A stretch of DNA of 57,421 nt. Source: Candidatus Komeilibacteria bacterium CG_4_10_14_0_2_um_filter_37_10. Its GTDB lineage: Bacteria > Patescibacteriota > Patescibacteriia > UBA1558. Position 1 is the stretch's first letter; each line of letters begins with the position of its first letter. The stretch spans positions 1 through 57,421 of the forward strand of contig PFPO01000073.1 of the NCBI GenBank assembly GCA_002793075.1. The letters run 5' to 3'. The translations under genes were made by a program, and so were the position numbers. Below are positions 1 to 57,421 of the stretch, piece by piece. Below the pieces are notes generated by a model that was given only the letters and a program-made list of their open reading frames with translations, made no database searches and was not told the origin of the DNA.

Positions 1-1090
1 CTAGTCCCAAGCTTAATTAAACTAAAAAGACACCTAAGTTAAGGTAAAATAATTAAATCCACTAATTATTAACCTAACAAAGATGTTTTACGGCCATTTT
101 AAATCATTTCAAAGAAATGAACTATCGGCCCTACTCCGAGCCGGCTTAACACAGAAAGAAGCGGCTGAGCTATTAAACAAAACAGCTTCAGCTGTTTGTC
201 AGGAATTAAAAAGAAACCCTGCGAACACTAAAACTGGTTATGATGCAGGGATAGCTAAAAAGAAAACTAAGGAGCGAAGAATAATAGCCAATCAAAGATT
301 TAGAAAAATAGAAAATAATATTTGGTTAAGAAACTACATAATCAAAAAAATAAAGTCGTATTGGTCGCCGGAACAAATCAGTGGTCGCTTAAAAAGAAAA
401 TGGTCAGCTAATAAAAATAGGCATATTAACAAAGATAGTATCTATAAATTCATTTATGAGCATAGAAAAGACTTAGTTAAATATTTAAGGTGTCAGAAAG
501 GTAAATACAGACGTCGTTATGGCACTATAATACGCGAAAAACAACGAGAAAAGTTAAAAAAGAGAAGAATAGATCAAAGACCTGTAATAGTTGAGAAAAG
601 AAAAAGAATTGGTGATTGGGAAGGCGACACAATTGTCGGTCAAGAACGCGTTAAACAAATCTTAACGCATGTTGAAAGAAAAAGCGGAATAATCTTTGGC
701 GACAAACTGGAATACTCAACCGCTGAGGAAACCAAAAATAAAACAATAAAGCGCTTCAATAAAATACCTGAAAACAAAAAATATACCCTTACCTATGATA
801 ATGACACAACCTTTTCAGAATATGAACTGATCGAAAGGAAAACAGGGGTAGAGATATTTTTCGCTCATCCTTATCATTCTTGGGAACGAGGAACAAATGA
901 GAGTGCTAATGGATTATTGAGGCAGTTCTTTCCAAAGAAATCAGCTTTTGCTATGATAACGCAAGAACAAATTGATAAGGTTTGTTATCTGATCAACAAT
1001 CGTCCAAGAAAAAGATTGAATTATCTTACTCCTAACGAAGTGTTTAACCGCCAACGATAATTAAGATTTGAAATAGAATTTAAGCTTCGA
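1..1090 (+). mobile_element. IS30-family insertion sequence; ends approximate and possibly cut by the window edge
   Basis: Intact transposase ORF plus short flanks. AAGCTTAA (9-16) and TTAAGCTT (1080-1087) could belong to terminal inverted repeats, but the AAGCTT core is self-palindromic, so the ends are not established. Confidence 0.5.
83..1060 (+). CDS. IS30 family transposase (full length, DDE type)
   Basis: 325 aa. N-terminal HTH-like LTQKEAAELLNKTASAVCQELKRN. Catalytic-core signatures GDWEGDTIVG, TYDNDTTFSEY and YHSWERGTNESANGLLRQFFPK are typical of IS30 transposases. Confidence 0.9.
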   Translation: MFYGHFKSFQRNELSALLRAGLTQKEAAELLNKTASAVCQELKRNPANTKTGYDAGIAKKKTKERRIIANQRFRKIENNIWLRNYIIKKIKSYWSPEQISGRLKRKWSANKNRHINKDSIYKFIYEHRKDLVKYLRCQKGKYRRRYGTIIREKQREKLKKRRIDQRPVIVEKRKRIGDWEGDTIVGQERVKQILTHVERKSGIIFGDKLEYSTAEETKNKTIKRFNKIPENKKYTLTYDNDTTFSEYELIERKTGVEIFFAHPYHSWERGTNESANGLLRQFFPKKSAFAMITQEQIDKVCYLINNRPRKRLNYLTPNEVFNRQR

Positions 1091-1162
1091 CATTAGCCGA
1101 CGAATTTATGGATATTTTTTACTTTTCTAATTTGAAAAAAAATGTTATAGTACTAGAGAAAA

Positions 1163-2377
1163 ATGAATTTATCTATGAAGAAACACTATTACTTTGATTA
1201 TGCTGCTACCACGCCAGTTGATGTGCGTGTAGTTAAGGCGATGGCCAAATATTGGTCCGATGATTTTGGTAATGCTTCATCAATTCATTGGTTTGGTCAG
1301 AGAGCTCGGGCTGCCGTTGAACAGGCTCGACAAACTATTGCTGATTATTTATATGTCCAGCCACACGAAATACTGTTTACTTCCGGTGCGACCGAGGGCG
1401 ATAATTTAGCTATTAAGGGAGTAGTAGATTTTTATCGTCAATTATGGCTAGCGCAGAAGATTAATCAGCAACCCCATATTATTACCAGTTATATCGAGCA
1501 CCCAGCAGTTATTGAATCGGGACTCAATTTGGAAAAAAAGGGATGTCAATTATCTTTAGTAAAACCAGGACTTAACGGCATTGTAAATGTTGTTGATATT
1601 ATTAAGCAGATCAAAGACAATACAGTGTTAATTTCTTTGATGTATGTCAATAATGAAGTCGGTACTATTCAACCAGTAAAGGAATTAGGAAAACAATTAT
1701 TAGCTATTAATAAAGAAAGAATTGATCGTCATTTTCCAAAAATATATTTTCACGTAGACGCTGTCCAAGCCTTAAATTATTGTAATTGTCGTCCCAAACA
1801 CATTGAAGCTGATTTAATGACCTTTTCTGGTCATAAAATTTCTGGTCCCAAGGGAATTGGTTTTAATTTTATTAAAGAAAAAACACCACTCATTCGTCAA
1901 CAAGACGGTGGATCGCAGGAAAGGGGAATAAGAGCTGGTACTTTTAACAGTAGCGGTATAGTAGGTTTAGCCACAGCCATTAAATTGCTCGGTAGTGAGC
2001 AAGAAAAGCGTATAAAAACTGTAAGTCAATATAAAAATCAGTTAATAACTACGATGCGTCAATACAAAAAGATTGGTTTCAACGGATCATTAACGGAAGC
2101 TATTCCCAGTACTTGTAATATAAGTTTTCCTAATTTTAGTTCTGAGGATTTGGTTATTAAGTTAGATTTAATGGGTCTAGCAGTATCTGCTGGCTCTGCC
2201 TGTGCAGCGGGTGCCATCAAAGTATCACCAGTATTACGAGCTATGGGTGTCCGAGAAGAACAGGCAAAAAAATCAATTCGTTTAAGTTGGGGTAAAGATA
2301 CTACCAGTGAGGAATTTAAATACCTATTAAACTGTTTAAAAAAGATAGTTGCCGATGATAAAAATACTAAAAAATAA
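1163..2377 (+). CDS. cysteine desulfurase, NifS/IscS family (PLP-dependent class V aminotransferase)
   Basis: FDYAATTP N-terminus, PLP-lysine motif SGHKISGPKGIG and catalytic-Cys loop SAGSACAAG. The start could instead be the ATG at 1175. Confidence 0.85.
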   Translation: MNLSMKKHYYFDYAATTPVDVRVVKAMAKYWSDDFGNASSIHWFGQRARAAVEQARQTIADYLYVQPHEILFTSGATEGDNLAIKGVVDFYRQLWLAQKINQQPHIITSYIEHPAVIESGLNLEKKGCQLSLVKPGLNGIVNVVDIIKQIKDNTVLISLMYVNNEVGTIQPVKELGKQLLAINKERIDRHFPKIYFHVDAVQALNYCNCRPKHIEADLMTFSGHKISGPKGIGFNFIKEKTPLIRQQDGGSQERGIRAGTFNSSGIVGLATAIKLLGSEQEKRIKTVSQYKNQLITTMRQYKKIGFNGSLTEAIPSTCNISFPNFSSEDLVIKLDLMGLAVSAGSACAAGAIKVSPVLRAMGVREEQAKKSIRLSWGKDTTSEEFKYLLNCLKKIVADDKNTKK

Positions 2378-2705
2378 ACACCATTTGCTTTCCGCCCTTT
2401 TTTTTATTCTGGCTGTTATTTGTAATTTCGCTGGTTTAGCTTATCTTTTATTTATTATTCATCCCAATAGTAATCAAGTACCCTTGCATTATAATATTTA
2501 TTTTGGCATTGATCGGTACGGATCAGGTTGGCAGCTATACACACCTTTTTTATTTGGTTTATTATTGACATTAATTAATTTTTATTTGTGTTATCGTTGG
2601 TTAACAAAAAATGAAAAAATACGTTTATACGTAGCTATCATATCCTTGGTTATTAATATTATTATTATAGCCACTTGTTTTTCGTTAATTTACTATTATT
2701 ACTAA
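2355..2705 (+). CDS. small polytopic membrane protein, unknown function
   Basis: About 116 aa with three hydrophobic segments. Overlaps the desulfurase 3' end and sits directly upstream of mraY. No recognisable motif. Confidence 0.5.
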   Translation: MIKILKNKHHLLSALFFILAVICNFAGLAYLLFIIHPNSNQVPLHYNIYFGIDRYGSGWQLYTPFLFGLLLTLINFYLCYRWLTKNEKIRLYVAIISLVINIIIIATCFSLIYYYY

Positions 2706-2709
2706 TAAT

Positions 2710-3762
2710 ATGGATCTTAATCTTTGGCCGATAATTAAAATTTTTGTGATAACGACAATAACTTTTACAACAGCAATGTTAGCAACGCCATTGTTAACAC
2801 ATTTTTTGTACAAATATCGTTTAGGTAAGGAGATTAGACCAGCGTCCAATGCTCCTATTTTTTATGAACATCATCAGCAAAAAAGTGGCACACCAACCAT
2901 GGGTGGTATTATCATTTGGCTAGTCGTATTATTTTGGGCTTTACTTTTTTTCTTTTTAGCTAAATTTTTTTCTTTCAGTCTTTTTTATGATTTAAATTTT
3001 TTATCGCGCGCGCAAACATGGTTACCCCTCGGTGCTTTAATTGCTGCGGCCTTGATTGGGTTAGTTGATGATTTTTTCAATGTAAAAAAAATTGGACCCA
3101 ATGGCGGAGGATTGCGCATGAAACATCGTTTGTTACTTTATACGATTATTGCTTTGGTTGCTGCTTACTGGTTTTATTTTAAATTAGATTGGGATTTATT
3201 ACACTTGGCATTTCTCGGTACCTGGTCAGTTGGTTGGTGGTATATACCAATTATTACTCTCGTGATTGTCGCAACATCATTTTCTGTCAATGAGACAGAC
3301 GGTTTGGATGGTCTGGCCGGAGGTGTTCTGGTCACTAATTTTGTGACCTTTGGCGCCATTGCCTTTATGCAAGGCAAGATTGAATTAGCTGTTTTGTGCG
3401 GCGCTATTGTCGGAGCTTTATTAGCTTTTTTGTGGTTTAATATTTCTCCCGCTAGATTTTTTATGGGTGATACTGGCGCGATGGCCCTGGGCGTTACTTT
3501 AGGAATTATTGCCATACTAACTAATTCTTTGTTTATTTTACCAATTACGGGAATTATTCTCGTATTAGAATCCTTATCCGTTATTATTCAAGTTTTATCC
3601 AAAAAAATAAGGGGAAAAAAAGTATTTCAATCGGCGCCGTGGCATCATCATTTAGAAGCAATTGGCTGGCCAGAATATAAGATAGTTATGCGTTTTTGGG
3701 TAGTTTCAGGCGTAGCTTCTGTCGTTGGTTTTGTGTTGTTTTTAATCGATTACTATATCTAA
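2710..3762 (+). CDS. mraY: phospho-N-acetylmuramoyl-pentapeptide transferase
   Basis: Polytopic membrane protein with LIGLVDDF, SVNETDGLDGLAGG and MGDTGAMALG motifs of the MraY/WecA family. Sits at the head of the mur genes. Confidence 0.93.
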   Translation: MDLNLWPIIKIFVITTITFTTAMLATPLLTHFLYKYRLGKEIRPASNAPIFYEHHQQKSGTPTMGGIIIWLVVLFWALLFFFLAKFFSFSLFYDLNFLSRAQTWLPLGALIAAALIGLVDDFFNVKKIGPNGGGLRMKHRLLLYTIIALVAAYWFYFKLDWDLLHLAFLGTWSVGWWYIPIITLVIVATSFSVNETDGLDGLAGGVLVTNFVTFGAIAFMQGKIELAVLCGAIVGALLAFLWFNISPARFFMGDTGAMALGVTLGIIAILTNSLFILPITGIILVLESLSVIIQVLSKKIRGKKVFQSAPWHHHLEAIGWPEYKIVMRFWVVSGVASVVGFVLFLIDYYI

Positions 3763-3766
3763 ATTA

Positions 3767-5116
3767 ATGATTGAAAAAAAGTATCTAGTAATGGGACTTG
3801 GTTTGCACGGTGGTGGCTTGGGTGTAGCTAAATGGCTAGCTGAACAAGGACACCCTGTTTTAATAACCGATTTAAAAAATCAACGGGAATTAGCTGCATC
3901 TTTAGCACCATTAAAAAAGTTTAAAAATATTACTTATCGATTAGGCCAACATCAGTTAAGCGATTTTCAAAACGCCGCAGTTGTGATTGCCAATCCCAGC
4001 GTCAGGCAAGATAATAAATATTTATTAGCAGCTAAAAAAGTAAAAGCTAAAATATACAACGATTTATCATTTTTTTTGACCCTATGCCCTTGTCCAGTTA
4101 TTGGCATTACGGGTACCAAAGGTAAGAGTACGACAGCGACATTGATTTATCAGCTTCTAAAAACGGGACAAAAAAAGAAGGTTTATTTAGGAGGCAATAT
4201 TCGTATTAGTCCTTTTTCTTTTTTGTCTAAATTAACAACCCAAGATCTAGTAGTGCTAGAGTTTTCCAGTTGGCAATGTGAGGGACTAAAAAGTATCAAG
4301 TATAGTCCCAGCGTAGCAATATTGACTAATGTTGGGCAGGATCATTTGAATACCTATAAAAATTTTACTGCTTATCGCAATGCCAAATTGTTACTTTTTA
4401 AATATCAGACAAAAAAAGATTGGGCAATTATTAACCGCGATGATCGAGCTAGTCAACAAGCTACAGGATTTATTGTGGGGAAAATAAAGAAATTTTCTTT
4501 ATCTCATGGTGATAATTATGTTAAGAATAATTATTTGTATTATCAGCAAAGAAAATTAATGTCAATTGATCAGTTAAAACTGACTGGTCAGTATAATATC
4601 GCCAATATGATTGCGGCTTTATATGTTGCTCAAATATATCATCTATCTTTAGCACGCGTCAGAATTATTTTAAAAAATTTTTCTGGTTTACCTGGTCGGC
4701 GGCAATTGATTAGAGTGTGGCAAGGACGTAAATTTGTTAATGATACTACAGCAACATCACCGCTAGCGACAATAACATCTCTCCAGTCTAGTCAGCAACC
4801 AATAATTTTGATTGCTGGCGGTATGGATAAGTCTCTGTCATATAATCAATTAGCGAAAACAATCCAGCAAAAAGTTGATTTTTTATTGTTATTACCAGGA
4901 TCAGCGACTGACAAAATAAAACCATTATTAAAACGATTATCTTATAAAAAGTATCAAGAAGTAAGTTCTTTAGCTGCAGCAGTCAAGATAGCAAAACAAA
5001 AATCTAAACCTACTTACACTATTTTATTATCACCAGCAGCAGCTAGTTTCAATCTTTTTATCAATGAATTTGATCGTGGTGATCAGTTTAATAAATTAGT
5101 TAATCAGAAGCCATGA
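3767..5116 (+). CDS. murD: UDP-N-acetylmuramoylalanine--D-glutamate ligase
   Basis: Mur-ligase P-loop GITGTKGKSTT and N-terminal Rossmann segment GLGLHGGG. Conserved mraY-murD-ftsW order. ATGA overlap with ftsW. Confidence 0.9.
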   Translation: MIEKKYLVMGLGLHGGGLGVAKWLAEQGHPVLITDLKNQRELAASLAPLKKFKNITYRLGQHQLSDFQNAAVVIANPSVRQDNKYLLAAKKVKAKIYNDLSFFLTLCPCPVIGITGTKGKSTTATLIYQLLKTGQKKKVYLGGNIRISPFSFLSKLTTQDLVVLEFSSWQCEGLKSIKYSPSVAILTNVGQDHLNTYKNFTAYRNAKLLLFKYQTKKDWAIINRDDRASQQATGFIVGKIKKFSLSHGDNYVKNNYLYYQQRKLMSIDQLKLTGQYNIANMIAALYVAQIYHLSLARVRIILKNFSGLPGRRQLIRVWQGRKFVNDTTATSPLATITSLQSSQQPIILIAGGMDKSLSYNQLAKTIQQKVDFLLLLPGSATDKIKPLLKRLSYKKYQEVSSLAAAVKIAKQKSKPTYTILLSPAAASFNLFINEFDRGDQFNKLVNQKP

Positions 5117-6255
5117 GAGGGAAAGATAATCTTTTATTAAAATTTAAAAGTATTTTTGTATTTGATCACCGGGGCACAGATTATGTCTTATTGTTTAGTA
5201 TTGGTTTGATTATTATCTTTGGTTTATTAATGCTCTCATCGGCATCAGCAGTTGTTGCTTTTGAGAAATATCACAATAGTTATTATTTTGTATTAGGTCA
5301 ATTATTTAAGGGAATATTACCGGGTATTATATTATTATTTATTGGCTGGCGCCTTCCCTATACATTTTGGAAAAAATATTCTTTTTTACTATTTGTCGCA
5401 TCAATTTTATTTCTCGTTGCCGTTTTTATTCCTGGTCTCGGCGTAACAATAAATAATTCGCGTAGCTGGATTGGCTTCTTTGGTTTAACTTTTCAACCAG
5501 CAGAAATTGTGAAGATAACTTTTCTAATATACTTAGCCAGCTGGTTAGAAAAGAGGGGTGAAATTGGATTACGCGATTTGGATAGTAGTACAATTCCTTT
5601 TTTGATTATGATTAGTCTGATTGCTTTTTTGTTTATTCAGCAACCAGATTTAGGATCACTAATAGTCTTGTTGGCAATTTCCTATATTATTTACTTTATT
5701 GCTGGCGCCCCGATGAAGCATTTATTAATCATGGCCCTAGTTGGTATCATTTTAATGATGGGTATATTGGTCATTAAACATCCTGATCGCTTACAAGTAT
5801 TTTTTTCTGATAGTGGCAGTTCTGACGAATCCTATCAAACAGATCAAATTCAGATTGCTATTGGCGCTGGTGGTTTTTGGGGACAAGGTTTGGGTCACTC
5901 GAAACAAAAATTTCGTTATCTGCCAGAAGTACAAAACGATTCTATCTTTGCGGTGATTGCCGAGGAGTTAGGATTTATCGTCAGCTCTTTATTAATTTTA
6001 ACTTATTTTTTAATTTTGAGTAGAGGATTGAAGATCGCTCGCGCTAGTCCTGATGCTTATGGTCGTTTATTGGCTACGGGTATTACTATTTGGTTTCTGG
6101 TTCAAGCAATGATAAACTTCGGTGGTATGTTATCAGTAATACCATTGACTGGATTGCCCTTACCCTTTATTTCCTATGGTGGAACATCAATGGCGATGAC
6201 AATGTTTGCTTTTGGTATACTATTAAACATCTCTCAACAAAGAAGAAAAATATGA
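5113..6255 (+). CDS. ftsW: SEDS-family peptidoglycan glycosyltransferase FtsW
   Basis: Roughly 10-TM protein with C-terminal LPLTGLPLPFISYGGTS motif of FtsW/RodA. Located between murD and murG. Confidence 0.88.
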   Translation: MRGKDNLLLKFKSIFVFDHRGTDYVLLFSIGLIIIFGLLMLSSASAVVAFEKYHNSYYFVLGQLFKGILPGIILLFIGWRLPYTFWKKYSFLLFVASILFLVAVFIPGLGVTINNSRSWIGFFGLTFQPAEIVKITFLIYLASWLEKRGEIGLRDLDSSTIPFLIMISLIAFLFIQQPDLGSLIVLLAISYIIYFIAGAPMKHLLIMALVGIILMMGILVIKHPDRLQVFFSDSGSSDESYQTDQIQIAIGAGGFWGQGLGHSKQKFRYLPEVQNDSIFAVIAEELGFIVSSLLILTYFLILSRGLKIARASPDAYGRLLATGITIWFLVQAMINFGGMLSVIPLTGLPLPFISYGGTSMAMTMFAFGILLNISQQRRKI

Positions 6256-7316
6256 AAATAGCTTTTATTGGTGGTGGTACTATGGGATCTGTTTCACCCT
6301 TGATAGCCACTGCTCAATATTTAATTAAAGAAAAAAAAATTACCAATGCCGACTTTATTTGGATTGGCTCTTATGGTGGACCCGAAAGGAAAGTAATCAC
6401 TGAATTGCATTGGTCCTATCAACCACTACACTCTGGTAAGTGGCGCCGCTATTTTAGCTGGCAGAATTTCACTGATCTGATTAAAGTTTTAATTGGTTTT
6501 TTTCAATCGTTAATAATTATAATACGAGAACATCCTACGGTCATGGTTACCGCGGGTTCATTTTTGGCTATACCCTTTTACTTAGCTGCTAAATTAACGG
6601 GAGTTAAAGTAATTATTCATCAGTTAGATTTACCGGTAGGATTGGCCAATAGAATTATGGCTCATGGTGCCTGCGCCATAACTGTTTCTTGGCCAGAATT
6701 AGTCAGTGCCTTTAGTAGGGCCATAGAATATATCGGTACACCGATTAGAGATAGTATTTTAAGAGTAAAATCATCACCCTTGCAGCAACAACTAGTTACG
6801 GAAATTAATAATCGACCAGTAATTTTAATTACGGGCGGCGGTACTGGCGCTGATCAATTAAATAACTTTATTGACCAAATTATTGATCAGTTAACTAACC
6901 AGTACTTTGTTATTCATTTAACTGGCGTTAATAAGATAGGTAGTCGTATCAATAAGAAAGGTTGCTATTATGTGAATGAATTTTTTGATGAAGAACAGAT
7001 GGGATTTGTTCTGCAAAGAGCCGATCTGATCGTTTCCCGAGCAGGAATTGGTGCGTTATCAGAGATGTTGGCACTGGGAAAGAAAGTATTAATTATCCCA
7101 ATAGCTGATTCTCATCAGGAGAAAAATGCTCAATATTTTAGAGAACGTCAACTAGTCGACGTGATTTATAGTAGTGAATTGACAAAAGAATTGTTTTTAT
7201 CTACGGTGAGTAGCAGTTTGTTACAACATGATTTAGTGCAGCAACAGGGTAGAGAACTGGTCCGGCCTGATACGGCGGCGGCTAAGTTAGGCAATAAAAT
7301 TATTAAATATGGTTAA
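6252..7316 (+). CDS. murG: undecaprenyldiphospho-muramoylpentapeptide beta-N-acetylglucosaminyltransferase
   Basis: N-terminal G-loop FIGGGTMGSVSP, then ITGGGTGA and SRAGIGALSEM. The ATG at 6252 forms an ATGA overlap with the ftsW stop. The 54 upstream codons of the tracked ORF lie inside ftsW and were discarded. Confidence 0.88.
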   Translation: MKIAFIGGGTMGSVSPLIATAQYLIKEKKITNADFIWIGSYGGPERKVITELHWSYQPLHSGKWRRYFSWQNFTDLIKVLIGFFQSLIIIIREHPTVMVTAGSFLAIPFYLAAKLTGVKVIIHQLDLPVGLANRIMAHGACAITVSWPELVSAFSRAIEYIGTPIRDSILRVKSSPLQQQLVTEINNRPVILITGGGTGADQLNNFIDQIIDQLTNQYFVIHLTGVNKIGSRINKKGCYYVNEFFDEEQMGFVLQRADLIVSRAGIGALSEMLALGKKVLIIPIADSHQEKNAQYFRERQLVDVIYSSELTKELFLSTVSSSLLQHDLVQQQGRELVRPDTAAAKLGNKIIKYG

Positions 7317-8700
7317 AAAGAATTGGTTAAAAATTAAAAAAGTTTATTTATCTGGCATTGGTGGTATTGGCGTTTCTGCTTTAGCGCGTTTTTTTCATTA
7401 TCACGGTATTAGTATCATCGGTACTGAGATTTGTTCTTCCTCGATCACCGATAATCTGGAGTTAATCGGTATTAAAATTAATCGTAAACATTTAGCCACT
7501 AATATTACTACGGATATTGATTTATTTATTCATACACCAGCGATCAGTACAGATAATCCTGAATTATTAGCCGCCCAAAAATTAAATATTCCAGTTTATA
7601 GTTATCCAGCATTTCTTGGTGAATTGTCTAAACAGTATAAAACTATTGCTGTTTCCGGAACTCATGGTAAATCCACGACCACATCTTTAGTTGGTCTTTT
7701 TTTAACTGCTGGTAAAATAGATCCAACAATTATAGTAGGTAGTCAAGTAAATCATTTTGATCATAATTTTCGGTACGGTCAAAGCCCGTGGTTGGTAGTT
7801 GAAGCCTGTGAGTATCGTGGCCACATGCTTTATTTACAACCTGAGATTATCACGATTACCAATTTAGAAGCTGATCATTTAGATTATTACCGCGATCTTA
7901 ATGATATTGTTAAACATTTTGAAAAATTCATTCGTAAATTAAAAAGTCATCACCTCTGTTTGAATGTTGACGATCCAACGCTTCGCCACTTAGCTACTAA
8001 GAATGAATGTTTAACTTACGGTATTGAACAGCAGGCAAAGTTACAGGCGAGAAATATCAAGATTAAAGATCAAAAACAATGCTTTGATTTGTATTATGCC
8101 AATAAAAAGATTATTTCGTTATCTTTGTCTATTCCTGGACGTTTTAATATTTACAATACTTTAGCCGCTATCGCTTCCACCTGGTCATTTAAATTAGACC
8201 CCCGAGTTTATCAGCATGTCTTACAGACATTTGCTGGCTGTTGGCGTCGTTTTGAAATTTTGGGATCCTGGCAGCAGCAACCAAATACTTTGGTAATCTC
8301 GGACTACGCTCATCATCCGACAGCCGTAGCTGTTACTATCAAAGCAGCAAAAGAATTTTATCCGCATAAACGATTGGTAGTAGTTTTTCAGCCCCATCAG
8401 GTGCATCGTACGCTAAAGTTATTTAAAGAGTTTTCCCAATCTTTTACTTTAGCTGATGAATTAATACTCTGTAGTATTTATGGTGTTGTTGGGCGCGAGA
8501 ATGACAAGGAAAGTAAGGAAATATTAATTGATCAGCTAGCCACAGCTTGCCGTCAGGAATCCAAAGTTAGCGTTCGTGTCGAAAAAAATATTAGTCAATT
8601 AACCAATACCATTGAATCAATAATTAAGGCTAATGATTTAATATTAATCATCGGCGCCGGATCTATTGATCAGACAGTACGTCAATATTTAAAAATATGA
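7309..8700 (+). CDS. murC: UDP-N-acetylmuramate--L-alanine ligase
   Basis: GIGGIGVSALA Rossmann segment and Mur-ligase P-loop SGTHGKSTTTS. DYAHHP motif near the C-terminal domain. Confidence 0.9.
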   Translation: MVKKNWLKIKKVYLSGIGGIGVSALARFFHYHGISIIGTEICSSSITDNLELIGIKINRKHLATNITTDIDLFIHTPAISTDNPELLAAQKLNIPVYSYPAFLGELSKQYKTIAVSGTHGKSTTTSLVGLFLTAGKIDPTIIVGSQVNHFDHNFRYGQSPWLVVEACEYRGHMLYLQPEIITITNLEADHLDYYRDLNDIVKHFEKFIRKLKSHHLCLNVDDPTLRHLATKNECLTYGIEQQAKLQARNIKIKDQKQCFDLYYANKKIISLSLSIPGRFNIYNTLAAIASTWSFKLDPRVYQHVLQTFAGCWRRFEILGSWQQQPNTLVISDYAHHPTAVAVTIKAAKEFYPHKRLVVVFQPHQVHRTLKLFKEFSQSFTLADELILCSIYGVVGRENDKESKEILIDQLATACRQESKVSVRVEKNISQLTNTIESIIKANDLILIIGAGSIDQTVRQYLKI

Positions 8701-9668
8701 CCAAAGCTGAATTGTGTTTACAAAAGCTTAGGGAACTAACAGAGATTAAAGAAAATTATCCCTTGGCTAATTTAACATCTTATCACATCGGTGGTCCCGC
8801 AAAATATTATTGCCAATTAACCGAATTAAGATTAATTCCTCTTATTTGGCAACTAATCAAACAATGGCAAATGCCCCATTGTTTATTGGGTAGTGGATCT
8901 AATGTTTTGATTAATGATTTAGGCTATGAGGGACTCGTAATAAGAGTTGGTTTAAATAAAATTGATGTAAACGAGCAAACGATCGTTGCTAGTTCTGATA
9001 TTTCTCTAGTTTCTTTAGTAAGTACTGCTTTAGAAAATAATCTCAGTGGCTTAGAATTTGCTGTTGGTATTCCGGGATCAACTGGTGGTGCTGTGGTGGG
9101 TAATGCCGGAGCTTATGGCGGACAGATAGCAGATTTAGTTACTAATTGTCTAATATTGAATGAGGAATACAGATTAGTTACCTTAACGAAAGAACAACTA
9201 CAATTCAGTTACCGTGATAGTATTTTTAAACATCGAGATTTATTACTAATACAAACCACTTTTAATTTAGCTCCGGGTTTAAGCTCAGAAATTCAACGAA
9301 AAATGTTAGAGTATAATACTGATCGTTGGTCAAAACAACCAGCTTATCCTTCAGCTGGTAGTGTTTTTAAAAATATTGTTTTAACTGAGCAAGTTTTAGC
9401 AGTATTGAAAAAAACAATATCTCAAGAAATCCCAGATCAATATCGGCAATATGGTAAAATTCCTGCTGCTTGGTTGATAGATTTAGCTGGTTTAAAAGGA
9501 AAGTGTTTTGGCGGCGCCATGATTTCCGAAAAGCATGCTAATTTTATTATCAATTACAATCAAGCAACATCAGCTGATGTTATCCAAGCAATTAATTTTA
9601 TAAAAAATAAAGTTAATGATTTATTTCAAATTAAATTAGAAGAGGAAATCAGATATATTGGTTTTTGA
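8697..9668 (+). CDS. murB: UDP-N-acetylenolpyruvoylglucosamine reductase
   Basis: FAD-binding PCMH-type domain (GGPAKYY, LGSGSNVLI). C-terminal SAGSVFKN and HANFIIN motifs. ATGA overlap with murC. Confidence 0.9.
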   Translation: MTKAELCLQKLRELTEIKENYPLANLTSYHIGGPAKYYCQLTELRLIPLIWQLIKQWQMPHCLLGSGSNVLINDLGYEGLVIRVGLNKIDVNEQTIVASSDISLVSLVSTALENNLSGLEFAVGIPGSTGGAVVGNAGAYGGQIADLVTNCLILNEEYRLVTLTKEQLQFSYRDSIFKHRDLLLIQTTFNLAPGLSSEIQRKMLEYNTDRWSKQPAYPSAGSVFKNIVLTEQVLAVLKKTISQEIPDQYRQYGKIPAAWLIDLAGLKGKCFGGAMISEKHANFIINYNQATSADVIQAINFIKNKVNDLFQIKLEEEIRYIGF

Positions 9669-9670
9669 AA

Positions 9671-9700
9671 AAGCAGTGCTAATTATTAGCGCTGCTTTTT
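9671..9700. terminator. bidirectional hairpin between convergent murB and the orphan gene
   Basis: AAGCAGTGC (9671-9679) pairs with GCGCTGCTT (9689-9697): 9 bp including one G.U. Flanked by GAAAA and TTTTT. The 3' arm overlaps the last codons of the minus-strand orphan. Confidence 0.5.
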
Positions 9701-9952
9701 AAACCATTCATTGATTTGGGCATCTTTACCGTGTTGACAATAGATAGTAAAGCGTAGACTTTTATTTTTTTGTGCACTAGCTTCTAGGATGCGTAAATTC
9801 TTACGGCTAATACGCCAAGCTAATATTCTTTTCTCGGCTACCAGCAGATTATCGCATTGGGCGTCACTAGCTGAGCAGTCGGCAATAAGTAAATTAGCTA
9901 TCGCGGCATTAGTGTAATCATCAATCGGTTGTATGTACCACTGAGTAGTCAT
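9686..9952 (-). CDS. hypothetical protein (88 aa), orphan
   Basis: Only minus-strand gene within about 35 kb of plus-strand genes. AAAGGAGG sits 4 nt upstream of the ATG (complement of 9957-9964). No recognisable domain. Confidence 0.6.
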   Translation of the reverse strand: MTTQWYIQPIDDYTNAAIANLLIADCSASDAQCDNLLVAEKRILAWRISRKNLRILEASAQKNKSLRFTIYCQHGKDAQINEWFKKQR

Positions 9953-9992
9953 CGGACCTCCTTTTCTATCTTTGTACTACTATCTCTAATTA

Positions 9993-10021
9993 TTGTCAAT
10001 AATTATATTATCTGTTATATT
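9993..10021 (+). promoter_or_regulatory. candidate sigma70-type promoter for secA
   Basis: TTGTCA (9993-9998), 17-nt spacer, TATATT (10016-10021). The opposite strand reads TTGACA at 9994-9999, so the two -35 boxes overlap back to back. Confidence 0.35.
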
Positions 10022-10053
10022 AAGTCCAGTTTACTATTAATTTCTGCAAATAA

Positions 10054-12798
10054 ATGAGCTTACTTAATTTTATTTTCGGTGACGCAAATGAGAAATATAT
10101 CAAATCACTGCAACCACTAGTAGAACAGATAAACAAATTAGAAACAGACATTGGATTATTATCCAGCGAAGAGTTACGAAATAAAACCATTGAATTTAAG
10201 AAACGTTTAGTTGACGGTGAATCTCTCGATAATATTTTACCGGAGGCTTTTGCTGTGGTGCGCGAGGCCGCCAAAAGAACATTAAAGCAACGACACTTTG
10301 ATGTCCAATTGATCGGTGGCATAGTTTTACATCGTGGGCAGATAGCGGAGATGAGAACTGGTGAAGGAAAAACAATAACTGCTACTTTGCCAGTTTATCT
10401 AAATGCCTTAACCGGTAAGGGTGTCCATGTTGTCACGGTAAATGACTATCTAGCTAAACGTGATGCTACTTGGATGGGGCAAATTTATAATTATTTAGGT
10501 TTATCAGTTGGTGTCATTCAGCACGAAACAGCGTATTTGTACGATGCCCAGTTTGTTGATGAAAATTCTACCATTGATAAAATTCGTGATCAGGGCGTGG
10601 CAGTAGAACCAGAGTTACTTAAACCATGTTATCGTCAGGAGGCATATGCGGCTGATATTATTTATGGCACCAACAACGAATTTGGTTTTGATTATTTGAA
10701 AGATAATATGGTACCGAGTACGCAGCAAATGTCGCAGCGTGAACTATATTATGCCATTGTTGATGAAGTTGATTCGATTCTAATCGACGAAGCGCGAACG
10801 CCATTAATTATTTCCGCGCCAGCTGAGGAGTCTACTGACGAATACTATCATTTTGCGAAGATCGTTCGTAATTTACAAGTGAATTCTGATTATAATATTG
10901 ATGAAAAGCTCCGAGCTGTGACTTTGACTGAAGACGGTATGACGAAAGTGGAAAAGATTTTAGGTGTCGATAATATTTATCAAAGTAAGGGCTTACGAAC
11001 TGTTCATCATTTGGAACAAGCGCTGAAAGCTGAGGTTTTGTTTAAAAAGGATAAAGACTACGTAGTCAAAGACGATGAAGTAATTATTGTTGATGAATTT
11101 ACCGGTCGCATGATGTTTGGTCGTCGTTATTCTGAAGGACTACACCAAGCTATTGAAGCTAAGGAAGATGTCAAAATTCAAAAAGAAAGTTTAACCCTAG
11201 CTACTATTACTTTTCAAAATTATTTTCGCATCTATCAGAAACTAGCTGGCATGACCGGTACCGCAGCAACTGAAGCTGAAGAATTCGCGAAAATTTACAA
11301 GCTGGACGTTACCGTCATCCCGACGAATAAAGAGATTATTAGAATTGACCATAATGATTTAATCTATCAAGACGAGGCTAGTAAATTCAGAGCTATTGTT
11401 CAAGAAATAAAGAAACGTTATGAAAAGAAACAACCAGTCTTGGTTGGCACTATCTCAATCGCTAAAAATGAATTACTATCGGAGCTTTTGAAGCGCGAGG
11501 GCGTCCCTCATCAACTATTAAATGCTAAACAACACGAAAAAGAAGCTTCGACTATTGCCCAAGCCGGTAAATTACAGGCCGTAACTATTGCTACTAATAT
11601 GGCAGGTCGCGGTGTGGATATTATTTTAGGTGGCAACCCAGTTGATCAACAGGAAGCTGAACAAGTAAAATCATTGGGTGGACTGCTAGTCATCGGTACT
11701 GAAAGACATGAATCCCGACGCATAGATAATCAATTGCGTGGTCGCGCTGGGCGTCAAGGTGATCCCGGATCCACACTATTTTATGTTTCACTCGACGATG
11801 ATCTGATGCGTATCTTCGGCTCGGAAAGGATGAAATCTTTGATGAAGACTTTGAAGGTGCCTGAAGATATGCCGATTGAGAATGGCATGATTAGCAAGTC
11901 GATTGAGTCAGCGCAACGAAAAGTTGAGGGGCATAATTTTGATATTAGAAAGCATCTGGTTGAGTATGATGATGTGATTAATAAACATCGAGAGGTTATT
12001 TATCAACGACGAAAAAATATTTTACTGATGGCTGAAGGTCGCACTGATAATTTAAATTGGCTTAATATCGATGGCCAACCAATCAAAAGCTTATCCGATT
12101 ACATTGCCGATTTAATCAATCAAGAATTGGATCAGGTGATAAATTTTCATACTACGGCGGAAGGTCAACAGGACTATCAAGAGATATTGGAAACTTTGAA
12201 ATCAATATGTCAATTGGCAGATTCCGAGATTGCGGAGTACCACAAAATCATCAATGATCATGAGTTAGAATCGCATCAAATCAGACATCAATTGATTGAA
12301 CACTCGCGTCAGTTATTGCAAGCGAAATATACTGATTTGCAAGCCAAGTTCGCGGCGACTGTGGGCGATGCTACTGCTTGGTCGCGAGTGGAATTGTCAC
12401 TAATATTGCGGACGATTGATAATTTATGGATTGATCACTTAGAAGCTATTGATTATTTAAAGCAAGGTATTGGCTTGCGTGGTTACGGACAACGTGATCC
12501 GCTAGTAGAATACAAAAAGGAATCGTTTTTACTTTTTGATCAGTTGTTAGATTCCATTCAAAATGAAATTGTTTATAATATTTTTAAATTAGGCGAAACA
12601 ATAAATATCGGTGGCAAAGATTTAGCCAATCGTCCACTTAATTTAATCAAAAATAATCCCACTTCCCAATTTGCCCAGCAAGAGACTGAGCGTCAATCAG
12701 CGGTTACGAAAACTTTTAATAATGAACCCAAGGTAGGACGTAACGAGCCATGTCCGTGTGGTAGCGGGAAGAAATATAAAAAGTGTCATGGGGTGTAG
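10054..12798 (+). CDS. secA: preprotein translocase ATPase SecA
   Basis: 914 aa. Motor motifs [14 protein letters not shown] and [19 protein letters not shown], plus [11 protein letters not shown]-terminal zinc finger [14 protein letters not shown]. Confidence 0.97.
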
Positions 12799-12813
12799 GA
12801 GTATAATAAAACT

Positions 12814-13224
12814 ATGGAAAAAATAACTTACACATTTATAGTAGCGGGAGTAGTTATTAAGCAAGACGATAAATATTTACTTGTGCAGGAAAATCGTCCA
12901 GGCACTGAAGTTAATGGTTTGTGGAATTTTCCGGCGGGAAAGGTTGAAGAAGGTGATTCAATTGAACAAACGGCAATAAAGGAAGCAAAGGAAGAAGTTG
13001 GATACGATGTAGATCTGATTCGTAAAATTGATATCTTCCAAGCACACTCAAATACACCACCTAAACACGCCTTTGAGGCGAAAATTGTTGGCGGAAAACT
13101 TGATTGGCCGAAGAACGAAATTATGGATGCAAGATGGTTTACTTGGCAAGAAATTCAAGAAATGAAAGAGAGTCTGCGATCTGAATGGATTATCGGAGCA
13201 GTGAGTATACTAGAAAGTATATGA
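12814..13224 (+). CDS. NUDIX hydrolase
   Basis: Near-consensus Nudix box GKVEEGDSIEQTAIKEAKEEVGY, with E->D and R->K relative to GX5EX7REUXEEXGU. Confidence 0.85.
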   Translation: MEKITYTFIVAGVVIKQDDKYLLVQENRPGTEVNGLWNFPAGKVEEGDSIEQTAIKEAKEEVGYDVDLIRKIDIFQAHSNTPPKHAFEAKIVGGKLDWPKNEIMDARWFTWQEIQEMKESLRSEWIIGAVSILESI

Positions 13225-13703
13225 TTAGATTAAGAAAAATCAATGCTTCTGATGAAGAATATTTTGTTAAATGGTGGCGAGATAAATTATTATTGAGAGT
13301 GACCAGTGGAGAGTTGAGAAGGATTTCAAATCAAGAAGTTAATGAATATTTTAGTAGAATATTAGAAGATAAAAAAGATAAGCAGTATATGATAACGGTA
13401 AATGGGAAAGTAATTGGTCACTTAGCATTGAAACAGAGAAGGGGTGGTTGGTATGAAACACAGATTGTTATTGGTGAGAAAAATCAACAAAACAGAGGAC
13501 ATGGCACAAAGGCGATAAAACAACTTTTAAATAAAGCACGGAAATTTTGTATTAAAAAAATTTATTTAGAAGTTCGGCCAAATAACCTAAGAGCAATTAA
13601 GGTTTACGAGAAATGCGGTTTTCAAAAAGTCGAGATAAAAAAGTATCCAAGAAATAGGTATTTAATGCAAACTTTAAGAATGATTATCCGAACGCAGGAA
13701 TAA
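13221..13703 (+). CDS. GNAT family N-acetyltransferase
   Basis: Acetyl-CoA binding segment QQNRGHGTKAIKQLL followed by NLRAIKVYEKCGFQ. The ATG at 13221 gives an ATGA overlap with the upstream stop, so the longer tracked start at 13185 was rejected. Confidence 0.8.
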   Translation: MIRLRKINASDEEYFVKWWRDKLLLRVTSGELRRISNQEVNEYFSRILEDKKDKQYMITVNGKVIGHLALKQRRGGWYETQIVIGEKNQQNRGHGTKAIKQLLNKARKFCIKKIYLEVRPNNLRAIKVYEKCGFQKVEIKKYPRNRYLMQTLRMIIRTQE

Positions 13704-13747
13704 TATCAAGAGATACCACGAAGTTTAGAAATTTATTAAATAAAAAT

Positions 13748-14074
13748 ATGGACCAACCAAAAAATGTTAAAATTGTAGTATTTGTGCCAGAGTCACATGC
13801 GGATATAGTTCGCAGTGTGATAGAGGAAACTGGTTCAGGAAAAATCGGAAACTATACACAATGTAGTTTTTCTGTAAAAGGTGTGGGTAGATTTAAACCT
13901 GAAGACGGTGCCCATCCAGCAATCGGTGAAGTTGGAAAATTAGAATCAGTTCAGGAAGAAAGAATAGAATTTGTCTGCGATCGTGCCCAAGCAAAAGATG
14001 TTGTCGTAGCCATCAAGAAAGTACATCCCTATGAAGAAGTGGTGATAGATATATATTCGTTAGAGGAAATTTAA
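13748..14074 (+). CDS. NIF3/YqfO insert-domain-like small protein (PII/CutA-like fold predicted)
   Basis: 108 aa. The pattern GKIGNYTQCSF...GVGRFKPEDGAHPAIGEVGKLESVQEERIEF resembles the inserted domain of YqfO/NIF3 proteins. Recognition is from memory only. Confidence 0.45.
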   Translation: MDQPKNVKIVVFVPESHADIVRSVIEETGSGKIGNYTQCSFSVKGVGRFKPEDGAHPAIGEVGKLESVQEERIEFVCDRAQAKDVVVAIKKVHPYEEVVIDIYSLEEI

Positions 14075-14109
14075 TTTTTGATGTATTTGAAAAGTAATAT
14101 CAAAATATT

Positions 14110-14478
14110 ATGGAACGTAATTCATCAAAATCATTGATCTTAGCAAAGCAGTTCCTTGGTCAAGAAGTGAATATTATTATTGATCGACCTTTGGGCAGTC
14201 GTCATCCTAAGCACGACACGATCTATGAAGTGAACTATGGTTACCTTCCTGGTGTTTTGGCACCCGACGGTGAAGAATTAGATGTCTATTATTTGGGATC
14301 AAAAATAATATTAGGTGAAGCAACGGGCATTGTGCGAGCAATTATTCATCGATTAGAAGACGACGATGATAAATTAGTAGTGATGCCTCATAATACTGAT
14401 ATGACTGATGAAGAAATTGAAAAAGCAGTACTATTTCAAGAAAGATATTTTAAACACGAAATTATTAGAAGTATATGA
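14110..14478 (+). CDS. short inorganic pyrophosphatase-like protein
   Basis: VNYGYLPGVLAPDGEELDVYYLG matches the family I PPase signature D-[SGDN]-D-[PE]-[LIVMF]-D-[LIVMGAC] with one D->E change. DDDDKLVV follows. At 122 aa it is shorter than canonical PPase. Confidence 0.55.
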   Translation: MERNSSKSLILAKQFLGQEVNIIIDRPLGSRHPKHDTIYEVNYGYLPGVLAPDGEELDVYYLGSKIILGEATGIVRAIIHRLEDDDDKLVVMPHNTDMTDEEIEKAVLFQERYFKHEIIRSI

Positions 14479-14960
14479 TAAAAATATTAACTCTATGCTT
14501 CGTTATAAAAAATAACCAGATTTTACTAGGTATGAAGAAGCGTGGTTTTGGTGTTGGTCACTGGAATGGTTTTGGTGGTAAAGTTGAAGCGGGGGAAACA
14601 ATTGAACAAGCAGCACAACGAGAACTGAAAGAAGAGGCTGGGATAAGATCTGTTGATTTAATAAAGAAAGGTATTATTGACTTTACTTTTCTTGAGCAAT
14701 CACCTAATTTGCAAGTACATATTTTTAGCTGCTCAGAGTACCAAGAGGAGATTCGGGAAACTGAAGAGATGAAACCCGAGTGGTTTGAACTGGATAAGTT
14801 ACCACTGGCACAAATGTGGGAAGCGGATAGAGTTTGGTTACCATTTTTATTAGCTAATAAAAAATTTCAAGGATCATTTTTATATGATCACGCTTCCACA
14901 GCTAATGATCCCGGTATAATAATAAAGCAAGATATTAAAGAAATTTTTGGAATTAATTAA
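14475..14960 (+). CDS. NUDIX hydrolase, MutT/MTH1-like (8-oxo-dGTPase-like)
   Basis: Perfect Nudix box GGKVEAGETIEQAAQRELKEEAGI, preceded by GHWNGFGG as in MTH1/NUDT1-like enzymes. ATGA overlap with the upstream gene. Confidence 0.8.
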   Translation: MIKILTLCFVIKNNQILLGMKKRGFGVGHWNGFGGKVEAGETIEQAAQRELKEEAGIRSVDLIKKGIIDFTFLEQSPNLQVHIFSCSEYQEEIRETEEMKPEWFELDKLPLAQMWEADRVWLPFLLANKKFQGSFLYDHASTANDPGIIIKQDIKEIFGIN

Positions 14961-14971
14961 TTAATATTTTT

Positions 14972-15424
14972 ATGGCCAACGATTATTACCAAAATTTACC
15001 TACTAAACGTATGTCTGCTTTAGCACTGTATTATAATGAGCAAAAGGATATTTTAATCGTTAAACCGAATTATGCAGATTATTGGCTGCTACCCGGGGGT
15101 GTTATTGAGAAAGACGAATCACCATTACAGGCTATTCAAAGAGAAATCCAAGAAGAAATAGGCTTAGAGCAACAAGATTTTAAATTAGTAGTAGTCGACT
15201 ACGTAGCAACTGATGAGCACTCAGAGAGTATCAAATTTTTGTTCATAGGCGGTGATTTAGCAGTTGATAAAATAAAATTGGATAATAAAGAGTTATCAGA
15301 ATTTAAATATGTTAAATTAGATAAAGCTCTTATGTTGCTGCATAAAAACATTGCCCAAAGAATAGAAACATATTTTCAGGAGCAAAAGGAATTTCTCTAC
15401 ATAGAAAATGGCCAATTAATTTAG
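14972..15424 (+). CDS. NUDIX hydrolase
   Basis: Perfect Nudix box GGVIEKDESPLQAIQREIQEEIGL. Confidence 0.8.
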   Translation: MANDYYQNLPTKRMSALALYYNEQKDILIVKPNYADYWLLPGGVIEKDESPLQAIQREIQEEIGLEQQDFKLVVVDYVATDEHSESIKFLFIGGDLAVDKIKLDNKELSEFKYVKLDKALMLLHKNIAQRIETYFQEQKEFLYIENGQLI

Positions 15425-15425
15425 T

Positions 15426-16049
15426 ATGAAGATAATACCAAATCAAATTTATCAACATTACAAAACAAAAGACTTTTATCAAGTTGTGAGCATTGTTAAA
15501 GATTCAGAAACACTAGAACCAATGGTTGTCTATCAAAATATTAAAACGAAAGAAACTTGGGTGCGATCATTATCAATGTTTAGTGGTCAAATTATAATCA
15601 GGCAAAGGAAAGTAAAGAGATTTAAATTAATTTCAGCTTCCCCCAAGGTTAATAAGATTATCATTGCTTCTGGCCCAGTCATTGTGGAAAATAATTGTGT
15701 CTTACTAGTAAAACATGGTAAAGATAACTTTTGGAAATTTTGTGGTGGTCGGATAGAGAATCAGGCAGAAAATTTAATTACCACTGCCCAAAGAGAATCA
15801 CAGGAAGAGTTGGGTATCAACTTGCAAATAATGAAACAAGACCCATATTTTTATTATACTCAGAAAAAAGATCAGCAGACTGTGATTGATATAATTTTAG
15901 TTCATTACTTAGCTAAAAGAAGAGGAGTTATTAAGCCAGGAGCGGATATTAAAAATTGGCAATGGTTAAAGTTATCAGAGATTAATAGAAAGCACGATCT
16001 AGCACCCAATATCACTCCCACATTAAAACATTTTTTGTTAATTAAATAG
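15426..16049 (+). CDS. DUF1653-like N-terminal domain fused to a NUDIX hydrolase
   Basis: The N-terminus YQHYKTKDFYQVVSIVKDSETLEPMVVYQ resembles DUF1653. The C-terminal Nudix box GGRIENQAENLITTAQRESQEELGI has a G-x6-E spacing. Confidence 0.7.
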   Translation: MKIIPNQIYQHYKTKDFYQVVSIVKDSETLEPMVVYQNIKTKETWVRSLSMFSGQIIIRQRKVKRFKLISASPKVNKIIIASGPVIVENNCVLLVKHGKDNFWKFCGGRIENQAENLITTAQRESQEELGINLQIMKQDPYFYYTQKKDQQTVIDIILVHYLAKRRGVIKPGADIKNWQWLKLSEINRKHDLAPNITPTLKHFLLIK

Positions 16050-16068
16050 GGAATAGTTATCTACTTGT

Positions 16069-17178
16069 ATGCAAAATGAATCTAATCTAAAATTTGAACA
16101 GAAAGAAAAAACTAATCCAGAAATAGAAATTGGAAATCCTCATGACATTGAAGGTCTTCTTTTATTTTCAATATTGCAAAATAAAATAGATATCAGTACC
16201 TGTGACACCAAGGAAGGTAAGGAAATACTAGCCGAATATCAAGTTGAAGATTTGCGTAAGTTTAGAATTCAATATCAAGAATTGGTAGAATTGACTGATA
16301 GTAATAAAGAATTAATAGATTGGTTATCTTTCTCATTTAACAAAAATCAAGATATTAAAGATTGTGTTCTTGAGCAAATAAAAATGCATAAATCTCCTTA
16401 TTTGCATATTAAACTTAATTATCTTATGTTGAAATTTCATAATCTAATAGCTGAATTTCAGCAAACTATTACCGTGAACGAAAAGACAAGTGATTATATT
16501 AACAATGATATTGATCGAAGGCAGAACGATTTATCGGAATTAAAAAATAAAATTAATGAAGCTATAAGTTTTTTTCTGCCAAAGAATTTTGGTAATATTA
16601 AGGAATATGTATATTTGCCTCACAATCCGTTAATGAAATCACAATCTGGTTTCGGAATGCACTTAGGTGAAACATATTATATTATGTCAGATCATAATAA
16701 CCGAGTTAATGAAGTTCATGAATTTCTCCATTCTATTATTAATCCAATAACGGAGAAAATAAAACTAACAGAGGTAGAAAAACGGAGTATATTAGAATTT
16801 TCTACTGAAAAAACCAAAGAACATTATGAATTTGCTGCCAGTATTTTAAATGAAACTTTAATTAGGTCTTATCGAACGGGATTTAATGTCGAAAATCAAC
16901 CTACTTTTGAGTCTTTTAAAAAAATATTGTTATCAACGCCGCGTAATATTATTATTGAGATCTTAGCGCGTGAGCATGGATCTCCTATTACCGATAATAT
17001 AGACGAACTATTAAATGATGAGAGTATTACGCGTCAATATTATGATAAATATGTCAGAGATAAATTTAAAGATAAAGTTTGGGAATTCTACAAAAGTTAT
17101 CAAGCAGAAATAAATCAAAATAATACTCAGTCTTTTGAAGATTATTTCTTACAAAATTATAAAAGTATATTTGAATAA
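16069..17178 (+). CDS. hypothetical cytoplasmic protein with a single HExxH motif
   Basis: 369 aa with no signal peptide and one HEFLH motif (VNEVHEFLHSIINP). Two 60-nt lines hand-counted within the gene are more AT-rich than lines counted elsewhere. No family recognised. Confidence 0.5.
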   Translation: MQNESNLKFEQKEKTNPEIEIGNPHDIEGLLLFSILQNKIDISTCDTKEGKEILAEYQVEDLRKFRIQYQELVELTDSNKELIDWLSFSFNKNQDIKDCVLEQIKMHKSPYLHIKLNYLMLKFHNLIAEFQQTITVNEKTSDYINNDIDRRQNDLSELKNKINEAISFFLPKNFGNIKEYVYLPHNPLMKSQSGFGMHLGETYYIMSDHNNRVNEVHEFLHSIINPITEKIKLTEVEKRSILEFSTEKTKEHYEFAASILNETLIRSYRTGFNVENQPTFESFKKILLSTPRNIIIEILAREHGSPITDNIDELLNDESITRQYYDKYVRDKFKDKVWEFYKSYQAEINQNNTQSFEDYFLQNYKSIFE

Positions 17179-17184
17179 TTATAA

Positions 17185-18264
17185 ATGGTTAAATTAAAAA
17201 AAAGAACAAAAGTAGCTATTGCTATGTCCGGCGGTGTGGATTCATCAGTCGCTGCTTATTTATTATCCCAACAAGAAAAATATGATGTTACCGGCATTTA
17301 TATGCGTAATTGGAGCGAAGAGTTACCAGAGATCAAAGGCTGCCCATGGGAAACAGATCAACGGGACGCGCAGTTAGTCGCCGATCAATTAAAAATACCT
17401 TTTTATGTAGTGAACTTTGAAAAGGAATATTATGAGCTAGTGGTGCAATATATGATTGATAATTACCAACGAGGTTTGACTCCTAATCCGGACGTGATGT
17501 GTAATCAGGAAATCAAGTTTGGTGTTTTTTTAGATAAAGTTTTAAATTTAGGATTTGATCTAATGGCAACTGGACACTACGCTAGTGTTAGCAAAATAAA
17601 TAATCAATATTATATTGGGCAGGCAAAGGATTTAAATAAGGATCAATCATATTTTTTAGCCAGACTGAAAGATGAACAGATTCGACATACAATTTTTCCT
17701 TTAAGTAATTTAACAAAACCGAAAATCAGAAAGATCGCCAAACAAATAAAGTTGCCAGTGGCCGATAAAAAAGATTCCCAGGGTATTTGCTTTATTGGCA
17801 ATATAAAAGTTCGTGATTTTTTAAAACGCAAATTTAAAGGAACGCCAGGAAAAATTATTGATATTCATAATAAAAAAATACTCGGTCAACATCAAGGTGT
17901 GGAGTTTTTTACTATTGGTCAACGGGAAGGTATCGAAGTCGGTGGTACTGGTCCGTACTATGTCGTTAATAAGAGTTTAAAGAGTGGTAATTTATTCGTT
18001 ACTAATAATATCGATGATCCATTACTCATCAGCAAACAACTGATTTTGCATTCTGTTCGTTGGTTAGCAGCGAGTCCGAAACAACCATTAAAATGCGGTG
18101 TACGCATCCGTTATCGCGACAAAATAATTCCCTGCCAAGTATTAATCAAGCATAAATTGATAACCGTTAAATTAGCAGCTGGACAACGCGCAGTCACTCC
18201 TGGTCAAGTTGCTGCTTTTTACGATCAACAGGGAATAATAATTGGTAGCGGCATTATTGCTTGA
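17185..18264 (+). CDS. mnmA: tRNA 2-thiouridine(34) synthase
   Basis: PP-loop AMSGGVDSSVAA. Motifs NPDVMCN, KDQSYFL and DSQGICFIG are typical of MnmA/TrmU. Confidence 0.92.
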   Translation: MVKLKKRTKVAIAMSGGVDSSVAAYLLSQQEKYDVTGIYMRNWSEELPEIKGCPWETDQRDAQLVADQLKIPFYVVNFEKEYYELVVQYMIDNYQRGLTPNPDVMCNQEIKFGVFLDKVLNLGFDLMATGHYASVSKINNQYYIGQAKDLNKDQSYFLARLKDEQIRHTIFPLSNLTKPKIRKIAKQIKLPVADKKDSQGICFIGNIKVRDFLKRKFKGTPGKIIDIHNKKILGQHQGVEFFTIGQREGIEVGGTGPYYVVNKSLKSGNLFVTNNIDDPLLISKQLILHSVRWLAASPKQPLKCGVRIRYRDKIIPCQVLIKHKLITVKLAAGQRAVTPGQVAAFYDQQGIIIGSGIIA

Positions 18265-18288
18265 TTTTATCCTTATTTTTGTTAAAAT
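18261..18288 (+). promoter_or_regulatory. candidate promoter giving a leaderless alaS mRNA
   Basis: TTGATT (18261-18266), 16-nt spacer, TAAAAT (18283-18288), then 7 nt to the ATG at 18296. Confidence 0.35.
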
Positions 18289-18295
18289 TGAAGTC

Positions 18296-20053
18296 ATGAT
18301 TACAGCCCAACAATTAAGAGAAAAATATACTACTTTTTTTGCCAGTAAAGGCCATCAAATCATTGATGGTGCTTCTTTGATTCCCGAAAATGATCCGTCG
18401 GTTTTGTTTACCACTGCCGGTATGCACCCACTTGTGCCTTTTTTATTAGGAAGCAAACATCCAAGTGGTAATAAACTAACAAGTTGTCAGCGTTGTATTA
18501 GAACTGGTGATATTGAAGAAGTAGGTGATGATACTCATCTGACGTTTTTTGAAATGCTGGGTAATTGGAGTTTAGGAGATTATTTTAAGGATGATGCTAT
18601 TGAATATAGTTGGGAATTTTTAACATCACCAAAGTGGCTAAATATTAATCCCCAAAAAATAGGTATAACTGTATTTGCCGGTGATCAGGATGCTTCAGTT
18701 GATGAAGAGTCAGTAAATAAATGGTTAAGTCTTGGTGTTCCTCAACATAAGATAGCTTATTTACCAAAGGAAAATAATTGGTGGGGCCCAGCTGGTCAGA
18801 CAGGACCTTGTGGACCTGATACGGAAATGTTTTATTATGTTGGTGATGGATTACCTTCGGAAAATTCCAATCCCGGCAATGACGAGAGTAATTGGGTAGA
18901 AATATGGAATGACGTATTTATGCAATACAGTAAAGAAGCTGATGGTAGTTATTTTGCTTTGGCACAAAAAAATGTTGACACGGGCATGGGACTAGAACGA
19001 ACATTAGCTGTAATCAATGGCTATCAGACTATTTATGAAACAGATGTTGTTAAACCAATTTATGATCTAGTGTATTCTTTAGCGCAAGATAAAAGCAATT
19101 TGAAAGCCATAAGAATTATTACTGATCATCTGCGAGCAGCCACATTTATCATTGGTGATGAGAGGGGAGTGATACCATCAAATACTGATCAAGGTTATGT
19201 TGTTCGCCGTTTAATTCGTTCCGCTATTCGTCGCGGACGAGAAGTAGGTATTGTTAATTCCTTTATTCCAGCAATTGCCGCAGAAACTATAAAATTATAT
19301 GCGCCGACGTACAATTGTTTAAAGCAAAATCAACAAAAAATACTGTCAGAGTTTTCGATCGAAGAAGAAAAATTTAAAAAAGTATTAGATCGGGGCGAAG
19401 AAATTATTCAGGAGTATGCCAGGCAAGGCTCTATTGATGGCGTGACAGCCTTTAAATTATATTCAACTTATGGATTTCCCTTAGAAGAAATACAAAGATC
19501 TAATATTCAGGTGGATGCTGAGCAATTTTTTGCTGAATTAAAAAAACACCAAGAGTTATCACGACAAGGGGCAGAGCAAAAATTTAAGGGTGGCTTAGCT
19601 GATAATTCGGAAATGGTAACTAAATTACATACCGCTACTCATTTATTGCACGCAGCTTTACGAAAAGTATTAGGCGAACATATTGCTCAAAAAGGGTCAA
19701 ATATAACCTCAGAAAGACTGCGCTTTGATTTTTCTCATCCCATTAAGTTAACTACTGACGAGCTGACAAAGGTGGAAAAATTAGTTAATGAGGCAATTCA
19801 GCAAAAATTAGCTGTTTCCTGGCAAGAATTATCTGTGGAAAAGGCCAAGGAGCAAGGTGCTTTGGGTTTATTCAATCAAAAATATGGTGAGCTAGTCAAA
19901 GTTTATACAGTAGGCAAAGATGATAGAATATTCTCCCGGGAAATTTGTGGTGGTCCACATGTGGCAAATACTGGTGAATTAGGTCATTTTAGTATCTTAA
20001 AGGAAGAAGCATCATCAGCCGGTGTACGCAGAATAAAATCTATCCTGAAATAG
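18296..20053 (+). CDS. alaS: alanine--tRNA ligase, short form (585 aa)
   Basis: Class II core FTTAGMHP, FFEMLGNWSLGDYFK, GPCGPDTEMFY and VDTGMGLER. Editing-site HTATHLLHAAL and CGGPHV. Ends at GVRRIKSILK with no C-Ala domain. The ATG at 18296 is preferred over the tracked start at 18242. Confidence 0.9.
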   Translation: MITAQQLREKYTTFFASKGHQIIDGASLIPENDPSVLFTTAGMHPLVPFLLGSKHPSGNKLTSCQRCIRTGDIEEVGDDTHLTFFEMLGNWSLGDYFKDDAIEYSWEFLTSPKWLNINPQKIGITVFAGDQDASVDEESVNKWLSLGVPQHKIAYLPKENNWWGPAGQTGPCGPDTEMFYYVGDGLPSENSNPGNDESNWVEIWNDVFMQYSKEADGSYFALAQKNVDTGMGLERTLAVINGYQTIYETDVVKPIYDLVYSLAQDKSNLKAIRIITDHLRAATFIIGDERGVIPSNTDQGYVVRRLIRSAIRRGREVGIVNSFIPAIAAETIKLYAPTYNCLKQNQQKILSEFSIEEEKFKKVLDRGEEIIQEYARQGSIDGVTAFKLYSTYGFPLEEIQRSNIQVDAEQFFAELKKHQELSRQGAEQKFKGGLADNSEMVTKLHTATHLLHAALRKVLGEHIAQKGSNITSERLRFDFSHPIKLTTDELTKVEKLVNEAIQQKLAVSWQELSVEKAKEQGALGLFNQKYGELVKVYTVGKDDRIFSREICGGPHVANTGELGHFSILKEEASSAGVRRIKSILK

Positions 20054-20104
20054 CTCTTGACTATTTCCGTGAATTCTAATAACATATTATAGCCCTTAAA
20101 TTAC

Positions 20105-20134
20105 TTGACTAGTTTGCAAAAAATATATTATACT
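20105..20134 (+). promoter_or_regulatory. candidate sigma70-type promoter for the infA-rpmJ-rpsM... operon
   Basis: TTGACT (20105-20110), 18-nt spacer, TATACT (20129-20134), in the 231-nt gap after alaS. Confidence 0.45.
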
Positions 20135-20284
20135 ATGCCAAGTAATAAGATTATCGAAAAAAAACCATAAAAATCGCCCACAAAAAAATTAATACAGTGA
20201 GACAACATGCATCGTTTACTAAGGAAGAGATCTGGTTAAAACCAAGCATTTTGAGTAAATGGTCTGTTTTTTTTAGTTATTTTA

Positions 20285-20521
20285 ATGAGTAATCTTGATT
20301 TTCAAACAAATAAAAAAGGTTTTATTGAAGTAGTTGGTGTTGTGACCGAATTACTACCCGCCGCAACATTCCAGGTAAAACTGGAAAATGAGCATGAGTT
20401 ACTGGCTCATTTATCTGGAAAAATGAGGATTAATCGCATTAAAATACTACCCGGTGATAAGGTCAAGCTAGAAATTAGTCCTTATGACCTCACCAAAGGT
20501 AGAATAACCTATCGATATTAA
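20285..20521 (+). CDS. infA: translation initiation factor IF-1
   Basis: S1-like OB fold. [48 protein letters not shown] is near-canonical IF-1. Confidence 0.93.
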
Positions 20522-20527
20522 AACATT

Positions 20528-20641
20528 ATGAAAGTTAGATCTTCAGTTAAAAAAATTTGTAAAGATTGTAAAATTATTCGACGTTCTGGACGGGTTGTTT
20601 GTATTTGTAAAAATCCTAAACACAAGCAAAGACAAGGCTAA
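20528..20641 (+). CDS. rpmJ: 50S ribosomal protein L36
   Basis: Not in the ORF track. My translation gives [37 protein letters not shown] (37 aa) with the CxxC...CxxxxH zinc-ribbon pattern. Conserved infA-rpmJ-rpsM order. Confidence 0.9.
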
Positions 20642-20671
20642 ATAAAATTACGTAATATAATAAAATTACTT

Positions 20672-21061
20672 ATGGCAAGAATCGCAAACATCAATATACC
20701 CAATGAAAAAAGAGTTGTTATTAGCTTAACTTACCTTTTTGGTATCGGCCGAACATTATCCCAGAAAATTTTAACTGATCTGAAAATTGATATCAGTAAA
20801 CGAGTTAAAGATTTAACAGAGGAAGAGTTAAAATTGATTCGTGATCATTTAGCCAAAAATTATAAAGTTGAAGGTGATTTACGACGAGAAATCTTGATGA
20901 ATATCAAAAGATTAAAAGAAATCAGTTCCTATCGTGGCACTCGTCACGCCCGTGGTCTACCGGCTCGCGGTCAAAGAACCAAAACCAATTCTCGTACTGT
21001 CCGCGGCAATGTTCGTCGCACAATGGGTAGTGGTCGTGCTAAATCAGCGGAAAAAACTTAA
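20672..21061 (+). CDS. rpsM: 30S ribosomal protein S13
   Basis: [10 protein letters not shown]...[23 protein letters not shown] is canonical S13. Confidence 0.95.
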
Positions 21062-21079
21062 TTATAATTCATATTTTAT

Positions 21080-21532
21080 ATGTCGAGAAAAAAAAGACTA
21101 TTAGATAAGCAGAAAAAAAGAGCCGGTGCGAAGAAATACATTATCAATCCGGAAAAACAGTCCAAGAAGAAAAAGGTTAAAAAAATGATTAAGCGGGGAC
21201 AGGCTCATGTTCAAGCTACATATAATAATACAATTGTAACGATAACCGATTTAAATGGTGCCGCTATTGGTCAAAGCTCAGCAGGTAGCTGTGGCTTTAA
21301 AGGACCAAAAAAGGCCACACCCTACGCTTCTAGTATCATTGTAAAGACGTTAGTTGATAAAGTGAAAAATTATGGTTTGCAAGAAGTTGATGTTTATGTC
21401 CGCGGTGTCGGTGCTGGACGCGAAGCAGCGGTACGTGCTTTACACGCCAATGGTTTGAATGTTTTAAGTATCAAAGATATGACACCAATACCGCACAATG
21501 GTTGTCGTTCGAAAAAACCGCGAAGAGTTTAA
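21080..21532 (+). CDS. rpsK: 30S ribosomal protein S11 with a Lys-rich N-terminal extension
   Basis: Core GQAHVQATYNNTIVTITD...GFKGPKKATPYA...GVGAGREAAVRAL. About 20 extra basic residues precede it. Confidence 0.93.
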   Translation: MSRKKRLLDKQKKRAGAKKYIINPEKQSKKKKVKKMIKRGQAHVQATYNNTIVTITDLNGAAIGQSSAGSCGFKGPKKATPYASSIIVKTLVDKVKNYGLQEVDVYVRGVGAGREAAVRALHANGLNVLSIKDMTPIPHNGCRSKKPRRV

Positions 21533-21572
21533 TTAACCCAACAATATTTTATTTTTAATAAATCATTAATTT

Positions 21573-22187
21573 ATGGGAAGATATACAGGACCAAAATGGA
21601 AATTATCTAGGCGTGAAGGTATTGAATTACGTGATGAAGGAAAAAGAGCCTTAGCTAAAAGAAATTATGTGCCAGGTGCCCATGGACCAACTAACAAAAG
21701 TGGTCGCTTATCGGGTTATGGTAAACATTTACGAGAGAAACAGAAAGCTAAGAGAATTTATGGCTTATACGAAAAACAATTTCGTAATACTTATAATTTA
21801 GCAGTTAAGAATACCGGCGATACATCGGTAAATTTATGCCAGTTACTGGAATCGCGTTTAGATAATATTGTTTATCGCATTGGTTGGGCAACTTCCCGTT
21901 CGCAAGCGCGACAATTAGTTAGTCATGGACATATCACTATTGATGGCCAGAAAGTAAATATTCCATCATATCAAACTAAAGTTGGTAGCCAGATTTCCGT
22001 CAAACCATCTTATCAGAAAAAGACATATTGGCAGGGCGTTCTTGGTAAAATGGAAAAGAAGAATTTTTTATCCAATTTGAACTATGATCATAGCAAGCAT
22101 ATAGCTACTATTACTAGCAAGCCAGATATGCAAGAATTAGCTGTGCCGTTTGATCCAACTTTAATTATTGAATTTTATTCTAAATAA
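21573..22187 (+). CDS. rpsD: 30S ribosomal protein S4
   Basis: MGRYTGPKWKLSRREG N-terminus. S4 RNA-binding domain LESRLDNIVYRIGWATSRSQARQLVSHGHI. Confidence 0.95.
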   Translation: MGRYTGPKWKLSRREGIELRDEGKRALAKRNYVPGAHGPTNKSGRLSGYGKHLREKQKAKRIYGLYEKQFRNTYNLAVKNTGDTSVNLCQLLESRLDNIVYRIGWATSRSQARQLVSHGHITIDGQKVNIPSYQTKVGSQISVKPSYQKKTYWQGVLGKMEKKNFLSNLNYDHSKHIATITSKPDMQELAVPFDPTLIIEFYSK

Positions 22188-22202
22188 AATTAGCACAAAA
22201 TT

Positions 22203-23039
22203 ATGTTCAACATTACGCCACCTGATAAAATTAATTTTAAAAAGATTTCGGACAATAAGGCCGAGGTGATTATCGAACCTTGTTACCCAGGCTTTGGTGT
22301 TACTATTGGTAATTCTTTACGTCGTGTTTTATTATCCTCATTAGATGGTGCCGCAGTTGTTGGCTTTAAAATCGTTGGTGTTGACCATGAATTTAACAGC
22401 ATTCCTTTTGTTAAAGAGGACGTCGTTGATATTATCTTAAACTTGAAGAAAGTGCGAGTAAAAATATATGCCGATGTTGATGAAGAAATAAAATTAAATC
22501 TTGTTGCTACTGGTGAAAAGGTAGTCACCGCTGCTGATATTTCTAAAAATTCTGATGTGGAAATTGTTAGTGGTGATCAACCAATCGCTACCTTGACAGA
22601 CAAAAATGTCAAGTTAGATATGGAGATTATTGTTAAAAAGGGAAGAGGTTATGTGATGGTTGAACGGCGTGATAAAGAGAAGCTAGAGATCGGAACGATT
22701 GCTATTGACGCTCTTTACTCACCTGTAGTTAACGTTGCGTTTAAAATTGAAAATACTCGTGTTGGTGAAATGACCAACTATGAAAAGCTCATTCTAGAAA
22801 TACAAACTGATGGTTCCATCACTCCTAAGAGCGCAATTCAATCAGCGGTCAATATTTTAGTCAATGAATTTGAGTATTTATTAAATTTAGATGATGCAAT
22901 CAGTAAAAAAAGCGTTAGTAAGGATAGCAAACAAGAAGAGGTTAACGAACAACCAGATGAAGAAATTGCCGAAAAAGTTGAAGAGTTAGCCGATAAAAAG
23001 GAAAAAAAGCGTGGCCGACCTAAAAAGAATGATAAGTAA
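22203..23039 (+). CDS. rpoA: DNA-directed RNA polymerase alpha subunit: NTD only, with a charged tail
   Basis: Alpha-NTD motifs GFGVTIGNSLRRVLLSS and YSPVVNVAFKIENTRVG. Only 278 aa. The last 48 aa are low complexity, ending KKRGRPKKNDK. Position between rpsD and rplQ. Confidence 0.9.
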   Translation: MFNITPPDKINFKKISDNKAEVIIEPCYPGFGVTIGNSLRRVLLSSLDGAAVVGFKIVGVDHEFNSIPFVKEDVVDIILNLKKVRVKIYADVDEEIKLNLVATGEKVVTAADISKNSDVEIVSGDQPIATLTDKNVKLDMEIIVKKGRGYVMVERRDKEKLEIGTIAIDALYSPVVNVAFKIENTRVGEMTNYEKLILEIQTDGSITPKSAIQSAVNILVNEFEYLLNLDDAISKKSVSKDSKQEEVNEQPDEEIAEKVEELADKKEKKRGRPKKNDK

Positions 23040-23045
23040 TATTAT

Positions 23046-23396
23046 ATGAGACATAATAAAAAGAGAGATAAATTGAGTAGAAAATCTAGTGTCGTGAAGC
23101 CTATGATGTATAATTTGGCTACTCAAATTATTATGTATGAGGCGATCGAAACTACTGAAGCTAGAGCAAAGTTAGTTAAAAAATACCTTGAGCCGCTAAT
23201 TACCCGTGCTAAGGTGGACAATTTAGCCAATCATCGCCATATGATTGCTCGATTAAGATTAAAAAAAGCTATTGCCAAGTTATTCAAAGTGTTAGGACCA
23301 CGATATGTAAAGCGCAATGGTGGCTATACCCGCATTATCAAAATTGGCCAACGAGCCGGTGATAATGCCTTAAAATGTAGAATAGAATTAGTATAA
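23046..23396 (+). CDS. rplQ: 50S ribosomal protein L17
   Basis: MRHNKKRDKLSR...GGYTRIIKIGQRAGDNA is typical L17. Follows rpoA. Confidence 0.93.
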   Translation: MRHNKKRDKLSRKSSVVKPMMYNLATQIIMYEAIETTEARAKLVKKYLEPLITRAKVDNLANHRHMIARLRLKKAIAKLFKVLGPRYVKRNGGYTRIIKIGQRAGDNALKCRIELV

Positions 23397-23400
23397 TAAT

Positions 23401-23763
23401 ATGACGCAAAAAATAAACCGTAAACATCATCAATTAAATGCCGAGGGACAAGCTGCCGGACGTTTAGCTAGTGCTGTAGCTAGTTTGCTAATGGGTAAGG
23501 GAAAAGTAGATTACGCAGCTAATGTTGATCAGGGTGACTTTGTGATCGTTAGTAATATTAATGCCTTAAAGTTTACCGGAAAAAAATTAGTTAATAAAAT
23601 TTATTATCGACATTCTGGTTATCCTGGTGGTCTGACAGAAACTAAATTAGGTGAAAGAATGAAGAAGCAGCCAGAAATATTATTTAAATCAATAGTGAAG
23701 ACTATGCTGCCAAAAAATAAATTACAAAACTTGATGATTAAACGATTAACCGTTCTAAAATAA
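23401..23763 (+). CDS. rplM: 50S ribosomal protein L13 (short, 120 aa)
   Basis: GQAAGRLASAVASLLMGKGK and YYRHSGYPGG motifs. Conserved rplM-rpsI pair. Confidence 0.9.
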   Translation: MTQKINRKHHQLNAEGQAAGRLASAVASLLMGKGKVDYAANVDQGDFVIVSNINALKFTGKKLVNKIYYRHSGYPGGLTETKLGERMKKQPEILFKSIVKTMLPKNKLQNLMIKRLTVLK

Positions 23764-23768
23764 TTTGT

Positions 23769-24188
23769 ATGGAGAAAAGTATTAAACAGTCAAAAGGAAA
23801 ATTTATTACTGCCGTTGGTAAAAGAAAAACGGCTATTGCTAGCATTCGTTTAGTGGAGCAGAAAGAAAACAAGGAAGTTATTATTAACGAAAAGACGCTT
23901 AGCGAATATTTTAATAATTACACTTGGCAGAAAACAGTATTGGCACCACTTAATCTTTGTGGTTTACTAAATCATTATCACATAACAATAAAAGTTTCTG
24001 GTGGCGGACCAAATAGTCAGGCGGAAGCAATTAGACATGGCATTAGTAAAGCCATTTTAATAATTGATCCAAATTATCGAAAAGCTTTGAAGGCAGTGGG
24101 CTATTTACGTCGTGACCCACGTAAAAAAGAACGCAAGAAACCAGGATTAAAAAGAGCACGTCGTGCCCCACAATTCTCCAAAAGATAA
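23769..24188 (+). CDS. rpsI: 30S ribosomal protein S9
   Basis: GKRKTAIASIRL, GGGPNSQAEAIRHGISKA and a C-terminal RRAPQFSKR. Confidence 0.95.
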   Translation: MEKSIKQSKGKFITAVGKRKTAIASIRLVEQKENKEVIINEKTLSEYFNNYTWQKTVLAPLNLCGLLNHYHITIKVSGGGPNSQAEAIRHGISKAILIIDPNYRKALKAVGYLRRDPRKKERKKPGLKRARRAPQFSKR

Positions 24189-24198
24189 TTTCTCATCT

Positions 24199-25635
24199 AT
24201 GCTTGCTAATCAGACAGTTTTTAAGAATACTAGTCTGTTATTGCTTTCGTTAGTTATTCAAAAAATACTTTCTTTTATTTATTTTTCTTATTTAGCAACC
24301 CGGTTGGGAGTTCAGCAAACCGGGTTGTATTTTTATATTCTGGCAATCACAGCAGTGACTTCAGTTCTGCTGGATTTTGGCTTAAACAATCTATTAATTA
24401 GAGAAATTGCCAGTGATCGGAATAATCAAAATAAATACCTAACCAATGCGGTATTGTTAAAAATAATTTATTTAATATTAGTTAATAGTTTATTTTTTAT
24501 CATTTATTTTTTCGGTTTTTTTGGGACTATTAATAATCTAGCCTTAGGGCTCGCTGTTTTAATAATGAATGTGGAAACGATAACTATTTTTTTATATTCT
24601 CTGCAAAGAAGTATTCATATTACAATTTATGAATCAATGGGTAATATTATTTTTCAGACATCTTTGCTATTGTTAGGCTACTTAGCGTTACGACAATTTC
24701 CGCAAGTTACCGTAGCTTTATCCTGTTTATTAGTTGCGGCTTTTGTTAATTTTTCTTTTGCTGCTTGGCAGACAAAAAAAAGCTCATTCAATTTTGTTGT
24801 TAAATTCATTGATTATATATTTCTAAAAGATTTTTTTATTCTTAGTTGGCCTTTTGCTCTCATGGCGATAGCTAATCGTATTTATGGTTATCAAGATGTA
24901 TTTTTATTAAGAGCCTTAGCTGGTGAGCAAGCCGTTGGTTTCTACAGCCTGCCTTATAAAATAACTTTTGTATTTCAGTTCATACCCCTGGCTTTGATTG
25001 CCGCTCTGTATCCGGCGTTTAGTTATTGGTGGCAGCAGAATCACGAGCAACTAATGAATTTGTTTGAGCGTTCTGTCACGATTTTATTATTGATAGTCTG
25101 TCCGATAGTAATATCAATCTATTACTATAGTACCGACATCATGTTATTGATTTATGGTTGGCCATACTATCCAGCAGCTAATATTTTACAACTATTAATT
25201 TTGTCATTACCTTTTATTTTTATTAATTTCCCCGTTGGTTATTTACTAAATGCAGCCAATCGTCAAAAAGTTAATTTACTAAATATTAGCTTGACACTAT
25301 TATTAGGAATTATTGGTAATTTACTACTAATTCCTTATTATGGTTTCATCGGTGCCGCTATGGTTAGCTTGTTTTGTGCAATGGTACTTAGTATTTTAAA
25401 TATAATTCAATTACGAACGATTATTTCCTGGTCACGAGATTGGTTGCAGTTGATCTTAAAAATTCTAACCATTGTTATTATTCACGTAATGCTATTAAAA
25501 ATATTGGCTTTCTTACCTTTTGTTTTATCGGCTATTATTGGTATAATCGTATATATAATACTAATTTTTATTTTTCGATTGATAAATAGGAATGACGTCT
25601 TAGCATTAATCAAAGTATTGAAAATTAATCAATGA
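24199..25635 (+). CDS. polysaccharide/oligosaccharide flippase, Wzx-like (MOP superfamily)
   Basis: About 478 aa and 12-14 TM segments, with the N-terminal pattern typical of polysaccharide biosynthesis (PST/Wzx) proteins. ATG at 24199 preferred because the tracked start overlaps rpsI. Confidence 0.7.
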   Translation: MLANQTVFKNTSLLLLSLVIQKILSFIYFSYLATRLGVQQTGLYFYILAITAVTSVLLDFGLNNLLIREIASDRNNQNKYLTNAVLLKIIYLILVNSLFFIIYFFGFFGTINNLALGLAVLIMNVETITIFLYSLQRSIHITIYESMGNIIFQTSLLLLGYLALRQFPQVTVALSCLLVAAFVNFSFAAWQTKKSSFNFVVKFIDYIFLKDFFILSWPFALMAIANRIYGYQDVFLLRALAGEQAVGFYSLPYKITFVFQFIPLALIAALYPAFSYWWQQNHEQLMNLFERSVTILLLIVCPIVISIYYYSTDIMLLIYGWPYYPAANILQLLILSLPFIFINFPVGYLLNAANRQKVNLLNISLTLLLGIIGNLLLIPYYGFIGAAMVSLFCAMVLSILNIIQLRTIISWSRDWLQLILKILTIVIIHVMLLKILAFLPFVLSAIIGIIVYIILIFIFRLINRNDVLALIKVLKINQ

Positions 25636-26666
25636 GGATAGTGCTGCTAACAATGGAATATCCACCGCAAAAAGGAGGAGTCGCCAATTATTATTGGGGG
25701 CTAGTTCAAGCTTTGCAAAAAGATTGGAATTTAACCATGGATGTTCAAATAGTCAAAGAAGGATATCGCTGGTATCAAATACTCAAAAATATCTGGCGGC
25801 AACACTGTGACTATTTATGGGTTGGTCAAATATTGCCTATTGGCACCGCTGCTTTGATATTAAACTATTATCAACAACAAAAGTATATAGTTTCTTTACA
25901 CGGCATGGATATTAATTTAGCTCTTAAACATAAAAGTTGGTTAACGAAAAAGATTTTACAACGAGCTAGATTTATTATTGTTAATAGCCATTATACGGCA
26001 CAGTTGATACCCAAGTATATTGATCAAAAAAAAATTATTATAGCTTATCCTTGTCCGCATATAACTTATCAAGTTGACCAATCAGAGCTGTTACTCTTAA
26101 AAGATAAATATCATTTGCCAGACAATTACATTCTGTCTGTTGGACGTTTAGTAGAACGTAAGGGATTTCAATTAGTATTACAAGCAATAGCTGATCTATC
26201 CGATCGCTATCCTGACATATTTTATGTCATTGTTGGTTCTGGCCCCTACCATGAATATTTACAACAAATAGTAATAAAATTAGGATTGCAAAAAAAAGTA
26301 TTGTTTTTATCAATAGCAGATGATAGAGAATTGGCTGGTATCTATCAGTTAGCTAAATTTTTATGTAATCCTACTTTAGTTAAGGGAGCTGATGTCGAGG
26401 GTTTTGGCATTGTCTATCTAGAGGCTAATTACTTTCAAAAAGCGGTCATTGCTTTTGCTAGTGGTGGAGTTACCGAAGCCGTTTCTGATTTAGTTACTGG
26501 CTTAATATCAACACCACAAAAACTGATTAATGATATTGAAAGGTTATGGCTGGATCAAAGTCTTGCTACCGAGCTAGGCAATAAAGGATCAAAAATAGTA
26601 CAAACAAAATTCTCGTATCAACGACAAGCCCAACAAATTATTTCTAAATTATATGCAAAAGATTAA
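25632..26666 (+). CDS. glycosyltransferase, GT-B fold (GT4-like)
   Basis: The N-terminus MRIVLLTMEYPPQKGGVANY and the EX7E-region EGFGIVYLEANYFQKAVIAFASGG are typical of GT4 enzymes. Confidence 0.8.
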   Translation: MRIVLLTMEYPPQKGGVANYYWGLVQALQKDWNLTMDVQIVKEGYRWYQILKNIWRQHCDYLWVGQILPIGTAALILNYYQQQKYIVSLHGMDINLALKHKSWLTKKILQRARFIIVNSHYTAQLIPKYIDQKKIIIAYPCPHITYQVDQSELLLLKDKYHLPDNYILSVGRLVERKGFQLVLQAIADLSDRYPDIFYVIVGSGPYHEYLQQIVIKLGLQKKVLFLSIADDRELAGIYQLAKFLCNPTLVKGADVEGFGIVYLEANYFQKAVIAFASGGVTEAVSDLVTGLISTPQKLINDIERLWLDQSLATELGNKGSKIVQTKFSYQRQAQQIISKLYAKD

Positions 26667-27840
26667 CATAGTCATGTTTAATATGTCTGCCTATAGTGAT
26701 TGGCAGGGCGGTGTTAGTAATAGAAACTACCACCTCCTCAAGTCTTTACTAGCCGACGAAAGAGTCAATAAAATACTAGCTATTGATTATCTACCATGGT
26801 CATTCAAGCAATTTTGTAAACACATTTTTTTTGGTTATTGGTTGATGCCTTTTTTTCAGCATGACAAAATATTAAAACGAATGTTTTTAGCTAATCTATT
26901 TCAGATTAATCAAAACCTCTATGTTTTCAATGCCCCTTTGTACTATTTGAGTCGACCGAAATTTTATCAGAAGTTGCGAGAGATGATTAAGGAAATATGG
27001 TCAGCGGAGAAATATATTTGTTGGTCGTGTAATCCCATGGAAACAGAGTATTACGCACAACTGTCGGCAAATTTATACATTTTTGATGCTATTGATAATT
27101 GGAGTCTGCATCCATCATATAGCAAAAAAATTCAGCTATTGAAAAATAATTATAAAGTTATTGAACTAAAATCAGATGTCATTTTTGCTGTTGCTAATGA
27201 ATTACAAAATATTTTTGCTACCAATAATAATGTTTATTGGGTACCCAATGGTATTGATTTACATCATTATCAAAATATTAGAAAAATAACTGACCGACGC
27301 ATAGCTGATTTGCCCCGACCTATTATTGGTTATATTGGTGTTATTTTAAATCGATTAGATTGGCCAATTATTGAATATCTAGCTCAGCATAATCCAAAAA
27401 AATCTATTGTATTAGTTGGCTCATATAAAGGTCGTTTGCAGTATTGGGATAGAGAGTTAATCAAAAAAATTAAACAGTATCACAATATTCATCTTTTAGG
27501 TTTTGTCACCTATCAAGAAGCACCAAGTTATATTTGTCAATTTGATGTCGGTATTATTCCCCATCGAATAAATACTTATGTAGCCAGTACTAATCCCATG
27601 AAAATGTATGAATATTTTGCTTGTGGTAAACCAATAGTAGCCACACCAGCGCCAGGATTAAATATGTTTCCCGATATTGCCCTTGCGGATAATCCAATTG
27701 ATTTCAATGATCTGGTTATTCGTGAGCTCTTGCAAGATAATTCGGCAGCACAAGAGCAACGTAAAAAAACGATAACCAATCATTCTTGGACCGAAAGAGT
27801 TAATAAAATGTTGAATATCATTTATGAACGACTCAATTAA
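26653..27840 (+). CDS. glycosyltransferase, GT-B fold (group 1, TuaH-like)
   Basis: C-terminal NPMKMYEYFACGKPIVAT motif of group-1 GTs. Overlaps both neighbours. Confidence 0.65.
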   Translation: MQKINIVMFNMSAYSDWQGGVSNRNYHLLKSLLADERVNKILAIDYLPWSFKQFCKHIFFGYWLMPFFQHDKILKRMFLANLFQINQNLYVFNAPLYYLSRPKFYQKLREMIKEIWSAEKYICWSCNPMETEYYAQLSANLYIFDAIDNWSLHPSYSKKIQLLKNNYKVIELKSDVIFAVANELQNIFATNNNVYWVPNGIDLHHYQNIRKITDRRIADLPRPIIGYIGVILNRLDWPIIEYLAQHNPKKSIVLVGSYKGRLQYWDRELIKKIKQYHNIHLLGFVTYQEAPSYICQFDVGIIPHRINTYVASTNPMKMYEYFACGKPIVATPAPGLNMFPDIALADNPIDFNDLVIRELLQDNSAAQEQRKKTITNHSWTERVNKMLNIIYERLN

Positions 27841-28714
27841 ATTGTCAGTAATTATCGTCAGCTGGAATGTGGCCGAGCAGATTGAGCGCTGTTTGTTGTC
27901 GATTGATAAATATTTATCGAAGATAAATAAAGAGGTAATAGTAATTGATAATAACTCCACTGATCAAACTAAAGATTTAATTAAACAAAGATTTCCTGGG
28001 GTTAAATTAATTATCAATTCAATCAATAAGGGTTTTGCTGCAGCCAATAATCAAGGCGCCCAGATAGCTCAAGGCGAATATTTTCTTATTTTAAATCCGG
28101 ATACTGAATTTATTGATGAGTCTTTAGGATCAGCGCTGGCGTTTATGGATCAGCAGCAGAATATTGGAATTTGTGGGATTAATATTATTAATCGCGATCA
28201 ATCTGATCAGTTATCGATTCGCCCGTTTCCTGATTTATATTCACAAATAATTACGTTAGGGAAATTAAACAACATCTGGCCACAATTGAATAAGCATTAT
28301 TTATCCATCAATTTTGACTATCATCAAAGTCAATCAGTTGCTAGTATTAGCGGTGCTTGTTTTTTAATTAAGAGTAAAGTCTGGTCTCAATTGAACGGTT
28401 TCGATGAACATTTTTTTATTTGGTTTGAAGAAGTTGATTTATGCTATCGTTGTCAGCAAAGCGGTTTAACTGTTTACTACTATGCACCAGCGTGTATTAT
28501 TCATGATGGCGCACAAAGTTTTTCGCAATTACTGCCGTGGGCAAAACAAAAGCTATTCAATCGTTCCTTATTATACTATTTTCGTCAGCATCAACCGGGG
28601 TGGCAATTAATTATACTGCGGTTACTGTTGCCATTTAATTATTTATTAACTATTTTACAAACGTTAGTAAGCACAACAAAAAATGTCTATACAATTGTTC
28701 GATCGAAAAATTAA
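27824..28714 (+). CDS. glycosyltransferase family 2
   Basis: LSVIIVSWNV...VIVIDNNSTD...NKGFAAANNQG...ILNPDT and FFIWFEEVDLCYR are typical of GT2 (rhamnosyltransferase-like) enzymes. Confidence 0.85.
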   Translation: MNDSIKLSVIIVSWNVAEQIERCLLSIDKYLSKINKEVIVIDNNSTDQTKDLIKQRFPGVKLIINSINKGFAAANNQGAQIAQGEYFLILNPDTEFIDESLGSALAFMDQQQNIGICGINIINRDQSDQLSIRPFPDLYSQIITLGKLNNIWPQLNKHYLSINFDYHQSQSVASISGACFLIKSKVWSQLNGFDEHFFIWFEEVDLCYRCQQSGLTVYYYAPACIIHDGAQSFSQLLPWAKQKLFNRSLLYYFRQHQPGWQLIILRLLLPFNYLLTILQTLVSTTKNVYTIVRSKN

Positions 28715-30113
28715 TATCTATATTTGCGTTGCTCTGACTTTATTTTTTTTATCTTTATTTACCTATTTATATTTACCAGCTCAGGCCGTTATTTGGTGGC
28801 TGATCTTTGTATTAACTTTAGTAATTGCTTGTCGCAACGTTACCAATGGTTTGCTCATAATGTTTGCGGAATTATTTATTGGCGCTCAAGGACATCTTTT
28901 TAATTGGCATTTATACGGCTATGACATCTCCCTGCGCATTGGCATATTTATTGCTGTATTTATCGGATTTATGGTAGCGATAGTAAAATTTAAAGGGCAG
29001 AAATGGCAGCAGCCCTATATTTATTATCTTTTTTTAGGCAGTTTATTAATAGCTATAGTCAAAGGATTATATTTTAATTCTTCAGCTGTAACTTTTTTTG
29101 ATTTTAATAACTATTTATTTCTGTTAATTTTACCAGTAGTAAATTATATTTACGATCGAAGTTTTTTACAAAATGTCGCTAAATTAATGATTGCCGCTGT
29201 CCATGTATTAGCTCTCGAAGCGCTATTATTATTTTATGCTTTTGCCCATCAACTAAGTTGGCTGGACCTAGGTTTATTATATAAATGGGTGCGTGATTTA
29301 CGTTTGTATGAAATAACACATGTAGTGGAAAATTATTACCGAATTTTTTCACCCAGTCAAATATATTCCGTTGTAGTTTTAATACTATTAACCATAATGC
29401 TGATCTATTGGCAGCGACGGGAATTAGTAATCAAGAATAATATTTATTTTTGGTTATCATTTTTTTCCGCATTTGTCTTATTAGTCATAAGCTTTTCTCG
29501 TAGTAATTGGCTAGCGGCAATAATAGTTTTACCGTTTATGCTTTTTGTATTTTATTATCAAAAACTACTTAGTTGGCAGCAATCAATAAAAGTTATATTA
29601 ATAATTGGTAGTTCTTTGGCACTAGCTATCTTGTTTATATTTATTTGCAGTGGTTCCTGGCAAGGAAATGTTTTACAAAACCGCATTGATAATTTAACGG
29701 AAGAAGCTGCATCTTCTCGTTTAGCTCAACTTCAACCACTACTAGTGGCTATTAATAACCAGCCGTTTACTGGCTATGGTTTTGGTAAAATGCTAACATA
29801 CCAGTCAGCTGATCCGAGAATTCAAAACAGTCAAAATCCTCAAGGTAATTACACGACTTCGGCCTTTGAATTAGGATACTTGGATATTTGGCTCAAAATT
29901 GGTTTAATTGGTTTAATATTCTATCTGGGCTATTTATACTCAATTTTGAAAAAAAACCTTTACCTGCCCGATATTTTGCAAAAAAAAGCTATCTATTCTT
30001 TAGCATTTAACTACGGTTTAATAGCTTTAATGATAATATCAATTTTTAGTCCCTACTTAAATCACCCTTTAGGCTTCGGCCTAATATTATTAGCCATCGT
30101 ACCACATGATTAA
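28683..30113 (+). CDS. O-antigen polymerase/ligase-like (Wzy_C type) polytopic membrane protein
   Basis: At least 10 TM segments, with an SRSNWLAAIIV segment and a large loop before the last TM helices. Located inside the GT cluster. Confidence 0.6.
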   Translation: MSIQLFDRKINIYICVALTLFFLSLFTYLYLPAQAVIWWLIFVLTLVIACRNVTNGLLIMFAELFIGAQGHLFNWHLYGYDISLRIGIFIAVFIGFMVAIVKFKGQKWQQPYIYYLFLGSLLIAIVKGLYFNSSAVTFFDFNNYLFLLILPVVNYIYDRSFLQNVAKLMIAAVHVLALEALLLFYAFAHQLSWLDLGLLYKWVRDLRLYEITHVVENYYRIFSPSQIYSVVVLILLTIMLIYWQRRELVIKNNIYFWLSFFSAFVLLVISFSRSNWLAAIIVLPFMLFVFYYQKLLSWQQSIKVILIIGSSLALAILFIFICSGSWQGNVLQNRIDNLTEEAASSRLAQLQPLLVAINNQPFTGYGFGKMLTYQSADPRIQNSQNPQGNYTTSAFELGYLDIWLKIGLIGLIFYLGYLYSILKKNLYLPDILQKKAIYSLAFNYGLIALMIISIFSPYLNHPLGFGLILLAIVPHD

Positions 30114-31134
30114 AAACAGCAAAAAACTATCGATAATTGTAGTTACCCGCAATGCCGATAACTATTTATATGATTGTCTAAATTCAGTATTTGCTCAGGA
30201 TTTAGAAAACACTGAATTTGATTTACTAATTATTGATAATTGTTCAAACGATGATACGATTAGAATTATTCAAGAAAATTATCCTCAAATAAAATTCATT
30301 CAGTTAAAAAACAATGTTGGTTTTAGTAAGGCTTATAATTTGGGTATTGCTTGGACAAAGGGTGAATATATTTTGTGTTTAAACCAAGACGTTGTTTTAG
30401 ATAAAGAATATTGTTCCACTTTAATTGAATATTTGAATCAAAATGTCACAACAGCTGCAGTCACCGGTAAAATTTTGCGTTATGATTTTTTGCAGCATCA
30501 AACTGTAAATACTATTGATACTCTCGGCATCCAAGTAAAACATAATCATCAGTTTATCGATTTTGCTCAAGGACAAAATAATATTAGTGATTATAATCAA
30601 GTAGTAGAAATCTTTGGCGTTTCAGCTGCCGTGGCTATTTATCGACGCGTTGCCCTAGATCAGGTTAAAATAAATTATACTGGATATCAGGCCGAATATT
30701 TTGACGAAGACTTCTTTGCGTACAAAGAAGACATTGACTTAGCATATCGTTTACGATTGAATAATTGGCAATCATTCATGATACCAAACGCCATTGCTTA
30801 CCACGCGCGAGCTAATAGGGGAGTAGTGGGTTTAACTGATCATCAAATAGGTCGTTTAGCATACAAAAAAAATCATTATTTAAACTATCTTTCTTATCGT
30901 AACCATTTGGCAGTGCTACTAAAAAATGAATTTTTGGTAAACTTAATTATTGATAGCCCCCAAATAATATGGTATGAGCTGAAAAAAATATTATTTATGA
31001 GCCTGACTAATAAATATTTTTGGCTAAAGCTTTTGCTAGCAATAAAATTTTATCGCCGCATCTGGAAAAAAAGAAAATTAGTAAAAAAAATGATCAAGGT
31101 TAACTATACTAATATTCGCCAATGGTATGTCTGA
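30106..31134 (+). CDS. glycosyltransferase family 2
   Basis: LSIIVVTRNA...LLIIDNCSNDDT...NVGFSKAYNLG...CLNQDV and FFAYKEDIDLAYR. Confidence 0.85.
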   Translation: MIKNSKKLSIIVVTRNADNYLYDCLNSVFAQDLENTEFDLLIIDNCSNDDTIRIIQENYPQIKFIQLKNNVGFSKAYNLGIAWTKGEYILCLNQDVVLDKEYCSTLIEYLNQNVTTAAVTGKILRYDFLQHQTVNTIDTLGIQVKHNHQFIDFAQGQNNISDYNQVVEIFGVSAAVAIYRRVALDQVKINYTGYQAEYFDEDFFAYKEDIDLAYRLRLNNWQSFMIPNAIAYHARANRGVVGLTDHQIGRLAYKKNHYLNYLSYRNHLAVLLKNEFLVNLIIDSPQIIWYELKKILFMSLTNKYFWLKLLLAIKFYRRIWKKRKLVKKMIKVNYTNIRQWYV

Positions 31135-31927
31135 GTACAATATTAAACTATCTATCATCATCCTAAATTATAATACCCCTAAATTGGTAAAATATTTATT
31201 AACTAATTTTTTTGATCTGAAAAAAAATTTTAGCTATGAGGTGATAGTCATTAATAATGGGGAAAAGACCAAATTCTTGGAAGAAATACGTGCCTTTAGA
31301 AACAGTATAAAAGTTAGGGAGATACCCAATCATGGCTATGCAGCTGGTAATAATACTGGTATGCGCGCAGCTAGTGGCGAGTATGTTATGATTATGAATC
31401 CTGATTTATATTGGCATGATGGTGAAATTGAAAAAATGATTGATTATCTTGATCAACATACCGAGGTTGGCATTTTGGGTCCTAAATTAATATATCCTAG
31501 TCAAGAAGTGCAGTATTCTTGCTTACGCTATCCTGATTGGCACCTACCTTTTTATCGTCGCTCAAAATTAAGTCAAACAACAAGAGCACAAAAATGGTTG
31601 GATCATTATTTACTAAAAGATTATAATCACCAAACCGCGCGAGCAGTTGATTGGTTGTTCGGAGCTTGTTTATTAGTTCGTCAGCGGGCTATTGCGCAGG
31701 TTGGTTTATTAGATGAACAGTATTTTATGTATTTTGAAGATTTAGATTGGTGTCGACGCTTCAATAACGCCAGTTGGCAGGTGCACTATTTACCAACAGC
31801 GCAAGTCATTCATTTTCATCATCGTGATTCAGCAGATAAAATTGGTTTTTTTGGCTTCTTTACCAAATTAGGAAGAATTCATTTTTATAGTTGGCTTAAA
31901 TATTTAAGAAAGTGGAACTTTTCTTGA
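31127..31927 (+). CDS. glycosyltransferase family 2
   Basis: LSIIILNYNT...VIVINNG...NHGYAAGNNTG...IMNPDL and YFMYFEDLDWCRR. Confidence 0.85.
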   Translation: MSEYNIKLSIIILNYNTPKLVKYLLTNFFDLKKNFSYEVIVINNGEKTKFLEEIRAFRNSIKVREIPNHGYAAGNNTGMRAASGEYVMIMNPDLYWHDGEIEKMIDYLDQHTEVGILGPKLIYPSQEVQYSCLRYPDWHLPFYRRSKLSQTTRAQKWLDHYLLKDYNHQTARAVDWLFGACLLVRQRAIAQVGLLDEQYFMYFEDLDWCRRFNNASWQVHYLPTAQVIHFHHRDSADKIGFFGFFTKLGRIHFYSWLKYLRKWNFS

Positions 31928-31951
31928 TTTTTTTGGGCAAAATGGTATGAT
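31924..31951 (+). promoter_or_regulatory. candidate extended -10 promoter for lysS-serS
   Basis: TTGATT (31924-31929), 16-nt spacer, TGgTATGAT (31943-31951). A 20-nt leader without a Shine-Dalgarno motif precedes the ATG at 31972. Confidence 0.4.
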
Positions 31952-31971
31952 AAATAAATAACAACAAGACC

Positions 31972-33471
31972 ATGACTGATGAACAAAAAAATATTAATCC
32001 TTTTGAAGAATATACAATTCGTTGTCAGAAATTAGAAAAAATTAAGGAATTAAATATTGATCCTTACCCTAGTGAACGAATTGAGTATTTAAGCAACAAT
32101 CAACTGGTTGCTAATTTTAATGAATATTTAGAACAGAAAAAAAGCGTCACCATAGTTGGTCGGCTTCGTAGTAAAAGATGGCATGGCGGTTCCTGTTTTG
32201 CTAATTTGGAAAATAATTGGCAACAAATCCAAATTTATTTTAAGAAAGACGAGGTTGGTAAAGCAGATTATGAAATTTTTGTCGATTTGCTAGACGTTGG
32301 TGATATTATTCAAATTTCCGGTGAACCTTTTTTGACGAAACGTGGTGAAAAAACTATTTTAGTAAAAAAATATCATTTACTTAATAAATCTTTATTACCG
32401 CTACCGGAAAAATGGCATGGTCTTAGTGATATTGAGACGAGATTTCGCCAACGTTATTTAGATTTAATAGCTAACAATGAAGTTAAAGATATCTTCTTAA
32501 AAAGACAAGCGATTATTAATTATTTAAGAAATTATTTAGATAACCAAAGTTTTATGGAAGTTGATACGCCAATTTTGCAATCGCTTGCTGGTGGTGCTAT
32601 TGCTGAACCGTTTGTTACTCATCATCGAGCATTAGACATCGATTTGTTTTTACGGATTGCACCAGAAATATTTCTGAAGAAACTGATTATCGGCGGATTT
32701 ACGAAAATTTATGAAGTAGCACGATGTTTTCGCAATGAAGGCATTGATCATGCTCACAATCCAGAGTTCACCCAAATTGAGTTATATTGGGCTTATCAGG
32801 ATTATCTCGGTCTGATGGATTTTACTGAACAAATGATTAGTCAGCTAGTTTGGGAAATCAATGGTAGCTTTTTAGTTAACTACGACGGTCATGATTATAA
32901 CTTCCAGCCACCTTGGCCACGTATTGATTATCGCGAAGAGTTGATTAAACGCTGCAAAGTTGATATTAATAATTACCCGACAGCCTATGAATTAAAACCC
33001 TTAGCAATAAAACTGGGTATTGCAGTAGCTGATGAATGGGGTAAAGGTAAAATTATAGACGAATTATATAAGAAGTATGTCCGTAATGAGATACCAGGAC
33101 CGTTCTACATAGTTAATCACCCGATTGAATTATCACCGCTGGCTAAGAAAAATAAAAAGGAACCAAATTTTGTTGATCGTTTTCAGCTGGTAGTAGCGGG
33201 ATTTGAGTTAGTTAATGCCTTTAGTGAATTAAATGATTCTTTTGATCAAGCTGAGAGATTTGTTGAACAACAACGACTGAAAGATGAAGGTGATCAAGAG
33301 GCAGTGCCGTATGACGCTGAATACGTTGAGGCGCTCAAATATGGATTACCACCAACTGCGGGTTTGGGTTTGGGAATTGATCGTTTAGTGCAAATTCTAA
33401 CTAACCAACATAACATAAAAAATGTTATATTTTTTCCTACTTTAAAACCAAAATTGGAAGATAAAAAATAA
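31972..33471 (+). CDS. lysS: lysine--tRNA ligase, class II
   Basis: N-terminal OB domain (VTIVGRLRSKRWHG). Class II motifs FMEVDTPILQ, RCFRNEGIDHAHNPEFTQIELYWAY and GLGLGIDRLV. Confidence 0.95.
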   Translation: MTDEQKNINPFEEYTIRCQKLEKIKELNIDPYPSERIEYLSNNQLVANFNEYLEQKKSVTIVGRLRSKRWHGGSCFANLENNWQQIQIYFKKDEVGKADYEIFVDLLDVGDIIQISGEPFLTKRGEKTILVKKYHLLNKSLLPLPEKWHGLSDIETRFRQRYLDLIANNEVKDIFLKRQAIINYLRNYLDNQSFMEVDTPILQSLAGGAIAEPFVTHHRALDIDLFLRIAPEIFLKKLIIGGFTKIYEVARCFRNEGIDHAHNPEFTQIELYWAYQDYLGLMDFTEQMISQLVWEINGSFLVNYDGHDYNFQPPWPRIDYREELIKRCKVDINNYPTAYELKPLAIKLGIAVADEWGKGKIIDELYKKYVRNEIPGPFYIVNHPIELSPLAKKNKKEPNFVDRFQLVVAGFELVNAFSELNDSFDQAERFVEQQRLKDEGDQEAVPYDAEYVEALKYGLPPTAGLGLGIDRLVQILTNQHNIKNVIFFPTLKPKLEDKK

Positions 33472-33472
33472 T

Positions 33473-34711
33473 ATGTTAGATATCAATTTAATTCGGCAAA
33501 ACATTCAAAATATTCAGAATAATTTAGCTCGACGTGATAGCTCTCGAGATTTTCATTTAGTTGATATTTGCAGCTTAGATGATCAGCGTCGATCATTAAT
33601 TCAGCAGGTTGATGATTTTAAAAAACAACAAAATATTTTAGCTAAAGGCGGTAAGCCAACAGCTGAACAGGTAACCGAGGGAAAAGAATTACGTGATCAA
33701 GTTACACGAATAGCAGTGACATTAAAGGATACAGAACAAAAATTAGATTTGCTGATGAGTGAATTGCCCAATCTTATTGCTGATGATGTGGTAGCGGGTG
33801 GTAAAGAAAATAATATCATTGTTAAAACTAACTTAAAATTAACCAAATTTTCTTTTACACCCAAAGATCATGTAGCTTTAGCCACAGAATTAGGTCTTAT
33901 TGATTATGCCCGAGCGGTGAAAATAGCTGGTAGTGGATTTTGGGCTTATGTTGGTCAGGGTGCAGTATTAGAATGGGCATTATTAAATTATTTTATTGAT
34001 TTTCACCGACAAAATAATTATTGTTTCGTAATTCCACCTTTTCTATTGACGGAAAAATCCGCTTATACTTCCGGTCATTTACCTAAATTCAGAGATGATT
34101 TATTTTGGACTGAAGACAAGCTATGTCTCAATGCAACTAGCGAGATGATGCTGGGAAATTTTCACCGTGATGAGATTTTAGATGAACAAAAATTACCACT
34201 AAAATATTTTGCCTATTCTCCTTGTTTTCGTCGTGAAGCCGGTAGTTACCGAGCAGAGGAGAGAGGAATGATTCGCGGTCATCAGTTTAATAAAATTGAA
34301 ATGTTTCAGTTGACAAAGCCAGAAGATTCTTGGTCAGCCTTTGATGAATTAGTTACTAATGCAGAAAAATTATTAATTGGTTTAGGATTGCATTTTAATA
34401 CTGTTAAATTAGCCGCTGGTGATTGTAGCTCAGCCATGGCAAAAACTTATGATTTAGAAGTTTATCTACCAAGTATGCAGGGTTATAAAGAAGTTAGTAG
34501 TATATCTAATGCCCTGGACTATCAAGCTCGCCGTGGACATATTCGATTTAAACGTCATGGTAAGAGTGAGTATGTTCACACCTTAAATGCATCTGGTTTA
34601 GCTACCAGTCGCTTACTACCGGCGATTTTGGAACAATACCAGCAAGCTAATGGTTCAGTCATAGTTCCCGAGGTATTACAAAAGTATTGTGGCTTTAGTA
34701 TCATTGAATAA
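33473..34711 (+). CDS. serS: serine--tRNA ligase
   Basis: N-terminal coiled coil MLDINLIRQN.... Class II motifs CFRREAGSYRAEERGMIRGHQFNKIEMF and HTLNASGLATSR. Confidence 0.95.
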   Translation: MLDINLIRQNIQNIQNNLARRDSSRDFHLVDICSLDDQRRSLIQQVDDFKKQQNILAKGGKPTAEQVTEGKELRDQVTRIAVTLKDTEQKLDLLMSELPNLIADDVVAGGKENNIIVKTNLKLTKFSFTPKDHVALATELGLIDYARAVKIAGSGFWAYVGQGAVLEWALLNYFIDFHRQNNYCFVIPPFLLTEKSAYTSGHLPKFRDDLFWTEDKLCLNATSEMMLGNFHRDEILDEQKLPLKYFAYSPCFRREAGSYRAEERGMIRGHQFNKIEMFQLTKPEDSWSAFDELVTNAEKLLIGLGLHFNTVKLAAGDCSSAMAKTYDLEVYLPSMQGYKEVSSISNALDYQARRGHIRFKRHGKSEYVHTLNASGLATSRLLPAILEQYQQANGSVIVPEVLQKYCGFSIIE

Positions 34712-34716
34712 CAATC

Positions 34717-35511
34717 ATGCGTCGTAAAATATCGATAGGATTTGCTTGGTTAAAACAATCGAGGATTAATTGTCAGCAGTATAAGTATTACTTAATACTG
34801 CTTTTAATGATATTAATTTATTTTGTATTTTATAGTAATTTATGGAACATTAGATATTTAAAGATTACTGATAGTTCAATTACTGATACCATACCTATTG
34901 AAAATACAATATGGTATAAATTACAGGGTCATTACTATTTATTGGTTAGTAAGAGTAATTATTGGTTTATCCAAACTAGTTTACTTAATCAACAATTGCT
35001 GGAGCAATATCCTTACCTCAATATAGTAATTGAAAAAAAGTTTCCGCGGACTATGATAGTAAATATTTCACCAAAAAATTCTAAGATAATTTGGCAGAAG
35101 GGTGACATTTATTACTTAGTTGATAACGAGGGTCAACTAATACATGAGTTACGTACCAATACTATCAAAAGGGACAACTTTGTCATTATTGAAGATAGAA
35201 TTAATAATTCTGTGCAATTGGGTGCTAGATTACTCAAAATTGAAGATTTGAACGGCATTATGAGTGTCGTAGCAGAATTTAAAGAAATGAATTTTACCAA
35301 TCTGCAATTCAATCGAGTTATTTACGACGACATTAGTTTAAGTACTATTAAAATTCTAACTAATAATAATATTGAAATACATTTAAGTTACCGAAAAAAC
35401 ATAACTGATCAGCTAAATAAGTTAAAATTAGCGATAGCACAGAATAAGCTGGATTTTACTACCATTCACTATATTAACCTAAAAATCGATCAGCAAGTTA
35501 TCTATCAATAA
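34717..35511 (+). CDS. FtsQ/DivIB-like cell-division protein (single TM plus POTRA-like region)
   Basis: Short cytoplasmic N-terminus and one TM helix (YYLILLLMILIYFVFY). The following NIRYLKITDSS... beta-rich domain has an FtsQ-like architecture. No strong sequence motif. Confidence 0.45.
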   Translation: MRRKISIGFAWLKQSRINCQQYKYYLILLLMILIYFVFYSNLWNIRYLKITDSSITDTIPIENTIWYKLQGHYYLLVSKSNYWFIQTSLLNQQLLEQYPYLNIVIEKKFPRTMIVNISPKNSKIIWQKGDIYYLVDNEGQLIHELRTNTIKRDNFVIIEDRINNSVQLGARLLKIEDLNGIMSVVAEFKEMNFTNLQFNRVIYDDISLSTIKILTNNNIEIHLSYRKNITDQLNKLKLAIAQNKLDFTTIHYINLKIDQQVIYQ

Positions 35512-35515
35512 GATA

Positions 35516-35547
35516 TGGCGTCGTATAAGATATATTGTGCGACGCCA
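35516..35547. terminator. stem-loop after the FtsQ-like gene
   Basis: TGGCGTCG (35516-35523) pairs perfectly with CGACGCCA (35540-35547), leaving a 16-nt loop. No adjacent T-tract. Confidence 0.4.
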
Positions 35548-35565
35548 CAGTAATTACTAAATAAA

Positions 35566-35597
35566 CAAAAAAGGATTGGTTACTATCCTCTTTTTAT
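35566..35597. terminator. bidirectional A-tract/hairpin/T-tract terminator at the convergent junction
   Basis: AAAAA-AGGAT (35567-35576), loop tggttact, then ATCCT-c-TTTTT (35585-35595). On the minus strand the hairpin is followed by T6, about 40 nt after the M23 peptidase stop. Confidence 0.45.
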
Positions 35598-35628
35598 TGT
35601 AATTCAATCACGCAATGATTTACCGATA

Positions 35629-36840
35629 TTAAGGCAAATAATCAAGTGGGTTAACTGGTATTCCATTACTTCTTACTTCCAGATGTAAGTGTGCACCAGT
35701 TGTTAGATTGCCAGCACCAGCAGTACCCGGCATACCACCGGAATAACCAATAATTTCTCCTTGCACAATAAAAGTGTCCTCGGCTACAATCATTCTGTTT
35801 AAATGTCCATAAACTGAAGAGATGCCATCACTATGTACTAGCATAATATAATTATAATTTCCACTATTACCAGTATTTTTAACTTTAGCTACATAGCCGG
35901 ACTTAATCGCCCGCACAGCACTCCCCTGAGACATAGCTATATCTATCGCTGGATGCTCAAAAACATGTCGATAGGGATAATCAGGATCATGAAAATAAGC
36001 AGTAACTAAGCGAGAGGTACTAGGCCAAATAAAGCCCTTTTCTGAGGCAAGAAACTGCTTACTGTTTGATTCTAACAATTTTTTGCGAGCTTTTATTTCT
36101 AAGTTGTATATTTCACTGTTGATTTGTTGCTGCTCTTTCTTTAATTGATTTAACAAAATAGTATATTTACTCTCTTCACCCTTAGTCTGCTTTAATATGC
36201 TATTTTTAATAGTAATATCACTATTTAATTTTTCTTCGTTAGAGCTAAGCTGATTCTGTAAACCAATTAGCTCATCATGTTTTTGTGTTAATAAATTATT
36301 TTGTCTGGTTAATTCCACTTTTTGACTATCCAAGTCATCAACTTTTTGTTTTAAACTATTATTAATCTTATTTATTTGATTAACATGATTAAAAAATGCA
36401 CCCAGAGAGTCATTTGTCAATAAGGCCGTTAAATTATTTTGATAATAGGAGCGTCTGTTTATTAAACGAAGTAAATCAGCAATTATTTGTTGATGATCCT
36501 CTATTATTTTTTCCGCTGCGGCTATTTCTTCCTGAAGCTGTTGAGTCTGTAAATTAGTCTCCTCTATTTCTAGACTTACAGTTTTAATTTCGAGATTCAC
36601 TTTATCGATTGTTTGATCCAGATTAGTTATTTGACCGGCAAGAGTATTAATTTGTTGGCGTGTCTTGCTTAATGATTTTTCATAGAGCTCTTTCTTACGT
36701 TTCAACTCTTCAATTTGTTTCTGTTTTGCGATAATTTCATCATTAATACTATCGGCAGCTAGTAGCTGATTAGTTAAAACTGACGTTAAAAATATAATCA
36801 ATATTAAATATTTTATATACTTATTTGTTTTCATATTCAT
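35629..36840 (-). CDS. M23 family metalloendopeptidase with a long N-terminal coiled coil (EnvC-like architecture, catalytic residues intact)
   Basis: Signal/anchor MKTNKYIKYLILIIFLTSVL and about 230 aa of heptad-rich coiled coil. The C-terminal LytM domain has HPAID (HxxxD) and HLHLE (HxH). Confidence 0.85.
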   Translation of the reverse strand: MNMKTNKYIKYLILIIFLTSVLTNQLLAADSINDEIIAKQKQIEELKRKKELYEKSLSKTRQQINTLAGQITNLDQTIDKVNLEIKTVSLEIEETNLQTQQLQEEIAAAEKIIEDHQQIIADLLRLINRRSYYQNNLTALLTNDSLGAFFNHVNQINKINNSLKQKVDDLDSQKVELTRQNNLLTQKHDELIGLQNQLSSNEEKLNSDITIKNSILKQTKGEESKYTILLNQLKKEQQQINSEIYNLEIKARKKLLESNSKQFLASEKGFIWPSTSRLVTAYFHDPDYPYRHVFEHPAIDIAMSQGSAVRAIKSGYVAKVKNTGNSGNYNYIMLVHSDGISSVYGHLNRMIVAEDTFIVQGEIIGYSGGMPGTAGAGNLTTGAHLHLEVRSNGIPVNPLDYLP

Positions 36841-38314
36841 GTAAAAGTTTTATCGCTGATTTAATACGCGTTATGGACTCTTGCTGTCCAAGTTCTAATA
36901 GTAATTCTAATGGTGCTTCACTATGCTCTTTACCCGATAAAGCGACTCGTAGTGGCCAATAAACATCGCCATTGTTAAAACCACAATTTTTAATAAGATC
37001 AGTAAAGAATAGTTGCAGAGTCTCTTGCTGCCATTGTGTCGTGGTTAAAGTAGTTAAGAATTGATTAATCTTTTCTAATGCTGACAAACTTATTGACTGA
37101 GTGCTTTTTTTGAATATTAATAACGAAGTTGGGTAAGTTGCTAGTTTTATTAAATGAGAAAAATAATCAGGATAATCAGCAAATTTTTTAATACGTGTTT
37201 GTGCTACTTGTGCTTGAGATTCATTGAAGTTAACTAAGAATTCAGGATGATTTTGAGAAAGCCAAGTTCTTAATGATTGAGAAAAATTAGATAAACTTAA
37301 TTGTTGCAAATAGTACTGATTAAACCAATCTAACTTTTCGACATCAAAAATGGCAGCAGCTTTATTGATTTGCTTGATACTAAACAACTGAATAATTTGA
37401 TCCAGAGTCATTTTTTCTAAGTCCTGACCAGGATGCCAGCCCAAGAGGGCAATAAAATTAATAATGGCTTCTGGCAAATAGCCCTTAGCTAAATAATCAC
37501 AAACCGCTACATCACCACTGCGTTTACTTAGTTTAGAGCGATCCCTATTAATTAGTAGAGGTAAATGGATATATTTAGGTAGTGGCCAATCTAAGTATTT
37601 ATACAAAAGGACATGCTTAGGTGTTGATGGTAGCCACTCTTCGCCGCGAATAATATGATTAACTCCCATTAAATGATCATCAACTATTACTGCTAAATGA
37701 TAAGTTGGATAACCATCAGATTTTATTAATATTTGATCATCGATTAGATTGCTATCAAAAATAAGCTGCCCTCTTATTTCATCCAGTACTTCAATTTTCT
37801 GATCAGCTGGTACTGCTAAACGGATAACATAACTCTTCTTCTTATTGAGATTATCAGCCACTGTGGCTGGCGTTAAATGACGACAAAATCCATCATATTT
37901 GGTTGGCTTTTTTTCTTTTGTTTGTTGCTCGTGCAATTGACTCAAGCGATCACTATCACAAAAACAATAATAGGCATTTCCCTGAGCTATTAATTTTTGC
38001 CCATACTTTTGATAAATCGTTAAACGTGCTGATTGTAAATAAGGACCATTGTTGCCAATTTCCGATAATGTGTGGTCATCTTTTGTTATTGGTCCTTGAT
38101 CATAATGTAGATGAAAACTATTTAAAGTATTAATAATATCAATGATTGAATCTGCTACGAGCCGTTGACGATCAGTATCTTCAATTCGCAGGATAAATTG
38201 GCCATTTGTTTTCTTTGCTAAGGCATAATTATAAAGTGCCGTACGTAAACCACCAATGTGCATATAGCCAGTTGGTGAGGGTGCAAACCGCGTAATAATC
38301 GGTTGACTTTTCAT
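36821..38314 (-). CDS. gltX: glutamate--tRNA ligase
   Basis: FAPSPTGYMHIGGLRTALYN (HIGH) and KLSKRSG (KMSKS). The ATG at 38314 (MKSQPIITRFAPSPTG) is preferred. The tracked start at 38347 would overlap the upstream gene. Confidence 0.92.
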   Translation of the reverse strand: MKSQPIITRFAPSPTGYMHIGGLRTALYNYALAKKTNGQFILRIEDTDRQRLVADSIIDIINTLNSFHLHYDQGPITKDDHTLSEIGNNGPYLQSARLTIYQKYGQKLIAQGNAYYCFCDSDRLSQLHEQQTKEKKPTKYDGFCRHLTPATVADNLNKKKSYVIRLAVPADQKIEVLDEIRGQLIFDSNLIDDQILIKSDGYPTYHLAVIVDDHLMGVNHIIRGEEWLPSTPKHVLLYKYLDWPLPKYIHLPLLINRDRSKLSKRSGDVAVCDYLAKGYLPEAIINFIALLGWHPGQDLEKMTLDQIIQLFSIKQINKAAAIFDVEKLDWFNQYYLQQLSLSNFSQSLRTWLSQNHPEFLVNFNESQAQVAQTRIKKFADYPDYFSHLIKLATYPTSLLIFKKSTQSISLSALEKINQFLTTLTTTQWQQETLQLFFTDLIKNCGFNNGDVYWPLRVALSGKEHSEAPLELLLELGQQESITRIKSAIKLLHEYENK

Positions 38315-38324
38315 AAATAATGAT

Positions 38325-39074
38325 CTAATTTTTTGCCCAATAGTCATATTTAATAAATAAATAAGAAAATTTAATTAGCGCTGAATAAATTCTTTGATAC
38401 CTGCGTGGCTGTCGTACTAAACGGTAAAACCACTCTAGACCACAGAAACGAATTAAATATGGCGCGCGTAATTTAGGATTAGCCAAAAAATCGAACGAAC
38501 CGCCAACACCAATTGCAACTTTGACCGATGATAATTTATCCAAATAATTAGCAATGAACTTTTGCGCTTGGGGAGCATTGTAACCAACTAATAACAAGTC
38601 AGGTTGCAGCTGATTTATTCGTCCTATGATTTCATTAAGCTCAAGAATATTCATTTGTTCAATATTGGTAAAACCATGATCGCAGCCCACTATGTTAGCT
38701 TGGGAATTAATTGCCAGTATTTTTCTCTTAGCTTCATAAGCAATACCCTCACGAGCGCCGAGCAAATAAACTCGATAGTTATTAATGCGCGAGTCTTTGA
38801 TTAAATAACTAATTAAATCAATACCAGTGATACGACAAATTTTTGCACCCTTGAGCCGCGCTGCTAATACAACACCCGTCCCATCAGCGGTATTATAAGT
38901 ACAATTATTTAATATTTGTTTAAAAATAGAATCTTGCCAGGCAGTAACAAGAAATTCCGGATTAACTGTGGCAATTTGATGTTGTTTGGTGCTTACTAGA
39001 AGTTCAAAAAAATTATTCATCAATTGATTAAATTTTAAATCATCTATTCTAACACCTAGTATTTTAATACTCAT
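38325..39074 (-). CDS. WecB/TagA/CpsF family glycosyltransferase (N-acetylmannosaminyltransferase-like)
   Basis: ILGVRIDD...ATVNPEF...ADGTGVVLAARL...VYLLGA...GVGGSFDF...RAP...GLEWFYRLVRQPRR is the family pattern. ATG at 39074 preferred, since the tracked start at 39116 is a TTG. Confidence 0.85.
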   Translation of the reverse strand: MSIKILGVRIDDLKFNQLMNNFFELLVSTKQHQIATVNPEFLVTAWQDSIFKQILNNCTYNTADGTGVVLAARLKGAKICRITGIDLISYLIKDSRINNYRVYLLGAREGIAYEAKRKILAINSQANIVGCDHGFTNIEQMNILELNEIIGRINQLQPDLLLVGYNAPQAQKFIANYLDKLSSVKVAIGVGGSFDFLANPKLRAPYLIRFCGLEWFYRLVRQPRRYQRIYSALIKFSYLFIKYDYWAKN

Positions 39075-39138
39075 GATTAATAAATTAGTAATGAATGTTT
39101 CTACATTTTGCCACAATCATCAGCTGAACAGCCAAAAT

Positions 39139-39194
39139 ATTTCGAAATTAAAGGCTCACTGTTTAGATTTTAGCAGTTTTTCTTAGATTTAGCA
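39139..39194. promoter_or_regulatory. candidate operator elements upstream of the radical SAM operon
   Basis: A perfect 10-bp palindrome ATTTCGAAAT (39139-39148). A direct repeat TTAGATTTTAGCA (39163-39175) / TTAGATTTAGCA (39183-39194) has 20-nt phasing, and its second copy overlaps the -35 box. Confidence 0.3.
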
Positions 39195-39211
39195 ATATTT
39201 TGTGCTATAAT
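39183..39211 (+). promoter_or_regulatory. candidate promoter giving a leaderless radical SAM mRNA
   Basis: TTAGAT (39183-39188), 17-nt spacer, TATAAT (39206-39211) preceded by TGtGc, then 6 nt to the ATG at 39218. Confidence 0.45.
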
Positions 39212-39217
39212 AGAATA

Positions 39218-39712
39218 ATGATTGAAGCCATTCTTAAGCAAATTAAAAATGGTGGTTATCAATGCACTTTGTGTCATCACAATTGTTTTTTAAAAAATGG
39301 ACAAACTGGTCTTTGTCGTACCAGAAAAATGATTAATAATCAACTAATGGTTTTGAATTATAATCAAATAGTTGCTTTACAAGTTGATCCGATAGAAAAA
39401 AAGCCATTGTATCATTTTTTACCTGGTTCCCAGACTCTATCTTTAGCTTGTTGGGGTTGTAATTTTAAGTGTTTGAACTGCCAAAATTTCAATTTGTCGC
39501 AGGAAGAAGAGTCAGTCACCGATCAAGCTATTGATGTTAATGAAGTAATTAACAGGGCAAAACAACTAGGGTGTTTATCAATTGCTTATACTTATACCGA
39601 ACCAACAATTTTTCTCGAAACTGCTTTACCAATTATGCAAGCGGCTAAGAAAAATGGTTTATTTAACATTTGGGTGAGCAATGGTTTTTTTCTGAACAAT
39701 GTTGGCAATTAA
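39218..39712 (+). CDS. radical SAM enzyme, N-terminal fragment (frame 0)
   Basis: Contains the 4Fe-4S/SAM motif CNFKCLNC. Terminates 7 codons after the T7 run (GFFLNNVGN*). Confidence 0.7.
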   Translation: MIEAILKQIKNGGYQCTLCHHNCFLKNGQTGLCRTRKMINNQLMVLNYNQIVALQVDPIEKKPLYHFLPGSQTLSLACWGCNFKCLNCQNFNLSQEEESVTDQAIDVNEVINRAKQLGCLSIAYTYTEPTIFLETALPIMQAAKKNGLFNIWVSNGFFLNNVGN

Positions 39713-40224
39713 TTAAACCATATTTGGATGCTATCAATATTGATCTAAAGTTTGGTACTGATTATCAATATCAAAAAATTTGCCACGGTCGCTATCAACC
39801 AGTATGGAACAATATTGTCCAAGTAAATAACTCACCGGTTCATTCAGAAATTACCAATTTAATTATCCCGGGAATTAACGATGATCAAAAATCTTTTTTG
39901 ACGTTGGTTAAAAAAATTTATCAGCTTAATAAATTTATCCCCGTACATTTGAGTAAATATTTTCCCGTGGAACCAAATCTCCTATCAGTAGTAACTTCTG
40001 ATAAGCAATTAATAAATTTTTATCAGCAAGCCAGAAAGATTGGATTGCCGTATATCTACCTTGGTAATGTAAACAATGAAAAATATAACTCCACTTACTG
40101 TCCTCATTGTTTAACGACTATTATCACGCGCATTGGTTATCGCACTATTAATTATCTAATCAATAATCGTTGTCCTCGTTGTCTTTATTCAATTAACATT
40201 TATTGTAATGAGCAAACTATTTAA
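39670..40224 (+). CDS. radical SAM enzyme, C-terminal fragment (-1 frame)
   Basis: The tracked start is a TTG and the 184-aa translation contains no other Met, so independent initiation is doubtful. The sequence continues the family alignment (SEQCWQLIKPYLDAINIDLK). Confidence 0.6.
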   Translation: MGEQWFFSEQCWQLIKPYLDAINIDLKFGTDYQYQKICHGRYQPVWNNIVQVNNSPVHSEITNLIIPGINDDQKSFLTLVKKIYQLNKFIPVHLSKYFPVEPNLLSVVTSDKQLINFYQQARKIGLPYIYLGNVNNEKYNSTYCPHCLTTIITRIGYRTINYLINNRCPRCLYSINIYCNEQTI

Positions 40225-41617
40225 AAGTATTATTATTAGCATTATCTTGTTACTCACTACTAACATCTTATTAGTGCACGCACAAATAGAGTATGAATCA
40301 AATCCCCTTTTTAATGCTAATTTGATTATTTCTGATCAAGATTTTACCAACTATCAGTCAATGACTTTGGAAGAAATACAAAGCTTTTTAGAAACTAAGG
40401 GTACTTTGGGTAGTTATATTGATCCCATGGCAAATCTGCGAGCCTCTTTTATTATTTTCACTGCTGCTAACGATTATCAAATAAATCCGCAAGTATTGTT
40501 AACTTTAATTCAGAAGGAGCAAAGTTTAGTAGATGATCCGTCCCCTAGCAAAAGACAATTGGACTGGGCCGCCGGCTATAGTTGTTACAACGGATCGTGT
40601 GATGAAAATTATCGCGGTTTTACTATGCAAATTAGAGGTGCAGCAAGAAAATTTATGGTTGGTTATTGGCCTGATTTGGTAAGTTCTAATTGTACTTTTA
40701 CTAATTGGTGTGTCAATAAACCCAAAAGGACGCAAGATAATATTTTGGTTACCCCCGGAAGCAAAGCAACTTGTGCTCTGTATACTTACAATCCCTATCG
40801 CGGTAATACCATAGTCAATGGCTTAAAAATTGGCGCTAATTATAATTTCTGGAAAATCTGGAATCGTTGGTTTGGCATCAGTAAATATCCGGATGGTACT
40901 TTGCTCAAAGCTAAGGGACAGGCTAAGGTTTTTGTCATTAAAGATGGCCAAAAAAGATGGATAACTTCCTTCGCCGCCCTGACTACGAGATTTAATCCCA
41001 ATAATATTATTGAAGTAACTGAGGAAATGCTTAGTAGCTATCCTGAAGGACCTGCTATCCGTTATCCGCTTTTTACGCTACTAAAAACACCGAACGGTTC
41101 AATTTATTTAATTGATCGTGATAGTAAACGAATAATTGTCTCTTGGGAAGTTTTTCGCCTTATTGGTTTCAATCCTGAGGAAATTGAAGAGGTTGATTTT
41201 ACTGATGTTAACGATATTCCTGACGGTATTCCTATTACCCTCACAGACTCGTATCCTACAGGCGCAGTTCTCAAGGTGCAAGGTAATAATGATCTATATT
41301 ATGTAGAAAATGGTTATCGTTACCCAATTATTGATGAGATTATTCGTCTTAATCAATATTCTTATCTAAAACCAATAACGGTTACTACGCTAGAGATTGA
41401 AAAGTACCAACTGCGGGAGCAAATAAAATTTAGTGATGGGACGTTATTAAAGGCTAGCAATGATAATAAAGTCTATGTTATCTCCCAGGGAACAAGACGA
41501 TTGATACCAACGGCTGATATCTTTGTGAATTATGGATATAGTTGGTCCAATATAATCGAAGTCAGTCAACAAGTATTAGAATTACATCCCTTAGGTGAAT
41601 CATTAAGTAATTTGTAA
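40208..41617 (+). CDS. secreted protein: unknown N-terminal domain plus four tandem repeats of about 55-60 aa
   Basis: Signal peptide MSKLFKSIIISIILLLTTNILLVHA/Q. Cys-containing N domain (INPQVLLTLIQKEQSL...GYSCYNGSCDENYRG). The C-terminal repeats each follow the pattern G(T/A)(L/V)LK...(V/L)Y(V/L)I..G.(K/R)R.I. Confidence 0.7.
   Translation: MSKLFKSIIISIILLLTTNILLVHAQIEYESNPLFNANLIISDQDFTNYQSMTLEEIQSFLETKGTLGSYIDPMANLRASFIIFTAANDYQINPQVLLTLIQKEQSLVDDPSPSKRQLDWAAGYSCYNGSCDENYRGFTMQIRGAARKFMVGYWPDLVSSNCTFTNWCVNKPKRTQDNILVTPGSKATCALYTYNPYRGNTIVNGLKIGANYNFWKIWNRWFGISKYPDGTLLKAKGQAKVFVIKDGQKRWITSFAALTTRFNPNNIIEVTEEMLSSYPEGPAIRYPLFTLLKTPNGSIYLIDRDSKRIIVSWEVFRLIGFNPEEIEEVDFTDVNDIPDGIPITLTDSYPTGAVLKVQGNNDLYYVENGYRYPIIDEIIRLNQYSYLKPITVTTLEIEKYQLREQIKFSDGTLLKASNDNKVYVISQGTRRLIPTADIFVNYGYSWSNIIEVSQQVLELHPLGESLSNL
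40886..41614 (+). repeat. four tandem protein-level repeats inside the secreted protein
   Basis: Units start near aa 227 (YPDGTLLKAKGQAKVFVIKDGQKRWI), 287 (PLFTLLKTPNGSIYLIDRDSKRII), 349 (YPTGAVLKVQGNNDLYYVENGYRYPI) and 408 (FSDGTLLKASNDNKVYVISQGTRRLI). Confidence 0.7.
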
Positions 41618-41620
41618 TTT

Positions 41621-42397
41621 ATGTCCTTAGTTTATTCGTCAATATTGCCTCATCCACCACTACTAGTACCCTTCTTTTTAACGAAAAACAAATTGTTGTT
41701 AAAAAATCTTTTGGTTAGTATTAATCAAGTAAAGGAATCAATTTATCATAAAAATCTGGATACCATCATTATTATTGCTCCTCACACTCAACTAGTCAGT
41801 GGTACCATTGAAATAAATATTGCTAATCAGTTTACATTAGACTTCAGCTCCTTTGGTGATTTGTCTACTTATAAAAATTATCCATCAGATTTGGACTTAA
41901 TTGGTTTACTTCATGATAGCGATGTTAAAAATCTATCTTTCCAATATCAAGATCGGGTTAACTATGATTACGCGATACCCCTAGCTCTTTTAGACAACAA
42001 TTTAGCGGTAAAGTACGTTTTAATTGGTGTCAATAACTGTTCTGACGAACAAATAACAAGTTTTGCTACAAGTTTAACGAATATTTTGCATGTAGAAAAG
42101 AAAAGAGTTGGAATGATTATTTCCGGTGATTTATCACATCAAATTGAAAAAAGTAATAGCAAACTTAAACTATTGGCTGCGGATAATTTAATTTTGGATT
42201 GGTTAAAGAATAAAGAAAGTTTTATTAATAGTAATCAATTATTAACAAGTCATGAATTTAGCCAAGCTGGTATTTGTCTCTATCAACCACTATTACTCGG
42301 TTTAACGATTCTGAGTAATATTAATTATCAATGTAATATCTTACGAACGGATAGTTTAGCCGGAATAAACTATTTAATTGCGGAATTCATTATTTAG
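41621..42397 (+). CDS. class III extradiol dioxygenase subunit B-like / Memo-like protein (candidate AmmeMemoRadiSam protein B)
   Basis: The N-terminus SILPHPPLLVP, then IIIAPHT and ISGDLSH, resemble the LigB/Memo superfamily. The usual DHG segment reads DYDYAIPL, so metal ligands may be altered. Confidence 0.5.
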   Translation: MSLVYSSILPHPPLLVPFFLTKNKLLLKNLLVSINQVKESIYHKNLDTIIIIAPHTQLVSGTIEINIANQFTLDFSSFGDLSTYKNYPSDLDLIGLLHDSDVKNLSFQYQDRVNYDYAIPLALLDNNLAVKYVLIGVNNCSDEQITSFATSLTNILHVEKKRVGMIISGDLSHQIEKSNSKLKLLAADNLILDWLKNKESFINSNQLLTSHEFSQAGICLYQPLLLGLTILSNINYQCNILRTDSLAGINYLIAEFII

Positions 42398-42400
42398 GAT

Positions 42401-44089
42401 ATGTACTATCATATCATTCCTATAGCGAAGATAAATCCTCAAAAATCAACATTTATTTATCACAGTGCACAGGAGCTTAGCATTGGTGATATTGTGAATA
42501 TTAATTTAGGGGCGACAAAATATTTAGGATTAATATATCGCCAGGCTTATCAACAAGAAATAAAATTTAAAATTAAAGATATCACCACCCCGATCAAGGG
42601 TTTATTTTTAGACCAGCAACAAATTAATTTAATGGAAAATGTTGCGGAAAAACTGCATTTGTCTTTAGCGACGACTTTATTTATTCTCATGCCAAAACTG
42701 ACAATCAAAAAATTATTGATCAGTACCCTATACAAAACAAAGAAGCTTGATTTAATCAAAAGAAATTATCGCCAGTTTTATATAAACTATCATTTTTATG
42801 AAGACAAATTAAAATATTATCAAAAAATAATTGGTAATTGTTCAGGACAGAGTTTAATTATTGTGCCTGATATTATATCGCAGGATAATATTTACCAGTA
42901 TCTAAAAAAGGGTAATGCCAAATTAGAGATTATTAAATTATCCGCACAAACAAAATCCAGCCAACAAACAGAGTATTGGCGGGATATTCATAATGGCCAA
43001 ATTAAAGTAGTTATTGGTACCAGAAAATCCGTTTTTTTTCCTTTTAATAACTTGCAAAATATTATTTTCGACCAAGCAGCAAATAATAATCATCGACAGT
43101 GGGATCAAAACCCTCGTTTTGATAGTAGTATTTTAGTTGATAGTTTAGCAGCCACCCATGGATCAAATTTATATTTTGTGGATTGTTTTTTTAATTTGTC
43201 TTGCTATCAACAAATATTGCAACAAAAAAAATATTACCAATTGCAAAGCGCTAACCAACGGGGTAATATTGAAGTTCATAGTGGCGATGAGCTCAATAAA
43301 ATTTCTGATTTATTACAACGGTTAAACAAAAAGGATAAAATAATAGTTCTTTTTAATCAGTTAAATAAACGGCAACTATTTTGCACAAAATGCCAAATCT
43401 CTCTCGATAACGAAACTTGTCATTATTGTAATTCAACTAGTTTACAAAGGGTTAATAGTATATATGAATTATGGCAACAAGCAGTTAAAGACAAATATGA
43501 CGGTTTAGATGCCTACTTATTTTCCGCCAATAATAAATCAATTAATACCAATAAAAGTATCATCTTTGCTACTGTTGCTATTTTGCCATATTTACCCCAG
43601 ATGCAATGGACTCGTTTGATTATTGCTGATTTTACCAGTTGGCAAAATCATTTAGATTTAGATCGACAGTTTTATCTACGTTACATACTAAATTATTTAC
43701 TGGCTTTTAAAAAACCCTTAGATATATTTACTAGCGAGAAGGGCAATCCCCTCTTACTCGTTAATGATCAACAGAAATTTATTAAACAACAATTACTGCT
43801 AGCAAAAAATAATAATTTATTTCCTTATCACAATATAATTAAAATAATTATTAAAGCAAAAACCAAAATTACTTTGCTAAAAAAGACAGATTTACTAATT
43901 AAATTTTTGTCTTCATACATCCTAGTTGATGAGCTGTACAAAACTACTATTTCTCATGATCACAATCAACTGTATCATTCACTTATCTTGACCGATTACC
44001 ATAATCATGATATTAATAAATTTATCCAATGCAAAATTAGCGGTGTTTATTGGGAATTAAATCCTTATCAAGTAATTAGTAATAAATAA
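42401..44089 (+). CDS. priA: PriA-like primosomal protein N' homolog with degenerate helicase motifs
   Basis: N-terminal 3'-DNA-binding-like segment (IGDIVNINLGATKYLGLIY). LIIVPDI and VVIGTRKSVFFPFNNL align to PriA LVPEI and [10 protein letters not shown]. One CxxC-x8-CxxC. Sits directly upstream of def-fmt. No GxGKT, and DEEH reads DQAA. Confidence 0.6.
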   Translation: MYYHIIPIAKINPQKSTFIYHSAQELSIGDIVNINLGATKYLGLIYRQAYQQEIKFKIKDITTPIKGLFLDQQQINLMENVAEKLHLSLATTLFILMPKLTIKKLLISTLYKTKKLDLIKRNYRQFYINYHFYEDKLKYYQKIIGNCSGQSLIIVPDIISQDNIYQYLKKGNAKLEIIKLSAQTKSSQQTEYWRDIHNGQIKVVIGTRKSVFFPFNNLQNIIFDQAANNNHRQWDQNPRFDSSILVDSLAATHGSNLYFVDCFFNLSCYQQILQQKKYYQLQSANQRGNIEVHSGDELNKISDLLQRLNKKDKIIVLFNQLNKRQLFCTKCQISLDNETCHYCNSTSLQRVNSIYELWQQAVKDKYDGLDAYLFSANNKSINTNKSIIFATVAILPYLPQMQWTRLIIADFTSWQNHLDLDRQFYLRYILNYLLAFKKPLDIFTSEKGNPLLLVNDQQKFIKQQLLLAKNNNLFPYHNIIKIIIKAKTKITLLKKTDLLIKFLSSYILVDELYKTTISHDHNQLYHSLILTDYHNHDINKFIQCKISGVYWELNPYQVISNK

Positions 44090-44092
44090 TTT

Positions 44093-44560
44093 ATGATTCT
44101 AAATATTTTAACTTACCCTAATAATTTTTTACGCGGTAAAAATCGGATATTACGTGATATTTTATCGACCGAGACCCAAACTTTTATTGAAAATTTAAAA
44201 GAAACTATGTTGGTTAAAGATGGTGTTGGTTTAGCAGCTCGGCAAGTTGGCAATGAAGACCAAATTTTTGTGGTACAAATCGATAAAAATATTGAAGTTT
44301 TTATTAATGCCAAAATAGTTTACTCCTCTTTTATTAAAAGTGAATTAGAAGAGGGATGTTTATCAGTTCCCGATGTTTATGGTTTAGTTAGTCGACCGAA
44401 AACAATACTAGTTAAATATTACAATCAAATAGGTCAATTAAAGATCAAAAGATTCAGCAATTTGATTGCTCATGTAGTCCAACACGAATATGATCATAAT
44501 CAAGGTGTCCTATTTATCGATAAAGTAAAGGAATTAACACATGGCATTATCCCCCAATAA
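44093..44560 (+). CDS. def: peptide deformylase
   Basis: All three motifs are present: GVGLAARQVG, EGCLSVP and QHEYDHNQG. Confidence 0.93.
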   Translation: MILNILTYPNNFLRGKNRILRDILSTETQTFIENLKETMLVKDGVGLAARQVGNEDQIFVVQIDKNIEVFINAKIVYSSFIKSELEEGCLSVPDVYGLVSRPKTILVKYYNQIGQLKIKRFSNLIAHVVQHEYDHNQGVLFIDKVKELTHGIIPQ

Positions 44561-45506
44561 AACAAAAATCATTTTTTTTTCCTCGGATCACCATACCTGG
44601 CCAGTGCTGAGATATTTAGCACAAAATGTTAATTATGATGTTTTACTGATTACTAAGAATGAAAAACCTATTGGTCGTAATCAGGTGATGTCAGCCAACA
44701 ATTTAGCCCTGGAAGCTGATAAAAATAATATTTCAACAGTTGCCGTTTCTTCAATAGATCAGGAATTAAATAATAAAATTGCTGATTTCCAGCCAGCGAT
44801 AATATTTGTTTACTCCTTTGGTTTGATTTTCCCAACTTGGTTTATTACTACTTACGGAGACAAAACTATTAACATTCATCCGTCAGATTTACCGAAATAT
44901 CGTGGCAGTTCTCCGCTCCAGGCAGCTCTGCTTAAGGGAGACAAGAAAACAGCAGTTTCGTTTATCAAATTAGCTAATGATGTAGACGCTGGTGATGTAT
45001 TATGTAAGTATCCGCTCATTATTCAATCAACGGATCAATACCTGACTCTAAGTCAATCAGTCAATCAGTCAATAATACAACAAATTGATAACTTTATTAA
45101 TCAATATCTAAATCACAAGTTAACAGCTTCTACTCAAGGACTGGTAGGACTGTCCAAAACCAGAAAAATCAATAAACAAAATGGTCTTATTGATTGGCAA
45201 TTAGCTGCTGTTGCTATTTTTAATAAGTGGCGAGCTTATTATTATTGGCCGGAAATCTATACTTACTGGCAAAATAGTAAGTTGATTTTAAAAGAAATTG
45301 CACTTGCTACAGATCAAAATCAAATTGCTCACATCGGGCAAATTTATCAGTCAGCTAATAAACAAATTTGTGTTCAATGCGGTGTCGGTTCGATAATTAT
45401 ATTACAAATACAGTTAGCCGGAAAAAAACAAATGCCCATCGAGTTATTTATTAATGGTCAGCGAACATTTATTGATTCCTCTTTAGCTAATCCTTTTTCT
45501 CAGTAA
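44541..45506 (+). CDS. fmt: methionyl-tRNA formyltransferase
   Basis: INIHPSDLPKYRGSSPLQAALLKGD formyltransferase core with a C-terminal tRNA-binding domain. def-fmt pair. Confidence 0.9.
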   Translation: MALSPNKTKIIFFSSDHHTWPVLRYLAQNVNYDVLLITKNEKPIGRNQVMSANNLALEADKNNISTVAVSSIDQELNNKIADFQPAIIFVYSFGLIFPTWFITTYGDKTINIHPSDLPKYRGSSPLQAALLKGDKKTAVSFIKLANDVDAGDVLCKYPLIIQSTDQYLTLSQSVNQSIIQQIDNFINQYLNHKLTASTQGLVGLSKTRKINKQNGLIDWQLAAVAIFNKWRAYYYWPEIYTYWQNSKLILKEIALATDQNQIAHIGQIYQSANKQICVQCGVGSIIILQIQLAGKKQMPIELFINGQRTFIDSSLANPFSQ

Positions 45507-46980
45507 CCCAAAAACCCAATTTAAAGCGGCCACCGAGCATCATCCGCGTTTGCGCGTCAGTAGCTGGTAGGGAACCAAATATGATCATCGTGATCGGAAA
45601 AATTAGCCACTGAAAAAACATTATTAAATATTTAGCCCAGTGATATTTTTGCGGTTTTGGTGGCAATATTTTCGTGGCTAAAAAACCAGTTAAAAATAAT
45701 CCCACCATTGAAATAGACATTAAAAATTTTAGGATATAGGGTGCTTGCTGAGCAATATACAACTCTTGAATATTTTTACTAGCTACCCATAGGGGTAATT
45801 TACCCATAATAAAAATGAGTAAGGGTGCCGTGGCCCACGAATATACACCCTCTGTTTGATTCCATAAATACCGTATTTTTTTTACTAACGGTATTTTTTT
45901 GTTACGCGCAAAATTCCAAGCCATATAAGGAAAGTGTTCAACGCCCCAAGCCCAACGACGCATTTGTTTATATTGATTGATCAGGCTTCGCCAAAATTTA
46001 CCCATATAAACAGTATTCATGGAAACTGGTATGTACATGGGCTTGACCTGATAATCACCATTATAATAGATAAAACACTGCAAAAAGATACGTGAATCCT
46101 CGGTAACAATATCATTTTGCCAAAAACCAACCTTAACTAAAGTATCAAAACTCATACTATGCGAAGAAAAAGTAAATAATCTTTCTGGTCTGGCCAAATC
46201 AGTTAATAACCAAAAAGTGGTTGAGTTGGCCACCACTCGTGTAATAAAATTCGATTCCCACATGTTATTATGATAAAAAGCTAGAGGCTGATAACTATAA
46301 TGCGTGGGCCGATCAACGGTAGCATATTGCATAGTTAAATAGGCAAAATATTGCGGATGGACATGGGTATCAATATCAAAACAAGAAACAATAACTCGCT
46401 CATGGGGCCAGCCTTGTTGATCAACGTATAGTTTGGCTTGTTGACCAGCATAATGCATGTTTGATCCTTTACCCGGCAATTCGCCAGCAACATTCTGGGG
46501 ATGAACAGTAATGATTAATTTCTTAAAATATTGTCCATACCGTTCATTGATAATGGCACTAATGTTCAAAAAATTTTCTTTATCTCTCTCCTCACCACCC
46601 AAAATAATAGTCATTTTCTTTAAAGAATATTTTACTGCTATTAAATTATCAAATGTTTTGGCAATAACTTCTAACGGTTCCTTATAAGTTGGTAAAAAAA
46701 TTAGATGCTCATATTGCTGATAATTAATATGGCGATAATCTAATTCTTTTTGCCAATCAATTTTGATTTCTGATTGATATTTCCGCCAAGAAATAATCAA
46801 ATATATTAACGAGTAGCTAATCCGCAAAAACCAATAAAGATCAAAAAGAATAATAAAATAGATGGCGATAATAGGTTGCCAAAAAGATAAGATAACAGCG
46901 CCAATTAGGGTGGTCCAAACTAAAAAACCTGGTAGTATTTCTAATAGTCGATAGTAGTAATAATTTTTATTAATTATCAT
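45487..46980 (-). CDS. membrane-integrated processive GT2 beta-glycan synthase-like protein
   Basis: TM helices at both ends. Cytoplasmic GT2 core with FDIDTH (DxD), VTEDSRIF (TED) and QMRRWAWG (QxxRW), the D,D,D,QxxRW set of cellulose/chitin/NodC-type synthases. Confidence 0.75.
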   Translation of the reverse strand: MIINKNYYYYRLLEILPGFLVWTTLIGAVILSFWQPIIAIYFIILFDLYWFLRISYSLIYLIISWRKYQSEIKIDWQKELDYRHINYQQYEHLIFLPTYKEPLEVIAKTFDNLIAVKYSLKKMTIILGGEERDKENFLNISAIINERYGQYFKKLIITVHPQNVAGELPGKGSNMHYAGQQAKLYVDQQGWPHERVIVSCFDIDTHVHPQYFAYLTMQYATVDRPTHYSYQPLAFYHNNMWESNFITRVVANSTTFWLLTDLARPERLFTFSSHSMSFDTLVKVGFWQNDIVTEDSRIFLQCFIYYNGDYQVKPMYIPVSMNTVYMGKFWRSLINQYKQMRRWAWGVEHFPYMAWNFARNKKIPLVKKIRYLWNQTEGVYSWATAPLLIFIMGKLPLWVASKNIQELYIAQQAPYILKFLMSISMVGLFLTGFLATKILPPKPQKYHWAKYLIMFFQWLIFPITMIIFGSLPATDAQTRMMLGGRFKLGFWVTEKKD

Positions 46981-47491
46981 AGAATTGATCTGATGTTATC
47001 GACTTGATAGCTGAATATTCAAAGGTGATTTTAGTCTCTAATTGGTTATTCAACGTTGATACTGTAAGCTCCTGTGGCCAATTATCGGAGTTCATCACTA
47101 ATTTTATAATCTGCCGATCACTAATTAATTGGTATTCATTAACAGAAACACCCTGTAGACGATTGCTGTTTTGCGCGAAGTAATTTATCAAAATATAGGG
47201 ATCAAATAATAACCAATTAGCCGCGGCCAGATCACTAATATTACTACTAATAGGTGCATCTAAGATGGTAATAGTACCATCTTTTTCCACTTTCAGATTA
47301 TTATCTAATCTGGTCAAAGAATAACTTGTATCTTGATAAATCAATTTTACTTGATAATTTGGTACAACGGCAGGAGAAAAATTAGTATTATTTTGCTGGG
47401 CTATATTCCAAGCGACGACCAATAAAACTATCAATATGATGATAATAAAATATACTAATCCTTTGATATTTGTTCCTTCCCGAAAGATCAT
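46970..47491 (-). CDS. hypothetical N-terminally anchored extracytoplasmic protein
   Basis: 173 aa with a single N-terminal TM helix (GLVYFIIIILIVLLVVAW). Start and stop overlap both neighbours. Confidence 0.55.
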   Translation of the reverse strand: MIFREGTNIKGLVYFIIIILIVLLVVAWNIAQQNNTNFSPAVVPNYQVKLIYQDTSYSLTRLDNNLKVEKDGTITILDAPISSNISDLAAANWLLFDPYILINYFAQNSNRLQGVSVNEYQLISDRQIIKLVMNSDNWPQELTVSTLNNQLETKITFEYSAIKSITSDQFYDN

Positions 47492-48174
47492 TGTAAAATA
47501 ATTTTTTCAATTATAATATCCTCTACCGGGTAGTCATTAGCACCGATGGTACTATTCTCAATGGCGTCGAGAGTTTCCCAGCCACTAATAACATAACCAA
47601 AATTTGTATGGACGCCATCTAACCATGGCGTTTGTTCAGCGGTCACGATGAAAAACTGACTGCCATTAGTATTGGGTCTCGCAGTATTAGCCATCGCTAG
47701 CGACCCTCGCACTAATTTATGTTGGTTAAATTCGTCGACAAAAGCATAACCAGGTCCTCCGGTGCCATCATTACTACGATCATTGTCTTTGGAGTTGGGA
47801 TCACCACCTTGAATCATAAAATCTTTAATAACTCGATGAAATTTACTATTGTTATAAAAATTTTGTTCCGCTAAGTAGAGAAAATTATTTACAGTTATTG
47901 GTGATTCATCATTATACAATTGGACTTTTATTTCCCCTTTATTCGTGACAATTGTGGCTACAGAATATTTGGTTAATAGTTGAGGTTGTTGGCTAACTGG
48001 TAAGATTTCGTCATTTTTCACAGTTTTTTCGGTAGTTTGTTGTTGTACGTTATTGTTATTTTCCATATTTTTTAAATTATTATTAGTATTTACTGCCTTT
48101 TGCTGATTTTGACAACCGCTAAGTAACAAAATAAAAGCGGCAATTAAAAATATTTGTTTTTTCATTATTGACAT
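47488..48174 (-). CDS. cyclophilin-type peptidyl-prolyl cis-trans isomerase, predicted lipoprotein
   Basis: Lipobox LLLSGC. Cyclophilin core FHRVIKDFMIQGGDP...GSLAMANTARPNTNGSQFFI. Confidence 0.9.
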   Translation of the reverse strand: MSIMKKQIFLIAAFILLLSGCQNQQKAVNTNNNLKNMENNNNVQQQTTEKTVKNDEILPVSQQPQLLTKYSVATIVTNKGEIKVQLYNDESPITVNNFLYLAEQNFYNNSKFHRVIKDFMIQGGDPNSKDNDRSNDGTGGPGYAFVDEFNQHKLVRGSLAMANTARPNTNGSQFFIVTAEQTPWLDGVHTNFGYVISGWETLDAIENSTIGANDYPVEDIIIEKIILQ

Positions 48175-48196
48175 TTTAATAGTTAATTAATATAAT
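48168..48196 (+). promoter_or_regulatory. consensus sigma70 promoter for tRNA-Gln
   Basis: TTGACA (48168-48173), exactly 17 nt, TATAAT (48191-48196). The tRNA 5' end lies 20 nt downstream of the -10 box. The -35 overlaps the first codons of the divergent PPIase gene. Confidence 0.65.
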
Positions 48197-48216
48197 ATTT
48201 TCGCAAGTTATTATGA

Positions 48217-48290
48217 TCGGGGGTCGTCTAACGGCAGGACAGCGGGTTTTGGTCCCGCTAATCGGGGTTCGAATCCCTGCCCCCGAACCA
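48217..48290 (+). tRNA. tRNA-Gln (anticodon UUG), CCA encoded
   Basis: Hand-folded cloverleaf. Acceptor TCGGGGG/CCCCCGA, 3-bp D stem GTC/GAC, anticodon stem GCGGG/CCCGC with loop TT-TTG-GT. T arm CGGGG-TTCGAAT-CCCTG, discriminator A, then CCA. Confidence 0.9.
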
Positions 48291-48365
48291 CGTCATAATT
48301 CATCTCATAACTGCGTGTTTCAAATCAAGTTTGAACCACTCCGTCATTCGATAAATTATTCCTTT

Positions 48366-48421
48366 AAAATCTTCACTTTTCTTCTCCCGCCAGAAGCGGG
48401 GTCAGACCAAGTGAAGATTTT
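48366..48421. terminator. 56-nt long hairpin, possible bidirectional terminator between tRNA-Gln and rplI
   Basis: AAAATCTTCACTT (48366-48378) is perfectly complementary to AAGTGAAGATTTT (48409-48421). An inner stem CCCGC-cagaa-GCGGG sits at 48386-48400. A4/T4 lie at the base of the stem. Confidence 0.45.
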
Positions 48422-48465
48422 GTTAATATCGTATCGGGCGGTAGAATGATCAGATGTTATTTTTC

Positions 48466-48492
48466 AACAGAATTGATATTTCTGTTTTTTTT
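48466..48492 (+). terminator. intrinsic terminator (plus strand)
   Basis: AACAGAA (48466-48472), loop ttgatat, TTCTGTT (48480-48486), then T6 (48487-48492). Confidence 0.55.
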
Positions 48493-48521
48493 ATTTAATC
48501 AAAAACAACCTACTAACTATT

Positions 48522-48959
48522 TTATTTTTTACTAATGTTTATTTTTAGTTTTACTGCTTGTTTATTGAGAATAATTTCTATTTCCTGTGAACCAAGTTTT
48601 TTTACGTTCTGATTAATTTGCAAACTTTTATTAGGTAAATCAATTTTGAATTGCTCTTTAATAGAATCAACTATTTGCTGTTCATTGATGGCGGCGTACA
48701 GATGATTTTGATCATTGACCCGTACTTTGATCTGTAAAGTTGCATTAGTTAAAATATGGATGATTTTCTCTTGCTTAGGTAAATCAACTAACTGCTTATT
48801 ATCTTTTTGTTTATTTTGTTGCACTAAACGGATATTCGTTGGTGTCGGTAGGAAAGCAAGTTTTTGGGGTATTAAAAAATTTAATGCTAATCCATCTTTC
48901 ACTTCTTTAATTTCACCGACCCTACCATGAATACAATTCTTGATAAAAAGTATTTGCAT
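48522..48959 (-). CDS. rplI: 50S ribosomal protein L9
   Basis: The N-terminal domain MQILFIKNCIHGRVGEIKEVKDGLALNFLIPQKLA is typical L9. 145 aa. Confidence 0.88.
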   Translation of the reverse strand: MQILFIKNCIHGRVGEIKEVKDGLALNFLIPQKLAFLPTPTNIRLVQQNKQKDNKQLVDLPKQEKIIHILTNATLQIKVRVNDQNHLYAAINEQQIVDSIKEQFKIDLPNKSLQINQNVKKLGSQEIEIILNKQAVKLKINISKK

Positions 48960-48965
48960 ATAATA

Positions 48966-50222
48966 TTATTGATTAATAATTTTTAAGGCTTCCTTTAGTT
49001 GATTATCGTCTGGGTCTTCATAATTTCTTTCTACTTTGATATCAGGTTCAACACCTTTTTCATTAATAACCCTATTATTTGGCGTTCGCCATTCAGCCAC
49101 GGTTATTTTGATCGCTGAACCATCAGATAAGTTTTCTAACTCTTGAACTGATCCCTTACCAAAAGTCGTTTCTCCGATAACTGTTGCTAATTTATAATCT
49201 TGCAGCGCTCCAGCCAATATTTCACTAGCTGACGCTGATCCGCCATTAACTAAGACAACAGTAGGCAAACTTTTCAAAATAGGATTACCTACTGTTTTGT
49301 AATCTTTATTTTTTGTGGCATCATAAAACATTTCCTTGACCATAACTTGATCATCCAACCAATAGCCACCGAGTTCAATAGCAACGTCCAAGAAGCCACC
49401 AGGATTATTACGTAAATCAACTATTAATTTCTGAGCGCCTTGATTAATAATTTGATTTACTGCCTCTTTGAACCTTTCTCCAGTATCTTGATTGAAGTGG
49501 GTTATCTTGAGATAAGCTATTTTATTTTCCTTCATCTGCCAAGAAACACTAACTATTTTAATAACATCACGGGCTATTTCTAGTTTAATCGGCTGATTAT
49601 CGCTAGCATGGACAATAATTAAGCTAACTTTAGTACCCTTTTCTCCGCGAATCAAACTAACAGCTTTATCAACGGATATATTGGTTGTATCCAATTGATT
49701 AATAGCAATGATTTTATCTCCTGACTGAATGCCAGCTTTTTCCGCCGGTGTACCCGGCAAAGGAGCTATAATGGTTAAATGATTATCTTTGATACCTATT
49801 TCTGCACCAATGCCTTGAAATTGTCCACTTAACTCTTCAGTGAATTCCAGGGCTACCTTAGGATCAAAAAACACTGTGTACGGATCGCGCAAAGCTGCTA
49901 CTGATCCAGCTAAAGCTCCATAAAATAATTCTACTTCATTTAATTTATCCTGATGTAAATATTTACTTTTCAACAAATTCCAAGTTTGCCAGAGAAGATT
50001 AAAATCTATATTTTTGGTTAAATATGCCGGTCGTGAATCAATATTTACTACCTGACCGTAATCATTGGTTGTGTTAACGGTAGTATTTCCCAGTTGTCCG
50101 GTGTAAACACCAATAAAAAAGATTACTGGTACAATAATAATAACTAATAAGAATTTCTTTAAAGAAAAAGTTCTTTTGCTATATAATTCTGCTATTTGTT
50201 GTTTGTTTTGTTCTGTTAACAT
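48966..50222 (-). CDS. S41 family C-terminal processing peptidase (PDZ domain)
   Basis: N-terminal TM anchor, PDZ segment GIQSGDKIIAIN, catalytic region LVNGGSASASEILAGAL and downstream TFGKGSVQ. Confidence 0.9.
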   Translation of the reverse strand: MLTEQNKQQIAELYSKRTFSLKKFLLVIIIVPVIFFIGVYTGQLGNTTVNTTNDYGQVVNIDSRPAYLTKNIDFNLLWQTWNLLKSKYLHQDKLNEVELFYGALAGSVAALRDPYTVFFDPKVALEFTEELSGQFQGIGAEIGIKDNHLTIIAPLPGTPAEKAGIQSGDKIIAINQLDTTNISVDKAVSLIRGEKGTKVSLIIVHASDNQPIKLEIARDVIKIVSVSWQMKENKIAYLKITHFNQDTGERFKEAVNQIINQGAQKLIVDLRNNPGGFLDVAIELGGYWLDDQVMVKEMFYDATKNKDYKTVGNPILKSLPTVVLVNGGSASASEILAGALQDYKLATVIGETTFGKGSVQELENLSDGSAIKITVAEWRTPNNRVINEKGVEPDIKVERNYEDPDDNQLKEALKIINQ

Positions 50223-51481
50223 TAGTCAATTTTATTAATTTTTAATCCTAATTTTTGTAAACGCGGTACAAGATTTTGATATCCTCGTTCTATTTGATAA
50301 ATATTATCTATTTCTGATGTACCCACAGCTATAGAAGCCGCGATTAACATGGCTATCCCTGCTCTTAAATCAGGACTTTCAACTTTTTTTCCTTGTAATT
50401 TAGTTGGACCCTGAATAATAATTCGATGCGGATCGCATAATATTATATTGGCGCCCATTCTATTAAGCATATCTGTATAATACAACCTACTTTCATAAAT
50501 AGTCTCGTGCACCATACTCAAACCTTGGCTCTGAGTTAATAAGACAGTCATTGGGGCCTGTAAATCAGTGGGGAAGCCAGGATATTCGTGAGTAATAATG
50601 TTTATAGCTTGCAGTGGTTTTGGGCTACCATAAACAATAATATCATTTTTTTTAATTGTCATCTTAACACCAATTTTTTGCCACAGAGAAATAGGAATGG
50701 TTAACAAATTGGGCTGACAGTTTTTTAAGGTTATTTGTCCTTTATTTAAAGCAGCGAGAATAATAAAACTGCCCATTTCTAAACGATCTGGTATGACTTG
50801 ATATCTAACACCTTGCAATTCATTAACACCCCCAATAGTTATTTCTGGTGTACCTGAGCCAATAATTTTAGCACCCATTTTGACCAACATATCACATAAA
50901 GCGACAACTTCTGGTTCACAGGCGGCATTAATAATCTTGGTCTCACCACGAGCCAATACCGCCGCCATAATCATGCTCTCGGTGCCAGTATGACTGACTT
51001 GGGGAAAGATAATTTGCGCTCCCACCATTTTCTTTGCTTGTAGTGAGTAATGATCGTGATGGAATTTGATTCGGACACCAAAATTGGCAAAACCATCAAT
51101 GAACAAATTTATTGGGCGTTTACCAATTACACAACCACCGGGATGAGGTAAAATAGCTTTTTGTAAACGAGCTAACAGTGGGGCGATAAAAAGTATGGAA
51201 GTTCGCAAGCGACGAGCTAGCAAATCATCTATTTCCCAATTTTTTATCTGAGCATTATTTATCTCGTAAGAATTAGTACCTAACTTTTTAATCTTCGATC
51301 CTAGCTTGGTCATGATGGCCAACATAATTTTAACATCCTCAATGTCTGGAACATTATCAATAATACAGATTTGCTTGGTCAGCATTGTTGCTGGTAATAT
51401 CTTTAAGGCATGATTCTTAGCGCCGGCTATTTCTACTTCACCCGACAGCTTATTATTTCCTTGGATTACATATTTAGACAT
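50222..51481 (-). CDS. murA: UDP-N-acetylglucosamine 1-carboxyvinyltransferase
   Basis: GAKNHALKILPA and the active-site loop PGGCVIGKRPINL with Cys. Also FPTDLQAPM and DLRAGIAMLIA. ATG at 51481 (MSKYVIQG) preferred. TAATG overlap with the peptidase start. Confidence 0.93.
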   Translation of the reverse strand: MSKYVIQGNNKLSGEVEIAGAKNHALKILPATMLTKQICIIDNVPDIEDVKIMLAIMTKLGSKIKKLGTNSYEINNAQIKNWEIDDLLARRLRTSILFIAPLLARLQKAILPHPGGCVIGKRPINLFIDGFANFGVRIKFHHDHYSLQAKKMVGAQIIFPQVSHTGTESMIMAAVLARGETKIINAACEPEVVALCDMLVKMGAKIIGSGTPEITIGGVNELQGVRYQVIPDRLEMGSFIILAALNKGQITLKNCQPNLLTIPISLWQKIGVKMTIKKNDIIVYGSPKPLQAINIITHEYPGFPTDLQAPMTVLLTQSQGLSMVHETIYESRLYYTDMLNRMGANIILCDPHRIIIQGPTKLQGKKVESPDLRAGIAMLIAASIAVGTSEIDNIYQIERGYQNLVPRLQKLGLKINKID

Positions 51482-51543
51482 ACTGTATTTTAAACACAAA
51501 TTATGGTAGTATTATATAATAATTTCCCGGTATTTTCAATTTT

Positions 51544-52875
51544 ATGAAAATGTGGCACAAAAGAGTGACTTGGATTGGTGTAGTTATAATTTTTTTTATT
51601 CTGACACCTATTTTGATACTTTATGGACAAGGTTATAATTTTAATTTAGCCAAGCAAAGAATTGAACAAACAGGTATTATTTATTTAAAAACTTACCCGC
51701 GTTCCACGCAAATTTACTTGAATAATAAGTTAATTGCCAATTCTACCCCCTATCATATAAAAAGATTACCTGTTGGTGATTATGAAATCACTATCAAAAA
51801 AGATGGCTATCATTCTTGGCAAAAAAAAATAACAGTTGTTGCCGGGATGACTACTTTTATTGAAGACATAGTTCTTTATACCGATAATGCGCCACGGGAA
51901 TTTAGTAATTTTCAGTTACAATCTTATTTTGTCAGTAGCGCCAATAATTTATTAATGTTAACGATCAAGGATAATAGTTATCAACTATTATATTTTGATT
52001 TAAATTTTAATCAACTAAAAAAGATTAAAAGTTGGGATTTGGCAAACAAAATTGAACTTTTAGCTTGGTCACCAAATGAAAGAAAGTATATCTATCGAGA
52101 AAATAATAAATTTTACTGGACTTCGATTGATGGTTTAACTACCAGTAAAGATATTAGTAACAATAAGAGCTATTTGGTCAATTTTACTTGGCATGAATTT
52201 GCGGATAACAAAATATATTCAACTATTAATAATCAAGTAAAACTATTAGATCTCAATCTTAATCGCCTAGAAAGTATCAGTTCCCAAGCCAGTCAAGTTA
52301 TTACCGATCACAATAAATCCTATATTCTCACAGCAGCTGATAATAAATTTAAGAGTGTTTTAACAGAGCTAGGAATAGACGTTGAACACGATCGGATAAT
52401 ATTACCTTTTACTAGCGAAGTTACCGTAATAAAAAATGGACCCGTTCTTAGCTTTATCGACCAGGCTAACAATTTTTTGTATTTAATTGACACACCAATA
52501 AAAAAAACATTGGCTAATTATAAATTAATACCTTACGTCAAAGCAGCGCAATGGTACGCCCCACAACAAGATAAAATTTTATATTGGAATGACAATGAAA
52601 TTCAAATATACTATTGGCATAAGAAACAATACCAAAATGTTTTTCGTTCCTCCGCCGTCATCAAAAATGCCAACTGGCACCCCAATGGTTCTTATATCTT
52701 TTTTTATGAAAATAATACTATTCGTTTGACGGAACTAGATGAACGAGACTTTAAAAATACTATTGATCTGGTTCAGGATAATAATATTGATCGTTTTTTT
52801 GTCAATAATAAAGGTGATGTTATTTATTATTATCAGCCAGAAAAACAAAAATTTTACGCTCTCCAAATTCAATAA
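51544..52875 (+). CDS. membrane-anchored PEGA domain protein with a C-terminal beta-propeller-like region
   Basis: N-terminal TM helix (WIGVVIIFFILTPILIL). PEGA domain STQIYLNNKLIANSTPYHIKRLPVGDYEITIKKDGYHSWQKKI. The remainder is beta-rich with recurring W/Y-containing blades. Confidence 0.7.
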   Translation: MKMWHKRVTWIGVVIIFFILTPILILYGQGYNFNLAKQRIEQTGIIYLKTYPRSTQIYLNNKLIANSTPYHIKRLPVGDYEITIKKDGYHSWQKKITVVAGMTTFIEDIVLYTDNAPREFSNFQLQSYFVSSANNLLMLTIKDNSYQLLYFDLNFNQLKKIKSWDLANKIELLAWSPNERKYIYRENNKFYWTSIDGLTTSKDISNNKSYLVNFTWHEFADNKIYSTINNQVKLLDLNLNRLESISSQASQVITDHNKSYILTAADNKFKSVLTELGIDVEHDRIILPFTSEVTVIKNGPVLSFIDQANNFLYLIDTPIKKTLANYKLIPYVKAAQWYAPQQDKILYWNDNEIQIYYWHKKQYQNVFRSSAVIKNANWHPNGSYIFFYENNTIRLTELDERDFKNTIDLVQDNNIDRFFVNNKGDVIYYYQPEKQKFYALQIQ

Positions 52876-53192
52876 CTGAATAACAAGTAAAATAGTATAC
52901 CAGTAACGAGAAATGGTACTAAAAGTAACGGCCAAGAGAAATTAAAATAAATTAATGCTAGCGTGGCTAAAAGTAGTAAATAAATAATACTACTTTTTTT
53001 CTTCGTAATTTTTGGCTGCTCCGAATAAAAGTAATAAATAACTAACACCATGGTAACTACTAGGTGGTAGTGTATATTATAATAATTACTAATAACGCCG
53101 GGCTTAATATTATCCATGATTAAAAATATTAAGAGAAAATATACGGCTATTAATACTAGATGATGTTTGATTTGTAACCAGGTATTATTCAT
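52869..53192 (-). CDS. small polytopic membrane protein
   Basis: 107 aa with 3-4 hydrophobic helices. Its start overlaps the upstream gene stop by 8 nt. Confidence 0.5.
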   Translation of the reverse strand: MNNTWLQIKHHLVLIAVYFLLIFLIMDNIKPGVISNYYNIHYHLVVTMVLVIYYFYSEQPKITKKKSSIIYLLLLATLALIYFNFSWPLLLVPFLVTGILFYLLFSY

Positions 53193-54639
53193 GATAATTA
53201 TACTTTAAATAACGATAAATCCGATCAAACCAAGTTCCCGAATCCTGATAGTCTAAACTAATACTCTTAATTATTAGAGGGTTTTCTTGGCTACTACCAG
53301 GACAAGCAATAATAAATCTTAATTTATTTTGTTCAATGGCGGCACGATCTAAAGAAAAATTTACTGATCCTGAAGCAATGTTATTGATTATAATTGGCGG
53401 TATATAAGCGGCAATAAAATAAGAAAAGTTGGAGTTATTATTAATAATTTCTAAATTATTGATATTTGGCTCAAAAAACATTGACCAATCAAAAGCAAAA
53501 AGACCATTACCGCTGATCATCATATCACTTTTGGGAATTATTAATTTACTCAGTCCCGATAATTTTTTGAGCGAATACTTTCTTTGTAACTCCTTAATTG
53601 TCAAGCTAGTATTATTAACCGTGACTGTTTGTAATCCGGCAGGGTGACTGGTGGAAAATTCTAGGGTTGTACTGTTGGTAATTAATTTATTTTCCTTAAT
53701 TGGTATAATTGGGTTACCATCACGATATTCAGTGGAGTTAGCCAAATAAAGAATTTTATTAAAAGTTAAGTAGCGATGTTTGGTTTCAATACTGGTAGTA
53801 AAAATATCATAACCAGCTAAAAACTCTACTTGGTAAACGCCCTCTGTTAATTGATCATTGTGAATATTAATATATCTCTTGGGTATCGGTGCCACGCCTG
53901 TGGTTGAGTAGCCATCATCATTAACGCGAATGGTGTCAACTAGCTCACCGAATTCATTTTTAATATTAATAACAATATTATCTTCATTGTTAGCTCGATT
54001 ATAATCCAGAATTTCTAAACGATAATCAAGACCTTTTTTGATGTAAGTATAAAAACTATAATCACCACGTAGGACATAATCAAATCTTCTTTGCTCCGAC
54101 CAATCACTGTAATTATTAATCTGAAATTTATGATGCAGCGACATATTGTAGGAAGCAATATTATTAGTTAATTGCTCTGACTGATTTTCTAGAAATGACT
54201 CAATGGAACTAAATTCGCTTTGCTTTTGCCATAATGTATAACCGCGCTGTGTTATTTGGGACCAATTTAGTTGAGCAAATGAATCATTATAAACTGTCTG
54301 TAATTGATATGACCAGTCATTACTACTATTCTGTTTTAAACCAATCTTTAAGGTGTCACAGCTACGACTATCAAAATTTAAACCAATGCTTACTATTGAT
54401 GCTGGATAAGGTAAACGAGCGGTAAAATAAACTGGCTCCTGGGTAATCTGCCAATTAGTATCTACTATTTCTATCCGATTAGCCGGAAATAAATCACCAA
54501 TGATTGCTGATTGTTGATAAGGTTGACGCCAAGCCGTCAAATTGTTTATTAAACCACTATCATAAGCAACAAAAAAAATAGGAACTAAAATAGCCATTAA
54601 TAAAAATATTGAATCAACTAATCTATTTGTTTTTGACAT
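53185..54639 (-). CDS. hypothetical N-terminally anchored extracytoplasmic protein (484 aa)
   Basis: Single N-terminal TM helix (SIFLLMAILVPIFFVAY), then a beta-rich, N/S/T-rich body. Its start overlaps the GT-C gene by 17 nt. Confidence 0.55.
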   Translation of the reverse strand: MSKTNRLVDSIFLLMAILVPIFFVAYDSGLINNLTAWRQPYQQSAIIGDLFPANRIEIVDTNWQITQEPVYFTARLPYPASIVSIGLNFDSRSCDTLKIGLKQNSSNDWSYQLQTVYNDSFAQLNWSQITQRGYTLWQKQSEFSSIESFLENQSEQLTNNIASYNMSLHHKFQINNYSDWSEQRRFDYVLRGDYSFYTYIKKGLDYRLEILDYNRANNEDNIVINIKNEFGELVDTIRVNDDGYSTTGVAPIPKRYINIHNDQLTEGVYQVEFLAGYDIFTTSIETKHRYLTFNKILYLANSTEYRDGNPIIPIKENKLITNSTTLEFSTSHPAGLQTVTVNNTSLTIKELQRKYSLKKLSGLSKLIIPKSDMMISGNGLFAFDWSMFFEPNINNLEIINNNSNFSYFIAAYIPPIIINNIASGSVNFSLDRAAIEQNKLRFIIACPGSSQENPLIIKSISLDYQDSGTWFDRIYRYLKYNYHE

Positions 54640-56260
54640 TTTGAATTTGGTAAAGACTCATTTGACCATACCCGATCGTTGTTTTTTCCAAATACCACTG
54701 ATAACGACGGTATTTACTATTTAAATAGGCTAAATCCTTTTCCGCGTAATTATAATCCCACCAGTAAACGGGATATTCTTGAAGTAAGGGAGTTATGCGT
54801 TGATAATCAACATCGTAAAATAAATTAAAAATTGTTTGGCGTGCCGGAAAAAATATTTTGTCATTACGACCAGCAATAATAATAGCGCGCTGATCTACTC
54901 GTTCTAACACGCTACTGGCAATATTCTGATAGTTTAAAATATTATTTTTGATAGCGATAATCCCCTCTTGTTTTTCTAAATAGACAGCGGGAAAACTATA
55001 CGCTGACCAAACTAACAAAATACTAATAAAAAATAAATACGTAGCTACTTTTACACGCTTCGTTAATAATCTAATACCCAGCGCTATGGTGATTGACATC
55101 AGAATATAGATGGGTAACCAATAGCGCACATAAGAAGTGCCGATAGTTATCGCTCGCGGATTGGGATTATCACTAAATTTCCAACTACCATAATAAACTA
55201 GAACGATAACGCTAACAACCATAAAAATTATCAAGATTAATAAGTTCTTGCGATAAACTTTATTTTGCTTATTTAATAGGGATAATAATATTGGCCATAA
55301 GGCTAAAATAAATAAAGTGGTTTGCCAAGAAAATATCAATTTCAAATAATTCTGCGCATTAAATATAATAGTTGATAAATCAAAACCAAAAGGTAATAAA
55401 TATTTTCCAATAAACCATTGTTCGGACAATATGGAGTTACTTACTATTTGATAACCGATATTTAGGGGGGAACCAAAGTTAATAATATTGAAATAAAAAA
55501 ACGGTAGGAGTGCTAAACAAAAAGTTGGCAAAGCAAACAATATTTGTGACCAGCAATATTTTTTTTTGTTGAAAATTAGCAGTATTAATAAAAGTGGACC
55601 CAGCCAAATAAATTCTGATGGTCGAATGAGTACTGCTAAGCCCACAAACAAACCAGAGAGCATCATTATTAAATTACTTTTTTTCTCAATAGCCAGATAG
55701 CCAAAGTAAATTGCCATAAATATTAAGGAACAAACAGGTACATTCGGCACCATGGGGCGGCTAGCATAATACCAATACGCTGGTGTAATCATAATTAATA
55801 TAACTGACATCAAACCAACTCGTGGACCATAAATCTTCTTGAGTAATAAGTATAGTAAGATTAAAGAAGTTGTCGTCAATAACGAGGAAAATAATAAAAT
55901 TAAACTATCATTATGAAAAATTTTCGCAAAGGATGCCGCTAAATACGATAAACCGATAAATCCAGTTGGTACTAAATTATGATTGACAATTTTTAAACTG
56001 CGCGGAGAAACTAAATCACCTGCTAATAATGAGGGATTACTAAATTGCAAAAAAGTATCTTGATGATAATAATTCTGCGCTGCCCAATAATAGGCTGTTT
56101 CGTCGGGAGAATTAAAAATTAAACGGTTAGTAGCGCTATCGTTGCTCGTAAATGGCAAAAAATTAAAGTAATTAATAATCAAAAAAAAGATGATGGCTGT
56201 TAGCAAAACAACCACAAAATGCCAGTCAATGTTTAAATCTTTAATCTTTCTTTCTAGCAT
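54623..56260 (-). CDS. GT-C fold glycosyltransferase, ArnT/PMT (GT39/GT83)-like
   Basis: 545 aa and about 12 TM segments. A DE motif in the first extracytoplasmic loop (NSPDETAYYWAAQ). C-terminal soluble domain. Confidence 0.65.
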   Translation of the reverse strand: MLERKIKDLNIDWHFVVVLLTAIIFFLIINYFNFLPFTSNDSATNRLIFNSPDETAYYWAAQNYYHQDTFLQFSNPSLLAGDLVSPRSLKIVNHNLVPTGFIGLSYLAASFAKIFHNDSLILLFSSLLTTTSLILLYLLLKKIYGPRVGLMSVILIMITPAYWYYASRPMVPNVPVCSLIFMAIYFGYLAIEKKSNLIMMLSGLFVGLAVLIRPSEFIWLGPLLLILLIFNKKKYCWSQILFALPTFCLALLPFFYFNIINFGSPLNIGYQIVSNSILSEQWFIGKYLLPFGFDLSTIIFNAQNYLKLIFSWQTTLFILALWPILLSLLNKQNKVYRKNLLILIIFMVVSVIVLVYYGSWKFSDNPNPRAITIGTSYVRYWLPIYILMSITIALGIRLLTKRVKVATYLFFISILLVWSAYSFPAVYLEKQEGIIAIKNNILNYQNIASSVLERVDQRAIIIAGRNDKIFFPARQTIFNLFYDVDYQRITPLLQEYPVYWWDYNYAEKDLAYLNSKYRRYQWYLEKTTIGYGQMSLYQIQNVKNK

Positions 56261-56266
56261 CTTTTC

Positions 56267-56275
56267 ATTATATCA
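56267..56275 (-). promoter_or_regulatory. extended -10 element giving a leaderless GT-C mRNA
   Basis: The minus strand reads TGaTATAAT (56275-56267), then gaaaag (6 nt), then the ATG at 56260. Confidence 0.4.
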
Positions 56276-56305
56276 AAATATTAGTGATTATGATAAAATA
56301 ATAAG

Positions 56306-57421
56306 ATGAAATTGAATAAATGGCTCCTGAGTTTACTGTTGCTAATTATTACTACCCTATCATTGTTTGCGCCTTGGGGATGGTTAAAATTATCTTTGGC
56401 AATTTTAAATTTGCTAACACTGTCCATTATTTATGGCTATTGGCAAGAAGGTAAAAAGCAAATTTTAGTTAATTTATTATCAGGATATTTATTACTATTC
56501 TCTCTCATTGTCATTATTAATGCTCTGCTGTTATTTTATTGGGAAATTAGTTATTTAAGTAACCTCATACTTTATTTAATATTTGTTGCTGGTGCTCTGA
56601 TTATTATTAAACAAAAGGAGATCGTTGGCGAGATAAATTTTTCTTGGCCCGTTAATTTTTTACATCCTACTAAAAAAATTGTGATTTATCTATTGTATTG
56701 GTTAATTATCTGTTCCCTAATTATTCTCTTTACGCAAATTTTTTTTCATCGTAGTGAGCAAATAATTTTTTCGATTTGGCAAATATTACCGTCGAATTTT
56801 TTACTTTTCTATCTATTGCTCATCATCAGTCTATTTGTTTATTTAACAGTTGCTACTACTGGTAAAAATATTGCCCTAATGTCTATTCTTTTTTTAAGTT
56901 CTGGTTTGGGAGTAATGATCTACCGATTAAATTACGGATTTGATCCTTTTATTCATCAAGCTACAGAAAGTATTATCTGGGGGCAAGGATTTGTGACACC
57001 GCGTCCGATCTATTACCTTGGTTATTATGGAATTATTAATTTCTTTCAGCATTTTTTATCCCTCAGCAATGTTCTTATCGATCGTTATATTACCATCATC
57101 AATTATGCTATTATTTTGCCTCTGACTATCAATCAGTGGTCAACCATTAAAAGGTATCATTACTGGCCAGCCGCACCATTATTTTTACTACTTTTACCCT
57201 TAACGACCATCGCTTTAAATACGCCGCAAGCTCTAGCTAATGTTTTGTTACTTATTACTATTTTTTTGTTACTAGCTGATGATCTCAGAAATAAAAATTA
57301 CTTATTACTATTACTGGGACTGACAACGATATTGATTCATCCGTTAAGCGGCATACCATTAATTTTCTGTTTGCTCTTTTATTTCTATCATTTCTATGTT
57401 AGCGACAAAACTAAAAAAAAT
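56306..57421 (+). CDS. polytopic membrane protein, unknown function (partial; continues beyond the window)
   Basis: Absent from the ORF track because it has no stop in the window. I translated 372 uninterrupted codons from the ATG at 56306 (MKLNKWLLSLLLLIITTLSL...). They contain many hydrophobic helices. TAAAAT lies 6 nt upstream of the ATG. Confidence 0.6.
   Translation, partial: MKLNKWLLSLLLLIITTLSLFAPWGWLKLSLAILNLLTLSIIYGYWQEGKKQILVNLLSGYLLLFSLIVIINALLLFYWEISYLSNLILYLIFVAGALIIIKQKEIVGEINFSWPVNFLHPTKKIVIYLLYWLIICSLIILFTQIFFHRSEQIIFSIWQILPSNFLLFYLLLIISLFVYLTVATTGKNIALMSILFLSSGLGVMIYRLNYGFDPFIHQATESIIWGQGFVTPRPIYYLGYYGIINFFQHFLSLSNVLIDRYITIINYAIILPLTINQWSTIKRYHYWPAAPLFLLLLPLTTIALNTPQALANVLLLITIFLLLADDLRNKNYLLLLLGLTTILIHPLSGIPLIFCLLFYFYHFYVSDKTKKN

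Follow-up and report, generated by a model that had tools for sequence, protein, structure and literature searches.

Genes of Buchnera and Blochmannia reportedly carry frameshifts in poly(A) tracts, in accounts attributed to Tamas et al. in PNAS in 2008 and Wernegreen et al. in Mol Biol Evol in 2010. The endosymbiont frameshifts that are rescued lie in tracts of about 9-10 or more nt, longer than the one described here. Our locus, a radical SAM (rSAM) gene of Candidatus Komeilibacteria bacterium CG_4_10_14_0_2_um_filter_37_10, is like these cases in that, in a small AT-rich genome, one base has been gained or lost within an A/T homopolymer of an otherwise intact open reading frame (ORF), with rescue by polymerase or ribosome slippage theoretically possible. 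It is unlike them in that the tract is 7 nt, the shift occurs in no relative and relatives have lost the rSAM gene outright, and hence there is no sign of selection keeping the frameshifted gene.

The -1 frameshifting sites of dnaX, IS911 and IS3 share with our locus an X_XXY_YYZ heptamer that is in register with the zero frame, as well as a zero-frame stop close by, whereas our locus has no hairpin or pseudoknot, no functional SD context, no conservation and no evidence for a role of the short product. Transcriptional slippage at 9A/9T runs (IS elements, Thermus dnaX; PMC1088944) is comparable in that one extra U in a coding T run restores the frame, but the run here is 7 nt as against at least 9, has no hairpin immediately upstream and is not conserved. 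The rSAM enzyme of the AmmeMemoRadiSam system (TIGR04337) is the family to which the gene itself is closest: the rebuilt protein is full length by score, has the Cys motifs and is encoded in an operon with a LigB/Memo-like gene. The differences from that system are the frameshift, the lowest score of the copies compared (249 versus 302-358 bits), the lack of a called AMMECR1 gene within ~10 kb on either side and a 469-aa gene that separates the rSAM gene from the Memo-like gene.

A first-pass annotation, made from the letters alone, had left three explanations for the split gene: a homopolymer assembly error, a very recent pseudogene, or programmed -1 ribosomal or transcriptional slippage acting as an expression switch. 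Here we weigh these and other readings. Coordinates are those of the window, by which we mean the whole stretch of DNA analysed (57,421 nt of contig PFPO01000073.1; 33.7% GC), and the features of the locus all lie on its + strand.

Results

Structure and identity of the split gene

The upstream ORF (39218-39712, frame 0, 164 aa) encodes the N-terminal half of an rSAM enzyme. The lesion is a homopolymer of exactly seven T residues (39685-39691) with G and C on its sides, and in the frame set by the ATG at 39218 the site reads GGT TTT TTT CTG AAC AAT GTT GGC AAT TAA. The zero-frame product ends in NGLFNIWVSNGFFLNNVGN, six out-of-frame codons (LNNVGN) being followed by the premature TAA at 39710-39712, the seventh codon past the second TTT. 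Re-read from 39691 in the -1 frame, the DNA gives TCT GAA CAA TGT and stays open until the stop at 40222-40224; this downstream half (39691-40224, 177 codons plus stop) extends from SEQCWQLIKPYLDAINIDLK to both C-terminal CxxC pairs. The rebuilt protein, counted from the ATG at 39218, has 158 + 177 = 335 aa, and on conceptual translation a T8 repair gives the same product as a -1 slip. Its junction-crossing stretch contains WVSNGFFSEQCWQLIK, and the trans-frame peptide of the conceptual fusion is NGLFNIWVSNGFFSEQCWQLIK(PYLDAINIDLK). The first-pass annotation had described the same arrangement, and its structural claims held throughout: the GGT TTT TTT codons put T_TTT_TTT in the X_XXY_YYZ register of the upstream frame, frame 0 stops seven codons on, the -1 shift rebuilds 335 aa open to 40224 and neither half has a second stop. 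Both halves are free of further indels as well. The motifs that the annotation named were likewise found in their respective halves, DPIEKKPL and CNFKCLNC in the upstream half, which also has the N-terminal Cys cluster, and the terminal CxxC pairs, both kept, in the downstream half.

The downstream half was said to lack an ATG, and indeed its translation contains no Met and hence its frame no ATG; taken as a mechanical ORF, it begins with the TTG at 39670. As there is no in-frame ATG and gene starts in this genome are almost always ATG, we rejected a two-piece enzyme with an independently translated downstream half. A missing RBS was not counted for or against this possibility, since the genome generally lacks SD sequences. 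A public collection lists the upstream half as a 164-aa protein of its own (P0123), and the downstream half appears in public annotation in 184-aa (TTG 39670) and 166-aa (TTG 39724, NCBI) versions. No public entry for either half appears to be flagged as part of one frameshifted gene.

Given the rebuilt sequence, we compared it with protein families. The fusion matched NCBIfam TIGR04337 (AmmeMemoRadiSam system radical SAM enzyme) with 249.2 bits against a curated cut-off of 220 and in one stretch (fusion residues 8-326, model positions 6-329 of 349), and it also matched Pfam Radical_SAM. Neither half alone is a complete member of TIGR04337, and the ORF as it stands in the genome is not intact, being broken by the T7 frameshift and the stop at 39710-39712. 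Alignment with 21 full-length homologues (42-48% identity) was gap-free over the junction, where NIWVSNGFF|SEQCWQLIKPYLDAI aligns with homologue stretches such as NVWVSNGFFSDETWEIISPYLDAI. All 64 invariant columns of the 22-sequence alignment are retained in the fusion, and the cluster motif CX3CX2C is present (CNFKCLNC, C81-x3-C85-x2-C88). The gap-free alignment and the retention of every invariant residue argue that the ancestral gene was one ORF and that one missing base is the sole visible lesion. Thus, the view of the first-pass annotation that one rSAM gene has been split by a single-base frameshift was right.

The orthologues read GGA TTT TTT TCT GAA (G-F-F-S-E, with an in-frame T7) in L014, GGT TTC TTT TCT GAC in L013 and GGT TTT ATG AGT AAA in L011, where the window has GGT TTT TTT -CT GAA. 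Judged by these codons, the T7 is one T short of the expected in-frame GGT TTT TTT TCT (G-F-F-S).

The operon and its neighbour genes

A candidate promoter was read from the sequence upstream of the rSAM gene. It consists of an extended -10 element with TATAAT (TGTGCTATAAT, 39201-39211), which stops 7 nt before the ATG at 39218 and is overlapped by a promoter-like site that a consensus scan placed at 39189-39216. The 7-nt spacing makes a leaderless operon mRNA probable, with rSAM as its first gene. The ~50 bp at 39167-39216 are 88% identical to positions 5153-5201 of L019, a syntenic locus of a close relative, directly 5' of its 470-aa gene.

The second gene (40208-41617, 469 aa), whose start overlaps the rSAM stop, encodes a secreted-looking protein with no family match. 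We used it as the syntenic marker for closer relatives: its orthologues are 80% identical in L019 (81% by BLASTP, P0126), 51-57% identical in L020, L021 and L024 and 40-43% identical in L011 and L013, and several Candidatus Komeilibacteria MAGs have orthologues of 51-58% identity. Motifs of the form ...Y.I..G.RR.I... recur along the 470-aa protein, and a precomputed PF05108 match exists for a few homologues.

The third gene (41621-42397, 258 aa) is intact and LigB/Memo-like (PF02900 at 35 bits). It is probably the 'protein B' partner of the AmmeMemoRadiSam system, to judge from its family matches; it scored 19 bits against TIGR04336, under the cut-off of 26, and its orthologues in L013, L020 and L024 also match PF01875 Memo. 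The Memo-like partner is very divergent throughout the clade (24-27% identity between any two, with the L011 copy matching no NCBIfam model) and is therefore uninformative about decay of the cassette. No called gene in window positions 29670-50224, about 10 kb on each side, had an AMMECR1 Pfam match.

The cassette is conserved in Patescibacteria. It consists of an rSAM gene, a gene for a ~440-480-aa protein with a signal-peptide-like N-terminus and a LigB/Memo-like gene, with no AMMECR1 nearby, and was followed at window 39218-42397, L011 6001-9384, L013 6001-12796 and L019-L024. It is not strictly contiguous in L013, where a ClpB gene lies between rSAM and the 439-aa/Memo-like pair (7589-10207). 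The window itself is tightly packed: apart from 20053-20672, 48174-48522 and 56260-57421, no sizeable part of it lacks an ORF of at least 90 aa.

Loss of the gene in close relatives

L019, L020 and L021 are syntenic with the window: M23 peptidase, GltX and WecG are encoded on one strand, and on the opposite strand the 470-aa protein, the LigB/Memo-like protein, PriA (L019 and L021), Def and Fmt. The L024 contig begins inside the gene before the 470-aa gene, and only the right-hand synteny is visible there. At the position expected for rSAM these four loci have only 120, 161, 536 and ~80 bp, and tblastn found no rSAM remnant in any of the four gaps. As the upstream stretch of L019 is 88% identical to that of the window, L019 seems to have kept the same promoter and to have had the first ORF removed from behind it. 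No rSAM protein more than 48% identical to the window copy was found among 5.8 billion proteins, and hence the organism of L019 has no close copy at another place in what has been assembled. Genome contigs searched with the fused protein gave only relatives of 42-44% identity (a Woesearchaeota MAG and an Endomicrobia MAG), and metagenome contigs gave none, the source organism being absent from both collections.

An intact rSAM gene is found in the same cassette of the more distant L011 and L013. L023, which falls inside the clade, has rSAM at the same position and in frame at the site of the T7. Almost all genes of this 11.6-kb locus (JGI 3300045909, Ga0496406_005735) are in two or more pieces, among them rSAM, the 470-aa gene, LigB, PriA, Fmt and PPIase, a pattern that could stem from error-rich long-read assembly or from wholesale decay of the genome. 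Because the fragmentation extends to nearly all genes of the contig, its broken rSAM gene was not counted as a further pseudogene. L014 was dropped as a synteny reference, its downstream gene being ~18% identical and not an orthologue of the 470-aa gene.

A neighbour-joining tree of the 470-aa protein had the form ((window,L019),(L021,(L023,(L020,L024)))), with L011 and L013 as outgroups. Because rSAM is present in both outgroups, in the window and also in L023, this topology requires that the gene was completely deleted at least three times independently. By this comparison the rSAM gene is dispensable in the closest relatives. The first-pass annotation had held that decay in relatives would mark a plain pseudogene; the result goes further, with outright loss in L019, L020, L021 and L024. 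The possibility that it had raised of a very recent pseudogene is supported by the single lesion, the long branch of the window copy and the deletion of the gene in the closest relatives.

Divergence of the window copy

The TIGR04337 scores given above compare the window copy with six relatives. Among 100 columns with at least 90% conservation, the window rSAM deviates at 11 and the others at 0-7. Its identity to all others is 43.5-48%, against 47-58% among those others themselves (the error-ridden copy of L023 excepted), in a homologue set that was chosen by similarity to the window rSAM. Its 469-aa neighbour is no farther from the outgroups than are the L019 and L020 orthologues and shows no window-specific acceleration. 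These comparisons give modest evidence that the window rSAM, the most divergent family member compared, has been under relaxed constraint, although lineage-specific adaptation instead of relaxed selection could also account for its faster divergence. As all copies of the locus are 99.99-100% identical, there is no divergence from which selection since the frameshift could be measured.

The T7 run in other contigs and in the rest of the window

Protein look-ups returned ten contigs from different samples (ENA, Logan, JGI and NCBI; assembled by MEGAHIT, SPAdes or Logan), all of which match the window at 99.99-100% identity across as much as 20 kb. Every one of the nine further contigs that span the site has T7, giving with the window ten sequences at the consensus level. 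Three contigs carry differing private SNPs, at 33206, 37067 and 37256, and so are independent samplings of one near-clonal population. The intact 335-aa sequence was absent from ~15 billion proteins, in which the two half-proteins are present as separate entries. JGI metagenome contigs gave no matches when scanned for both flanks separated by any 5-10 nt, an uninformative result, that collection probably being without these samples; the flank-plus-insert pattern for T8 alleles does work on local contigs.

Homopolymers of this kind are common in the window, which contains 40 A7, 17 A8, 3 A9, 34 T7, 11 T8 and 2 T9 runs and none of 10 or more. On the coding strand there are 94 A/T runs of at least 7, including 27 T7, 40 A7, nine T8/T9 and many A8/A9. 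Apart from that at 39685-39691, none of the coding-strand runs of at least 7 sits in a frameshifted ORF. The other overlapping ORF pairs of the window are complete unrelated genes (FtsW/MurG, NUDIX/GNAT and MnmA/AlaRS), none of which is split. The frameshift is real, specific to this gene and fixed at the consensus level.

Search for slippage signals

In E. coli, U_UU.U_UU.U without stimulators is among the motifs with more than 0.10% frameshifting, the background being ~0.055% and unstimulated motifs about 2-10 times background (PMC4066793). In most genomes selection against slippage-prone A/T runs is usually visible from ~9 nt, and ORFs disrupted at A/T runs are possibly restored in mRNA (Baranov et al., PMC1088944). 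The run spectrum of the window, with nothing of 10 or longer, fits this 9-nt selection footprint, and the T7, which has no upstream hairpin, is below the ~9-nt length criterion for frequent transcriptional slippage.

The slippery register that the first-pass annotation pointed out is present, at a frequency no higher than expected by chance. The coding sequence of the window contains 15 T7 runs that start at codon position 3 (xxT TTT TTT, Phe-Phe), the commonest T7 register, and the other 14 lie in ORFs without a frameshift. Moreover, an ancestral G-F-F-S written with T8 that loses one base necessarily leaves T7 in the slippery register.

A stimulatory RNA structure would be expected 5-9 nt 3' of the heptamer. 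Downstream RNA folds (39692-39740, 39692-39760 and 39685-39790) were no more stable than dinucleotide shuffles (z -0.07 to -0.34), and the same was true of upstream or spanning folds (39635-39691, 39650-39691 and 39660-39730; z +0.38, +0.65 and -1.04). No terminator-like hairpin was found near the T7. An SD-like GGGTGAG lies 7 nt 5' of the T7 and consists of conserved W-V-S codons, for which relatives have TGGGTCTCT, TGGGTTTCT and TGGGTAAGT. In the window an SD-like 4-mer lies in the 20 nt before only 2 of 49 gene starts, which makes stimulation by SD-anti-SD pairing implausible. No orthologue carries the frameshift: L011, L013, L014 and L023 are in frame at the DNA level and the 21 homologues are gap-free. 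All accessory features of programmed recoding that were tested are missing from the site. Background slippage may yield some full-length product, which should be well under 1%.

Discussion

The T7 rSAM gene is, in our judgement, quite likely a genuine, fixed, recent and plain pseudogene. One T would have been deleted from a coding T8 (GGT TTT TTT TCT to GGT TTT TTT CT), probably through replication slippage on the homopolymer in an AT-rich genome, and the first gene of the operon would thereby have been inactivated. Translation from the ATG at 39218 would halt at the TAA at 39710-39712 and leave a 164-aa stub that keeps the Fe-S cluster motifs but has lost the second half of the barrel and is presumably inactive. 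The downstream half, having no ATG, is probably not made separately. Any full-length protein would come from unprogrammed background slippage alone, which for U_UUU_UUU without stimulators is of the order of 0.1-0.5% in E. coli. The recency of the event would follow from the single lesion and from the 64 family-invariant residues, none of which has been lost. The frameshift would also fit a trend seen throughout the clade, in which a dispensable rSAM gene has been lost repeatedly, as one more loss caught at an early stage.

There are points against a pseudogene. A single lesion with both halves otherwise open is equally expected of a gene still in use, and after a -1 slip both tRNA-Phe would again be perfectly paired, which makes some full-length protein physically possible (PMC4066793). 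The alternative to be taken most seriously is a leaky but still useful gene, in which unprogrammed -1 slippage, an extra U added by RNA polymerase or both would supply enough enzyme for both halves to stay under selection. We consider this unlikely. The heptamer is in the correct register for such perfect re-pairing, and the >0.10% frameshifting of U_UU.U_UU.U in E. coli without stimulators (PMC4066793) would give it a basis, but unstimulated heptamers there reach only about 2-10 times the 0.055% background (PMC4066793). The warning of Baranov et al. about restoration in mRNA at A/T runs would apply, except that T7 is under the ~9-nt footprint length (PMC1088944). The allele is fixed in every sample (at the consensus level) with one lesion and all invariant residues retained, as a used gene would be; against this stand the absence of a hairpin on either side, the closest relatives that live without rSAM and the position of the window copy as the most eroded member of the family. 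The 27 T7 and 40 A7 coding-strand runs, with 15 of the T7 in the same register, argue further that slippage at such runs must be low, as otherwise all of those genes would suffer. It is doubtful that the locus, in a Patescibacteria lineage with hardly any SD use and a great many U7/A7 runs, is a CPR counterpart of the slippage-rescued endosymbiont genes, with background -1 slippage or a U inserted by RNA polymerase on an unusually short tract maintaining a frameshifted allele.

A phase-variable switch, in which slipped-strand mispairing would convert T7 (off) to T8 (on) and back in a population holding both, is highly improbable. Homopolymer tracts are the classic substrate and the off state is one repeat unit from the intact frame, but all ten site-spanning sequences (the window and nine contigs, at the consensus level) have T7 and none of the ~15 billion proteins is the T8 product. 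T7 and T8 tracts occur throughout the genome without evidence of switching, the relatives delete rSAM rather than toggle it, and the enzyme would seem to be of a housekeeping type and not a surface or restriction function.

There is hardly any room for an evolved signal, be it for -1 ribosomal frameshifting or for transcriptional slippage, by which the ratio of 164-aa to 335-aa product would be set, the third of the explanations left by the first-pass annotation. What could be read as such a signal, the in-register heptamer, the zero-frame stop 7 codons downstream and the SD-like GGGTGAG 7 nt upstream, loses its force on comparison: the heptamer occurs 15 times in the coding sequence of the window, SD-like sequences precede 2 of 49 starts and GGGTGAG is merely W-V-S codons, there is no structure up- or downstream (z -1.04 to +0.65), and the shift is not conserved, L011, L013, L014 and L023 being in frame and the 21 homologues gap-free. 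Nor did the assembly-error explanation survive, by which the true run is T8 and the gene intact: homopolymers are error-prone on some platforms and a one-base repair would suffice, but T7 is shared by the window and nine more contigs, which stem from different runs and were built by three assemblers, private SNPs mark separate samplings, nine T8/T9 and many A8/A9 runs are in frame with no other gene split, and ~15 billion proteins do not include the intact one, which makes an artefact all but untenable.

With a plain pseudogene as the preferred reading, the frameshifted rSAM gene belongs among ordinary, well-known features. In an AT-rich genome an in-register slippery heptamer where a gene is broken does not count as evidence for recoding, because the heptamer is the usual Phe-Phe codon pair. 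For annotation, the public 164-aa and 166/184-aa proteins merit merging and flagging as one frameshifted pseudogene. For the Komeilibacteria-like clade, the comparison indicates at least three independent losses of the rSAM gene from the rSAM/470-aa/Memo-like cassette, with the window copy seen mid-loss. As the Memo-like and 470-aa genes persist after rSAM loss, neither of them depends on the radical SAM enzyme.

Follow-up and report, generated by a model that had tools for sequence, protein, structure and literature searches.

The question raised by this locus is whether a protein that has lost the motifs by which PriA binds and hydrolyses ATP is still a PriA and, if so, what it may do. In E. 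coli, PriA works as a 3'-5' helicase and possesses a winged-helix (WH) domain, and its cysteine-rich region (CRR), with eight cysteines and two zinc ions, is the docking site of PriB and hence required for primosome assembly. The open reading frame in question occupies positions 42401-44089 of the window, i.e. the whole stretch of 57,421 nt that was analysed, and encodes 562 amino acids plus the stop; all of the features described below lie, as it does, on the + strand. The original prediction, made by eye, was that it encodes an ATPase-dead PriA kept as a DNA-binding or primosome-loading scaffold.

The gene is preceded, 3 nt away, by a LigB/Memo-like gene (AmmeMemoRadiSam protein B-like; 41621-42397) that is part of a conserved synteny, and is followed after another 3 nt by def (peptide deformylase; 44093-44560), which overlaps fmt (methionyl-tRNA formyltransferase; 44541-45506) by 20 nt. 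The ORF coordinates and the strong Pfam and NCBIfam matches of def and fmt confirmed that it sits in the priA slot upstream of def-fmt, and the gene order Memo/LigB-priA-def-fmt was found in ~25 of the 37 Patescibacteria loci compared. The slot before def-fmt holds an intact PriA at two Patescibacteria loci (L016 and L020), and two others (L006 and L028) each have an intact PriA away from def-fmt. The AmmeMemoRadiSam radical SAM gene adjoining the locus is frameshifted. Pfam matches of 30 other ORFs of the window were to housekeeping genes only, and a promoter and terminator scan of positions 39000-46000 was uninformative as the counts were not above those in shuffles.

The identity of the protein was established by homology and by fold. 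Residues 14-98 matched the Pfam PriA_3primeBD family (PF17764; E 1.3e-7, with a score of 31.8 bits where the cut-off is 22.7 bits), a family also matched by all 78 of the degenerate relatives scanned. NCBIfam priA models matched at E 1e-17 to 1e-14, far under their equivalog cut-offs (the best, of PRK05580 type, scoring 63.7 bits against 813, and TIGR00595 50.9 against 230.35 bits), and PriA chains in the PDB were matched at E ~2e-8. Alignment by hhalign to a profile of intact PriAs covered the full length in 618 columns, with a probability of 100 and an E of 4e-146. An AF2 model (pLDDT 92.5, pTM 0.92) displayed the PriA architecture of a 3' DNA-binding domain (3'BD), two RecA-like lobes, the second of them carrying an inserted Zn module, plus the C-terminal domain (CTD). 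The nine best PDB matches of the model were all PriA (TM 0.64-0.79), led by 8fak_H (TMq 0.79, E ~7e-27) and then by 6dcr, a PriA with the WH deleted, and the next family after PriA was DbpA with a TMq of only 0.36. A second model, built from an alignment of degenerate members only, gave a pLDDT of 92.0 and the same PriA matches. A caveat that must be applied to both models is that they depend on coevolution within the family and carry no information on activity. That a relative of RecG, Mfd or the DEAD-box proteins had been misaligned by eye, as the TIGR00595 score and the weak matches to RecG models (E 0.04-0.06) could suggest, has a vanishingly small probability and was rejected: the 3'BD is specific to PriA, the profile alignment is full-length, Mfd, RecQ, DEAD-box and other helicase structures reached a TMq of at most 0.42 and the synteny is that of priA-def-fmt. 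The ORF is a true PriA orthologue, and the homology originally proposed is thus upheld.

The same alignments show how far the motor has degenerated. At the Walker A position, motif I (42779-42820, aa 127-140) reads YINYHFYEDKLKYY in place of xxAGVTGSGKTEVY in MAFFT and hhalign alignments and in regex searches, the Walker A column itself being YHFYEDKL, and both aligners placed AGVTGSGKTEVY against NYHFYEDKLKYY. The region is modelled as a strand (aa 124-130), a two-residue turn and a helix (aa 133-145). Motif II (43061-43084) reads IIFDQAAN, with DQAA (aa 224-227, 43070-43081) in place of DEEH, and motif III (43172-43192) reads YFVDCFF in place of ILGSATP. In the second lobe, motif V (43559-43600) has become IIFATVAILPYLPQ where ILIGTQMLAKGHHF is expected, its GTQMxxKG column reading FATVAILPYL, while motif VI (43688-43714) has become LNYLLAFKK where QVAGRAGR is expected, with loss of the arginine finger. 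For these replacements too (DEEH by DQAA, GSATP by VDCFF and QVAGRAGR by YLLAF) MAFFT and hhalign concurred. Regex searches of the whole protein for GK[ST], [AG]xxxxGK and DExH/D/Q found none, and a six-frame search of positions 42001-44500 for a hidden P-loop returned one GKCCGKT at about 42634-42654, which lies in the wrong frame within the part encoding the 3'BD and is therefore a chance match. The absence of GxGKT, the DQAA box and the unrecognisable lobe-2 signatures had each been read correctly by eye, and the strings LIIVPDI (aa 152-158) and VVIGTRKS (aa 203-210), quoted at the same time, were found where they had been placed. Since profile alignment detected significant similarity to PriA and located neither an intact P-loop nor a DExH, and since structure prediction agreed, the sequence claims of the original prediction hold.

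It is most likely, as predicted from this loss of motifs, that the protein has no ATPase activity. Hydrolysis of ATP or another NTP at a non-canonical site is highly improbable. A lysine (K136) still stands at the Walker-lysine column, as one does in the relative P0001, and a second, weaker nucleotide site has been proposed for E. coli PriA (PMC5778457). The glycine-rich loop and the threonine have gone, however, as have both acidic residues of motif II, motif III and the arginines of motif VI, and relatives in the clade do not conserve the lysine (0.26 for motif I as a whole). For E. coli PriA, the single substitution K230R is enough to abolish activity (PMC4504706).

The cysteine-rich region has been reduced rather than erased. 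A single CxxC-x8-CxxC (C328, C331, C340 and C343; aa 328-343, 43382-43429) was found by alignment and regex, as had been claimed, but the statement that most of the zinc-binding cysteines are lost was wrong, for half of them (4/8) remain, which by sequence would suffice for one complete Zn site. Which of the two sites has survived depends on the aligner, as the MAFFT and hhalign assignments conflict. The Pfam CRR family (PF18319) gave no match in the protein. Such a reduction is found in few relatives: among 147 of them, four cysteines were present in only 8 and all eight in 131.

The elements that contact DNA present a different picture. In E. coli PriA the fork is contacted by the 3'BD, the CTD and the aromatic-rich loop (ARL), the role of the last having been described (PMC10175261, PMC5175346). 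The 3'BD (aa 1-98, 42401-42694) is recognised by both PF17764 and alignment, and F18, Y20 and K59 align to F16, Y18 and K61 of the E. coli 3'-end pocket, E. coli D17 being replaced by I19; Y20 is conserved in 98% and K59 in 88% of the degenerate set. Motif Ia (LIIVPDI, 42854-42874) and motif Ib (VVIGTRKS, 43007-43030) are retained, as judged by alignment and conservation, and so is the ARL or motif IIa (NHRQWDQNPRFD, 43088-43123). The ARL is the most conserved stretch in the clade, with P238 conserved in 100% and R239 in 83% of the degenerate set, and supplied the peptide chosen for a genome scan, H[KRF]Q[WSF][DE][QNM][NKQ]PR[YF]. The CTD (aa 473-562, 43817-44086) is divergent, with LFPY in place of YPPF, and was not matched by Pfam PF18074, which matched 45 of 78 relatives; hhalign coverage nevertheless extended to the last residues, the pLDDT there was 90-97 and the structure aligned to PriA over the full length. 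At the position of the E. coli WH domain there is only a short linker (aa 99-123, 42695-42769), the stretch of lowest pLDDT in the model (~70), with a gap of ~100 residues relative to E. coli PriA in both MAFFT and hhalign. P0010 and other short intact PriAs also have no WH domain, which hence is not universal in the PriA family.

As to whether relatives carry the same substitutions, loss of the ATPase motifs proved to be the rule: it was seen in 123 of the 147 cluster representatives closest to the protein, as well as in 30 of 34 Patescibacteria species genomes. One Komeilibacteria relative bears the NCBI name 'hypothetical protein'. Differential conservation between 125 degenerate and 17 intact PriA sequences revealed that the ATP motifs had drifted in the former, with values (degenerate vs intact) of 0.26 vs 0.82 for motif I, 0.49 vs 0.87 for II, 0.39 vs 0.91 for III, 0.42 vs 0.77 for V and 0.18 vs 0.69 for VI. 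The corresponding values were 0.73 vs 0.76 for the 3'BD pocket, 0.88 vs 0.94 for K61, 0.63 vs 0.71 for motif Ia, 0.71 vs 0.73 for Ib, 0.62 vs 0.71 for the ARL and 0.70 vs 0.72 for the CTD YPPF. The DNA-contact motifs and the CTD are conserved in the degenerate relatives about as well as in intact PriAs. A neighbour-joining tree of 148 homologues, from which ATPase and CRR columns had been removed, placed the intact sequences in two separate groups and contained a wholly degenerate clade of as many as 96 sequences; this would suggest more than one loss, but with ~20% identity and no support values the tree is a hint only.

A protein stripped of every catalytic motif might simply be decaying, a functionless leftover ORF that happens to be undisrupted so far. 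The priA gene is the fastest-evolving of 15 syntenic genes, with 43% identity between the orthologues of this genome and L002 against 47-83% for the others, and the frameshift in the neighbouring radical SAM gene means that gene decay does happen at this locus. The protein also deviates at positions that its own degenerate clade conserves (R468, P474 and G354, for example, where it has A, F and I, respectively), so that constraint is relaxed, notably on lobe 2. Against this, the L002 orthologue, at 563 aa and within the same 15-gene synteny, is intact as well, and the pair gave a pN of 0.36 and a pS of 0.68, i.e. a dN/dS of ~0.28 that resembles that of fmt, with synonymous sites saturated. The 562-aa sequence recurs unchanged on 11 contigs, which derive from at least 6 samples, hundreds of degenerate homologues are full-length with the same conserved non-ATPase motifs and the fold was predicted at very high confidence. 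Purifying selection acts on the gene, and it is no pseudogene in decay, which leaves the relic explanation improbable.

A rather unlikely explanation, though one with more in its favour, is that this is a neofunctionalised or subsidiary copy, either one that has left replication restart and might serve as a DNA-binding regulator or within another machine, or a paralogue of an intact PriA that is encoded elsewhere in the genome. The view is limited to 57 kb, in which no gene for dnaB or a loader was found; some Patescibacteria do have intact PriAs, those of L006 and L028 lying away from def-fmt; and the protein evolves fast and has a halved CRR. The slot, however, is the orthologous one and in L016 and L020 is filled by intact PriA, and the elements retained are exactly those that contact the fork. 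A phmmer search with five intact PriAs of all six-frame ORFs of the 57-kb window found only the ORF at 42401-44089, and hence no second intact priA there. In a scan of GTDB genomes with the ARL pattern, 35 loci were recovered from 35 different assemblies and no genome showed two copies. The window's own genome was not among them, its NCBI copy (GCA_002790475.1) having only the C-terminal 269 aa of the protein and hence no ARL motif.

The explanation that we consider probable is therefore the one first proposed, in that the 562-aa PriA would be a pseudohelicase acting as an ATP-independent scaffold for fork recognition and primosome assembly. It is best supported by purifying selection, the orthologous slot, differential conservation and precedents in other bacteria, from which its function is inferred. 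A priA orthologue in the single slot of a Patescibacteria (CPR) bacterium, one probably close to Komeilibacteria and the class ABY1, would thus have turned pseudohelicase. Of the E. coli DNA contacts it keeps the pocket for the 3' end, both motif Ia and motif Ib, and the ARL, which in E. coli PriA wedges into the fork junction. With motifs I, II, III, V and VI for binding and hydrolysing ATP destroyed, the protein is most likely unable to translocate or unwind. Abandoned forks or D-loops would instead be sensed structure-specifically and independently of ATP, and fork-bound PriA could then nucleate reloading of the replicative helicase, as E. coli K230R does and as D. radiodurans PriA, a direct binder of both forks and DnaB, appears to do. 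The binding of forks is suggested, indirectly, by the retained residues, and recruitment of DnaB or a loader is proposed.

The wider proposal, on which the odds seem to us evenly balanced, is that an ATP-independent fork sensor is the normal state of PriA across much of the Patescibacteria/CPR, probably arisen repeatedly, with the lineage of the 562-aa protein close to a natural minimal PriA. The Patescibacteria/CPR radiation makes up a large share of bacterial diversity. If the proposal is true, a minimal PriA would consist of the 3'BD, two dead RecA lobes with Ia, Ib and the ARL, one Zn knuckle and the CTD, the helicase motor would be an accessory of PriA, and restart in reduced genomes would be free of the motor, PriB and DnaT, possibly through direct contact between PriA and DnaB. 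Because most of the sampled Patescibacteria PriAs have lost the ATPase apparatus while their fork contacts are under selection, recognition of the fork and scaffolding, not unwinding, would be the indispensable core of PriA. The degenerate proteins would supply a natural minimal set from which the true requirements of restart could be defined, and they raise the question of how DnaB is reloaded in organisms without PriB, DnaT or a PriA motor. It also follows, as these proteins fall under the NCBIfam cut-offs and at least one is named as hypothetical, that surveys of CPR gene content may mis-score priA, wrongly calling it absent or wrongly calling a degenerate PriA an active helicase.

Comparison with known PriAs places these observations in context. 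The domain order and fold are shared with PriA of E. coli (8FAK, 6DCR) and K. pneumoniae (4NL4) at TMq 0.71-0.79, and motifs Ia, Ib and the ARL are common to the E. coli protein, yet identity to the latter is ~15%, every ATPase motif fails and the Zn remnant is only 16 residues. In E. coli the priA300 allele (K230R) differs little from the wild type in its behaviour, restart in vitro is sustained by its product, and the mutant protein shows that PriA-PriB restart needs no ATPase activity (PMC5778457). Short intact PriAs of ~650 aa from Patescibacteria and other bacteria (P0010, P0034, L016 and L020, for example) likewise lack the WH domain and have a HKQWDxNPRY-type loop, L016 and L020 also sharing the def-fmt slot, but unlike the 562-aa protein they keep GxxGxGKT or GPxxSGKT, DEEH/Q, GSATP, QxxGRxxR and eight cysteines. 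The closest precedent is PriA of Deinococcus radiodurans, which has neither ATPase nor helicase activity and binds ssDNA, forks and DnaB (PMC4504706; Lopper, Boone and Morrow 2015). It too is a PriA orthologue with Walker A and Walker B off consensus, and the role implied is the same, ATP-independent recognition of forks and reloading of the replisome without PriB or DnaT. The damage in Deinococcus-Thermus is subtle, GKT having become GRT with a poor motif II (PMC4504706), whereas the 562-aa protein shows no recognisable motif I, II, III, V or VI, has no WH domain and has had half of its CRR deleted; the Deinococcus protein is known from biochemistry, the Patescibacteria form here from sequence and models. 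As intact Patescibacteria PriAs carry the clade-specific HKQWDxNPRY loop, the loss was independent of that in Deinococcus-Thermus. A PriA pseudohelicase as such was already known; the Patescibacteria form is a new one, its losses being more extreme and its distribution far wider.

The 562-aa protein is encoded by a single ORF in the ORF listing (42401..44089, +), preceded by a LigB/Memo-like gene (41621-42397, +) whose stop lies 3 nt before the priA start and followed after 3 nt by def (44093-44560, +), which fmt (44541-45506, +) overlaps by 20 nt. Both def and fmt were unambiguous with Pfam and NCBIfam, and the predicted slot upstream of def-fmt was thus borne out. G+C is ~33% across the window and 29% in the priA orthologue, its most A+T-rich stretch.

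That the protein is PriA, as originally predicted, was established by four independent lines of evidence. The PriA-specific 3' DNA-binding domain (3'BD) was detected by Pfam above the gathering score (E 1.3e-7), lobe 1 matched NCBIfam priA models and PDB PriA chains (E 1e-17 to 2e-8), and a profile of 78 degenerate relatives, lacking the ATPase motifs, aligned over the full length with one built from 17 intact PriAs, E. coli PriA among them (hhalign; probability 100, E 4e-146, 618 columns). The AlphaFold2 model, of very high confidence (pLDDT 92.5, pTM 0.92), had PriA as all nine of its best PDB matches, the first being 8fak_H (TM 0.79 on the query, E 7e-27), with the next family, DbpA, reaching a TM of only 0.36. 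Model and matches were unchanged with an MSA free of any intact PriA (pLDDT 92.0, 8fak_H TM 0.79) and the fold assignment is therefore independent of intact sequences. The protein's scores with the NCBIfam priA models were 51-64 bits, where the cut-offs are 230-813, and P0162 (MFW0837783.1, Candidatus Komeilibacteria), a degenerate PriA in the cluster of its homologue P0013, is named 'hypothetical protein' by NCBI; degenerate PriAs thus go unnamed in automatic annotation, and surveys of CPR gene content may count too few priA genes.

Motif equivalences were taken from MAFFT alignments of 7 and 148 sequences and from hhalign, all of which agree. Motif I (Walker A), AGVTGSGKTEVY in E. coli PriA, is replaced by NYHFYEDKLKYY within aa 127-140, motif II (DEEH) by DQAA at aa 224-227, motif III (GSATP) by VDCFF, motif V (LIGTQMLAKGHHF) by IFATVAILPYLPQ and motif VI (QVAGRAGR) by YLLAF. 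The losses of Walker A, DEEH and the lobe-2 signatures claimed in the original prediction were therefore upheld. A pattern search of the whole protein found no GK[ST], [AG]xxxxGK or DExH/D/Q, and a hidden P-loop was rejected, the sole such string in any nearby frame being off-frame and misplaced. The Walker-lysine column is still lysine; the glycine loop and threonine are lost. The winged-helix (WH) domain is missing and the cysteine-rich region (CRR) retains four of eight cysteines (C328, C331, C340, C343), so that the predicted cysteine loss, down to a single four-Cys set, was correct but the claim that most had gone was not. Motifs Ia (LIIVPDI) and Ib (VIGTRKS), the loop past motif II (NHRQWDQNPRFD) and the 3'BD residues aligned to E. 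coli F16, Y18 and K61 are all kept.

A column-by-column comparison of 125 degenerate with 17 intact sequences revealed that conservation of the ATP motifs collapses in the degenerate set (motif I, 0.26 vs 0.82 in intact sequences; II, 0.49 vs 0.87; III, 0.39 vs 0.91; V, 0.42 vs 0.77; VI, 0.18 vs 0.69), whereas that of DNA-contact and structural elements is essentially unchanged (3'BD pocket, 0.73 vs 0.76; K61, 0.88 vs 0.94; motif Ia, 0.63 vs 0.71; Ib, 0.71 vs 0.73; aromatic-rich loop, 0.62 vs 0.71; YPPF of the C-terminal domain, 0.70 vs 0.72). The most conserved peptide picked by the genome scan was the loop H[KR]Q[WS][DE]xNPR[YF], the E. coli counterpart of which forms crosslinks with the fork junction and, in a cryo-EM complex, sits in it as a wedge (PMC5175346, PMC10175261). 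Such a pattern would be expected of a fork-recognising protein that no longer burns ATP.

An assembly artefact was ruled out by the identical 562-aa sequence on 11 contigs (ENA, JGI, Logan and NCBI samples). The related contig L002 encodes a 563-aa orthologue (P0001, 43% identity) within a 15-gene syntenic block, of which priA is the least conserved gene (43% vs 47-83%). Between the two priA genes pS was 0.68, with synonymous sites saturated, and pN 0.36, giving a dN/dS of about 0.28, similar to that of the neighbouring fmt.

Relatives of the protein occur in Patescibacteria/CPR MAGs, and for one close homologue the nearest member of its cluster to carry a name is from Candidatus Komeilibacteria. 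When 1.84 billion cluster representatives were searched exhaustively with HMMER, 2142 matched at E <= 0.001, and 147 full-length sequences, from the best 150 of these plus earlier hits, were censused for motifs. Walker A, DExH and motif VI were jointly missing in 123 and all present in 16; intermediates were few, among them P0006, which has lost motifs I and VI and kept DDEH, with further intermediate states in the homologues P0025, P0042 and P0141. Eight CRR cysteines were found in 131 sequences, four in 8 and none in 5, and the halved CRR of the window protein and P0001 is thus a rarer, further step. A GTDB scan of one genome per species yielded 35 loci, each from a different assembly, those informatively named being Patescibacteria (Moran-, Magasanik-, Kuenen- and Kerfeldbacteria, Parcubacteria group). 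ATPase motifs were lost in 30 of 34 extracted ORFs and intact in four (L006, L016, L020 and L028), in which Walker A takes an uncommon form (FGPxxSGKT) and is accompanied by DEEQ/DEEH and QxxGRxNR. The order Memo/LigB-priA-def-fmt was seen in about 25/37 loci. Intact PriA precedes def-fmt at L016 and L020, though not at L006 and L028; given this shared synteny and the intact forms in the same slot, the degenerate genes are judged to be orthologues of priA rather than paralogues. In a rough NJ tree without support values, built with ATPase and CRR columns removed, intact sequences formed two separate groups, a hint that the ATPase motifs may have been lost more than once.

Most of the other window ORFs put to Pfam or NCBIfam are housekeeping genes (mraY-murD-ftsW-murG-murC-murB, secA, alaS, rpoA, several aminoacyl-tRNA synthetases, glycosyltransferases and one tRNA-Gln); 53185-54639 (-, 483 aa) and 16069-17178 (+, 369 aa) had no meaningful match in either. 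At the left end an IS30-family transposase (83-1060, +; NF033563, E 4e-72) directly precedes a class-V aminotransferase and then the mur/fts cluster. An AmmeMemoRadiSam-system radical SAM gene (TIGR04337) is frameshifted into two overlapping ORFs (39200-39712 and 39670-40224, +; model positions 5-159 and 167-329 of 349). The split recurs in L040, an independent assembly, and L002 lacks the gene altogether; it is probably a decaying pseudogene, beside a Memo/LigB-like gene that has been kept. Upstream of the Memo/LigB-like gene, a 469-aa protein (40208-41617, +) with an N-terminal hydrophobic segment matched no family; its L002 counterpart (5226-6638) is 79% identical, and at L047 a gene of near-identical length (127-1542, 471 aa) likewise lies directly upstream of Memo/LigB-priA-def-fmt. 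Cumulative GC skew climbs steadily to about 1.84 and drops at about 34000-36000, where the long series of + strand genes (83-35511) ends and genes of both orientations follow; the turn may mark a switch tied to replication or may just reflect which strand the genes are on. The contig of P0002, a 24%-identical degenerate PriA, carries (L003/L004, 8596-11322) a RuBisCO large-subunit homologue adjoining an AMP/thymidine-phosphorylase-like gene, a nucleotide-salvage pair that is commonly described from CPR genomes.

The original interpretation of an ATPase-dead scaffold is supported by conservation of the DNA-contact elements and not the ATP motifs, and by precedent. The protein would bind abandoned forks and D-loops via the 3'BD, lobe 1 (Ia, Ib and the aromatic-rich loop) and C-terminal domain, would not translocate, and may serve as a landing pad for reloading of the replicative helicase. 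The last role rests on two experimental precedents: E. coli PriA K230R, which is without ATPase, helicase and translocase activity, supports restart in vitro and is nearly wild type in vivo (PMC5778457), and D. radiodurans PriA, a pseudohelicase from a genome lacking both priB and dnaT, whose affinity for ssDNA and forks is close to that of the E. coli protein and which contacts DnaB directly (PMC4504706). PriB docks on the CRR in E. coli (PMC10175261), and the CRR reduction would fit a lineage having no PriB to dock.

A PriA pseudohelicase of the same kind has already been described in Deinococcus-Thermus, and a 2018 review regarded helicase activity as conserved 'except in Deinococcus' (PMC5778457). 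The original observation is confirmed, and its main weight lies in the clade-wide pattern rather than in the single window gene. The protein belongs to Patescibacteria, not Deinococcus-Thermus, and since Patescibacteria also include intact relatives that share the clade-specific loop, the loss is independent. In Deinococcus-Thermus PriA a K has become R and motif II is weak, whereas here all five ATP-linked motifs are erased, the WH domain is gone and the CRR halved, and most sampled Patescibacteria orthologues are degenerate. Judged by sequence, the form of PriA represented by the window protein is more extreme, and far more widespread, than the known PriA pseudohelicases.
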